A stretch of DNA of 43,505 nucleotides, from the NCBI GenBank assembly GCA_024279285.1, contig JAJRRR010000266.1:1-43505 (forward strand), given 5' to 3'. The translations under genes were made by a program, and so were the position numbers. How positions within the stretch are numbered: position 1 is the stretch's first letter; each line of letters opens with the position of its first letter. The DNA is from Planctomycetota bacterium. Lineage in GTDB: Bacteria > Planctomycetota > Planctomycetia > Pirellulales > S012-138. Positions 1 through 43,505 of this stretch are shown piece after piece. A model generated the notes under the pieces. It saw only the letters and a list, made by a program, of their open reading frames with translations. It searched no databases and was not told the DNA's origin.

Positions 1-438
1 GGGCTGCGTCAAGTGGGAGTGGCCGTGGATCGGGATGCTCGGGCCGCCGGAGAGCCTAAGTACACCTTCAAACGGCTACTCAAGCTCGCCTTTGACGGAC
101 TGTTGGGTTTTTCGCTCAAGCCCCTGCGGGGGGTTGCTCTGCTGGGGATGGTCGTCTTGGGAACAAGCGTTTTGGCCCTCGGAGGGATGTTGCTTATGTG
201 GCTTTTCCGGGGCGATGCTCCAGCGGGGGCGTGGGGATGGCTGGCTTTGCTGGTGTTGGGGCAAAGTGGGTTGCAACTTCTGGCCCTGGGGGTGGTGGGT
301 GAATATGTAGGCCGGATTTATCGGGCCATAAAAAATCGGCCGGTCTTCCTGGTGGACCGGCTCGTGGGTGTGCATCAGCCGCAACCCTGGCCCCAGCACT
401 TGGCCTTTCCACCCACGGAGTTGCGCCAGGCGGCTTAA
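1..438 (+). CDS. Glycosyltransferase family 2 (GtrB/ArnC-like polyprenol-phosphate glycosyltransferase), C-terminal part; 5' end lies outside the window
   Basis: Frame open from base 1 (GLRQVGVAVDRDARAAGEPKY..LAFDGLLGFSLKPLR), two TM helices and the GVVGEYVGRIY..K.RP.F C-terminal signature of this family. Confidence 0.85.
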   Translation, partial: GLRQVGVAVDRDARAAGEPKYTFKRLLKLAFDGLLGFSLKPLRGVALLGMVVLGTSVLALGGMLLMWLFRGDAPAGAWGWLALLVLGQSGLQLLALGVVGEYVGRIYRAIKNRPVFLVDRLVGVHQPQPWPQHLAFPPTELRQAA

Positions 439-704
439 GCCGGAGCCGACGCTGCTTCCTCACTCTCCACTTGGCTTACCCGACGATAGCCCAGCGACTT
501 GATGATCTGAAGCAACTCCTCGTAAGTGACGAACCGTCGGTGGTGCATCAGCTTGTAGCTATCTATGGCCAAGGCCAGCTCTTTAGCTTCTGGAGACAAT
601 TCCCCGTAGCTATTGCCAAACTGACGACGCTCGTAAGGGAGCTTCTCCGACGGTGTGTGCTGACGCCGACGATCCACAAAACCGGGCGAAAAACCTGTAG
701 CCAT
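435..704 (-). CDS. Small conserved planctomycete hypothetical protein (89 aa)
   Basis: ATG at 704 preceded by AGGAGAG; sequence FVDRR..ERRQF..ELALAIDSYKLMHHRRFVTYEELLQIIKSLGY resembles a small planctomycete family; the longer ORF-track start at 857 looks like upstream read-through. Confidence 0.7.
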   Translation of the reverse strand: MATGFSPGFVDRRRQHTPSEKLPYERRQFGNSYGELSPEAKELALAIDSYKLMHHRRFVTYEELLQIIKSLGYRRVSQVESEEAASAPA

Positions 705-905
705 AACCGCTCTCCTGCTGGAACCACCTCCTCGTGCTCCGACTCTCCCATCCCACCTGACACCTGCCCCGTAGAACCCTAGCTCACACACCCCCCGGAG
801 GCAAACTACTTGACCGAAGAACTTTCCGAGAGACCTCCCCGGCAGGCCAGAGAGCAAGTTTTGGGAAAACTTTGCTGCTCGTAAGAGGAGCCAGCAGGGA
901 AAGGC

Positions 906-1529
906 TCATTCGGGTTCTTCTTCGGTCCCAGCAGTTGGGGAGGGGCTGCGGCGCGAGTAATAGGCCAGATAGCTCAAGGCCACCAAGTCATAAAGCCCGT
1001 GGACTACCACCGGCACCAACAGGTTCTCAAAGTAAAAGAACAACCAGCCCAAGTAGATTCCCACTCCCGTGGCCAGCAGAAAATAGAATCGGTTCAAAGC
1101 ATGTGCGGCTCCAAAAGCTGCCGCCGCCACGAGGATAGCTGGCCAGAGCCCCAGGTGCTCCTGAAGCCAGCTTTGCAACACGCCCCGAAATAGGGCCTCC
1201 TCGCCCAATCCAGCAAGTGCCGAAAGCATCAGCAGATCCAGCCAGTTGCCTTGACGCAAAATGGGACCAAGGTGGCGAAGCATAAACTGCACCAGTTCCT
1301 GCACCGGGGGAGGGTTCCACCACCATAGCAGGGCAGCCCCCAGCACCAGCGGCACCGTGGCCCCCACCGACCAGGCCCAAGCCGAGCCGGTGCTCTGGAT
1401 CATGCCCGGGACATCCATGCCCAACACCCAACCAATCCCCCAAGCGGTCAAGGCCATGCCCCCTTCTACCACAGCTCCGGCCACCCGAATCTGCTGACAC
1501 GCCAGACGATCTTCTTCAGCCAAGCTCAC
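906..1529 (-). CDS. CPBP family (CAAX/Abi) intramembrane glutamic endopeptidase
   Basis: EEALFRG, FGAAH and HGLYD motifs within multiple TM segments. Confidence 0.9.
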   Translation of the reverse strand: MSLAEEDRLACQQIRVAGAVVEGGMALTAWGIGWVLGMDVPGMIQSTGSAWAWSVGATVPLVLGAALLWWWNPPPVQELVQFMLRHLGPILRQGNWLDLLMLSALAGLGEEALFRGVLQSWLQEHLGLWPAILVAAAAFGAAHALNRFYFLLATGVGIYLGWLFFYFENLLVPVVVHGLYDLVALSYLAYYSRRSPSPTAGTEEEPE

Positions 1530-1681
1530 GACTGTTCCCCAAGAGCTGCGTCACAAACCCTCCCGCTAGGCGCGATCAGCCCAAAACCACTGCACTTGGA
1601 CAAGCTGGATTGCCATCAACTTAGCACATCTGGAAAGGGCTCGGGTAGCCTAAGCGCTGGGAGAGTGGACAAAAGGAGCAA

Positions 1682-2671
1682 CTATTGGGCCAGAGCCCAT
1701 CCCAGTGCTCCCAAAGCCACAAGCACCAAGGCGACGAAGGCCCCTGCCAGAGTGACTTTCCACCAAGAGATGGGAGCCGTGCCTGTACATCGGCCTGTTT
1801 GACCATTGACCAAAAACCGATACACCCGATCCCGATAGCGATAGGCCATAATCCACACGGGCAACAGCACTGGTCGGCTGCTCATGCCGGTGACCAGGAC
1901 ATTGACATGGACATTTCGGGCCCTGCCGGGAACTAAAGCGGTGCAGGCTTGGTACTCTAGCTGTTCAAGGCTTTGTCGGGCTTGGGGTCGGGCGTGTCTT
2001 CGGGGCAAAGCGAACGGCTCCACCGAGACGGCGGAAAAGTCCACCTTGTTGGGGGGAACGGCTTTCGCAAGGTCAAAAGGACACAAGGCTTGCGTCTCTT
2101 CTTGCGAAAGCGCTCCGCTGGCCCCCACCAGCAGGTTCCGATACTCTCCCTGGTTCTCTCCGGAGATCGGATACCAATCGGCCCGAGCCCCAGCAGGAGT
2201 GCAAGAAGTGTCGGCTGTCCAATAGGTGTGCACCCGAGCTTCAAAGACCCAATAAGGCAGGTAAACTGGCATGATTTTGATAAGCTGGGCCTGTTGGGTA
2301 AGATCCCCCGGTCTCCAGAACCCTTGGGAAAGCCATTTCAACAGGGCCTGTTGGGCCTGGGAGGGGTTGATCTGAAAGGGCACGACCAGCTCTGGGGCCA
2401 GAGTTCGTTGACGGGGTTGTTCCAGCAGCTTCACCGAGCCGCAGAAGGGGCATCTGAGGGCTTGCTCTCGGGCACTGTAGCTCATTGCGGCCCCACAGCT
2501 TTGGCATTCAAATGCCACCAAAGAGGGGGCGGCTGACCGTGTCCGAGGCTCTTGTTTCCCCGGAGCTTCGGTCCCACAGTTGGCGCAGAACAAATCCTCC
2601 TCGTCCAGCAGTGAGCCACAGACCGAGCACCGACTTTGCGTGGCCGATTCAAATTCCACCGGTTCGCTCAT
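1682..2671 (-). CDS. Zinc-ribbon membrane-anchored protein (YdjG-like)
   Basis: Four CxxC pairs (CSVC, CANC, CQSC, CPFC), VVPF..W..GFWRP core, LLPVW..Y..VNGQTG motif and C-terminal TM; start placed at MSEPV (2671). Confidence 0.7.
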   Translation of the reverse strand: MSEPVEFESATQSRCSVCGSLLDEEDLFCANCGTEAPGKQEPRTRSAAPSLVAFECQSCGAAMSYSAREQALRCPFCGSVKLLEQPRQRTLAPELVVPFQINPSQAQQALLKWLSQGFWRPGDLTQQAQLIKIMPVYLPYWVFEARVHTYWTADTSCTPAGARADWYPISGENQGEYRNLLVGASGALSQEETQALCPFDLAKAVPPNKVDFSAVSVEPFALPRRHARPQARQSLEQLEYQACTALVPGRARNVHVNVLVTGMSSRPVLLPVWIMAYRYRDRVYRFLVNGQTGRCTGTAPISWWKVTLAGAFVALVLVALGALGWALAQ

Positions 2672-2829
2672 GCTGATTGCCTTGCTGGCCAGGGGTTGGC
2701 GGAAGTCGGAATACATTCATTATCACCAAAAATCCACCCTGTGCGAAACCTTGGCGTGGCCATGGGGTTTAATGAAACAGAAGGGCTTCAAGGCACAGTG
2801 CCCCTTTGATACCGGAAGGAAAGGCGTTT

Positions 2830-4443
2830 ATGCACCGGTGGCAAGCGTTTTGGACGGCAGCAATTTTGGCACTTGGCTCTCTGACACTGCAAGCAGCTCA
2901 GCCTCCCAATCCGGCTGTGGTTGCCCGCCAAGTGGATCAGCTCCTCCAGGAAGAACTGCCCGAGCTAAGCTCCGTTGCTCAAGGCCGGTGTGATGATGCC
3001 ACTTTTTTGCGCCGGGTGTATTTGGATCTGGTGGGCCGGGCTCCCACGGCGGATGAGATTAGCTGGTTTTTGTTGGACACTTCTCCCGACAAACGGCGGC
3101 AAGTGGTTGCCGAACTGTTGAACAGCCCCGAGTATGGACAACACTGGGCCGGATACTGGCGGGATGTGGTGTTTTATCGGGCCAGTGATCCTCGGGCCAG
3201 AGTGGGCGTGGAGTCGTTTGAACGCTTCATGGCCGAAGCGCTGAACCGCAATGTTTCCTGGGACAAGATCGCCACAGAGATCATTACAGCCACGGGAGAT
3301 GTGCGTCAGCGTGGGGCCACAGGCTTGATCCTGGCCCAAATGGGCGATGCTGAGCTGATCGCAGCCGAAGTGTCGCGGATTTTCTTGGGCATTCAGGTCC
3401 AATGCGCCCAGTGCCACGATCATCCCACCGACCGCTGGCGACGGCAGCAATTCCACGAATTGGCTGCGTTCTTCCCCAGAACCAAAATCCGTCCCATGCG
3501 AACTGCTCAAGGGCGCACCTTTGTGGTCTTTTCGCTGGAGCGACCGGTGCGAGGGCGCCGCCGGCTGCGATGGCGCCTGGAACACTACATGCCTGATCTG
3601 AACAATCCTCAGGCTGAAGGCACTCTGATGCGTCCTAAGTTCTTCCTCACCGGAAGGTCGCTTCCCCCGGGAACTCCAGACTTGGTGCGACGGCGCACGC
3701 TGGCCCAATGGATCACTTCCCCTCGCAATCGGTGGTTTGCCAAAGCGTTTGTCAATCGGATGTGGTATGAGCTGGTAGGCCGAGGATTTTACGAGCCGGT
3801 TGACGACCTGGGTCCGGACCGCAAGCCCGTCGCTCCTCGCACTTTGAATCGTCTTTGCCGAGGGTTCATTGACTCCGGCTATAACATCAAATGGCTGATG
3901 GCAGTCATCTGCACCACGGAGGCTTATCAGCGGGCATTGGGCCCTCAGGATTCAGCCCAACAGGTCGCTTTCGCCTCTGGCACAGCCACCCGGTTGCATG
4001 CGGATCAGGTGTGGCAAGTGCTTCGGGATTTGTTGCAGCCTGTGGCGGGCATTTCTCCGCGCCGGAACACGCCGGCGGGGCGAGCCCGACTGGTGGCCGC
4101 CGCCCGTAGACAATTCCGACAAATCTTTGGATTTGATCCCAGCACCCCTGCCGACGAAGTTCAAGGTTCCATCCCCCAAGCACTGTTTCTGATGAACAAC
4201 CCCTTCTTGCAACGAGTGATGAGTGCTCGCCCGGGGACCATGCTGGGTCAGTTGCTCCGCGAATTTCCCGACAATGAACCCGCTGTCAGAGAGCTTTATC
4301 TGCGAGTGTTGTCCCGAGAACCCAAGCCTTCCGAAATGGAAAAAGCGTTGGCCTACATTCACCAAGTGGGAGATCGGGCCGAGGCGTTTGAGGATCTGCT
4401 TTGGGCCCTGGTCAACTCCACCGAGTTCCTCCATCGCCGGTAG
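2830..4443 (+). CDS. DUF1549/DUF1553 (PSD1-type) planctomycete protein, exported
   Basis: Signal peptide; DDATFLRRVYLDLVGRAPT, FLGIQVQCAQCHDHP, FAKAFVNRMW..GRG..EPVDD, QALFLMN, EDLLWALVNSTEF. Confidence 0.92.
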   Translation: MHRWQAFWTAAILALGSLTLQAAQPPNPAVVARQVDQLLQEELPELSSVAQGRCDDATFLRRVYLDLVGRAPTADEISWFLLDTSPDKRRQVVAELLNSPEYGQHWAGYWRDVVFYRASDPRARVGVESFERFMAEALNRNVSWDKIATEIITATGDVRQRGATGLILAQMGDAELIAAEVSRIFLGIQVQCAQCHDHPTDRWRRQQFHELAAFFPRTKIRPMRTAQGRTFVVFSLERPVRGRRRLRWRLEHYMPDLNNPQAEGTLMRPKFFLTGRSLPPGTPDLVRRRTLAQWITSPRNRWFAKAFVNRMWYELVGRGFYEPVDDLGPDRKPVAPRTLNRLCRGFIDSGYNIKWLMAVICTTEAYQRALGPQDSAQQVAFASGTATRLHADQVWQVLRDLLQPVAGISPRRNTPAGRARLVAAARRQFRQIFGFDPSTPADEVQGSIPQALFLMNNPFLQRVMSARPGTMLGQLLREFPDNEPAVRELYLRVLSREPKPSEMEKALAYIHQVGDRAEAFEDLLWALVNSTEFLHRR

Positions 4444-4485
4444 TTTGCAGGACCTTCCAGCCCGATTGGGGAAGGAGAATCCACA

Positions 4486-5778
4486 ATGGCTTGGCAACTG
4501 ATCGTTCAGGCCCGAGCTCGCAAAGACGGCACTTTCCACCGTCGTCAGTGGCTACGGATGGTGGGCACGGGAGCAGCGTTGAGCCCGATGCTGGGCTGGG
4601 CCGACTTTGTAGCCACTCGGGCCGACGAACTGAAAAAACGCAACAAACAGTGCATCCTGCTTTGGATGCAAGGCGGGCCCAGTCAGTTTGAAACCTGGGA
4701 TCCCAAGCCCCGGCACGCCAACGGTGGCTCCACCAAAGCAATTTCAACCCAAGTGCCCGGGGTGCACATAGCCGAGCATCTGCCCCAGTTGGCCAAACAA
4801 ATGCACCGCTTGGCGGTGATTCGCACGGTCAGCTCGCGCGAGGGGAGTCATCCTCGGGCCACGGCCCTGATGCACACCAGCTACCTGCCCACCCCGACGG
4901 TGAAGTATCCCTCCTTCGGGGCCGTGGTGGCTCAACAGTTGCCCAATCCTGAGTGTGAACTCCCGCCGGTGGTTCAAATCGGACGTCAGGGCACAGTGGC
5001 CGTAGGAGCCGGTTTTTTGGGTATGGAGTATGCCCCGTTCGTGGTTCCTCAGGCCGGCCAGCCCCCTCAAAATTCGCAGATATTGACTTCCGCCAGCCGG
5101 TTTCGTCGCCGATTGGGACTGCTGGAGGAGTTAGAAGAAGAATTTGCAAAAGAAGCTCCCCAACTGGTTCAAACCCATCGCCAGCTTTACCGTAAAACGG
5201 CCCGAATGATCCTCAGCCCGCAAATGGAAGCCTTCGACCTGTCCCAAGAACCTGACTCGGTCCGACGCCAGTACGGTCAAGGCAACTTTGCCAACGGGTG
5301 TCTGCTGGCCCGACGGCTCGTGGAGCGAGGAGTGCCGTTTGTGGAGGTTTCCTTGCCGGGTTGGGACACGCACAGCGACAACTTCCAACGCACCCCGCAG
5401 TTGTGCCGCCAGTTGGACCAGCCTTTTGCGGCTTTGCTGGAAGATCTGGACCGTCGGGGATTGCTGGAGCGGACGCTGGTCATCTGGATGGGCGAGTTTG
5501 GTCGCACGCCGCGGATCAATCCGCGCAGCGGTCGGGACCACTTTCCGCGAGCGTTTTCCGTGGCTCTGGCCGGAGCTGGCATCCGCGGGGGGGTGGTCAT
5601 CGGTCGTACCAGTGCGGATGGAGTCACGATTGAAGATCGCCCGGTGAGCGTGGCCGACCTGTTCCGCACCTTCTGCCGGGCATTGGAAATTGACGCGGAT
5701 CACGAGTACATGACCCCGATTGGGCGCCCCATCAAAATCGTTGATGGCGGCCAAGCCGTGGAGGAATTGTTCGGCTAA
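4486..5778 (+). CDS. DUF1501 domain protein with Tat-like signal
   Basis: HRRQWL signal; ILLWMQGGPSQFETWDPKP, CLLARRLVERGV, GWDTH, GEFGRTP, GRDHF; AAGGAG Shine-Dalgarno. Confidence 0.93.
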   Translation: MAWQLIVQARARKDGTFHRRQWLRMVGTGAALSPMLGWADFVATRADELKKRNKQCILLWMQGGPSQFETWDPKPRHANGGSTKAISTQVPGVHIAEHLPQLAKQMHRLAVIRTVSSREGSHPRATALMHTSYLPTPTVKYPSFGAVVAQQLPNPECELPPVVQIGRQGTVAVGAGFLGMEYAPFVVPQAGQPPQNSQILTSASRFRRRLGLLEELEEEFAKEAPQLVQTHRQLYRKTARMILSPQMEAFDLSQEPDSVRRQYGQGNFANGCLLARRLVERGVPFVEVSLPGWDTHSDNFQRTPQLCRQLDQPFAALLEDLDRRGLLERTLVIWMGEFGRTPRINPRSGRDHFPRAFSVALAGAGIRGGVVIGRTSADGVTIEDRPVSVADLFRTFCRALEIDADHEYMTPIGRPIKIVDGGQAVEELFG

Positions 5779-5802
5779 TCTCCCTGAACGAGAGCGGCCC
5801 TG

Positions 5803-5862
5803 TCCCACCGGGAGCACGCTTCTCCAGGTGTGCCCTCCCGGTGGGATCTGTTTTGGGTTTTG
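5803..5862 (+). terminator. Probable intrinsic terminator of the DUF1549/DUF1501 operon
   Basis: 12-bp inverted repeat TCCCACCGGGAG (5803-5814) / CTCCCGGTGGGA (5835-5846) with inner pairing, followed by TCTGTTTTGGGTTTT, about 25 nt after the stop codon. Confidence 0.7.
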
Positions 5863-6005
5863 AGGCTTGGGTCTTGGGCAGGCCTGCGGCTTGAGCTGGG
5901 GATAGTCGTAGGGGGAAAGCTCGGAGGAGGCAGTGGAGGGATGAGGAAATGAGGCGGTGGGAGAGTACGCAGGAGCGAGGGGGTGGAGGGAATGAGGGAA
6001 GGAGC
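5850..6005. repeat. Degenerate 7-mer then 8-mer periodic low-complexity tract, purine-rich on +
   Basis: GTTTTGG GTTTTGA GGCTTGG GTCTTGG, then GTGGAGGG ATGAGGAA ATGAGGCG GTGGGAGA ... Confidence 0.6.
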
Positions 6006-6010
6006 ACAAC

Positions 6011-6124
6011 GAGCCAACACGCCTTTCCTTCTACCAAGCGGCGAAACAAGAATCCGCGCCAATTTCCGCAAGATGCAACTCGTACACCGCACCCCGCAGG
6101 GCGCAAGTCGCACGCCGCAAGCCG
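6011..6124 (-). repeat. Dispersed heptamer+core element, copy A
   Basis: On -: (NNTGCGN)n array, core GGCGCGGATTCTTGTTTCGCCGC (6060-6038), then AGGCGTGTTGGCTC (6024-6011). Confidence 0.8.
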
Positions 6125-6226
6125 ACTCCCGAAAAAAGGCACTTGGGCAACGGCTAAGACGGTTCCGCAAAGGGGGCAAAGCCGCCAGAATAAGCTGCAC
6201 ACACTCTTGGGCACAAAGGAACCCCC

Positions 6227-7834
6227 ATGGCAAGCTCCGATCAAGAACATCACACAGAATCCCCTGCTACTCGGCTTGTCCGGCTGTTGCGGGAAGCCGA
6301 CACGCCCGAGGCTCCCTTGGGCGACCCGGGAGCCCTGGCTTGGGAGTTAGGCTCGGCAGCGGCTTCCGATCCCTTGCCTGCCCTGGAAGCCTTAGTCCAC
6401 TTTCTTCGCTTGGGCCACCAGCCCCTGTCGCCAAAACAAAAGCACATCATTGAAGCCTTCTTGCAAGCCTTGGCCCAAGTGCGCATGCGTGCAGTACACG
6501 AGCAACGCATTGAGCCTTGGTCCGATCAGGCCGTGGAGTTGTTGGGGTTGTTGTATGGGCTGCTTCGGGATCAGGAAGCTGCGGCTCATTGGGTCCTTAC
6601 CCTTTTGGCCACCGACTCGGGCCAGCGAGCCCTGGGAACCTTTGCCGATCTTGTGGTCACCCAAGGCCCTCAGCATGCCCGAGCTTGCGACTTGGCATTC
6701 ATGCCGCTTTTCCTGCACCACAAATTGGACCACCAGGCACTCTTTCCTCGGCTGTGGGAAGCTCTGGACCGGCCTCACATGGTCGGGTGCATTCTGGATC
6801 TTGCCAATTATCTGTTCCGCAAGCAAATTACGCCGGAGCATGTGGGCCAGATGCGCAAAAAGGGGCTGTTGGAGCTTTATCGGGGATTGATCAACCACCT
6901 GGAAGACTTGCAAACCAACCCTCAAAAGTACGCCTCCGATACCCAAAAACTCCGCCAACTGCTCAACGAGTCGGTGCCTTTGGTTGTGTCGCTGACCGAT
7001 GCGATGGGCTTGTTGGGACTGGAGGACGCCCTGCCGTTGGTGCGTCGGGCAGCGGAGCTGAGCCACCGTCGCGTGCAGGCCGAAGCCGCCGCCGCTCTGG
7101 TCCGACTCGGAGACGAACAAGGCCAACAAATCCTCCAACAACTGCTCCACGAACCTGGGACCCGAAGACGAGCCATCGCCTATCTGAAAGAGTTGGGCCT
7201 GGAACACCTCATTCCCCAGGAGTGTTCCTCCCCGGAAGCTCTGGCCGAAGCAGAACTGGCCGAACATCTGGCTGACCCTCGCCAGGTGGGCATGGCTCCC
7301 ATGCACATGCGCCTGCTTGATCGTCGGCGGCTGGCGTGGCCCGGCTACCACCAACCCGTGGATTGCTACCTGTTTGAATTCCGCTACGAACTCCCTTCGC
7401 GGTCGTTTACTGGGGTGGGGATTGCCGGACCGGTGGTACATAGTTTTCTGGTAGATATGCAAGACTTGTCTCCTCGGGACATCTACGCAGCTTATGCAGG
7501 CTGGAGTGTAGAAGACCCTCACCTGGGCGAAGTGGCCGCTGAGGACTTCACCGATCAACAGGCCCAGCTTGCCCAGCAAGCTCAGCAGGAAATTGCCCAA
7601 CGCGGTTATGAGGAGGTTCGGGTGGTGAAGTTGGGCCAGTTTTACGGCCAGCAGGTACCGGTGGCCGTGGCGCGGCGTGGGGGGCAGTTGGGCGTGGTGG
7701 TTTGGGACGGCAAAGAACTCCTGTGGTTCCCGGCCACGGGAGGAGCCCGGCCCTTGGGCCCGAACGAAGCATGGCACATCTACAAAGGACGCCGCCTGCT
7801 GGACAGCTTCAACGGCCCTCAATGGTGGAGATAG
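6227..7834 (+). CDS. HEAT-repeat-containing conserved hypothetical protein
   Basis: 535-aa ORF with AAGGA SD; helical repeats such as HRRVQAEAAAALVRLGDEQG and RRRAIAYLKELG. Confidence 0.75.
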   Translation: MASSDQEHHTESPATRLVRLLREADTPEAPLGDPGALAWELGSAAASDPLPALEALVHFLRLGHQPLSPKQKHIIEAFLQALAQVRMRAVHEQRIEPWSDQAVELLGLLYGLLRDQEAAAHWVLTLLATDSGQRALGTFADLVVTQGPQHARACDLAFMPLFLHHKLDHQALFPRLWEALDRPHMVGCILDLANYLFRKQITPEHVGQMRKKGLLELYRGLINHLEDLQTNPQKYASDTQKLRQLLNESVPLVVSLTDAMGLLGLEDALPLVRRAAELSHRRVQAEAAAALVRLGDEQGQQILQQLLHEPGTRRRAIAYLKELGLEHLIPQECSSPEALAEAELAEHLADPRQVGMAPMHMRLLDRRRLAWPGYHQPVDCYLFEFRYELPSRSFTGVGIAGPVVHSFLVDMQDLSPRDIYAAYAGWSVEDPHLGEVAAEDFTDQQAQLAQQAQQEIAQRGYEEVRVVKLGQFYGQQVPVAVARRGGQLGVVVWDGKELLWFPATGGARPLGPNEAWHIYKGRRLLDSFNGPQWWR

Positions 7835-7840
7835 AAACGC

Positions 7841-7931
7841 CGCACGACTCGCGCCCTGCGGCTTGCGGCGCGTGGGAACAAGCGCTGATTCTAGGTTCGG
7901 CGCTGGAGGGCAAGTGGAGGCGTGTTTGCTC
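7841..7931 (+). repeat. Dispersed heptamer+core element, copy B (diverged core)
   Basis: CGCACGA CTCGCGC CCTGCGG CTTGCGG, core AGCGCTGATTCTAGGTTCGGCGC (7881-7903), then AGGCGTGTTTGCTC (7918-7931). Confidence 0.7.
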
Positions 7932-7939
7932 AACTCGCT

Positions 7940-7965
7940 CCCGCAACTGAAGCTGCGGGCTCGCC
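7940..7965 (-). repeat. 26-bp REP-like palindrome (GGCGAG foot)
   Basis: On -: GGCGAG CCCGCAGC TTCA GTTGCGGG. Confidence 0.75.
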
Positions 7966-8115
7966 AACGCTCGGCGCGCAGCTGGCGACCTGCGGCGGGA
8001 GCTTCCGCCCCGGTGCTGAAATCACATCTGGTGCGGAAGCACGGTGCATGCACGCGGTCTCATCTTTCTGCTTTGGTGGTGAAGGCCGAGCAGGTCGTCT
8101 TGATCTCTGTGAGTT

Positions 8116-8709
8116 TCACTCCAGCGGCTTGACCATGATGTTGCGATAACGGACCACCGAGCCTGGGTCGTGCTGCTGAAGGGCAATGTAGCCTTCGGTG
8201 TAGGTGTTGTTCTTGTCCACAAAGTCCACCACCACCTGACCGTTGACTTTGATGATGATGTGGTTTCCGCGCACGATCACATGCTGAGTGAACCACTTGT
8301 TGTCTTCCACCAATTGGCGGCGGACATCCACAAATCCGTAGAGGCTTCCGGTTTTGCGAGGATCGCGGTGGGTGTTGTTGACTTGGGCTTCGTATCCTTT
8401 GGGCCAACCGGGACCGAGTTGAGCCCGAAAATACATCCCCGAGTTCCCGCCAGGGTTGATCATCACCTCGGCTTTGAACTCAAAGTCTTTAAACTTGCGT
8501 TTGATGTAGAACAGGTGGCTTCGGGCCCCGCGACCCACGATCGCTCCGTTTTCCACAGTCCAGTTTTCCGGGCGTTCGTAAGCTTTCCATCCGTTGAGTG
8601 TGCGACCGTCAAAGAGACGAATCCAGCCGGGCTCGTCTGCCAGGGCAGTCCACGGAACGCATGCCGCCCAAGCTACCACTACCATCCAACCCAAGCGTGC
8701 AATTTTCAT
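8116..8709 (-). CDS. DUF1080 (3-keto-disaccharide hydrolase/lyase family) secreted protein
   Basis: Signal peptide; GW..LFDG.TLNGW, NSGMYFR, GYEAQ, KTGSLYG, GYIALQQH, YRNI; ATG at 8709 with AAGGAG SD. Confidence 0.92.
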   Translation of the reverse strand: MKIARLGWMVVVAWAACVPWTALADEPGWIRLFDGRTLNGWKAYERPENWTVENGAIVGRGARSHLFYIKRKFKDFEFKAEVMINPGGNSGMYFRAQLGPGWPKGYEAQVNNTHRDPRKTGSLYGFVDVRRQLVEDNKWFTQHVIVRGNHIIIKVNGQVVVDFVDKNNTYTEGYIALQQHDPGSVVRYRNIMVKPLE

Positions 8710-8848
8710 TGTGGCTCTCCTTTTTGGGGAAACGGTGTTCGGGGGTCGTTTGTGGCCATTGTAGTCGGGCTGGCTCGTCGGCACAGCGCCCCCGGGGAGA
8801 TTCTTCTCCAAGGGCCGCATGTGTGCTGTGCTGTCCCTTTGCCCCAGT

Positions 8849-8877
8849 TTGACCTATGTCAAGGCATGTTCTACAGT
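8849..8877 (+). promoter_or_regulatory. Sigma70-like promoter of flp overlapped by a TTGAC-N4-GTCAA palindrome
   Basis: TTGACC (8849-8854) -17 nt- TACAGT (8872-8877); palindrome TTGAC CTAT GTCAA at 8849-8862. Confidence 0.55.
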
Positions 8878-8937
8878 TGCAATGACCGAAGCGCTCCCAG
8901 GCAAGCGTTTCTCCTCCTGAGGCCAAGGAGCACGAGC

Positions 8938-9114
8938 GTGAGCAGACTGTGGCTAGCACTACTGCGCGAGGAAGACGGCCCTACGGCGGTGGAATACGCG
9001 GCTTTGTTGGCTGTGATTTTCCTGGCTGTGGTGGGTGCCGTGGCTGCCGTGGGCCAACAAGCAGGCAATATGTTCCAAAATGCCACTGAGGAGCTTTCCA
9101 ACCACGGGCTGTAG
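8938..9114 (+). CDS. flp: Flp family type IVb (Tad) pilin, 58 aa
   Basis: GTG start with AAGGAG SD; EEDG|PTAVEYAALLAVI Flp motif followed by hydrophobic helix; it is the tail of ORF-track 8170..9114. Confidence 0.9.
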   Translation: MSRLWLALLREEDGPTAVEYAALLAVIFLAVVGAVAAVGQQAGNMFQNATEELSNHGL

Positions 9115-9131
9115 GGACAACGGCTCCTCTC

Positions 9132-9650
9132 CTACCGACGAGCAACAAACCGCTCGTAGAAAAGCAGCGCGCAGAGGGTCTTTGCGTCCCGAATCTCTCC
9201 CCGCGCCACCAGCTCCCAAACCTCCGACCAGGTGAGAATCCGCGTATGGAGCATTTCTCCGGCCTCGGGTCGGGCGGTTCCGGGAACCAATTGCGTGGCC
9301 ACGAACACCTCCATCCACTCGGTCATGATTCCCGGAGAGGTGTAGAACCCACACAAACGCTGGAGTCGTCCGGCTTGATAGCCGGTTTCTTCGGCCAGTT
9401 CGCGTTGAGCGGTTTGTAGGGGCGATTCGCCCGGCTCGCAGGTTCCGGCCGGCAGTTCCCAGAGATACTCCCCTGCTGCTGCCCGATAGTTCCGCAGCAG
9501 GCACACCCGATCATCGTCCACCAGGGGCACGATGGTCACCGCTCCCGGATGACGCACCAATTGGCGCTTGTGCTGCTTGCCATCGGGCGTTTGCACCTGA
9601 AGCTCCACCACATCAAACCGCATTCCCCGGAACACCACTTGCTGATCCAT
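9132..9650 (-). CDS. NUDIX hydrolase (ADP-ribose pyrophosphatase-like)
   Basis: Nudix box GTCEPGESPLQTAQRELAEETG; RHPGAV, ELPAG, FYTSPG and DAKT motifs; AAGGAG SD before ATG 9650. Confidence 0.92.
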   Translation of the reverse strand: MDQQVVFRGMRFDVVELQVQTPDGKQHKRQLVRHPGAVTIVPLVDDDRVCLLRNYRAAAGEYLWELPAGTCEPGESPLQTAQRELAEETGYQAGRLQRLCGFYTSPGIMTEWMEVFVATQLVPGTARPEAGEMLHTRILTWSEVWELVARGEIRDAKTLCALLFYERFVARR

Positions 9651-9848
9651 AACCACTCCTTGCCTTTAGCACTTGTCAGCACCCGCCGAGACGGATCGGC
9701 CGCTCAACCAGGCAAAGTGCGGATTTTGCTTGATTTTGGTCAACGGGGCAAACATAAATGGTAATTGCGATCTATGAAAGACGCGCCCGGTGGGCTTTGG
9801 GCTTTAGGATTCACCTCCTTGGACTGGTGCAAGCTTGGAGAACCGATC

Positions 9849-11579
9849 ATGCGGCATCGCGTGTGTGTGGTGGGAATTTGGGCGTGGGCAGTGGTGAGTT
9901 GGTTGGTTTGGGAGGCGGGAACCCTAGCCCAGCAGGATGAGGTTCTGCACCGGGTCAAGCAGCACTTGGCAGCCGGGGAGTTTCCTTTGGCTCGTCGGTT
10001 GGTGGAGCAGTTGCCAGCGGGTCGTCGGGACGCCGTGCTGGCTCAAGTGGCCCGAGCCCAAGCCCAAGCCGGAATGTTCCGACCGGCCTTGCAATCTGCT
10101 TCCCAAATCCGCGACGACCGTTCCCGAAGCTCCCTGGTGCAAGAGATTTCTCAAGAACGATTCTTGGGCCAAGCTCCAGGAGGAGCAGCTCAAGCCGACT
10201 TTGACCAGTTGATTGACCTGATCCAAAGCACCATTGAACCGGACTCCTGGGATCCCACCGGCGAGGGCACTATTGAGCCGTTTGCCATAGCCGGCGGGGT
10301 TCGGGTGGATGCGTTGGGCACGGTGCACTCGGTTCTGGCCGAGGAAAAACAAGGGCGGCTGCTTGTGCTGCGACGGCGCCATCGGATCAGCGTCGAGCAT
10401 CGGGATGTGCTTCGCCCCAGCCCCTTGCGAAAAGTCTCTCTCACCCGATTGGAAAAAATGGTCCAGCTCCGTCTGGCCGCCGGACAGGACCTGGACGACG
10501 CCATGCGCTATCTGGCCGGACTGACCAAAGTGCAATATGTGTTCATTTATCCGGAAACGGGCGATGTGGTGCTGGCCGGACCAGCTGGCCCTTGGACCTA
10601 TGATCGCTTGGGCCGAGCAGTCAACGCCCAAACCGGACGCCCCGTGCTGCATCTGGACGATCTGGTGGTGCTGCTCCGGCTGATGCGTCAAAACCCCCAG
10701 GAAATTATCACCTGCTCCATTGAACCCAAGCGGGAAAACCTGATTCGGGTGCAACAGTACCTGGCCCAATCCAGCAAGCAGCGCCGCACTCCTGCCAACC
10801 GTCGTCGCTGGATTGAACAACTGCGTCAACGCCTGGGCATGCAACAAGTGCGATTCCGCGGCATTGACCCTCGCACCCGAGTTGCCCATGTCATGTTTGA
10901 AGCCGACTATCGGATGAAACTGCTTGGGATTGGGCTGGAGCCGGGTCCGGCCCAGGTGCCAAGCTACCTGGACCTGCTCCAAGTGCAACGCGGCCAGAAG
11001 CTGCCATCCGTGGGCATGCTGCGATGGTGGTTCAACATGAACTACGAAGCAGTGGTGGCCAGCCAGGATCGCAACGCTTATGAGCTTCGGGGACAAGGCG
11101 TGGAAGTGCTGAGCGAAAGCGAACTGCTGACCCGACAAGGCCAAATCGTTCCGGCCCAACGACGCGATCCTTGGGCAGCCGCTTTTGCCGCCAACTTCAC
11201 CCGACACTTCGACCATCTGGCCGCAGAACACCATGTCTATGCCGATCTGCAAAATGTGTTTGACCTGGCCTTGGTGTGTGCGTTGCTTTATGCGGAAGGG
11301 ATTCCCCAACGAGTGGGCTGGCACCTGACCTGCTTCGGCGATCCGGAGCAGTATCCGGTGGCCTTGGGTCCGGCTCCCAAGGAAGTGCCTTCGGTGGCCA
11401 ACTATCGGGTGCTACGCGGACGGCAAGTGGTGGTGGCCGTAAGCGGAGGGGTGTACATCACTCCGGCCCGATTCGTCGCCCCGGAAAAAATCCACACCGA
11501 CGGACAAGGCCGACTGGCCAGCCGCCACCAGGATCAAAAGCCCGAGCAAGTGCCAGCAGATGTGTGGTGGTGGGACTAG
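9849..11579 (+). CDS. DUF1598 domain planctomycete protein, exported
   Basis: Signal-like N-terminus; LRKVSLTRLE, LAGL..VQYVF.YPETGDVVLAGPA, CSIEP, EADYRMKL.GIG, RWWF; GGAG SD before ATG 9849. Confidence 0.85.
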   Translation: MRHRVCVVGIWAWAVVSWLVWEAGTLAQQDEVLHRVKQHLAAGEFPLARRLVEQLPAGRRDAVLAQVARAQAQAGMFRPALQSASQIRDDRSRSSLVQEISQERFLGQAPGGAAQADFDQLIDLIQSTIEPDSWDPTGEGTIEPFAIAGGVRVDALGTVHSVLAEEKQGRLLVLRRRHRISVEHRDVLRPSPLRKVSLTRLEKMVQLRLAAGQDLDDAMRYLAGLTKVQYVFIYPETGDVVLAGPAGPWTYDRLGRAVNAQTGRPVLHLDDLVVLLRLMRQNPQEIITCSIEPKRENLIRVQQYLAQSSKQRRTPANRRRWIEQLRQRLGMQQVRFRGIDPRTRVAHVMFEADYRMKLLGIGLEPGPAQVPSYLDLLQVQRGQKLPSVGMLRWWFNMNYEAVVASQDRNAYELRGQGVEVLSESELLTRQGQIVPAQRRDPWAAAFAANFTRHFDHLAAEHHVYADLQNVFDLALVCALLYAEGIPQRVGWHLTCFGDPEQYPVALGPAPKEVPSVANYRVLRGRQVVVAVSGGVYITPARFVAPEKIHTDGQGRLASRHQDQKPEQVPADVWWWD

Positions 11580-11639
11580 TGCGGCTTGCGTCCTGCGCCA
11601 TGCGGCGCTCGGGATAGGCGTGAATTCTTGTTTCGGCGC
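11580..11639 (+). repeat. Dispersed heptamer+core element, copy C
   Basis: TGCGG CTTGCGT CCTGCGC CATGCGG, core GGCGTGAATTCTTGTTTCGGCGC (11617-11639). Confidence 0.8.
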
Positions 11640-11697
11640 CAAGGCCCAGGGGGCTGCCTGATTTTGATATTTCCTCACCCCCAGCCCCGAAATACAA

Positions 11698-11822
11698 CTT
11701 GCGGCTTGCGTCCTGCGGTTTGCGGTGCGTGAATGGGCGCGCTTGGGGCATCGCTGTTGGCTATTGGCCCTTCGCAATTCCCCACTCGCCATTGCCATTC
11801 GCTATTCGCCATTCGCCACCTA
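11698..11822. repeat. Degenerate heptamer arrays (CTTGCGG-type, then ATTCGCY-type)
   Basis: CTTGCGG CTTGCGT CCTGCGG TTTGCGG at 11698-11725; ACTCGCC ATTGCC ATTCGCT ATTCGCC ATTCGCC near 11784-11817. Confidence 0.7.
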
Positions 11823-11879
11823 CCCTTCCCCCTTGCCGATGGCTGCTTGCTGCTGGCTAGTTGTTGATCTCTGGACTTT

Positions 11880-13112
11880 TTACTTGTCTGAGCTCCTTAG
11901 GGGTTGGTTCCAGTAGATTTTGAGGTTGTGGGTTTGTCGGGCCACGGCCACGATGTCGTTCCGGCCATCGCCGTCCAGATCGGCCACGACCAGGTCCTCC
12001 ACGGCCATTTGCCCAGGCTCCAGCAAGGTGCGTTTCCATCGGCGTCCCAGGCGGTCCAGAGGATCGTAGATGCGCACTCCTCGGGGAGCCGCGGCTCCTT
12101 GGTGGTTGCGCACACCGATGACAAGCTCCTGGGCGGGATCGTCGTCCAGATTGGCACACCAGACGGCATGCCCCCACTCCAACTGGTCGTCAATCACCAG
12201 TCGTTGCCACCGCAGGGGGTATTGATCGGGCAAGTGCCAATAGACCACCACCTGGTTTCCGTGCCAGGGTTCGATGGTGGCCAGGTAGAATTGTCCAGGG
12301 GCTAGCTGGCCCACTTTGATCTCACTGGCTCCTTTTTTGCCACCGGGATTAACAAACCCGGCACTGAGCCGGATGCGGCGAAATTGGCCCTGGCCCAAGT
12401 TCCGCAACCACGAAACTCCCTCGTAGCTGGCCACCAGCAGGTCCAGACGCCCGTCGCGGTCCAAGTCGTGAGGCCAGAAGTTGTGGGCCACATGCAGTTG
12501 GTGATTGATCACGCGCCGAGGCCAGGGATCGCGTTGGGGGTTTGGGGGAATCGAGAAGGCCAGCACGCGCAAGGGGGCATCTTCAAAATTGGCTCGTGCT
12601 GTGGCCCCAGGGCCAAAAAGCGGCACCACTACAAGCTCCGCCCGACCGTCCCCGTCCAAATCCGCCCAATTGATCCGATGCAAAGTCGCCTCGCGTCCGA
12701 TGGGAAAAACTTGCCACAGATGATCCAGGCCGCGCGGGTCACGCCGCAGCCACTGAAGAGTCCCGCCAGCCTGAGTGTTGCGAAACTGCCACCCGGCTCC
12801 CAAGGCAAAATCCACCAAACCGTCGCCATCAATGTCATAAGCGGCAATGCAGACATTGTCCGGCATGGTCTGGTCCTGGACGATTAACCGCGGTTTCCAG
12901 GAGGGGTTTTCGTACCACAGCACCCGACGGCGATCCACGACCACGATGTCCACTCGGCCATCGTGGTTCACATCCACGCAGCGCACGGCGTATCCGACGC
13001 CCAAGTCGTCGGCCAGTTGTTGGGAAACCCAGCGTGGCTCTTGGGCCCAAGTGGGCCCCAAAGGCCCAAGGCATCCCATGCTCAAAGCTGCAAGCAGCCA
13101 GAAGGTTCTCAT
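11880..13112 (-). CDS. FG-GAP/VCBS repeat beta-propeller protein (aldos-2-ulose dehydratase propeller-like), secreted
   Basis: Repeated DxDxDGxxD motifs (DVNHDGRVD, DIDGDGLVD, DLDGDGRAE, DLDRDGRLD, DLDGDGRND), EPWHGNQV motif, signal peptide from MRTFW (13112). Confidence 0.85.
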   Translation of the reverse strand: MRTFWLLAALSMGCLGPLGPTWAQEPRWVSQQLADDLGVGYAVRCVDVNHDGRVDIVVVDRRRVLWYENPSWKPRLIVQDQTMPDNVCIAAYDIDGDGLVDFALGAGWQFRNTQAGGTLQWLRRDPRGLDHLWQVFPIGREATLHRINWADLDGDGRAELVVVPLFGPGATARANFEDAPLRVLAFSIPPNPQRDPWPRRVINHQLHVAHNFWPHDLDRDGRLDLLVASYEGVSWLRNLGQGQFRRIRLSAGFVNPGGKKGASEIKVGQLAPGQFYLATIEPWHGNQVVVYWHLPDQYPLRWQRLVIDDQLEWGHAVWCANLDDDPAQELVIGVRNHQGAAAPRGVRIYDPLDRLGRRWKRTLLEPGQMAVEDLVVADLDGDGRNDIVAVARQTHNLKIYWNQPLRSSDK

Positions 13113-13396
13113 GGTCGGCACTTCTCCGAGTGAGGGTAATAGGTGCGAACTTGGCCCGGGCCGGAGCTTGCATGCGTTTTTAGTGTTTCCGGTGCGGTTG
13201 GAAGATGCAAAAGTGTTTTGGCGAGAAAATTGGAAAATTTCCTCAAGCTCCCCTGCCGTGAGGCGAATCACCCTTTGGAAAGCTCCCCCGGGAGCCAATT
13301 TCTGAACACCGATTTGCAGGAAAAACCCTTGGCGATGGGTCCCGGATGGCGGCAAGGGGCGTTTCCCAAATCCTCGGAGGGTAAGGAGTTAAAGCC

Positions 13397-14197
13397 ATGA
13401 TCCGAAAAGTGTTGACTACAGCAGCCGTGGTCGTGGCCTTGGGCACCTTGTTTTTTGGTCGGGATGCCTGGAGCTACTTGAGCACCATTGTCTCGGATGT
13501 GCGCCAACAGGTGCGCCAGCAGGTGCCCACGGAGTTTGAGTTGCGTCGGGCCCGAAAAATGCTGGCCGATCTGGAACCTGTTATCCGCGAAAACCGACGC
13601 CGCATCGCTCAAGAGCAAGTCCGCCTGGAACAACTGGTCCAGCGAATCGCACGATTGGAGCAGAAGCTGCGCCAGGGTCAGGCGGAGATTTTGATGCTTC
13701 GGGACGATCTGGCTCAGGGCAAGCCCCACTACACCTACGCCGGTCGCACTTACTCGGCCCAAGAAGTCCGCGAAGACCTCCAGCGACGCTTCCAACGCTA
13801 CAAGACCAACCGCTCCACCTTGGAACATCTGCGTCAGGTGTATCGTGCCCGGCAAAAATCCCTCCAAGGCTTGCAAAAGCAGCTCCAAGGCATGATCGCC
13901 GCCCGAAGCCAATTGCGGCTGGAAATCGAAAACCTGGCCGCCCAGTTGGAAATGGTGCGAGCAGCCGAGACGATGAACCAGTTCCAGATTGACGATTCGC
14001 ACTTGAGCCGGCTCAAGACTCTGGTGCGTGAGCTTCAGCAGCGGATTGAGGTAGCTGCCCGACTGGCCGACCAGGAAAACGACGCCTACGAGGAAATCCC
14101 GGTCCACCAGCGTGGCGACGCTCCCGACATCGTGGAAGAAGTGACCCGATACTTCCAGCAAGATTCCACCCCCGCGGGCCAGGAGGGGGAAGGTTAA
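13397..14197 (+). CDS. Coiled-coil PspA/IM30 (ESCRT-III)-like protein with N-terminal hydrophobic anchor or signal
   Basis: AAGGAG SD; N-terminal hydrophobic helix, then VP.EFEL..A...L..L....IA.E helix and long heptad helices ending in SHLSR..ELQQRIEV; the PspA-like layout is inferred. Confidence 0.7.
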   Translation: MIRKVLTTAAVVVALGTLFFGRDAWSYLSTIVSDVRQQVRQQVPTEFELRRARKMLADLEPVIRENRRRIAQEQVRLEQLVQRIARLEQKLRQGQAEILMLRDDLAQGKPHYTYAGRTYSAQEVREDLQRRFQRYKTNRSTLEHLRQVYRARQKSLQGLQKQLQGMIAARSQLRLEIENLAAQLEMVRAAETMNQFQIDDSHLSRLKTLVRELQQRIEVAARLADQENDAYEEIPVHQRGDAPDIVEEVTRYFQQDSTPAGQEGEG

Positions 14198-14214
14198 ACC
14201 ACGGTCTTCGCCTT

Positions 14215-14248
14215 GCGGCGGTGCCGCATGACTTGCAGGCACCGCCGC
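14215..14248 (+). other. Strong intercistronic hairpin without U-tract
   Basis: Perfect 11-bp stem GCGGCGGTGCC / GGCACCGCCGC, 17 nt after the stop of the PspA-like gene. Confidence 0.65.
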
Positions 14249-14386
14249 CCTGCCCCTTTGCGAAGCTTCGCCTTGGGCACAACTGCAACCCCACCCGTCG
14301 TGTGGTAAGTTGGAACAATGGCAGTGGGAGTCGCTCCACCAGTGCACCTTTCACCGCGGCATCGCCGCCACTGTGGGAAGCCAACG

Positions 14387-16309
14387 ATGGAGTTCACCTT
14401 TCCGCCCGGTTCTTCACCGCTTGAGGGCTATCGGATCCAACGAGGCATTGGCCACGGGGGATTCGGCGAAGTGTACTACGCCCTCAGCCAAGGCGGAAAA
14501 CAGGTTGCCTTGAAGCTCATCCGACGCAACCTGGATGTGGAGCTTCGTGGAGTGCGACAGTGCTTGAATCTCAAGCACCCCCACCTGCTCATGCTCCTGG
14601 ACATCCGGCAAGATCGGCAGGGGAACTATTGGGTGGTGATGGAGTATGTTCGGGGAGAGACGCTGGAGCGGGTGCTGGCTCGCCATCCCCAAGGAATGCC
14701 TCAAGACCAGGTGCTGGCGTGGTTCCATAGCATCGGCCAAGCGGTAGCTTACCTGCACCGGCAGGGCATCGTGCATCGGGACCTCAAGCCCGGCAATATC
14801 TTCAACGATCAAGGCACGGTGAAGGTGGGGGATTATGGCCTAAGCAAGTTCATCTCTCCCTCGCGTCGCAGCGGCCAGACCACCAGCATCGGCACCGTGC
14901 ACTACATGGCTCCCGAGGTGGCCAACGGCCGCTATGGCAAACAGATAGACATCTATGCCTTGGGAGTAATTTTGTACGAGATGCTCACCGGGGAAGTGCC
15001 GTTTGACGGGGAGTCGGTAGGCGAGATTTTGATGAAGCACCTGACGGCCCAACCGCCGGTGGAAAAACTCCCTGAACCTTTCCGCCAGGTCGTGGCTAAG
15101 GCGTTGGCCAAAGATCCCCAACAGCGGTTTGATTCGGTGGAAGAAATGCTGGCCCAATTGCCTCCACCGCCTCAGGGGGCTGCCACGGTTCAGGTGACCT
15201 CGTCGGAACCGACATCCCAGGTGGAATTGGTGCAAGGGAGCGGACCGGTGGACCCCCAGGCCACCACGGTAGTTGAGCCACCTGTAAGAGAAGCTGCCCA
15301 GGCTCCCGACTCAAGTCCTGCTTCTTCTCCACCCCGAGAGCCGATCATGAAGGCTCTGTGGCAACTCCAGCGGAAAGTGCGTCTCCGGTGGGAGCAGGCG
15401 GCCTTGCCCCTTTGGGGAAAGGTGTTGGTGCTGCTGGGACTGGTCATATTGGCGGCCATGACGGCCGGAGTGTGGATTCCGCTGGTGGTCGCGGCGTTTG
15501 TCATTTATCTGATGTACTTCGTCATCTGGCTGTGCGTGGCCGAGCCGAATTCTCCTGCACCAGCGGAAAGCTCTCCGGCTCCTGAAGCATCCGAGCCGGT
15601 AGAACCGCCACCGGTTCGGGCTCCTGCGGTGGCTTATGCCGTGCCCAGGTCCACCCAGGCCGAAAACACCGCCCCTCCCGGCTGGAAACTGCCTTGGTCC
15701 ACCTCTCAACAACAGTGGATTCATGTGTTGGGAGGGATGTGGACTGCCGGATTGGTCGTGCCCCTGCTGGCTGCGGTGGTGATGATGGTGTTTGCTCCCG
15801 CGTGGCAATGGAACCAATTCTTGTGGTTGGCATCGGTGGCCACCGTGGGCGTGTGGTTGGTGCAGTTGACCACAACAAGTTGGGACCCTCAGGTTTCAGA
15901 CAGCCTGAGTCGGCGACTGTTTTTGCTGGCGCTGGGTCTGCTTTGGGGATCTGTGGCTTGGGCGTTGCAGATGCAACTGCAAGTTTCCTTGACGCCCACG
16001 GCCGAATTGGAACCAAAGGACCTTGCCCGCTGGTACGATCTGCTGGGACGCCCCCGGTTTCAAACCCATGCGTTGTACTTGGGATTTTTGCTCGCTGCAC
16101 TTCGTTGGTGGCGGGAAAGCTCGCCCATGCGTTGGGCACGACTGAGCCTGTGGAGCGTGGGTTTGAACATCATGGCTGCCTGGGTGTTGAGCACTTTGGT
16201 GGTTCCGTTCCCTCAACCTTGGGGAATGTTCCTGGTGGGTGTGTTTTCGGCCGGACTGCAACTTACCAGCCCTTGGCACTCTCCCCAACAGAGAATCCAA
16301 GCTGCTTGA
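14387..16309 (+). CDS. Hanks-type Ser/Thr protein kinase with polytopic C-terminal membrane domain
   Basis: [39 protein letters not shown]; Pro-rich linkers; about 8 hydrophobic segments; start at MEFTF (14387). Confidence 0.95.
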
Positions 16310-16333
16310 CCCTTGCTCTGGGAAAAAACAACG

Positions 16334-17263
16334 ATGCAACCCAACATGGAAATTGCCGCTTGGATCCTTGTTTTGGCCACTTTTGTTTTTTTGGCCATCC
16401 TTGGGGCGGTGGCGCTGTGGGCGCTTTCGCGTAGTGCCCGAAGTGGAACGGACGGTTTTGGCATGGTCGGGCGCACCTTGGGTTGGTTGTTGGTGGCTGC
16501 GGTGGTGTGGAAACTAGCCCAGTTCCCGGAGGACTTCTGGACCAGGGTACAAGAGCGCCTCGTCCAGCAACTCCCCACGGCACCAGAACGCCCATCCCAG
16601 GCACCTCCCTCGGACTCCCCCTCGGATCAACCCCCTCCGAAAGCGGAACCTTCTGGAGAACAGCCTCCGTGGGGGGACAGCCAGGGAAAGCCTTCTGCTC
16701 CCCTGCCCTCGTGGACCCGTCAGGAAAAGTGGCGATTTGAACAAGGGCAACAAGGTTGGGTGTTGCGGCGAGCGGTGCACACGCAGTTTTTTTCAGCCGA
16801 GGAGCTTCCCCGGGCTCAGCAGGAGTTGCGGCTTCGGGTGTGTACTCAACTGGCCCTGCTGGCCCAACAGCAATTCCGCCTGGATGACGAAAAGACCCAA
16901 CATCTGACCCAACACTTGAACCAATGGCCCCGAACCGAAGAACTGTTCCTCAAAGAGACTTTTCAAGAAGTGCGTCACTTTGAGCCGCCCACGGGCACGA
17001 TGTACCGCCTGCACGCTTTGCTTGAAGTGCATCAACAAGACCTGCATCGGCTGGACCAACTGGTTCAGGAGCTTCGTGCCCGAGAGGCAGCCTCTCGGGT
17101 AGTTTGGGCTTTGGGGGGGATCTGGGTGGCATTGGGTCTGGTGTTGGTTGGACTGAAGATAGATCAAGGCACCCGAGGGCGATTTCGCCGATGGTTGCAA
17201 GTTGGCGTGGGGGCCAGCATATTGGGATGGGGAGCATTGGTCCTATGGGCCCTGGGGCTATAG
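16334..17263 (+). CDS. Membrane protein (2 N-terminal TM, soluble domain, 2 C-terminal TM), hypothetical
   Basis: Operonic between kinase and sigma factor; hydrophobic segments at both ends and a Pro/Ser-rich linker. Confidence 0.75.
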   Translation: MQPNMEIAAWILVLATFVFLAILGAVALWALSRSARSGTDGFGMVGRTLGWLLVAAVVWKLAQFPEDFWTRVQERLVQQLPTAPERPSQAPPSDSPSDQPPPKAEPSGEQPPWGDSQGKPSAPLPSWTRQEKWRFEQGQQGWVLRRAVHTQFFSAEELPRAQQELRLRVCTQLALLAQQQFRLDDEKTQHLTQHLNQWPRTEELFLKETFQEVRHFEPPTGTMYRLHALLEVHQQDLHRLDQLVQELRAREAASRVVWALGGIWVALGLVLVGLKIDQGTRGRFRRWLQVGVGASILGWGALVLWALGL

Positions 17264-17304
17264 GAGCCCTGGTGGCCCTCCCTTTGTCCCGGTCCTGATG
17301 TCCT

Positions 17305-17952
17305 ATGGCCCCATCCGCCTCCGAAGACGATCAGCGGCTTGTTGCCCAAGTCCGCCAAGGCGACGCCCAGGCTTGGGAAGAACTGATTGCCCGATACGAA
17401 GGTCGCCTGCTGGCGTTTGTCCGCTCGCGGCTCCAGCGACCCGAAGAAGCCGAAGACATCGTGCAGGAAACTTTCGTGGGCTTTTTGACCAGTTTGCCCC
17501 ACTATGATGAATCCCGATCCTTGGAAACTTATCTTTTTACCATCGCCGCCTACAAGCTGACGGACTATTTGCGTCGTCAGGGGCGTCGGCCCACGCTTTC
17601 CCTCTCCGACGCCGCCGGAGATTCCACCACCTCTTGGCAACTCCTCTCCCCGGTCCAAGGGGCTTCCACCATCTTCGGCAACCAAGAACGACAACACCAG
17701 GAAGAACAAGTCTTGGTGAAAGCCCTGCGCAGCATCGTTTCTGCCTGGCAGGAGCGTGGAGATTGGGACAAACTGCGGTGCGTGGAGTTGCTTTTTGTGC
17801 GCGGTTTGGCCAACAAACAAGTGGCCGCCGTGCTCCAAATGTCCGAGCAAACCGTGGCCAATGTGAAGTTTGAGTTTCTCCGCAAGCTCAAACAAGCCAT
17901 CCGCCGCCAAGGCGGGACCAGCCTGATTGTGGAGCAAGGAGATCGGGCATGA
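17305..17952 (+). CDS. ECF sigma-70 factor
   Basis: GDAQAWEELIARY, EEAEDIVQETF, YLFTIA.YKLTDYLRR (region 2); region-4 HTH GLANKQVAAVLQMSEQTVANVK. Confidence 0.93.
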   Translation: MAPSASEDDQRLVAQVRQGDAQAWEELIARYEGRLLAFVRSRLQRPEEAEDIVQETFVGFLTSLPHYDESRSLETYLFTIAAYKLTDYLRRQGRRPTLSLSDAAGDSTTSWQLLSPVQGASTIFGNQERQHQEEQVLVKALRSIVSAWQERGDWDKLRCVELLFVRGLANKQVAAVLQMSEQTVANVKFEFLRKLKQAIRRQGGTSLIVEQGDRA

Positions 17953-18371
17953 GCCAACTCCCCTTTTCGCGCGAACACCTGGAAGCCTATCTGGATGAAG
18001 CCTTGGCCCCAGAAGAAATGGCCTGCGTGGAGCAGACCCTGCGCACTCATCCTCAACTTCGGCAGGAGTTGGCCGCTATTGTGGCCTCGCGCGATCGGGG
18101 TGTGCACACCTTGGGAGCCATCTGGCGACGCAATCGCATCACTTGTCCCTCACGCCAGCAGCTCCAGTTGTATCTGGAGCAGAAGCTGGAAGAGCCCTGG
18201 GCCCAATATGTAAAGTTCCACCTCCAAATGATTGGCTGCCGATACTGTCAGGCCAACTTGGAAGACTTGAAGACTAAGGACTCGTCTGCTTTGGAAGCTC
18301 AGGAGCGTCGGCGGCGTTTTTTCCACACCAGTGTGGGTCACTTGTCGGCTTCCGGCCCGGATTCATCTTGA
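17949..18371 (+). CDS. Soluble putative anti-sigma factor with tandem zf-HC2/ZAS-like modules
   Basis: ATGA overlap with sigma; LEAYLDEAL..E...VE module, then CP...L..YL....HLQMIGCRYC; no TM. Confidence 0.75.
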   Translation: MSQLPFSREHLEAYLDEALAPEEMACVEQTLRTHPQLRQELAAIVASRDRGVHTLGAIWRRNRITCPSRQQLQLYLEQKLEEPWAQYVKFHLQMIGCRYCQANLEDLKTKDSSALEAQERRRRFFHTSVGHLSASGPDSS

Positions 18372-19360
18372 AGGCGAACCAACACGCGACCTTGCACTCC
18401 TCCGCTTAAGATTTCTTCAACAGCCTGGGAGAGTTGATCCAGGGTAAGCTCTCGCTGGGCGATTTGTTCCAGCCCTCGGGGTTTCCACGATCCGGCCAGG
18501 CGGCTCCACAGTTGCAACCTCACGGTGTAGGGACATCCGGCCGAATCCACCCCCAACAAGCCCACTCCTCGTAAGATAAACGGGTACACTCCCAAGGGCA
18601 CCTCCACCCCGGCCACCAGTCCACAGGCGGCCACGGCCCCTTGGGGCTTTAGGGATCGGACGATCACTCCCAGGGGCTCTCCGCCCAAGGTGTCCACGGC
18701 AGCCGCCCAACGGCCTGACAAAAGCGGCTTGTCCCCGGGGGCTTGAAGCACTTGGCGCGGGAGCACTTCTTGGGCCCCCAGTTGGTGGAGGAACTCTTGG
18801 GCCTGAGGCTTGCCCGTCACGGCGCTTACGGCAAACCCTTGTTGGGCCAGCAGAGCCACGGCCAGCGAACCGACCCCACCGGAGGCTCCCGTGACCAACA
18901 CCGGTCCTTGTTCCGGCTGCACACCCCAGTCCAGGAGTTTTTGCAAGGCCAGTGCGGCGGTGAATCCGGCTGTGCCCAGGATCATGCTTTCCCGAAGCGA
19001 AAGCCCCTGCGGAAGCGGCACCACCCACTGGTGAGGCACACGGACCCGTTGAGCCCAACCGCCCCAGTGCCCCCCTCCCAATTCGTATCCGGTGATGAGC
19101 ACCTGCTGACCTGGACGCAAGCGCTCATACTGGCTCTCCACCACGGTTCCCGCCGCATCTATACCCGGCACATGAGGAAAGCGGCGAACAATGCCCGGAT
19201 GCCCTTTGGCGGCCAAGGCATCCTTGTAGTTAAGCGAACTCCAGTGGACCCGAATCAACACATCCCCCTGGCCCAAATCTTGCTCGCTCACCAGCTCCAC
19301 TTGGTGGCTGACTTCTCCGTCCTGCTTACGAACTACAAAGGCCCGAATCTCCTGGCTCAT
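18338..19360 (-). CDS. acuI: YhdH/YhfP family MDR oxidoreductase (acryloyl-CoA reductase AcuI-like)
   Basis: SSLNYKDALA, PHVPGIDAAGTV, GTAGFTAAL, VTGASGGVGS, PFILRGV.LLGVDS. Confidence 0.88.
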   Translation of the reverse strand: MSQEIRAFVVRKQDGEVSHQVELVSEQDLGQGDVLIRVHWSSLNYKDALAAKGHPGIVRRFPHVPGIDAAGTVVESQYERLRPGQQVLITGYELGGGHWGGWAQRVRVPHQWVVPLPQGLSLRESMILGTAGFTAALALQKLLDWGVQPEQGPVLVTGASGGVGSLAVALLAQQGFAVSAVTGKPQAQEFLHQLGAQEVLPRQVLQAPGDKPLLSGRWAAAVDTLGGEPLGVIVRSLKPQGAVAACGLVAGVEVPLGVYPFILRGVGLLGVDSAGCPYTVRLQLWSRLAGSWKPRGLEQIAQRELTLDQLSQAVEEILSGGVQGRVLVRLQDESGPEADK

Positions 19361-19469
19361 CACTCCGTCTCCTGGCCTGGGATTTGCAAATAAGCCGCTG
19401 GGCCAAGACGAGCTGCCGATTCTTCAGGCACCCAGGTAGCCATTGTCACGCCGCCGGAAGGTGCTGGTC

Positions 19470-19480
19470 ATTGTACCACA
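19470..19480 (-). promoter_or_regulatory. Extended -10 element upstream of the acuI-like gene
   Basis: TGTG-G-TACAAT on - strand about 110 nt upstream of the start; no good -35. Confidence 0.45.
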
Positions 19481-19776
19481 CCGGCCAGGGGGCGTGCTTG
19501 CATATTCCGGGCGTTTCTGACAGAGGCGGTTTTTCGAACTCTGTCGGGGGCAAAGGTGGTGCTAGCAACTCCAGCGGGGGTTTTTGCAAGCCGCTCCAGT
19601 AGGAGAACCGACACTCAACAAAGGGCCCTCGGGCCCCAAGGCGCCTTTGGCCAACGGAGAGTTGACTCCGACCACTAGGAGAAAGTCCTTGCCCAAGCCA
19701 ATCTGAGTTTGCTCCCTTTGAGGCCCCTTCGGTACGGTTTCCTTCGGGCCCGCACACACTCATTGGGGAAAAAGCC

Positions 19777-21075
19777 ATGTTGTATGGCAACCTTGTTCTT
19801 TCCAGGCGAGAGGTTTTGGGATTGATGATGGGAGCTATTGCCCTGGCAGGGTGTCAGCGGCGTCAGTTGCCACCCAAGCAGGAACCCCTTTACCGTCTGC
19901 CACACCTCAAACAAGCCCGACACCAGCCACTGGTCCAACAATATCGCCGACTGCTCAAGCAACGGATGTTGCTGTGGCACCTGGGCGATCCCCCAGCCAG
20001 CCCGGACGAAAATGCTGCTTTGATCCTTCGGAATCTTTTCGGCCCGGATGATGCTCAATCGCTGGCACAAGCTCTGGCTTCATTCTTCCCACCCGAGCGA
20101 CTCTGGAATGATCCGCTCCGCCAGGAACAAGTGCGTTCCATCGTGGACAAGCACCAGGAAGCCCTGGCTCAAGTGCACCGGGCTTTGGAGCTTCCCCTGG
20201 CGGTGTTTCCCATTGACTATGCCAAAGGCTTGGAAGCTGATTTGCGGTTTCTTTACCAGGTGCAAGCCGCTTTGCGGTTGGAGGTGCTGGCAGGTTTGAA
20301 AGCTGCGTGGCAAGACAACCTGGACGAAGCCACCCAACATATGGTCCACGCTCTCCATCTGGCCCGAGCCTTGCAAGGCCATCGCCATCCGGTGGTGCGG
20401 ATTCAGGCGGCGTTGTTGCGCAACGAAGCCTTGCAAGGGCTGCAATCCCTCTTGGTCCGGCATCGGCTCAGCACGGCTCAGTTGGGCCAGGTGTTGGGAG
20501 AGCTTCATCGGGCCCAAGCCGCTTTGCCAGAGGATCACCATGCCTGGATCGTAGATCGGGCATTAGGATTGCACTTCTACGAGTATCTCTACGCCCAACG
20601 GTGGGAGGATGTCATCACTGGTGAAGATCGCCAACGACTGGGCAACGAACTGGCACACAAACTCCGTTTTGCCCCTAGGCACATGCTGGAAAAAGACGAA
20701 GCCTACTATCTGGAAGAGATGGAAGACTTGATTGCTCTGGCTCAGCGTCCCTATTGGAAGCGTCGGGATTTTTTGAGTCATTTGGAGAGACGGCTTCGGG
20801 TCAAGACCCCGGAGCACCCGGCCGCCTGCGTGCTGCTGTTGCCGGATGTACTCTTGGGAATGAAGCAACAAGCTTTGGATCGGGCCCGACTGGCCGCCTG
20901 GACCCTGGCCCTGGAGCGTGCGTTGGGCCAACAAGGACCGGTGCCTTTGTCAGAGCTGACGGGTAAGTCATATCGGGTATCTCAGGGGAAAGATCGGGTG
21001 GTGGTCTGGGGCACAGGAGCCTTGCCCGGGGAGCCGGAAGTGCCTGTGCTCGTCCCTCGGCCCGAAACCCCATAA
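19777..21075 (+). CDS. Putative Tat-exported lipoprotein, alpha-helical hypothetical
   Basis: SRREVLGLMMGAIALAG|C (twin arginine plus lipobox); 432-aa ORF. Confidence 0.7.
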   Translation: MLYGNLVLSRREVLGLMMGAIALAGCQRRQLPPKQEPLYRLPHLKQARHQPLVQQYRRLLKQRMLLWHLGDPPASPDENAALILRNLFGPDDAQSLAQALASFFPPERLWNDPLRQEQVRSIVDKHQEALAQVHRALELPLAVFPIDYAKGLEADLRFLYQVQAALRLEVLAGLKAAWQDNLDEATQHMVHALHLARALQGHRHPVVRIQAALLRNEALQGLQSLLVRHRLSTAQLGQVLGELHRAQAALPEDHHAWIVDRALGLHFYEYLYAQRWEDVITGEDRQRLGNELAHKLRFAPRHMLEKDEAYYLEEMEDLIALAQRPYWKRRDFLSHLERRLRVKTPEHPAACVLLLPDVLLGMKQQALDRARLAAWTLALERALGQQGPVPLSELTGKSYRVSQGKDRVVVWGTGALPGEPEVPVLVPRPETP

Positions 21076-21088
21076 ATAACCTTCCGGC

Positions 21089-22189
21089 TCAAGCAGCGAC
21101 TTTTTCCCGAGGCGCTCCTTGAGCTGGGAGCACAATGCAGCCGGCCACCTCTCCGCCGCAGCGGCGCAGGAGTCGTTGGGCCATTTGGGCATCGGCTCGG
21201 GCACTCTCTTCCAAGCTCAACACCAATAGCACCTGGCCCATCTCGGCCAAAGTTTCCCAACATTCGGACTCCTCCACCGGAGGTCCTACAACCAACACCC
21301 AGTCAAACTCTTTACGCCACTGGCCTAGAAGCTGAACCAGGCGGGAACGAACTCCGGCTTGCAAAGAGGACCAAGGGAGTTTGCCAGGAGGGAGCCATTG
21401 CACGCCCGGGTAAACCCCTGGACGCAAAAGCCGGCGCCAGTGATGTTGATCTTGGGCCAGAAGCTCGGTCAGCCCTGGTCCGGGTGACAGGGTGCTGGTT
21501 TGAGCAAAAACGAGCAGAACTTGCTTGCCTTGGGCTGCGGCAGCCCCTGCCAGCCCTTGGGCCAACTGGCCAAGCCCTTGCTCAGCCGGGGGCACAGGAC
21601 ACAAAGCTACCACTTGGGCAAGCCTGGATCCAAGCCGACACTGCAAGTCCTGGTAAAGCTCCTTGTAAAACTCCGGCACGCATTTAGCCCGATCCCTTGC
21701 TCCAACTGGTGTTTTCGAAGGCGGATCGGAGGCGAAATCCTCATTGGCTCCCTGCCCCTGCGCGTGCTCCAACGGTGAAGCCCCCTGCTGCGAAACCAAA
21801 GAAGCCGAAGGCTTTCGCTCGCTCTGCTCAGATTCAAAAGAGTGCTCGGAAGCGTCGTCAAAACGAAGCTGCGTCCAGTGGGGTCCGGAGGCCCCGTGTG
21901 AGTTGTCCCGGCGGAGCTTACGCTGGGATGGGGACTCCGGAACCTGAATGCCAGGGCCAATGGTCCATTGCGCCGCCCATTGCCGCTTCCAGTCCATCAG
22001 CCCTACGGGCAGCCGCCATACTTCCTGCCAAGGAGTGTGTGCTTCCGCAGTTTGCCTGCTCAGATGCAGTGGCAGCCGGGGGACCGGCAGAAAACAACTC
22101 ACCTGCAAGGACACACATCCCCTGTGTACCAGTTCCCAGGTCTTTTGCTTTGATCCCATGTGGTTGCCGGATTCACGAGAAGCTGGCAT
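21089..22189 (-). CDS. Degenerate CpsD/CapB (BY-kinase)-like P-loop protein with disordered N-terminus
   Basis: C-terminal pattern VVAL...GKQVLLV..PGLTELL..LPPG..FDWVLVVGPP..VLLVL..VAGCIV follows BY-kinase topology; start at 22189 after GAGG SD. Confidence 0.65.
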   Translation of the reverse strand: MPASRESGNHMGSKQKTWELVHRGCVSLQVSCFLPVPRLPLHLSRQTAEAHTPWQEVWRLPVGLMDWKRQWAAQWTIGPGIQVPESPSQRKLRRDNSHGASGPHWTQLRFDDASEHSFESEQSERKPSASLVSQQGASPLEHAQGQGANEDFASDPPSKTPVGARDRAKCVPEFYKELYQDLQCRLGSRLAQVVALCPVPPAEQGLGQLAQGLAGAAAAQGKQVLLVFAQTSTLSPGPGLTELLAQDQHHWRRLLRPGVYPGVQWLPPGKLPWSSLQAGVRSRLVQLLGQWRKEFDWVLVVGPPVEESECWETLAEMGQVLLVLSLEESARADAQMAQRLLRRCGGEVAGCIVLPAQGAPREKVAA

Positions 22190-22205
22190 AGTGCCCTCGT
22201 CCCCT

Positions 22206-24356
22206 TTAGCTTTGTTGCGGACCGTGCAACTGACGAAATGCCTCGGGCCACTGCTGTCGCGGCACCACTTCCACATCCTGCTCTGCCGACGCGGTTGCCG
22301 GTTCCTCGGATTCGGTTTGTCCTTCCTCCTCAATGAGCAACACGCCTTCTCCAGCAGATACTTCTACGGCAGAAGCTGGCAAGTTCTGCTCCTCGGGAGC
22401 TTGGACTGCCAAGTCAGGTCCTTCTGCCGAATCGGGTTGGTGCGTCCCCGAAAGGCCCTGTGGCTGCGAAGACTCTGCTTGGGAAGCAGAGATCAGCGGA
22501 GCATAAGGATCCACCACCACTTCCACCCGATCCGGATGCACTTGTACCTGGATTTCCTCTCCTGGTGAAGCCGCCTCAGGTGGCTCCAACTTGAGCCGGA
22601 CCGGCTCCGTCGGTTCTTTGGCGATGGTTCGCCCCGAAGCGGTTCGTTGCGACAAGCCCTCAGAAGAAGCGTCTTCCGGCGATTCATCGCAGTGCAGCAG
22701 TTCGGACGCTGCGGAGACTGTTTGAGTGCGCGGGTGATCTTGAGCAGACGGAGTTGACAGCGATTGGGCATCCAGGGCTGCGTAGAGATCCTCTATGGTT
22801 TCCTCTTCGAACTGGGCACTTGCCGAACCAACTTGTGCATCTGCCGAAGGAGCATCCGTTTGAGTTTCTTGCTGAGCTTGTTCCAGGATTGTTTGCCAAT
22901 TGCGATCCAATTGGTGCAAGGTTTGCCGGATGTCCAGCTCATGCCGTACAAACGGCTCTGCCGGTTCTTCGGTTTCAGGGTGCTCTTGCTGGGCGGAGGT
23001 TGCCACGGCAGCCTCCCCCTGCTCTGACGCTTCTTCCGAAGTCAACGCTTCTTCTGAAGCCAAAGGTCCTGGCTCCGAGGTGCCAAAGACCACGGAAGCT
23101 GTGGCTTCTTGTCCCTGGGGTGAGATGTGTTCTGGCTGCTGAGCCTCCGGCGCACGGATAGCTCCCGTTTCGGAAGATTCGGCTTCCTTTTCGGTTTCTT
23201 GTTCTGCGGATTCCCCAGTGAGATGCTGTTCAGGCTGCTGCTGGGAATCGGGAAGGGCTTGCTTTCCCTGGGGGTCTTCAGCTTTCCGGGCCGGAGAATC
23301 CGAAAGCCTCAAGGAAGTATCCTGTTGGGAAGCTGCTTGCTCCGGTGCCGAAGAATCTTCTGCCTGTTGGGCAGGTTGGGACGAGTTGGGCGTTTGGTCC
23401 TCCTGGCTGGAAGACTCAGACTCTCCTGCCGTCGAGGGGGAAGTGGTTGTGGTTTCTGGCAGAGGGTCGTCCAAGGTGCCAAATTCCACCACCGCTCCGG
23501 CGCTTTCTGGCGAGGGGTTTTCCGGGCTCGGCTCCGTCCAAGCCGAAGGGAGTTGTTGAAGTTGGGCCCAAGCTTCGTGGATCAGAGCACCCGTCACTGG
23601 CCGCACCCGACGCGAATAAGCCAACACCAAAGCGTGGTCGCACACCTGGTTGATCAGCCGCGGCACCCCGTCAGTGAGCCGAAACACTGCCTCGTAGGCA
23701 TCGGGAGCAAACACCTGGGTGGCCTGGCCGCCAGAGACGGCCAGCTCAAACCGTATGTAGTCAGCCGTCTCGGCTTTGTCAAAGCTTTCCAAGTAGCAGC
23801 GAACAGCTAGACGCTGATTCAAAGACTCCAACTCCGGGCCACTGAGACTCTCTTCCAGCCGGAGCGTTCCGGCCAACACCAATCGCACCACAGGCTCGTT
23901 GTGCCGAACCACATTGGTCAGCATCCGCAACTGATCCAGCAGGAAGGGATCCAAGCCATGGGCTTCGTCCACCAGCAGGGCCAAGCCGCGATGGAAGCGT
24001 TCTTCCCGGGTGAGCTTTCTTCTCAAAAGGAGTTGCAGCCGGGCTTCGTCTTCGGGAAGCTGTTCTTCGCCCAGGGCTTCCAGGAGAGTTTGGAACAGTT
24101 CCTTGCGGGAGCGGATCAGGCCGTGGCTCAAGAGCACCGAAGGCACTTGTTGAGGCAACTGCTCTGCCAGCACTAGCAGCAGCAGGGTTTTGCCCAACCC
24201 GGGGCCACCGATCACCACTGCTGGTCCCTCACCTCGCTGAATACAGCGCAGCAAATCGGCTCGGGCGGCGTCAATGGCCGTGCCCGGGAAATACCGCTTC
24301 GGCACTGGCACGGAGGGAAACGGACGCTGGGAAAGTCCAAAGAAGCTCTCGTACAT
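22206..24356 (-). CDS. ExeA/GspA-like AAA ATPase with long acidic low-complexity tail
   Basis: MYESFFGL...PF, Walker A GGPGLGKT, Walker B LLVDEAH, LRMLTN, SLNQRL, GVPRLINQVCDHAL. Confidence 0.9.
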   Translation of the reverse strand: MYESFFGLSQRPFPSVPVPKRYFPGTAIDAARADLLRCIQRGEGPAVVIGGPGLGKTLLLLVLAEQLPQQVPSVLLSHGLIRSRKELFQTLLEALGEEQLPEDEARLQLLLRRKLTREERFHRGLALLVDEAHGLDPFLLDQLRMLTNVVRHNEPVVRLVLAGTLRLEESLSGPELESLNQRLAVRCYLESFDKAETADYIRFELAVSGGQATQVFAPDAYEAVFRLTDGVPRLINQVCDHALVLAYSRRVRPVTGALIHEAWAQLQQLPSAWTEPSPENPSPESAGAVVEFGTLDDPLPETTTTSPSTAGESESSSQEDQTPNSSQPAQQAEDSSAPEQAASQQDTSLRLSDSPARKAEDPQGKQALPDSQQQPEQHLTGESAEQETEKEAESSETGAIRAPEAQQPEHISPQGQEATASVVFGTSEPGPLASEEALTSEEASEQGEAAVATSAQQEHPETEEPAEPFVRHELDIRQTLHQLDRNWQTILEQAQQETQTDAPSADAQVGSASAQFEEETIEDLYAALDAQSLSTPSAQDHPRTQTVSAASELLHCDESPEDASSEGLSQRTASGRTIAKEPTEPVRLKLEPPEAASPGEEIQVQVHPDRVEVVVDPYAPLISASQAESSQPQGLSGTHQPDSAEGPDLAVQAPEEQNLPASAVEVSAGEGVLLIEEEGQTESEEPATASAEQDVEVVPRQQWPEAFRQLHGPQQS

Positions 24357-24537
24357 GGCCGCTACGACCTGCCTGGGATGTCAAGGGAAAGTTGTTGCCC
24401 AATCTGCTCGGGGCCTCTCAGCCGGCGGCAAGCCCCAGCCGGGGGATGGGGCCCTTCTGATCGCTACAATCGGCACACGGCATGCAATCGCTTCAATTGA
24501 AAAACTTTTCCTGGCTTGTCAGACCCAATGGCCTCGG

Positions 24538-26019
24538 CTACCACACTCCCGCTGCCGTCATCCGGACCAGACAAGCCAGAGCCAGCAACGGGTCGTGACG
24601 GAGCAATTGGGCAAATTGCTGCTGACCTACTGTGGCTACAACCACCCAAAGGACCAAAACCACCAGTAGGGCTTCGGCTCCTCGTTGGATCCAGAACAGC
24701 CGTTGTCGCAGTCGTTGCACCGGCCCTGGCAAGTAAGGGAAGCACTGGGCCCGAATGGCCGGAACGCCCAAAGATTGAGCCACTTCGTCCGCCGTGGCAA
24801 ACGCCCTCTGAGCACGGCGTCCCAGCCCAAGGGCTCCCAAGGCCACCGTGGCGCCCAATATCGCCAAAGCTCCCAAGAGCCCATTGCGACGATTGGCAAT
24901 CCACTGTGGAGTGCCCAGGCTCTGGATCACTTGAAAGTTCTCAGGCCGATCCAGCAGGAGCAAATACTGCCACAGTTGGGCTTCCTGCTGAGCTGCTTGG
25001 ATGTACTGTTGGGTCAGGTTGCTCAATCGGTCCTGAAACTGACGAAGCTGAGCCAGATGCTCCCGCAGCAGAGTAGATGTAGTGGCGGAGGTGGTCTGTT
25101 GGGAAGCTTTGTGGACCATGGTGCGTCCTGCCTGACGAAGCGATTGAGCAAGTTGGGCTCGGAGCCGGGCCAACTGTTGCAACAGGAGTTTACGCTCCGG
25201 GTGCAATGGGGTAAGCCGCACAGCCAATTGGGCATCTTGGGCCTCCAACTGGGCAATCCGACGACGGAGTTGCTCAATGGTATCTGTGGGCGGAGTCTTG
25301 ACCGGGCCTTGGAAACCGGAAGACGAATCAGGGTGGCCCTGAGGACCTTGGGCCTGCTTGGCACTCTGGACGGGCCAGCGCCAATAAGCCACCGCAGCCA
25401 CGGAATCGGATTCTCCCAAAACCCCCTTCAACCACCGCCGAAACTCCTCCTCGGCACGCAGCAGGCTTTGCCATCGCTGCTGGCTGTGATGGTGTGCCGC
25501 CATCCAGCGTTGAAACACGCCTTGACGCACTTGGGCCAAAGTGCGTTGGGAGGTTCGCCGAAGCCAGGATTCAATTTGAGCTGCAGCAGTGCGGGGTCGG
25601 CGCACCACGAGCTGGACACTCACCTGAGCCGCAGTGGCTTGATAGGTGAACACGGCTTGGGCAGGAACTTCCTCCAAGCCCAGCAAACTGGCCGCCTGAC
25701 GACGCTGCTGCACCGATTGGGCTTCCCAACGCCAGTGATTCTGGGAAAGTGCCCGTGACTGGCTGGCCTCCATGCCCAAATGCACCAGGAAAGCTTTTCC
25801 CAGCTCTTGCCGAGTTTGTTGATCCAGCCAAGGAGGCAAAGGAGCGCGAAGACTGACTGCCCCCTGCACCCTCACGCCCGTGGCCCAAGTACCACCCAAC
25901 ACCATCCCCCAGAGCACCACTCCGGCACCCAGCACCACGGCCAAATAAAAACTTGGCACAAGGGCTGGACTGCTCTGAGGAGGTGTAAGGGAACTGGAGG
26001 ATGCCGTGCGCTTGTTCAT
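24538..26019 (-). CDS. Wzc/GumC-like polysaccharide co-polymerase (chain-length determinant-like) membrane protein
   Basis: TM1, coiled coil with LTPLHPE, TM2, then FATADEVAQSLGVPAI motif and a third TM; start at MNKRT (26019) is uncertain. Confidence 0.6.
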   Translation of the reverse strand: MNKRTASSSSLTPPQSSPALVPSFYLAVVLGAGVVLWGMVLGGTWATGVRVQGAVSLRAPLPPWLDQQTRQELGKAFLVHLGMEASQSRALSQNHWRWEAQSVQQRRQAASLLGLEEVPAQAVFTYQATAAQVSVQLVVRRPRTAAAQIESWLRRTSQRTLAQVRQGVFQRWMAAHHHSQQRWQSLLRAEEEFRRWLKGVLGESDSVAAVAYWRWPVQSAKQAQGPQGHPDSSSGFQGPVKTPPTDTIEQLRRRIAQLEAQDAQLAVRLTPLHPERKLLLQQLARLRAQLAQSLRQAGRTMVHKASQQTTSATTSTLLREHLAQLRQFQDRLSNLTQQYIQAAQQEAQLWQYLLLLDRPENFQVIQSLGTPQWIANRRNGLLGALAILGATVALGALGLGRRAQRAFATADEVAQSLGVPAIRAQCFPYLPGPVQRLRQRLFWIQRGAEALLVVLVLWVVVATVGQQQFAQLLRHDPLLALACLVRMTAAGVW

Positions 26020-26173
26020 CGGAGCAAACTCAGCTCTGTACTTTTTAACAACAAGGACTAAGGGCTTCGACCAAGCCGGTTTACTGACAAATTGCCCTCG
26101 GAGTTGCAAGAGCACTTTGCAGGACGCATGCTGGAAAACTGCTAGCGAACCCGAATCGTGAAGGAGCGCCGTT

Positions 26174-27025
26174 ATGCCCCTTGCCGTGTTTACTAAAAGC
26201 TTTCAGGATTGGTCGCTGGAGGAGGTGTGTCGTCGGTTTCGGTCCTTGGGGGTGGATGGGCTGGATTTGACGGTTCGCCCAGGTGGCCACATCCATCCCA
26301 AAGACGCACCGGAGCTGGTACCGCAAGCAGTGCTGGTGGCCCATCACCACCACTTGCGCGTGCTCATGTTGACCACTTCCATTACCCAAGCCGACCGCCA
26401 AGCCCAAAAACTTCTGGAAGTAGCCGCCCAAGAGGGCATCACGCACATCAAACTGGGCTACTATCGCTACATTGGGCTGGGACATCTCAAACGCCACATG
26501 GACCAGGTGCGACGCCACCTGGAACGCATCGTCAAAATGGCTCGTCCCTTGGGAGTGCTCCCTTGCGTGCACATTCACTCAGGGCCTTACATTCCATCGC
26601 ACGGAACCATGCTCTATGAGCTTATCAAGGACTTTTCTCCCCAGGAGCTGGGAGCCTATGTGGACATGCTGCACATGGTGTTGGAAGGCGGAGGAGCCGG
26701 ATGGCGTCAGGGACTGGAGCTGTTGGGCCCTTGGATTGCTCTGGTGGGAGTGAAGAACTTTCGTTGGGAACCGGGCCGGCGGGACCGTTGGGGACAGTTG
26801 CGATGGCACACTCGCAATTGTCCCTTGGCCGACGGAGTCAGTCCCATCCCGGATTTCGTCGCCACCTTAAAGCGCTTGGGCTTCCAGGGTATCTATTCCC
26901 TCCACAGCGAATACAAAGGAGCTCATAGCTTTCGCAACCTCTCCACCCAAGAGTGTCTGGAACAGACTGCCCGGGATTTGAAGTTCTTCCGTCCCTTGCT
27001 GGAACAAGAGGAAAAAAGCCACTAA
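26174..27025 (+). CDS. Sugar phosphate isomerase/epimerase (xylose isomerase-like TIM barrel)
   Basis: FTK, DGLDLTVRPGGHI, HIHSG, D..H...EGG, VKNF, SLHSEY; AAGGAG SD. Confidence 0.88.
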   Translation: MPLAVFTKSFQDWSLEEVCRRFRSLGVDGLDLTVRPGGHIHPKDAPELVPQAVLVAHHHHLRVLMLTTSITQADRQAQKLLEVAAQEGITHIKLGYYRYIGLGHLKRHMDQVRRHLERIVKMARPLGVLPCVHIHSGPYIPSHGTMLYELIKDFSPQELGAYVDMLHMVLEGGGAGWRQGLELLGPWIALVGVKNFRWEPGRRDRWGQLRWHTRNCPLADGVSPIPDFVATLKRLGFQGIYSLHSEYKGAHSFRNLSTQECLEQTARDLKFFRPLLEQEEKSH

Positions 27026-28089
27026 GGCTCTGGTGTCCGCGTGTCCCGAGGATGACACAAGTAAAACCACACACCAGGGTCAATTTCAAAATCAATCGTG
27101 CGGGCCGAGCCATCACACATGGCCGCCACGAGCCCCTGGGAATGGGAGCCTCCAAACCGAGCATGCGGATATGAAACAGTGGCTGTGTCCTTGGCAGGCC
27201 CCAGTAGCGCTCCCTTGCCACCGGTGCGCTCCAGTCGGGCCAGAAACCCCGTCGGATCCCGGCTCAGTTGCTCCCAAGCCTCAGCACTCAGAGGGCGCCG
27301 CATCACGCTCTCATGCCAAGGGCTGGCAAAGCCGAACCAATCTCCCGGGTGCCGAGTTCCAAGCAGCGTGCCGGGAATGTGTTTCTCGGCCACCAGCACG
27401 GTTTGAGAACGCCCGTCGGCAACAAACTCCCAGGTGCGAAGCTTGGCAGGACGACGGTACTGCCGACACACATTCACCGGCAGCAGAAGCGACTCTGTTC
27501 CCAAGTCCACCGCGGCAAAGTCGCTGGGCTGGTATTCCACTTGTCTTTGATCCCACTGGGCTACGAGGAGCCCTTGCCTGAAACGGCGCGAAGTGCAAAT
27601 CAACTGTGGCACCGGGCCGGCGATCAAGCAGCGCATTTGGGTCCGGTGCCACACATCACTCAGGTCCAGTTGCGGCAGGAGCTGAAAGCCCCAACCCAAG
27701 GGCTGCTCCAAGCCCAACAAAACCTGAACCTCCTCGTTCTGTTGGCGAAACCACCGCAGCCCTTGGCCCTGGAAATAGGCAGCTTGTTGAGCTTTCGGGT
27801 CCAGTTGGGGCCAGAATCCCGCTGTGGGCACAAACCCCCTTTGAAGCTCGTGCTGTTGGACCGCCTCGGCCAAAATGCCCAAATTGTGCAGACACCGCTT
27901 GTGCCTCGCCTCTTCTCGCTTGGTCCAAAGCGCAGAGAACAACAGTCCCAGCAGAACAACCACCAACAGCACTCCTCCCATCAGCACCCCAAAGACCGTC
28001 AAAAATACCAGAAGTTTTTCTCCCCTGACTCCAACTTCTGAAGGTGCCGAAGTGGGAGGGATCGGGGATTCGTCGGAGTGCTGATTCAT
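27022..28089 (-). CDS. DUF1559 domain protein (H-X9-DG), divergent, membrane-anchored
   Basis: REEARHKRCLHNL, GWGFQLLPQLD, DGRSQTVLVAEK, FGGSHSQGLVAAMCDGSAR. Confidence 0.85.
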   Translation of the reverse strand: MNQHSDESPIPPTSAPSEVGVRGEKLLVFLTVFGVLMGGVLLVVVLLGLLFSALWTKREEARHKRCLHNLGILAEAVQQHELQRGFVPTAGFWPQLDPKAQQAAYFQGQGLRWFRQQNEEVQVLLGLEQPLGWGFQLLPQLDLSDVWHRTQMRCLIAGPVPQLICTSRRFRQGLLVAQWDQRQVEYQPSDFAAVDLGTESLLLPVNVCRQYRRPAKLRTWEFVADGRSQTVLVAEKHIPGTLLGTRHPGDWFGFASPWHESVMRRPLSAEAWEQLSRDPTGFLARLERTGGKGALLGPAKDTATVSYPHARFGGSHSQGLVAAMCDGSARTIDFEIDPGVWFYLCHPRDTRTPEP

Positions 28090-28219
28090 CGTCCCTTACC
28101 TTGGCCGGGAAAATCCTCCAAAAACTACTCTCCCTCTGCCGAATTATAGCGAAGCCTTTGGTTACCAGCCGCGAGGACTTTTTCCAACGCCTTCTGGTTC
28201 CTACTTTCCAATCTCCCTC

Positions 28220-28483
28220 GGCGAGCCCGAAGCTTTCCAGCCGCGTGCCGAAACTTGGCGAGCCCCGGACTTCAGTCCGGGGAAAGCCAAAAGACACGCT
28301 GGTTCGCCGTGTTTCTCCGCCGGCTCAAGCCGGCGGCTCGCCGGTTGCAAGAATAGACGTTTGTGCTTGCTCCGGAGCAGAATCTCCGCCGCTAGTCGCA
28401 AGCCGCGTGCCGAGCCGGAGCGGAAGCTCCTCGTGGCTGACACGGCACTGCCGTCCTCCCATGGCTGAAGCTATGGGCTCGCC
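28220..28483. repeat. Cluster of 26-bp REP-like palindromes (REPIN/BIME-like)
   Basis: + GGCGAG CCCCGGAC TTCA GTCCGGGG (28257-28282); - GGCGAG CCGCCGGC TTGA GCCGGCGG (28342-28317); - GGCGAG CCCATAGC TTCA GCCATGGG (28483-28458); decayed copy starting at 28220. Confidence 0.8.
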
Positions 28484-28498
28484 CGGTGGATTTGCCCG

Positions 28499-28602
28499 CA
28501 CGCCTCAACTCGCCAACTGCGCGTCGAAACAAGAATCCACGCCGATCTTCACGCGCCGCAGGTCGCAGGACGCGGGTCGCAAGTCGCGAGTCGCGTCCTG
28601 CG
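28499..28602 (-). repeat. Dispersed heptamer+core element, copy D
   Basis: On -: heptamer array, core GGCGTGGATTCTTGTTTCGACGC (28543-28521), then AGGCGTG (28505-28499); the array also forms the hairpin CGCAGGACGCG / CGCGTCCTGCG. Confidence 0.8.
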
Positions 28603-28645
28603 TTTGGCGGGGGCTGATTTTTCTAGCTCCCGGCAAAACCCTACA

Positions 28646-30748
28646 ATGAGCACAGGCACGCCTTGGACCAAGACCATGAACCCTCGCACTAAGTCGCCGC
28701 TCCAGTTGCCGTTGACCAGTCTTCGGGGCATTGGGCCTCAAAAAGCAAGGCTCTTTGCCCAACTGGGTCTGCGCACACTTCAGCATGTGTTGTTTTACTT
28801 TCCTCGGGACTACGAAGATTGGACTCGCCGCATCCCATTGGGCAAGCTCCAGCCAGGACAAGAGGCTTTGGCCTTGGGACGCGTGGTGGATGTGGATCAA
28901 CGGGGCACGGGGCTGGGCAAACGCGTGGTAGAGCTGTTGGTGGAAGACGACACGGGTGTGCTTCGGGCCGTGTGGTTCAACACCGACTATGTGCTGCGCG
29001 TGGTTCGGCTGGGCGATTGGATCGCCTTGCAAGGCAAAGTGCGGCGCGGTCCACACGGCATGCTGGAAATGGCTCATCCCCGCGTGGAACGCATCGCCGA
29101 TCCCCAGCACCATCAGGGCCGCATCGTGCCGGTCTATCGGCTCTGCCAGGGACTGCGCCAAAGCGATGTGCAGCTTGCCGTGCGAAGCGCCTTAAGGGCC
29201 GCCGCAGGGCAGTTGGAAGACGCCTTGCCTGAGCCGTTCCGGCAACAGAAAGGACTGGTGGGCATTCAAGAAGCTTTGGAACAGATTCACTTTCCCGACG
29301 ACTATGTGCGGCTCCAACAGGCCAGACGACGATTGGTTTATCAGGAGTTGTTGGTGCTTCAGCTTGCCGTGCAGTTGCACCGGCAGCGACTTCAGCAGGA
29401 GCAGAGTGTGCCGCTGGAGGTGACCGATAAGATTGATGGCCGAATTCGGCGGCTGTTCCCTTTTCGGCTCACAGCGGGCCAGGAAGAGGCTGTGGCTCAG
29501 ATCCGGCGTGATCTGGCCCGATCGTTTCCCATGCACCGGCTTCTTCAAGGCGATGTGGGCAGTGGGAAGACGGTGGTGGCGGTGTATGCCATGCTGGTGG
29601 CCGTGGCTCACGGCTATCAGGCCGCGCTGATGGTTCCCACCGAAATTCTGGCCCAACAGCACTATCAGACCCTTCGGCGACTACTGGCCCGAAGCCGTGT
29701 GCGGCTGGAGTTGGTCTCCGGCCAACAAAGCCGCAAAGAGCGCAAGGAACTGCTGGGACGCATCAAAGCCGGCATGGTGGACCTGGTGGTGGGCACGCAA
29801 GCGCTGATCCAAGAAGATGTGCGGTTTGCCAAATTGGCCGTGGTGGTGATAGACGAACAACACAAGTTTGGAGTGCGTCAGCGAGCCCGATTGCAACAAG
29901 CCGGTCCTTGGCACCCTCACTACCTGGTGATGACCGCTACTCCCATTCCTCGGACTTTGCTCCTGACCCAATTCGGCGATTTGGATGTCTCGCTTCTGCG
30001 CGACATGCCCCCGGGAAGACAGAAAGTCCACACCTATTGGGTGGCCGAAGATCAACGCCAGCAGTGGTGGGAATTCGTCCGCAAAAAACTGGACCAAGGC
30101 CGCCAGGGATATGTGGTTGTGCCTCGGGTTCAGGGAGGATCGGTGCCCAGTGTGCAACAAGTGCTCCAACAGTTGCAGCACGGTCCCTTGAAAGGCTACC
30201 AGGTGGAAGCCATTCACGGCCGACTGCCTTCGGTCCAAAAGCAACAAATCATGCAACGCTTCGTCCAGGGGCAGACTCAAGTGCTGGTTTGCACCACAGC
30301 CATTGAAGTGGGCGTGGATGTGCCCAACGCCACCGTGTTGACCATTGAGCATGGGCATTTGTTTGGTTTGGCCCAACTTCACCAGCTTCGGGGACGGATA
30401 GGTCGGGGGCGTCATGTGGGCTACTGTGGAGTGTTTGCCCGAGCCGACACTCCCGAAGCCCAACAACGCCTGGAAGCCTTCGTGCAAATTCAGGATGGAT
30501 TCCAACTAGCCGAAGTGGATTTTCGCCTCCGAGGGCCAGGCAACATGCTGGGCACTGAGCAGCACGGGCAAGCTCCTCTATACATTGCCCGATTGCCCGA
30601 GGATCAGCCTTGGCTGGAACAAGCCCGAGAGGATGCCCAAGCCTTGTTGGCGCAAGACCCTCGGCTTCAAGACCCTCGTTGGGACCGACTGCGCCACTTG
30701 GTGCTTCGCCGCTATGGGGAAGTGATGGACTTAAGCCATGTGGGCTAG
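28646..30748 (+). CDS. recG: ATP-dependent DNA helicase RecG
   Basis: LQGDVGSGKT, DEQH, MTATPIPRT, IEVGVDVPNA, QLHQLRGRIGR, TRG motif DGF.LAE.D..LRGPG; start is ATG 28646 or 28676. Confidence 0.97.
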   Translation: MSTGTPWTKTMNPRTKSPLQLPLTSLRGIGPQKARLFAQLGLRTLQHVLFYFPRDYEDWTRRIPLGKLQPGQEALALGRVVDVDQRGTGLGKRVVELLVEDDTGVLRAVWFNTDYVLRVVRLGDWIALQGKVRRGPHGMLEMAHPRVERIADPQHHQGRIVPVYRLCQGLRQSDVQLAVRSALRAAAGQLEDALPEPFRQQKGLVGIQEALEQIHFPDDYVRLQQARRRLVYQELLVLQLAVQLHRQRLQQEQSVPLEVTDKIDGRIRRLFPFRLTAGQEEAVAQIRRDLARSFPMHRLLQGDVGSGKTVVAVYAMLVAVAHGYQAALMVPTEILAQQHYQTLRRLLARSRVRLELVSGQQSRKERKELLGRIKAGMVDLVVGTQALIQEDVRFAKLAVVVIDEQHKFGVRQRARLQQAGPWHPHYLVMTATPIPRTLLLTQFGDLDVSLLRDMPPGRQKVHTYWVAEDQRQQWWEFVRKKLDQGRQGYVVVPRVQGGSVPSVQQVLQQLQHGPLKGYQVEAIHGRLPSVQKQQIMQRFVQGQTQVLVCTTAIEVGVDVPNATVLTIEHGHLFGLAQLHQLRGRIGRGRHVGYCGVFARADTPEAQQRLEAFVQIQDGFQLAEVDFRLRGPGNMLGTEQHGQAPLYIARLPEDQPWLEQAREDAQALLAQDPRLQDPRWDRLRHLVLRRYGEVMDLSHVG

Positions 30749-31626
30749 TGAAGCTCTTGCTCCAGCTTCTGCCATGCCCAAGCCAGGGCTTCTACCAGAT
30801 CGGAGGCGGTCATGGCCACTTGGCCCCAGTGGACAGCCGCCAAATCGCCGGCTTTGCCATGGACGAAGGTGGCCAATCGGGCGGCTGGGTAGGGGGGCCA
30901 ACCTTGGGCCAGCAACGCTCCCAACACTCCCGTGAGCACATCTCCACTGCCTCCGGTGGCCATGCCTGGGTTGCCGGTCAAGTTCTGGCTTATTTGCTGA
31001 CCGTCGCAGATCAAGGTGCGGTGGCCTTTGAGCACCACGACGGCCTTCCATGCCCGAGCTAGTTGAGCCACCAGGGTGCAGCGTTGGGCAAGCACTTCGC
31101 GGGTGCTGTGGCCACAGAGTCGGGCAAACTCGCCAGGGTGCGGGGTCAGCACCCGAGGAGCCGGAGCCCGAAGCGGACCAGACAGTTGAGCCAATGCGTT
31201 CAAACCGTCGGCATCCACGACCATAGGGAGAGCGATTTTGGTATAGAGCATGGAGACCAATTGGGTCAGGCCAGGGCTTTGTCCCAAGCCCGGTCCCAGG
31301 GCCACTGCGGTGGCTCGGGCAAGCAACGGCTCCAATTGTTCCAAGGCGTTTGGGGTCAGGCGTCCCTGGGAATCGCAAGCCAAGGGCCAGACCATCATGG
31401 CCGGTTCTTGAGCAGCCACGGGGGGATAGATGGCCTGGGGGACAGCTACTGAAACCAACCCGGTTCCACTTCGCAAAGCTGCCCGAGCTGCCAGTACCAC
31501 CGCTCCGGCCAGACCTTGGCTCCCCCCCACCACAAGCAAATGGCCAAAGTGCCCCTTGTGGCTTTCCGGCTCCCGAGGCTTGAGCCTTGGCACGGGCGTA
31601 TGGTCCCAAGGCACCGGATCGCTCAC
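30745..31626 (-). CDS. nnrD: ADP/ATP-dependent NAD(P)H-hydrate dehydratase (stand-alone YjeF C-terminal domain)
   Basis: HKGHFG.LLVVGGS, GPGLG, VVDADGLN, LTPHPGEFARL, VLKG, GNPGMATGGSGDVLTG; GTG at 31626 with AAGGAG SD overlapping the larB stop. Confidence 0.93.
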   Translation of the reverse strand: MSDPVPWDHTPVPRLKPREPESHKGHFGHLLVVGGSQGLAGAVVLAARAALRSGTGLVSVAVPQAIYPPVAAQEPAMMVWPLACDSQGRLTPNALEQLEPLLARATAVALGPGLGQSPGLTQLVSMLYTKIALPMVVDADGLNALAQLSGPLRAPAPRVLTPHPGEFARLCGHSTREVLAQRCTLVAQLARAWKAVVVLKGHRTLICDGQQISQNLTGNPGMATGGSGDVLTGVLGALLAQGWPPYPAARLATFVHGKAGDLAAVHWGQVAMTASDLVEALAWAWQKLEQELH

Positions 31627-32417
31627 TGCGTGTTCTCCTTGGAAGCAGCCGAGGAAGGGGAATTGCAGGAAGGAGTTTGTCGGGCAATCATGGCTGCCAA
31701 ATATCCGGCTTTGAACCCGGCATCTATGTTTACCACGCACACATTGGGCGCGCAACTGTTGAGCATGGTCAGCAACGGGGCCCAACCTGCAAGATGGACT
31801 CCGTAGCCCACGCTGGTGGGAACCGCTACCACCGGCACGCGTACCAGTCCCCCGACTACGCTTGGCAAGGCTCCCTCCATACCGGCGGCGACCACCACAG
31901 CTTGGGCCTGAAGGAGCTGAGGCAAGTGAGCCACGATGCGTTGAGGGCCAGCCACACCGACATCGGCGATCAGTTGGGCCGAAGCTCCCATCCACAGGGC
32001 GGTTTGCAGGGCTTCGTAGGCCACCGGTAAATCGGCCGTTCCGGCCGCAACGACCACAATCGGCCCGCATCGCACCTCACACCGACCCAAGCGAAAAGTT
32101 CGCCCCGGGGCGTGGTACTCCCCCTGGGGAAAGCGCTTATGCAACTCTTGGGCCTGTTGGGGCGAGACTCGGGTGGCCAAGGCGGTGCCGTGCTGATTGA
32201 CCAGTCGGGAAAAAATCTCGCACACCTGCTGGACCGTCTTGCCTTGGGCAAACACCACCTCCGGCCACCCACAACGCACAGGGCGATCCAGGTCCAGTTG
32301 GGCGTCCTCCCCAAGCGAAGCCACTCCGGCGGTCGCCACCTGGGCCAAAAACTGGCTCCACGACCATCCCTGCTGTTGAGCCTGTTCAATCAATCTCGCT
32401 ACCTGCTGCCAGTCCAT
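31623..32417 (-). CDS. larB: Nickel-pincer cofactor biosynthesis protein LarB (PurE-like)
   Basis: LDLDR..RCG.PEVVFAQGKT, AGTADLPVA.EA, DVGVAG, AGMEGALPSVVGGL, AVPTSVGYG, MLNSCA...VVNIDAGF. Confidence 0.93.
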   Translation of the reverse strand: MDWQQVARLIEQAQQQGWSWSQFLAQVATAGVASLGEDAQLDLDRPVRCGWPEVVFAQGKTVQQVCEIFSRLVNQHGTALATRVSPQQAQELHKRFPQGEYHAPGRTFRLGRCEVRCGPIVVVAAGTADLPVAYEALQTALWMGASAQLIADVGVAGPQRIVAHLPQLLQAQAVVVAAGMEGALPSVVGGLVRVPVVAVPTSVGYGVHLAGWAPLLTMLNSCAPNVCVVNIDAGFKAGYLAAMIARQTPSCNSPSSAASKENTQ

Positions 32418-32491
32418 CACAAGCTCTCAACCAAAGTGGCGAGGGTTTGGTTTTTTCTTCCAAACAGGGAAACACACCGTTTGCCAAACCG

Positions 32492-34084
32492 CTAGGAGAG
32501 TTCCTCCGGCACCAAAGGATCGTGCTGCAAAGGGTCCAGGGGAAACACCGGCCGACGCAGTCTTTGGAAAGGGAATCGCTCCAAACGGCTGGAGCACGGC
32601 CCCGGTGTGTCCACCGTAAAGCTGGCCGCAGCGATGGGATCGTAAGCCCGACGATGTGCCACGGCCGCCTTGACCACCACAAAGCGACGCTCCCGAGGCT
32701 CAATCCCCTGACTGCGCAACTGGCCCAAGTCAAACGGAGGTGTTTTCCGCGAAGTGATCAACAGCCACACATTCCCTCGTCGCACCACCAGGCAGCGGCC
32801 CATGTCCACCTCCAGACCATTCAACGCCGCCAAGTGGCTGTGGGAATCTTCCAGGCGAAATCGCCCATTGGTCTTCCGCACAAGTTCCACTTCCATCACA
32901 AGCGGTGGAGAGCAAAGCTCAGGGGCCGACAAAGCGTGCCCGCGGCTGGTTGCTTGCGACGCAGGAGAACTCTTGTGATGGTCTTCTCCGTTGGGGTTTT
33001 GTTCCTTCCCGGGACCCAAATGGATGGTGAATCGTTCCCCTGGCTGGTAGTTCCAGCCGTGTTGCACAGCCAGAGGGTCGTTGATCACGGCGGCCAGGTC
33101 GTCCACTCCCTGCTCCAGCAAGGCACGCACCACGGCGGTGCTGTTGCCCGGTGCTCCCCCACCGATGTTGTCCGAAGGCTCCACGATAACCACCGGTCGG
33201 CCCGGCTGGGCCAGAATCTGGGGAAGCATTTCTTCCAAAGAAGGTGGAACCCGATTCCCTTGGTGCCGCATTTTCCAAGCCATTTGGGCCAGGTGGCGAA
33301 GCTCCCGATGCAGCTTTTCTGCATCGGCAAATGCCACCGCTGAAAAGCTCACGCCGGTCCAATAAGTGTCGGCAAACGAGTATCCCCCCAGCACATTCAC
33401 CTCCGTGCCGGGAGCGTGGCTTTGGGCAATGCGTTGGGCTTGCTGGACCAGGCTGCGCATCGGTTCTTCGGCAGTGGCCGTGCCGGTGGGAGGCCAGAGG
33501 ATAGAGGTGGGCTGCCAGAGATACTGGGGCTGTTGCCCAGTGGAAAAAATCCGCTGCAACAGCTCCACCGCCCGATGGCCGGTTTGAGCCGCATCAGTAT
33601 GAGGATTGCAACGATAAGCCACCAGAGCCGTGGTCCATCGGGCCATCTCTTGGCTATGGTTGGCATGCAAGTCCAGCACTCCCACCACGGGACGCTGCTT
33701 CCAACCGGGCAGTTGCCGCAGCCGACGCAGCACTTCGCCTTCCACATCTTCGTAGCTTTCAGAAACCATGGCTCCGTGTAGCACCAACAAAGCTCCGTCC
33801 AGCCTGGGGTGCTGTTCGGTGGTGCGTTGCAGATGCTGCCAGAACAATTCCACCACTTCGTCGGCGACGGTGGCGCTGGGGGTGGCCCGAGCGTCCAGGG
33901 CCGGGACCCATTGCCAGCCCAACTCCCGACCCCGCTCCAACGCCGTTCCCAACGGCGACCCGTCCCCCAGGGCATCCAATACCTCCGCTCCCCGGCGAAT
34001 CTGAAACTGCTCCAACAGAGTCGTTTCGCCCAAGAAGGTATGGGTCTCGTGACACAATCCGGCAACGAGCACTCGGGGAGCCAT
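32492..34084 (-). CDS. M81 family (MlrC-like) metallo-amidohydrolase
   Basis: HETHTF, LHGAM, DVEGE, LDLHAN, PHTD, DNIGGGAPG, VVKAA; start at MAPRV (34084). Confidence 0.9.
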   Translation of the reverse strand: MAPRVLVAGLCHETHTFLGETTLLEQFQIRRGAEVLDALGDGSPLGTALERGRELGWQWVPALDARATPSATVADEVVELFWQHLQRTTEQHPRLDGALLVLHGAMVSESYEDVEGEVLRRLRQLPGWKQRPVVGVLDLHANHSQEMARWTTALVAYRCNPHTDAAQTGHRAVELLQRIFSTGQQPQYLWQPTSILWPPTGTATAEEPMRSLVQQAQRIAQSHAPGTEVNVLGGYSFADTYWTGVSFSAVAFADAEKLHRELRHLAQMAWKMRHQGNRVPPSLEEMLPQILAQPGRPVVIVEPSDNIGGGAPGNSTAVVRALLEQGVDDLAAVINDPLAVQHGWNYQPGERFTIHLGPGKEQNPNGEDHHKSSPASQATSRGHALSAPELCSPPLVMEVELVRKTNGRFRLEDSHSHLAALNGLEVDMGRCLVVRRGNVWLLITSRKTPPFDLGQLRSQGIEPRERRFVVVKAAVAHRRAYDPIAAASFTVDTPGPCSSRLERFPFQRLRRPVFPLDPLQHDPLVPEELS

Positions 34085-34125
34085 GACCGTTTCCAAGCTA
34101 GGTCTTCCGGGGGAGAACGATTGCA

Positions 34126-35427
34126 CTAAAGCTGCTTGAGCACATCATAAGCGATTTGGGCAGCTTGTTGGATGTGTTGAGGCTCATGGGCGGCTGAGAG
34201 ATACCAGATGCCTCGCCCAATCAGCCGCACGCCCCGGTCGTGCATACCGGCAACAAATCGGGCATATTTCTTCACATCGTAGCGAAGACATTCGCGCAAA
34301 TCGCGTACCTTCTCCAGTGGAGTGAACCCGGCATGAAACACTGCTCCTGGTCCTTGAACCAGCATCGGATGTCCTGCCCGATGGGAAACTTCCCGCAACA
34401 GCTCCATCAGCTCCTGGCCCAAGCGGTGCAGGCGATCCGGCACTTGCTGTTCCCGAAGCACCTTCAAGGTGGCCAAAGCCGCCGCCACCGAGGGCACTCC
34501 GGAGTTCATCGTTCCGGCGTGGATCACGGTTCCCTGGGCCAGAAGCTCCATCAGTTCCGTTTTTCCGGCCAGCACGCTGATGGGAAACCCATTGGCCAAC
34601 GCTTTGCCAAACACGGCAAGGTCCGGCGTCACACCCAACAGGGCTTGCGCCCCTCCCAAATGGACCCGAAAACCGGTTATCACTTCGTCAAAGATCAACA
34701 CAACCTGGTGCTTGGTGCACCAGCGGCGCAGTTGTTCCAGAAAGCCCGGTTCGGGAGGAATGCATCCGTTGTTGCACATCACTGGCTCGCAAATCACGGC
34801 GGCCAGTTGCGAAGCGTGCCGATCAAGCAGAGGGAAAACTACCTCCGGGCGATTCCAAGGCAAGATGAGCAGGTCTTGGGCCAGATGATCCGGCACACCC
34901 TGACTCCAGGGCACTGCCTGGGGGGCCTCCACCGGCCCTAGCTCCCCCTGCTGGCCGCTGATGCTCCAAGCCACATTGTCCAGCCAGCCGTGGTAGTGGC
35001 CTTCGAACTTGGCCACTCGGGTGCGTCCACTCCAGGCTCGGGCCAGACGCAGCGCGGCATGGACCGCTTCGCTGCCCGAGAGGGAAAACCGCACGCGTTG
35101 GGCACATGGGACAAGCTGGACCACCTGGCGGGCAAGCTCCACCTCTTCCAGGTGCCCGCCAGCATAAAGCTGCCCTTGGCGTGTGAAGTGCTCCACCTGG
35201 CGGAGCACTTCCGGATGGCTGTGGCCCAGGATCAGCGGCCCCTGGCTGAGCGTGAAGTCCAGATAGCGGTTCCCGTCCAAGTCCCAAATCCACGGACCTT
35301 CGGCCCGAGTGTAAAACAACGGATGCGGATACCCGTAACGCCGAAACTGACTAGAAACCCCTCCGGCGAGCACCTGTTGGGCTTGCTGGAACAGTTGGGC
35401 CGAGCGCTCGTAGGTGTACGGTGGCAT
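34126..35427 (-). CDS. Class-III PLP aminotransferase (glutamate-1-semialdehyde aminomutase-like paralog)
   Basis: GGVSS, WDLDGNRYLD, LGHSHP, SGSEA, FEGHYHG, IFDEVITGFR, FGKALANGFP, HAGT; ATG 35427 with GAGGAG SD. Confidence 0.9.
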   Translation of the reverse strand: MPPYTYERSAQLFQQAQQVLAGGVSSQFRRYGYPHPLFYTRAEGPWIWDLDGNRYLDFTLSQGPLILGHSHPEVLRQVEHFTRQGQLYAGGHLEEVELARQVVQLVPCAQRVRFSLSGSEAVHAALRLARAWSGRTRVAKFEGHYHGWLDNVAWSISGQQGELGPVEAPQAVPWSQGVPDHLAQDLLILPWNRPEVVFPLLDRHASQLAAVICEPVMCNNGCIPPEPGFLEQLRRWCTKHQVVLIFDEVITGFRVHLGGAQALLGVTPDLAVFGKALANGFPISVLAGKTELMELLAQGTVIHAGTMNSGVPSVAAALATLKVLREQQVPDRLHRLGQELMELLREVSHRAGHPMLVQGPGAVFHAGFTPLEKVRDLRECLRYDVKKYARFVAGMHDRGVRLIGRGIWYLSAAHEPQHIQQAAQIAYDVLKQL

Positions 35428-35456
35428 GAGCTTCTCCTCTTGAAGCGACAAGGGGC

Positions 35457-35462
35457 ATTATA
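35457..35462 (-). promoter_or_regulatory. Consensus -10 hexamer upstream of the aminotransferase operon
   Basis: TATAAT on - strand 30 nt upstream of ATG 35427; -35 is weak. Confidence 0.45.
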
Positions 35463-35859
35463 AGCCTTACCGCTTCGGTGGCGAGCACTTGGGCAGTAGG
35501 GCCTGCCAAGATTTTGTTTTGCCATGTGCACAGCATGTGGGGGGAGTTTTAGCACTCAGCCCCCGGTAGGGTGCAACCTTGCCCACCGAGCCTCCGCTCT
35601 GGCAACTAAGACCGCCGGTGGTTGAAGGAAACCAGAGCCGACGAAGAACGACCAGAAAGGCTGGGCAGGCTTGCCCCCTGGGGTCTAAAAATCCTCGCTG
35701 GCTGGAAGTTCTGTGAGGCGATTAAGTGGGCAATTTGCCCTTGGCGCGGCTATGGCTTTTTTCTTCACTTTGAGCCTCATCCACGGCCCTCTGTGAGTGA
35801 TCGGGGCATCCGGAGCCGGAAGGATCACCGGACTCGTGTGAGTTTGGGGCTAGCCGAGC

Positions 35860-36678
35860 TTACCGCCGGCGATGCTTGAGCCAATGTCGCCAGCCAAAGT
35901 AAAGAAATCCTAGCACTACCACTAAGCTAACTACCAAAGTCCAATTGGTTCGCTCAGCAAGTTCCTTGGTCGGCGTTTCAATTGCAACCTTGGGTAAAGT
36001 AAGGATACCCTCAATGTACGCTTCCGGATTATTAAGGAAGGTAATCAGCACGGCGGCCACGGCCAAGGAACCCTTGTTGCGCCAGATGAAGTCCATAGCC
36101 TCGTCGCCCCAACGCCGCAGCACGGTGATCAGCTCGTCTTGTTTCCCGACCTCTCGGGCGGTTTTCCATAGAGGGTCGCCTTGGATGATCATGGCCAAGC
36201 GCCGTGCGTTTCGGGAGGAGAGTCGGGCCATGGCTTGAGCGCCTTCTGATCCACAGCGGCGAATTACCGAGGCGGCAATGTCTCCATGGCGCACTAAGGC
36301 TTCGGCTGCTTCGTCGCCAAATTCAGCAACCAGACGCAGTCGGGAAGCTTTCCGTGCTACGGAAATACCTTCGTCGCCGTATCGCGCAAGGACTCGTGAA
36401 GCCGTTTTGCCCAAGGCACCAGCATCTTCAATGGCTTTCAGTCCAGCGGGCCCGGTCTTGCGCACGGCCTCAAACACTTCATCGCCATATTTGACAGCCA
36501 AATTGTCAATGCGTTTAGCAAGAGTCTCCACGCCTTCTCGGGCTGCCTTGGACCCGAACCGTTTTACTATCCACTCGGCTGCTTCGCGGGCGGCCTGCGA
36601 AGCTACCCCTGCCCAACTCGGAGGGGTTCCTACCAGTGTTGTCAACATCGCGATAAGGAGGATCGCATTTCGTGACAT
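35860..36678 (-). CDS. Exported, C-terminally anchored helical-repeat protein, hypothetical
   Basis: AAGGAG SD; signal peptide (..PPSWA|G); repeated (K/R)(Y/F/W/H)G(D/S)E units; C-terminal TM plus KHRRR tail. Confidence 0.85.
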   Translation of the reverse strand: MSRNAILLIAMLTTLVGTPPSWAGVASQAAREAAEWIVKRFGSKAAREGVETLAKRIDNLAVKYGDEVFEAVRKTGPAGLKAIEDAGALGKTASRVLARYGDEGISVARKASRLRLVAEFGDEAAEALVRHGDIAASVIRRCGSEGAQAMARLSSRNARRLAMIIQGDPLWKTAREVGKQDELITVLRRWGDEAMDFIWRNKGSLAVAAVLITFLNNPEAYIEGILTLPKVAIETPTKELAERTNWTLVVSLVVVLGFLYFGWRHWLKHRRR

Positions 36679-36723
36679 CGTGTTCTGACTCCTTACGAGC
36701 GTGAAAGTAAACCACCTGGACTT

Positions 36724-37638
36724 TTAATTACCCAAAGCTTCTCGTATCACGCGACTCCGAGCTTGATGGCGAGCATTTGCCATTTGGGTCAGGATGCGCT
36801 TCACTTCCTTGCGAAGTTCCTGGTGCATTTTGTCAAGCTCTTGGTTTAGCTTTTGAGTTAACTTGCCTTGAGGGTCAGTCCACCATTCCAAAATCCAATC
36901 CACAACAATCCCGACTAGAATGGAAATGCCAAAAGTTTCCCAGCTTACGGCGGTCCCTGCGACAAGAAAACCAATCCGCTGGCTCACTTGAGAAATTATG
37001 ATGGTCACAATTTCCTCTATCACCCAGCCGACGGCGAAACTGGCTATATCACCTTTGATGGACTTCCAGACTTCTTCGTCAAGCTCCCGGAGAGTATCAA
37101 GAGTTTGGTGGTTGATTTGTTTGACGAAGCGGTCGGCGCGCGGTAGGCGATAGTGCAATGAGGGAACATCCGCCTTGATCTTCACAAAAAGCTGATTGTC
37201 AATATTGTCGCACTCCTTGGCAAAGGAAATCAGTGCGCTTTCAACAGTTTTTTTCAGATCATCAGGGCTGAAGACCTTTTGTGCAAAAAGCTTCTGAATG
37301 TACTTCTGGAACTCTTCCTTAGTAGAGAAAATAGTAGAGAAAATATACTCCAATTTGGTACGGAAACTTAGGAGCTCATCGGCGAACTCAGGGGTGTTTT
37401 GCTTGGCTTGTTCGAAGAAGCGGTCAATGGATTCCAAGGAGCGGCCGATGGCCTTTCGGGTCTGTTTGTCGGCCCAATTGATGTCATCTTCAATCCGACT
37501 GATCGGACCCCGGTTGGAAGGTGGCTCATGAATGTTAGGAGGAGTAATACCTCCCTGGAGAGCCTGGTACTGGTAAGCTGCCACGGCAGCCACACAGACG
37601 GCCACTGCGCCGAGCAAGGGTTTTAGGACGTACTTCAT
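36724..37638 (-). CDS. Alpha-helical protein with N-terminal hydrophobic segment and internal hydrophobic hairpin, hypothetical
   Basis: 304-aa low-GC ORF with GGGGG SD; coiled-coil segments flank IASFAVGWVIEEIVTIII..GFLVAGTAVSWETFGISILVGIVVDWILEWW. Confidence 0.85.
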   Translation of the reverse strand: MKYVLKPLLGAVAVCVAAVAAYQYQALQGGITPPNIHEPPSNRGPISRIEDDINWADKQTRKAIGRSLESIDRFFEQAKQNTPEFADELLSFRTKLEYIFSTIFSTKEEFQKYIQKLFAQKVFSPDDLKKTVESALISFAKECDNIDNQLFVKIKADVPSLHYRLPRADRFVKQINHQTLDTLRELDEEVWKSIKGDIASFAVGWVIEEIVTIIISQVSQRIGFLVAGTAVSWETFGISILVGIVVDWILEWWTDPQGKLTQKLNQELDKMHQELRKEVKRILTQMANARHQARSRVIREALGN

Positions 37639-37886
37639 GGTTTTTCAATCCCCCGTTTTGGAGAATTTGAATTGTCTCTACTGTTTGTTCGGACAAGCAA
37701 GAAATTTCCTGACGCTACGGGCGGAACCCGTGCAGAAAAGGAAGAACTCTATCGGCTGTGAGCACAAACCCACTTGGATGGAAACGGTCCTGAGCTTCGT
37801 TTTTCACCCGTCCTCTATCCCCGTCTCTGCCTCCCAAGAAGAGGACCCTTTTGTGCGTTTCCTTACATACTTTGCCTTTTGTAACC

Positions 37887-37915
37887 AGTGTACGGCTCTG
37901 CGTAGTCAAAAGCAA
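37887..37915 (-). promoter_or_regulatory. Sigma70-like promoter of the low-GC gene pair
   Basis: TTGCTT (37915-37910) -17 nt- TACACT (37892-37887). Confidence 0.5.
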
Positions 37916-37966
37916 GCTTCTCAGAAAAATCTTCCCCAGGGACGGAAAAAAAGACACTTGGCCTCC

Positions 37967-39421
37967 CTAAGCCAGCAGTTCGTGGATTATGTGTCCGTGT
38001 ACATCTGTTAAGCGGCGGTCCAGGCCGTTGTAGTAGTAGGTGACTCGGGTATGATCTAGACCCAGCAGGTAAAGCAAAGTGGCGTAGAAGTCCCAGACTG
38101 TGGTGGGTTTTTCCACCGCGCGGCGTCCGAACTCGTCGGTGGCCCCGTAGCTTACGCCGCCTTTGACCCCTGCGCCCATCATCCAGCATGTGAATCCGTC
38201 CGGGTTGTGATCGCGTCCTTTGGTGCCTTGCTGGTGGGTGGGCATGCGGCCAAACTCGGTGGTCCAGATCACGACGGTTTCGTCCAGCAAGCCGCGTTGT
38301 TTCAAGTCGGTCAGCAGTGCGGCGGTGGGCTGATCGAGGATGGGGCAATGGCGTTCGTAGTCGGGTTTGAGGGTTTTGTGGGCATCCCAGTTCAGCAGCC
38401 CATCCACGCCTGAGGCCCGAGAGGCACAATACAGCGTCACATAGCGCACCCCTCGCTCCAGCAAGCGGCGAGCCAGGAGGCAGTTTCGGGCATAGGCGGC
38501 TTTGAGCTTGTTGGGATCCTCGGTTCCGTAGAGCCGATGGATGGAGGCTGGCTCAGCAGCCAGATTGCTCACTTCGGGAGCCGAAAGCTGCATGCGTGCG
38601 GCCAATTCGTAAGCAGCGATTCGGGCTTGTAGCTCCGTGTTGCCCTCGCGCTGCTGCAAGTGGCGTCGGTTCAGGAAGTTCAAAAATCGCCGGGTGGCCT
38701 GTTCTTCTTCAATGGAGATGCTCTCTGGGGTGGCGAGGTTTCGGATGGGCCGATGAGCGGCCATGACGATCCCTTGGTGCTTAGCGGGCAAGAACCCGGC
38801 CGACCAGTTGGCTTTCCCATTGGGCGGCTCGCCCCGAATGTCCGGAATGGCCACATAGGTGGGCAAGTTGCGGTTTTCGCTTCCCAGGGCATAGCTGACC
38901 CAGGCCCCCGCACTGGGAAAGCCTTCGCTGGTTTGGCCAGTGTTCATGAACACACAAGCCGGACCATGGGTGTTGCTCTTGCTGGTCATGGAGTGGATGA
39001 AGGCGATGTCGTCCACATGCTTAGCCAGATGAGGGAGCATGGAGCTGATGGGCTTTCCGCACTGGCCGGCTTTCACAAAGGGCCAGGGTGGGGCCATCAG
39101 CGCGCCGTTTTTTCCTTGGAAGGAAACGAAGTTTTCCTCTCCCGGCAAGGGCTCGCCGGCCCGACGCTCCAGCTCCGGCTTATAGTCCCAAAGGTCCACA
39201 TGCGACACTCCCCCGGGACAAAAGATCTGAAGCACCCGTTTGGCCCGAGCCGGAAAATGAGGCATGCCTTGTCCCGGGACCCATTCCACGGCCGGGACTT
39301 CGCGGGCCAGCAAGTCCAACAGGCCCACGCCCACCAGGCCCGTGAACATGCAATCCAACCACTGTCGTCGCGAAAGCACCTGCTGGAAACACGCTTGGGC
39401 CGGATGCAAGGGCCGCTTCAT
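37967..39421 (-). CDS. DUF1501 domain protein with Tat-like signal
   Basis: SRRQWL; PHFPARAKRV.QIF.PGGVSHVDLWDYKP, CLLARRLLERGVR, WDAH, TEFGRMP, GRDHNP; AAGGA SD before 39421 (alternative start 39457). Confidence 0.93.
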   Translation of the reverse strand: MKRPLHPAQACFQQVLSRRQWLDCMFTGLVGVGLLDLLAREVPAVEWVPGQGMPHFPARAKRVLQIFCPGGVSHVDLWDYKPELERRAGEPLPGEENFVSFQGKNGALMAPPWPFVKAGQCGKPISSMLPHLAKHVDDIAFIHSMTSKSNTHGPACVFMNTGQTSEGFPSAGAWVSYALGSENRNLPTYVAIPDIRGEPPNGKANWSAGFLPAKHQGIVMAAHRPIRNLATPESISIEEEQATRRFLNFLNRRHLQQREGNTELQARIAAYELAARMQLSAPEVSNLAAEPASIHRLYGTEDPNKLKAAYARNCLLARRLLERGVRYVTLYCASRASGVDGLLNWDAHKTLKPDYERHCPILDQPTAALLTDLKQRGLLDETVVIWTTEFGRMPTHQQGTKGRDHNPDGFTCWMMGAGVKGGVSYGATDEFGRRAVEKPTTVWDFYATLLYLLGLDHTRVTYYYNGLDRRLTDVHGHIIHELLA

Positions 39422-39486
39422 GGCAGCTTTCCTTATCTGGGCTTGGGGATGGTTCATGACCAGGGTTTCGGCTCACTAAAAGGGGC

Positions 39487-42375
39487 TTAGTCCAAGTAAA
39501 TCATCTCGTTAGCGTTGAACATTGCTCGGCACAAAGCCGTCAGTCCAAACTGACGGACAAGTTGGGTGGCTTGTTCCAATTCTTCAGGCTCAGGTTCCCG
39601 AGCAAACAGGAGCCAAAACGCGCGGCGGACCTGAGCTTTGGGCTCGGGACCGGCCTCGCGTCGCAAGCGCGAGGCCATAGCCTGGGCCATGTCCAGCACA
39701 AACTGGTGATTCATCATCGTGAGGGCTTGCAGGGGGCTGGTGGTTTGGGCCCGACGCGGCGCGGCAAACGCCGGATCAGGACAGTCAAAGTCGCTCAGGA
39801 CATCCACGCGGGCAGCCCGAGCGTTCTGATGATAAACACTGCGACGGTAAGTCTCCGGTCCCGGGCGATCCAGCGGTTCATAAGTGGCCACATTGTCTTG
39901 CAGGTAGCGATAGAGACGAAACCCGGGTCCTCCCATCCGACGATCCAGCACTCCGGCCACGGCTAGCATGGTGTCGCGCACTTGCTCGGCAGTTAGCCGC
40001 CGTGGCGGGTAGCGCCACAGCAGCGTCGTGTTGGCGTCTTTTTTGGCCGCTTCGGGCCGGAAAGCCGAACTTTGGCGATAAGTTTGCGAAAGCACAATCA
40101 ACCGATGCAACGGCTTGAGACGCCAACCGTGATCCCGAAGATAGCGAGCCAGAAAGTCCAGCAACTTTGGATGGGTGGGCCGAGTGCCCATCATGCCAAA
40201 ATCACTGGGCGTGGACACAATTCCTCGGCCAAAGTGGTAGTGCCACACCCGATTGGCCAGCACCCGAAGCGTAAGCGCATTGCGGTCCGAAGCGATCCAT
40301 CGGGCCAGAGCCAATCGGCGCTCCGCTTCGGGAGCCTTGGGGTCCAGACGGTAGGCACCCACGGTACGCTCCAGCACCGAGATGCTCTTAGGCACCACGG
40401 CGGGGCCTTTCTTTTGGGGATCGCCTCGTTGGAAGATGTGGAAGGGGCCGGGAGCCGGACGCATCCGACCCACCCACCACCGCGGAAACGGTGGAACCGC
40501 GCGGATCTCCGACTCCACCTGGGCCAACTGCGCACTGAGTTGGTCAAGCTGGGAGCGTTCTTCCGGGGTGATTTCGGCTTCCAGAAGTCGCTTACGTCGG
40601 AGGCGATCGTTGAGTGGTTTGCGCAAGCGGCTATCGGCCACCACGCTCCAGCTCTTGCCATCCAGGGAGACTTCTATCACATACTCGCCCACGAAGGCCG
40701 TGTATCCGTGCGTGGGCGGCAACTGGCGCTGGCGATCGCTGGAGAAGACAATGCGTTCAATGCGGACCTTTTGGGGCAAGGTAATTACCAGCTCCGGTCC
40801 GGCGGCGATCCAGCGTGTGCCAAAGTCCCCGTCTATAGCCCGATCGGCTGAATAAGCGTCTGCAAAGTCTTCCGCAGTGCGACTGGCTCCTTGGGCTTTG
40901 GCTCCCAGGGCCAGTTGAGCCACATTGCGGCTTTGAGGGCCAGAGGTCCACACTTCAAACTCGTCAATGCGGAAACCGGTTCGGGCATCGGGATTGGTGT
41001 CCAGGGCAAACACGCGAAGCCTGACGAATCGGGCTTCCACCGGGGGAAAGCGTTCTTCGGTTCCGTAGCGGCTGACTGGTTCTCGAGTCCAGGTGGCCTG
41101 GAAGCTAGACAGTTTTTGCTCAGCTCGCTTCAGCACCCGGGCAATGAGCTGATTTCGTTGCTGTTGGAGTTTTTGCTTTTTGGCCAGCAGGGGGCGGAGT
41201 TTTTCCTGGCGCAGGCGGCGCTGCTGGGGGCTGGCAATTTCCCGATCCCCGTGAAACACTCCTGCAAAGGTGGCATACCAGGCGTAGTAGTCGTCTTGTT
41301 CAATGGGATCAAACTTGTGTTCGTGGCATCGGGCACAGCCCATCGTGATGCCCAAGAACGCCTCGGCCGTGGCTCGGATGATCTCGTCCAGGGTGTTGGC
41401 CCGAATGATGGCCGCCTGCACCGGGTCCTGATTGCCCACATTGTCATACGGCCCACAGACCAAAAACGCCGTGCCTACGGCCACTTCGGGATTGTAAGGC
41501 TCCAGCACATCCCCGGCCAACTGTTCCAGAATGAACCGGTTAAACGGCTTGTCCTGGTTGAAAGAGCGAATGACATAGTCCCGATAGGGCCACAGGTTGT
41601 TGATGATCACATTGCGTTCAAAGCCGTTGCTTTCGCCGAACCGGACCACATCCAGCCAGTGTCTTCCCCATTGCTCTCCGTAGGCGGGAGAAGCCAGTAG
41701 GCGGTCCACAACTTTTTCGTAAGCATCGGGCGAGTCATCGTTGAGAAACGCCTGAACTTCTTCCGGAGTGGGGGGAAGTCCGGTTAGGTCGTAGGTGACA
41801 CGGCGAATCCAGGTGCGGCGATCTGCCGGGGGGTTGGGCTTCAGTCCGGCTTGAGCCAGTCGGGCATAGATGAACCGATCAATGGGATTTTTTCGCCACT
41901 GGGGCGGTGCTTGAGGCACCTGGGGCGGCTCCCCTTCCCACAGCGGCTGATACGCCCACCAGTTCTCATCCCCTCGCAAGGGCTTGAGCACCAGCCCCTT
42001 GGGCCAGTGGGCCCCTTGGGCAATCCAACGGCGAATCAGCTGGATTTGCTTTTCGCTTAGAGGTTTGCCGCTTTTGGGCATCTCGGGTCGTGGTTTTCCG
42101 GGCGGGACTACGATTAGCTCCAACAGCGCGCTGGACTCCACATCCCCTGGCACCACATAACCGCCTTCTAGCAGGTCCTCGGGCGTGGCCAAGGAGAGAT
42201 CACCCTTTTTCTTCTCGGCGCTGTGGCAGGAGAGGCAATGTTTTTGGAAGATGGGAGCCACATCTTTTTGGAAGTCCACAGGCTGATCGGCCCAAAGGGA
42301 AGTGTTCAGCCCCCATCCCATCCCCAACACGCATACCATCCACCCCAGCCCCAAGGTCGGTTTAGGTCGGGTCAT
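39487..42375 (-). CDS. Planctomycete cytochrome c + DUF1549 + discoidin (F5/8)-like + DUF1553 (PSD1) protein
   Basis: Signal peptide; VDF..DV.PIF..HCLSCH, RRVTYDLTGLPPT, YGEQWGRHWLD, CARCHEHKFDP, NRVW..HFGRGIV, THP.LLD, QAL.MMN; AAGGA SD before 42375. Confidence 0.93.
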   Translation of the reverse strand: MTRPKPTLGLGWMVCVLGMGWGLNTSLWADQPVDFQKDVAPIFQKHCLSCHSAEKKKGDLSLATPEDLLEGGYVVPGDVESSALLELIVVPPGKPRPEMPKSGKPLSEKQIQLIRRWIAQGAHWPKGLVLKPLRGDENWWAYQPLWEGEPPQVPQAPPQWRKNPIDRFIYARLAQAGLKPNPPADRRTWIRRVTYDLTGLPPTPEEVQAFLNDDSPDAYEKVVDRLLASPAYGEQWGRHWLDVVRFGESNGFERNVIINNLWPYRDYVIRSFNQDKPFNRFILEQLAGDVLEPYNPEVAVGTAFLVCGPYDNVGNQDPVQAAIIRANTLDEIIRATAEAFLGITMGCARCHEHKFDPIEQDDYYAWYATFAGVFHGDREIASPQQRRLRQEKLRPLLAKKQKLQQQRNQLIARVLKRAEQKLSSFQATWTREPVSRYGTEERFPPVEARFVRLRVFALDTNPDARTGFRIDEFEVWTSGPQSRNVAQLALGAKAQGASRTAEDFADAYSADRAIDGDFGTRWIAAGPELVITLPQKVRIERIVFSSDRQRQLPPTHGYTAFVGEYVIEVSLDGKSWSVVADSRLRKPLNDRLRRKRLLEAEITPEERSQLDQLSAQLAQVESEIRAVPPFPRWWVGRMRPAPGPFHIFQRGDPQKKGPAVVPKSISVLERTVGAYRLDPKAPEAERRLALARWIASDRNALTLRVLANRVWHYHFGRGIVSTPSDFGMMGTRPTHPKLLDFLARYLRDHGWRLKPLHRLIVLSQTYRQSSAFRPEAAKKDANTTLLWRYPPRRLTAEQVRDTMLAVAGVLDRRMGGPGFRLYRYLQDNVATYEPLDRPGPETYRRSVYHQNARAARVDVLSDFDCPDPAFAAPRRAQTTSPLQALTMMNHQFVLDMAQAMASRLRREAGPEPKAQVRRAFWLLFAREPEPEELEQATQLVRQFGLTALCRAMFNANEMIYLD

Positions 42376-42433
42376 CGCCGTCGTCCTTTTTGAGTAGAAG
42401 CACCAGGCGGGAAAAGAGACGGTGGGATCAACA

Positions 42434-42486
42434 TGTAGTACAACCTTTTGTATGTTGTATGATACAAATCCTCTCCTGTTCGTCAA
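42434..42486 (-). promoter_or_regulatory. Sigma70 promoter overlapped by GntR-type operator(s)
   Basis: TTGACG (42486-42481) -16 nt- TATCAT (42464-42459); palindrome TTGTAT-G-ATACAA at 42455-42467, extra TTGTATG half-site at 42448-42454, TGTAGTACA at 42434-42442. Confidence 0.65.
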
Positions 42487-42548
42487 GACTCCGGGCAGAC
42501 GGTACCAACCTGATCAGCTTCAATCCGGCAGACCAAGGCGGCGGGAGT

Positions 42549-43505
42549 TTACGGCTTCCGGCTCGTGGAGGCGGGATTGTTGCTGAGAGCAGGCTTGGCC
42601 ATTTGGGGTTGGAGCAGTTCTCGGGTGCAGAGGGCCAGTTCGTAGCTATCCGGGGCAATTTCCGTTACGGAACATCCCAGTTGTGGAGCAGCAAAAAGCA
42701 AAGGGCGGCTCCAGCTCAGCAGCGGCACTTTGGCCCGAGCTACTTCCGCAGGACCTAACAACAACACATCTTCTGTCTCTCCCCACCAGACCACATCGGC
42801 CTGAAGCAACAGTCGGCTTAGCACCCAGGGCCACGCTGCCCAACGAATCTGCCGCCAGCAGCGCAGCGACCGGACGAACTGGCGCACCGGACCTTGCAAC
42901 GCATGGGTGCCCACAAACCACACTTGCAGCTTGGGCCAAATCTGAGCCAGTACATCTCCCGCCCAGGCCATTAGCCTCACCGCTTCCCAATCTTGCTCAC
43001 CAGGGACGGCCAAAACCAGCGGTTGGGCACACTGAGCTTGTTGAAGTCCGGCAGCCAGCGGACCCAATGGAGAAACCAACTGGCGACGAAGTGCCGACCA
43101 TCCGGCTTGGGGACAAAACTCCCGAGTTGGAAAACATTGGGTCAGCTCCTCCCGGATGGCTGCGTCCACTCCCGGGGGCAAACGCAACTCCACCGATGGC
43201 AGTTTTTCTTTGAAGCGGGCCAATCGGACCACTTGCCGACACTGTTCCCTGCGGTGAGGACAAAGGAAGAGCTTGCGGCATGGGAGTCCTCGGGCCCACC
43301 AGTGCATGTGTTCAAACCCGTCCCAAACCCAAACCTCCTCCACCTGCCGGCCGGCAATCCAACGGCGAAGTCTCCACCAAGCCACCGGATCCCAAGGCCA
43401 GCGCCGCCCTAGGTTCTGACCAGGAGGGCTCCAGGGAGAGTCAGGACCGGCTGGCTCCGGACGCCAAAAAAGGACTTCGCCCCCGCTGTGCGCAAGCTCC
43501 CCCCA
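42549..43505 (-). CDS. Degenerate GT-B/GT4 glycosyltransferase-like protein; 5' end lies outside the window
   Basis: Frame stays open to the window edge (..LGRRWPWDPVAWWRLRRWI, resembling GT4 N-terminal domains); later LPPGVD, VWFVG, RLLLQADVVW, AEVARAKVPLL follow GT4 layout. Confidence 0.55.
   Translation of the reverse strand, partial: WGELAHSGGEVLFWRPEPAGPDSPWSPPGQNLGRRWPWDPVAWWRLRRWIAGRQVEEVWVWDGFEHMHWWARGLPCRKLFLCPHRREQCRQVVRLARFKEKLPSVELRLPPGVDAAIREELTQCFPTREFCPQAGWSALRRQLVSPLGPLAAGLQQAQCAQPLVLAVPGEQDWEAVRLMAWAGDVLAQIWPKLQVWFVGTHALQGPVRQFVRSLRCWRQIRWAAWPWVLSRLLLQADVVWWGETEDVLLLGPAEVARAKVPLLSWSRPLLFAAPQLGCSVTEIAPDSYELALCTRELLQPQMAKPALSNNPASTSRKP

Follow-up and report, generated by a model that had tools for sequence, protein, structure and literature searches.

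A co-inherited pair of predicted membrane proteins encoded in a planctomycete genome

Two adjacent genes, here called P1 and P2, sit in a planctomycete genome between an aminotransferase gene and a DUF1501 gene, and they raise the question of what the two proteins do together and how they came to be there. They lie in the window, by which we mean the whole stretch of DNA that was analysed (43,505 nucleotides). A sequence-only reading had taken the pair for a horizontally acquired, low-GC cassette encoding a bipartite membrane-active system: a toxin, a pore-former or a defence system. We find that P1 and P2 are a self-contained, co-inherited two-gene module that occurs mainly in the Planctomycetota and in varying genomic contexts. 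The two families, which have no curated description and no solved relative, are new by exclusion: nothing known fits them. They have hundreds of members, concentrated in a phylum whose envelope and gene-transfer biology is poorly known.

The locus and its base composition

The gene arrangement described in the earlier reading was confirmed: two co-oriented genes 45 bp apart, here found as minus-strand open reading frames, with the aminotransferase and DUF1501 genes on their two flanks. The features of the locus are these.

34126-35451, class-III aminotransferase gene, one flank of the pair
35860..36678, minus strand, P2 gene, 272 amino acids (open reading frame call)
36679..36723, minus strand, P1-P2 spacer of 45 nt, with AAGGAG 5' of the P2 start codon (read from the sequence)
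36724..37638, minus strand, P1 gene, 304 amino acids (open reading frame call)
37639..37966, minus strand, 328-nt spacer upstream of P1, 48.5% GC by count, presumed location of the promoter
37959..37974, minus strand, terminator-like hairpin with a T-run where the DUF1501 gene ends (consensus match only)
37967-39457, DUF1501 gene, the other flank of the pair (Pfam E 1.6e-143)

An M81/MlrC gene joins the aminotransferase gene on its side of the pair and a PSCyt/PSD partner gene accompanies DUF1501 on the other, where the hairpin at the gene end has 6 pairs, a loop of 4 and a T-run. A consensus scan of positions 35400-38100 found four sigma-70-like sites, against 1.3 +/- 1.2 in shuffles; none of the four lies in the spacer upstream of P1, and the sigma70-like promoter that had been assigned to the pair was thus not recovered. 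There were no Rfam matches, the upstream spacer of P1 included. The earlier observation that no integrase is present was upheld among the open reading frames scanned (22 other large ones and the four flanking genes), which held no transposase either; the window contains no tRNA gene, no direct repeats flanking P1-P2, and no type IV coupling protein (T4CP), relaxase or integrase, and no T4CP lies within 8 kb of the pair.

The GC content is 48.5% in P1 and 55.9% in P2; the window as a whole has 59.3%, and 24 other genes have 56.3-62.7%. Of all 915-nt intervals in the 43.5 kb, the 15 with the lowest GC have their starts between 36451 and 37201. Clearly low GC is limited to P1 and its upstream spacer; of the supposed low-GC cassette this part stands, while P2 shares only the low GC3 (P1 0.548, z = -3.5; P2 0.557, z = -3.2; other genes 0.596-0.718). 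The extra drop in P1 is due to its amino-acid make-up, with a GC2 of 0.351 and FYMINK residues at 28% compared with a mean of 16%. At related loci the GC content of the pair deviates from that of its flanks both upwards and downwards. A DUF1501 gene of the window's subfamily lies near the pair at four other loci (L003, L034, L040 and L053; 38-47% identity, compared with 27-30% for paralogues), and this recurrence suggests that the pair is a long-standing resident, or has a functional connection with that operon, and not that it is mobile. Recent acquisition of the pair is suggested by GC3 alone and is partly contradicted by the recurring DUF1501-subfamily linkage. A PSCyt-DUF1501-P1-P2 synteny shared with a further locus, L066, was considered and rejected: the DUF1501 of L066 is a paralogue, since it is only 27% identical to that of the window.

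Two predicted membrane proteins

The segments of the two proteins on which the following description draws are listed here.

37555..37632, minus strand, P1 residues 3-28, hydrophobic helix at the N-terminus, either a signal peptide or a signal anchor (hydropathy, AF2)
37320..37343, minus strand, perfect 12-nt tandem duplication in P1, IFST-IFST, residues 99-106 (repeat search, sequence)
36877..37047, minus strand, P1 residues 198-254, hydrophobic glycine-rich hairpin with tip loop 227-235 (AF2, conservation)
36607..36678, minus strand, P2 residues 1-24, N-terminal signal-like segment ending SWAG (sequence), with a putative cleavage site
36073..36141, minus strand, P2 residues 180-202, last repeat, an aureocin/lacticin-Q-type motif (PF11758 matches in relatives)
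35884..35949, minus strand, P2 residues 244-265, membrane helix at the C-terminal end, with the basic tail RHWLKHRRR after it (hydropathy, AF2)

The AF2 model of P1 (pLDDT 84.2) is a long helical bundle with helices at residues 5-28, 45-80, 82-103, 107-121, 125-157, 168-226, 236-254 and 256-303, in agreement with the earlier description of a helical protein with an internal hydrophobic hairpin. Hydropathy peaks at 2.03 over residues 3-21, and 104 of the 117 P1-family members carry such an N-terminal hydrophobic segment, with a mean net charge of +1.66 before it and +0.41 after it. The hairpin is modelled as helix, low-confidence loop (pLDDT < 50 at 229-233) and helix, and it holds or adjoins the following conserved positions (numbered as in the window's P1, consensus residue first): G223 (83%), L225 (81%), G228 (88%), T235 (82%), G237 (98%), D247 (97%), D255 (89%) and P256 (88%). 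The IFST segment is present in a single copy in the closest homologue of P1 (P0093). A word-index search for P1 returned the self-match alone among 2829 candidates, and an exhaustive search recovered the family, with 600 representative clusters at E <= 1e-3. Among 8000 candidates there were no longer, fused forms of P1, which is weak evidence; matches of 569 and 527 amino acids were rejected as fusions, being over-extended open reading frames.

P2 is modelled with higher confidence (pLDDT 91.9) as an all-helical protein with a helical-repeat body; its nearest Foldseek hits, all non-significant, are designed repeat proteins and TAL effectors. Five [YFWH]GD[EI] helical-repeat motifs lie at residues 64, 100, 120, 131 and 190. 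At E <= 1e-3 the family numbers 91 proteins, counting that of the window. An N-terminal hydrophobic segment is present in 79 of 89 members; at the other end hydropathy peaks at 1.74 over residues 244-262, AF2 places a helix at 246-271, and the tail past the last hydrophobic segment has a family median of 17.5 amino acids and a mean net charge of +3.76. Within the last repeat G191 and W199 are invariant, and F197 and K202 are conserved in at least 96% of the family. This repeat accounts for matches to the bacteriocin profile PF11758, of which 21 of 89 members match positions 6-28 of 51 at E <= 0.01 (best E 5.9e-7); individual scans of five relatives gave 25.3-29.6 bits (cut-off 25) over positions 5/6-28/29 of 51, and lacticin Q (2n8p) aligns to positions 179-201 of the P2 profile with an E of 0.36. 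The window's own P2 has no PF11758 match at E <= 0.1. P2 had been described as exported, tethered to the membrane and built of bacteriocin-like repeats: the signal-like segment and the C-terminal helix, both predicted, are there, but the repeats are helical-repeat motifs.

From simple hydropathy and charge counts, together with the AF2 models, both P1 and P2 appear to have an anchor in the cytoplasmic membrane and to expose their helical domains to the periplasm. In the case of P2, the helical-repeat body, the C-terminal anchor and the basic, presumably cytoplasmic tail mark it as a probable resident membrane protein.

Neither P1 nor the window's P2 reached a curated Pfam or NCBIfam cut-off, and in a sequence-profile search of the PDB nothing fell below an E of 0.19 for P1 or 0.06 for P2. 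A Foldseek comparison of the models, which the earlier reading had proposed as a check, gave no match at E <= 0.001 in the PDB or in BFVD. The best natural PDB TM-scores for P1 among the hits listed were those of SynDLP (7zw6, 0.30), MxA (3szr, 0.30) and MxB (5uot, 0.28). Look-alikes in the Atlas were unnamed clusters only, and cluster look-ups returned no informative names.

Pairing, distribution and a coupling-protein-linked clade

A P1-family gene lies directly upstream of a P2-family gene on the same strand at 76 of 80 related loci; of the four exceptions, one is cut by a contig end and three keep P2 without P1. The gap between the genes is -11 to +31 nt at 33 of 54 related loci and -4 nt at 12 of those. 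Pairwise identities of P1 and P2 are correlated (Mantel r 0.81, a value reached by 0 of 999 permutations), P1 being the more diverged protein in 96.6% of 2415 locus pairs. The idea of a two-part system is well borne out by the paired loci and this correlation. We found no third conserved partner: the commonest neighbour family, DUF1501, is present at only 9 of 81 loci, on either side, and no defence, immunity or secretion genes recur around the pair across the related loci.

A scan of 185,579 species, one genome per species, with a pattern present in 71 of 89 known P2-family members, confirmed 154 stretches encoding relatives; 79 of the 80 record titles kept begin with 'MAG'. The P2 tree partly follows taxonomy, as in the case of Pirellula clades. 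Searches by tblastn found no relative of P1 or P2 in a phage collection, and in a plasmid collection pSINAC03 alone was matched. Mention of P1 or P2 in the literature was not found; the name of this plasmid and the accessions of its two proteins led to one comparative-genomics paper, which does not discuss them.

A VirD4/TraG-like or TraD-like ATPase adjoins the pair at 8 of the 80 loci, and at the remaining 72 no T4CP lies within 8 kb. At these eight loci, as on pSINAC03, the linkage is tight and operonic; both gene orders occur, and the gaps go down to 4-16 nt. The loci also bear ParB-like genes, tyrosine or serine recombinases, ParA and RPA-like replication genes. On pSINAC03, which also encodes a MobF relaxase, the order is ParB-like gene, P1', P2', small open reading frame, T4CP. 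Apart from the T4CP, no VirB-type mating-pair gene is named among its 33 listed products, many of which are hypothetical; PLSDB types the plasmid as conjugative, MPF_T. The T4CP-linked P2 proteins form one clade (UFBoot 96, SH-aLRT 89), derived in appearance, and the P2 of the window falls outside it.

Its varying context, and the occurrence of one clade on a plasmid or on integrase-bearing elements, support an accessory module that has moved in the course of evolution. Planctomycete genomes show little synteny in general, and for that reason a variable context is weak evidence of accessory status. The earlier reading had envisaged defence or mobile islands; the mobile setting holds for that one clade, and no defence genes recur around the pair. 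Through the T4CP-linked clade, which occurs on integrase-bearing elements and a MobF plasmid, the passage of DNA across the planctomycete envelope, or its exclusion, becomes open to concrete tests.

Resemblances to known systems and possible roles

We propose tentatively, by analogy with plasmid exclusion, that P1 and P2 may join in a heteromeric complex at the cytoplasmic membrane, on its outer face, and there gate or block the passage of macromolecules, DNA in particular: a barrier like those of entry or superinfection exclusion. The N-terminal helix would hold P1, which would insert its glycine-zipper-like hairpin with the near-invariant Asp into the membrane. P2 would be a helical-repeat scaffold, anchored by its C-terminal helix and ending in a Trp-rich, membrane-proximal motif. 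Fast-evolving P1 would then insert into the membrane and carry the specificity, with P2 as its scaffold, and the barrier would be exchanged between chromosomes and mobile elements. In general terms, P1-P2 would be an accessory inner-membrane complex concerned with DNA passage or membrane integrity and not a secreted binary toxin. In plasmid F, traS and traT lie next to traD, which encodes the T4CP, among the transfer genes; one clade of the P1-P2 family likewise sits beside T4CP genes, while the pair in the window does not, and any link to DNA transfer is an extrapolation from that clade, since 72 of the 80 loci, like the window, have no T4CP within 8 kb. A review that treats the roles and membrane locations of TraS and TraT describes TraS as an inner-membrane entry-exclusion protein, and the F exclusion genes as a small set for envelope proteins that is dispensable for transfer and acts on incoming DNA at the recipient membrane (PMC7690428). 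A placement of the exclusion type, within a transfer region, is seen in the sister clade (8 of 80 loci and pSINAC03) and not in the window. The sole trace seen of a relation to TraS, TraT, TrbK or Eex is a non-significant match to TraT in a glycine-rich stretch (E 0.22).

Other readings of the pair have to be set against this one. P1 may instead be a GTPase-less relative or analogue of the dynamin trunk and paddle that shapes, tethers or repairs the membrane from the periplasm, with P2 as its scaffold, the pair being a housekeeping envelope factor and the plasmid copies incidental captures; we consider this unlikely, though a serious alternative. P1 resembles LeoB and LeoBC (the Eleos system, formerly 'Dynamins'; ETEC leoABC; Nostoc BDLP1) in its helical bundle, hydrophobic glycine-rich membrane-binding tip and returning C-terminal helix, and residues 46-295 match positions 313-551 of 601 of the PADLOC LeoBC profile weakly at an E of 6.3e-8; 17 of the 117 P1-family members match LeoBC at E <= 1e-3, and 3 match LeoA. 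The dynamin-like stalks named above give the top natural TM-scores among the hits listed, and LeoB holds a middle domain, a membrane-binding region and a GED, while LeoA has been reported as periplasmic (PMC4159319). A housekeeping role would also suit the same DUF1501 subfamily near the pair at four other loci and a P2 tree that in part tracks taxonomy. It is harder to reconcile with the 154 stretches that were all that could be confirmed across the whole genome collection. Unlike bacterial dynamin-like proteins, P1 has no GTPase domain, its partner is the helical-repeat P2 and not a second dynamin, and a profile scan found no NTPase or Dynamin_N domain in P1, in P2 or in the 117 P1-family members; the dearth of fused forms, weak evidence in itself, points the same way. 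The LeoBC match was not reproduced with the ETEC proteins: comparison of the P1 family by hhalign with ETEC LeoB and LeoA gave probabilities of 0.27% and 0.69%, hmmsearch gave 3.7 bits, and the Foldseek hits are non-significant. Were the pair truly a periplasm-acting, GTPase-less analogue of a dynamin trunk, it would represent a novel means by which bacteria shape or guard a membrane. Distinctly less likely, in our judgement, is a lineage-specific DNA-transfer apparatus, in which P1-P2 would be a membrane platform or channel for the T4CP in elements with no recognisable mating-pair formation, and the chromosomal pairs would be remnants or re-used copies. We know of no report of conjugation among members of the Planctomycetota, and most elements, to our knowledge, lack known mating-pair-formation genes. 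The tight operonic linkage to T4CP genes and the combination on pSINAC03 of a MobF relaxase with no named VirB-type gene fit this account, the glycine-rich hairpin with its conserved Asp might oligomerise, and planctomycete chromosomes often have a MOBF relaxase and a T4CP without a complete mating-pair-formation system, as a preprint reports (10.1101/2024.01.22.576637). Against it, the T4CP-linked set is one derived-looking clade that leaves out the window's P2, and at 72 of the 80 loci and in the window neither a T4CP nor a relaxase or integrase is nearby; the MPF_T typing of pSINAC03, whose gene table is incomplete, would also accommodate a conventional system. A narrower version, to which we give a slightly lower chance again, would make P1-P2 an envelope channel or platform acting with the T4CP, the membrane component so far missing from a minimal conjugation system that would consist of relaxase, T4CP, P1 and P2, with chromosomal copies re-used as gatekeepers against incoming DNA.

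The uses that the earlier reading had favoured, defence and toxicity, fare less well than the exclusion-like barrier. An anti-phage abortive-infection pair, in which P2 would sense a perturbation of the envelope and release the P1 hairpin to depolarise the membrane, is improbable: P1 is matched weakly in PADLOC by the LeoBC profile and by four for ZorA (E 6e-8 to 0.013), and the pair is accessory, sometimes on mobile elements, atypical in GC3 and fast-evolving in P1, but PADLOC finds nothing in P2, a cytoplasmic sensor domain is evident in neither protein, and recurring defence genes and relatives in the phage collection are both lacking. A study of the dynamin defence system states, moreover, that it requires its GTPase P-loops (10.1101/2022.05.11.491447), which P1 and P2 do not have. 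Of all the readings weighed here we think least of a binary alpha-pore-forming toxin of the ClyA/YaxAB/XaxAB or colicin kind directed against other cells. Its attraction is that P1, like ClyA/HlyE, XaxAB/YaxAB, Smh, Ahl and MakA, is an elongated helical bundle of about 300 amino acids with a hydrophobic hairpin at one end, that several ClyA-family toxins are encoded as gene pairs or triplets, much as P1 and P2 are paired, and that a short motif in the P2 family is shared with pore-forming leaderless bacteriocins. ClyA-family proteins (SmhB, MakA, ClyA, AhlB/C, XaxB, PaxB and HblL1) are indeed among the Foldseek hits of P1, though non-significantly (E 0.09-0.7, TMq 0.12-0.22). Against this, the alpha-xenorhabdolysin A profile NF033928 gave P1 an E of 0.17 and 11.2 bits where the cut-off is 125, hhalign gave the P1 family a 1.7% probability over 18 columns against E. 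coli HlyE, and the ClyA fold was found in neither subunit; membership of the ClyA/XaxAB/YaxAB group was rejected on these grounds, and the likeness drawn earlier is not sustained by NCBIfam, hhalign or Foldseek. Unlike those toxins, P1 and P2 look, from hydropathy, permanently anchored, P2 with its C-terminal helix and basic tail as a resident of the membrane; the fold of P2 differs, and no immunity or secretion genes recur beside the pair.

Two further resemblances concern the individual proteins. The last repeat of P2 is like aureocin A53 and lacticin Q (PF11758) in its 23-residue helix-turn motif, rich in Trp and Phe, and in its NKG end. Those bacteriocins are free leaderless peptides (51 positions in the profile, 53 residues in the chain of lacticin Q), whereas P2 is an anchored repeat protein of 272 amino acids; membership of PF11758 was rejected, as half of the profile is matched in relatives and the window's P2 goes undetected. 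P1, for its part, was rejected as a stator-like protein of the MotA/ExbB/TolQ/ZorA kind, since it has no match to the Pfam MotA_ExbB profile (hhalign of its family with E. coli ExbB gave 0.15%) and no ExbD/MotB-type partner, the anchor of P2 being C-terminal and not N-terminal; the predicted orientation of P1 is also opposite. Its layout is nonetheless like theirs: a membrane helix at the N-terminus precedes a helical domain, after which come a membrane hairpin and a last, C-terminal helix. Its matches to the four ZorA profiles are weak, with E-values of 1.2e-4 to 0.013.

A conserved gene pair of two undescribed families

P1 and P2, the window's paired genes for uncharacterised, predicted membrane proteins, are co-oriented and 45 nt apart, as the sequence-only reading had described, with AAGGAG preceding the P2 start. 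They and their upstream neighbours are arranged as follows:

35860-36678, minus strand: P2, open reading frame (ORF) of 272 aa
36724-37638, minus strand: P1, ORF of 304 aa
37967-39457, upstream of P1: DUF1501 gene (Pfam scan)
39487-42486, upstream side: PSCyt/PSD partner of the DUF1501 gene

Downstream of P2, a 408-nt spacer is followed by a class-III aminotransferase gene and an M81/MlrC gene.

Neither protein reached a curated Pfam or NCBIfam cut-off. A word-index search found no relative of P1; an exhaustive one brought up 600 representative clusters at E <= 1e-3, of which 327 reach E <= 1e-10, the closest non-self relative being 43% identical. The search with P2 gave 91 matches including itself, the best of them 71% identical. 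The closest relatives of P1 and of P2 are each encoded by a 2622-nt contig, probably one and the same. A scan of one genome per species across 185,579 species, made with a P2 motif carried by 71 of the 89 known members, confirmed 154 relative-encoding stretches, from which 80 loci were kept; 73 of these are labelled Planctomycetota and 79 have titles that start with 'MAG'.

Whether the two genes co-occur had been raised as a check, and they do: in 76 of the 80 loci P2 has a P1-family gene immediately upstream and on its own strand, and 33 of 54 loci have a gap of -11 to +31 nt between the two. Among the exceptions, one contig (L004) ends 33 nt before P2; the other three (L018, L020 and L021), which form one tight Pirellula-type clade, have P2 without P1, behind a gene for a NadB-like FAD protein. 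Two tandem P1 paralogues precede P2 in L002 (5838-7933), and the reading frame of P1 is broken into two overlapping ORFs in L013 (7010-7980), L054 (2136-3178) and L057 (2556-3682), by a frameshift or by misassembly.

Pairwise identities of P1 and P2 are correlated across 70 loci (r = 0.81, reached by none of 999 permutations), and P1 is the more diverged protein in 96.6% of 2415 pairs (mean identity 0.316 vs 0.408). No conserved third gene was found near the pair, the commonest neighbour, DUF1501, being present at 9 of 81 loci with no fixed side or strand. The pair is a conserved, co-evolving and self-contained unit of two undescribed families with an accessory distribution.

Predicted structures and likeness to known systems

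The AF2 model of P1, built on an alignment of 117 sequences (pLDDT 84.2), bears out a helical protein with an internal hydrophobic hairpin. An N-terminal helix (residues 5-28) and a linker lead to a bundle of long helices (45-157), followed by a helix of 59 residues (168-226) leading into the hairpin, whose tip loop (227-235) has pLDDT < 50; helices 236-254 and 256-303 lie beyond the tip. Small residues abound in the hairpin, with G237 conserved at 98% and D247 at 97% in the family alignment, and a D-P-x-G motif follows. The P2 model (89 sequences, pLDDT 91.9) is all helical, with repeats marked by five [YFWH]GD[EI] motifs. A signal-like segment at its start, and a membrane helix with the basic tail RHWLKHRRR at its end, agree with the proposal that P2 is exported and membrane-tethered. 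Simple charge counts across the families assign the P1 N-terminus and the P2 tail to the cytoplasm, an arrangement in which the helical domains of both proteins are predicted to be periplasmic.

The proposed likeness to pore-formers of the colicin/YaxAB/XaxAB kind did not survive comparison with the ClyA/XaxAB family by profile, hhalign or Foldseek. The NCBIfam alpha-xenorhabdolysin A model gave 11.2 bits against a cut-off of 125, hhalign against HlyE gave 1.7%, and Foldseek with P1 returned SmhB, MakA, ClyA, XaxB and others only at E 0.09-0.7 and TM 0.12-0.22. ExbB was likewise rejected (hhalign of the P1 family, 0.15%). Positions 313-551 of the 601 in PADLOC LeoBC match P1 residues 46-295 (E 6.3e-8), and the match recurs in 17 of 117 P1-family members; going by the published description of LeoB (PMC4159319), this stretch should correspond to middle domain, paddle and GED. 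The P1 family gave 0.27% by hhalign against ETEC LeoB and 0.69% against LeoA, with 3.7 bits in hmmsearch. Unlike dynamin-like proteins, P1 has no GTPase domain, and the dynamin defence system requires its P-loops, according to a preprint (10.1101/2022.05.11.491447). We take the likeness as an architectural resemblance of uncertain homology.

The folds nearest to P2 in Foldseek, designed repeat proteins and TAL effectors, were not significant. The likeness to bacteriocins proved real but partial: in 21 of 89 family members the last repeat, which closes the repeat domain on its membrane-proximal side, has a 23-residue motif in common with the aureocin/lacticin-Q bacteriocins. Neither protein had a relative in the phage collection by tblastn, and a BFVD fold search gave no significant viral match.

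A clade linked to coupling proteins, and candidate roles

One clade of the pair, a sister clade carried by a plasmid or by integrative elements, stands in operons with genes for type IV coupling proteins (T4CPs). A VirD4/TraG-type or TraD-like ATPase adjoins the pair in 8 of 80 loci (L030, L047, L052, L057, L060, L061, L062 and L064), which also hold ParB-like genes, tyrosine/serine recombinases, ParA and an RPA-like replication gene. A tblastn search with P2 against 72,556 plasmids found one record, the 32-kb pSINAC03 of Singulisphaera acidiphila (L081; NC_019895.1), in which positions 5824-11074 encode, in order, a ParB-like protein, a P1 homologue (P1-family profile, E 9e-36), a P2 homologue (P2-family profile, E 3e-92), a small ORF and a T4CP. 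The plasmid encodes a MobF relaxase as well and is typed MPF_T by PLSDB; none of its 33 listed products has a VirB-type name, many being hypothetical and the PLSDB gene table incomplete, and the 58 flanking ORFs scanned in the eight T4CP-linked loci include no VirB-type gene. In the P2 tree, eight T4CP-linked rows and L076, a 3.6-kb contig, form one 9-row clade (UFBoot 96, SH-aLRT 89). The shortened row of L060 is placed outside it, and so is the window's P2, on a long branch of 1.12. L060, binned as Bacteroidetes, shares with pSINAC03 a T4CP and an RPA-like replication protein (the latter at E 1e-170; L060 13718-15211, L081 14728-16218) and is probably a mis-binned planctomycete plasmid; mis-binning, or else transfer, may also account for the remaining labels from outside the planctomycetes (Saccharibacteria, Opitutales, Verrucomicrobiales).

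A preprint on planctomycete plasmids (10.1101/2024.01.22.576637) describes MOBF relaxases with T4CPs as frequent in planctomycete chromosomes, a complete mating-pair system as not found there, and conjugation among planctomycetes as unreported. In the accessible text of PMC5352709, pSINAC03 is mentioned only for synteny with pPALBO2 and an integrated copy.

Anchored in the cytoplasmic membrane and facing the periplasm, P1 and P2 would act as a putative complex, P1 inserting its glycine-rich, Asp-bearing hairpin into the membrane. We tentatively prefer to see them as a gate or barrier of the exclusion type for DNA passage at that membrane, a possibility to which we give about one chance in three. 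A housekeeping membrane-shaping factor is rather unlikely. That the pair is a true component of a new transfer apparatus seems improbable. We hold abortive-infection defence to be more doubtful again, and a binary toxin to be the least probable of these readings.

Base composition and setting of the pair in the window

The low-GC cassette of the sequence-only reading stands mainly for P1, its upstream spacer and the third codon positions of both genes, and less so for P2 overall. GC is 59.3% in the window, 56.3-62.7% in 24 other genes, 48.5% in both P1 and the 328-nt spacer upstream of it, and 55.9% in P2; among all 915-nt windows along the full 43.5 kb, the 15 poorest in GC begin within 36451-37201. 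GC3 is 0.548 in P1 (z = -3.5) and 0.557 in P2 (z = -3.2), the minimum of the 24 other genes being 0.596, and the extra drop in P1 is due to its amino-acid make-up (GC2 0.351; FYMINK residues 28% vs a mean of 16%). Both genes are thus synonymously atypical, but P1 alone has a strikingly low GC content. In the 54 related loci whose flanks are long enough, P1 GC minus flank GC centres on a median of -0.001, and in only one is it -0.08 or lower; here it is -0.108, and the deviation is therefore a trait of this locus, not of the family. P1 also carries a perfect 12-nt tandem duplication (37320-37343; IFST-IFST, residues 99-106) that looks like a recent in-frame slippage event, since the closest homologue has a single copy.

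Relatives of the window's DUF1501 protein at 38-47% identity occur near the pair in four loci, paralogues (the window's own second copy included) scoring 27-30%:

L003, 11696-16296: DUF1501, 2.8 kb downstream of the pair, with a 36%-identical PSCyt
L034, 3464-4918: DUF1501, same strand, 28 nt after P2
L040, 1073-5051: DUF1501, immediately upstream, divergent
L053, 7636-9087: DUF1501, 6.4 kb from the pair

This DUF1501 (and PSCyt/PSD) subfamily lies 0-7 kb from the pair in four distant loci, scattered across the P2 tree, in differing orders and orientations. The recurrence may point to linkage of long standing, or perhaps to a functional tie, and it weakens the picture of an insertion between the aminotransferase and DUF1501 operons.

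The sigma-70-like promoter attributed to the pair was absent from the spacer upstream of P1 in a consensus scan, which placed a terminator-like hairpin after the DUF1501 gene. No direct repeats were found flanking the pair. The 22 other large ORFs scanned include no integrase, as already noted from sequence, and no transposase or transfer gene; searches of the window gave no tRNA gene and no Rfam match. Apart from P1 and P2, the window has the look of ordinary planctomycete chromosomal DNA, with a second PSCyt/PSD-DUF1501 pair, DUF1559, DUF1598, an ECF sigma factor, a Ser/Thr kinase and RecG. The two PSCyt/PSD-DUF1501 pairs (2806-5778 and 37967-42486) share the 43.5-kb window, their DUF1501 proteins being only ~30% identical. 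A 716-aa AAA_22/AAA_16 ATPase (22206-24356) sits between two large ORFs without a Pfam match (21089-22333, which it overlaps by ~130 nt, and 24538-26115). On the plus strand, the Ser/Thr kinase (14318-16309), a Pfam-less ORF (16313-17263) and the ECF sigma factor (17305-17952) form a row, 14318-17952, that may be a signalling operon.
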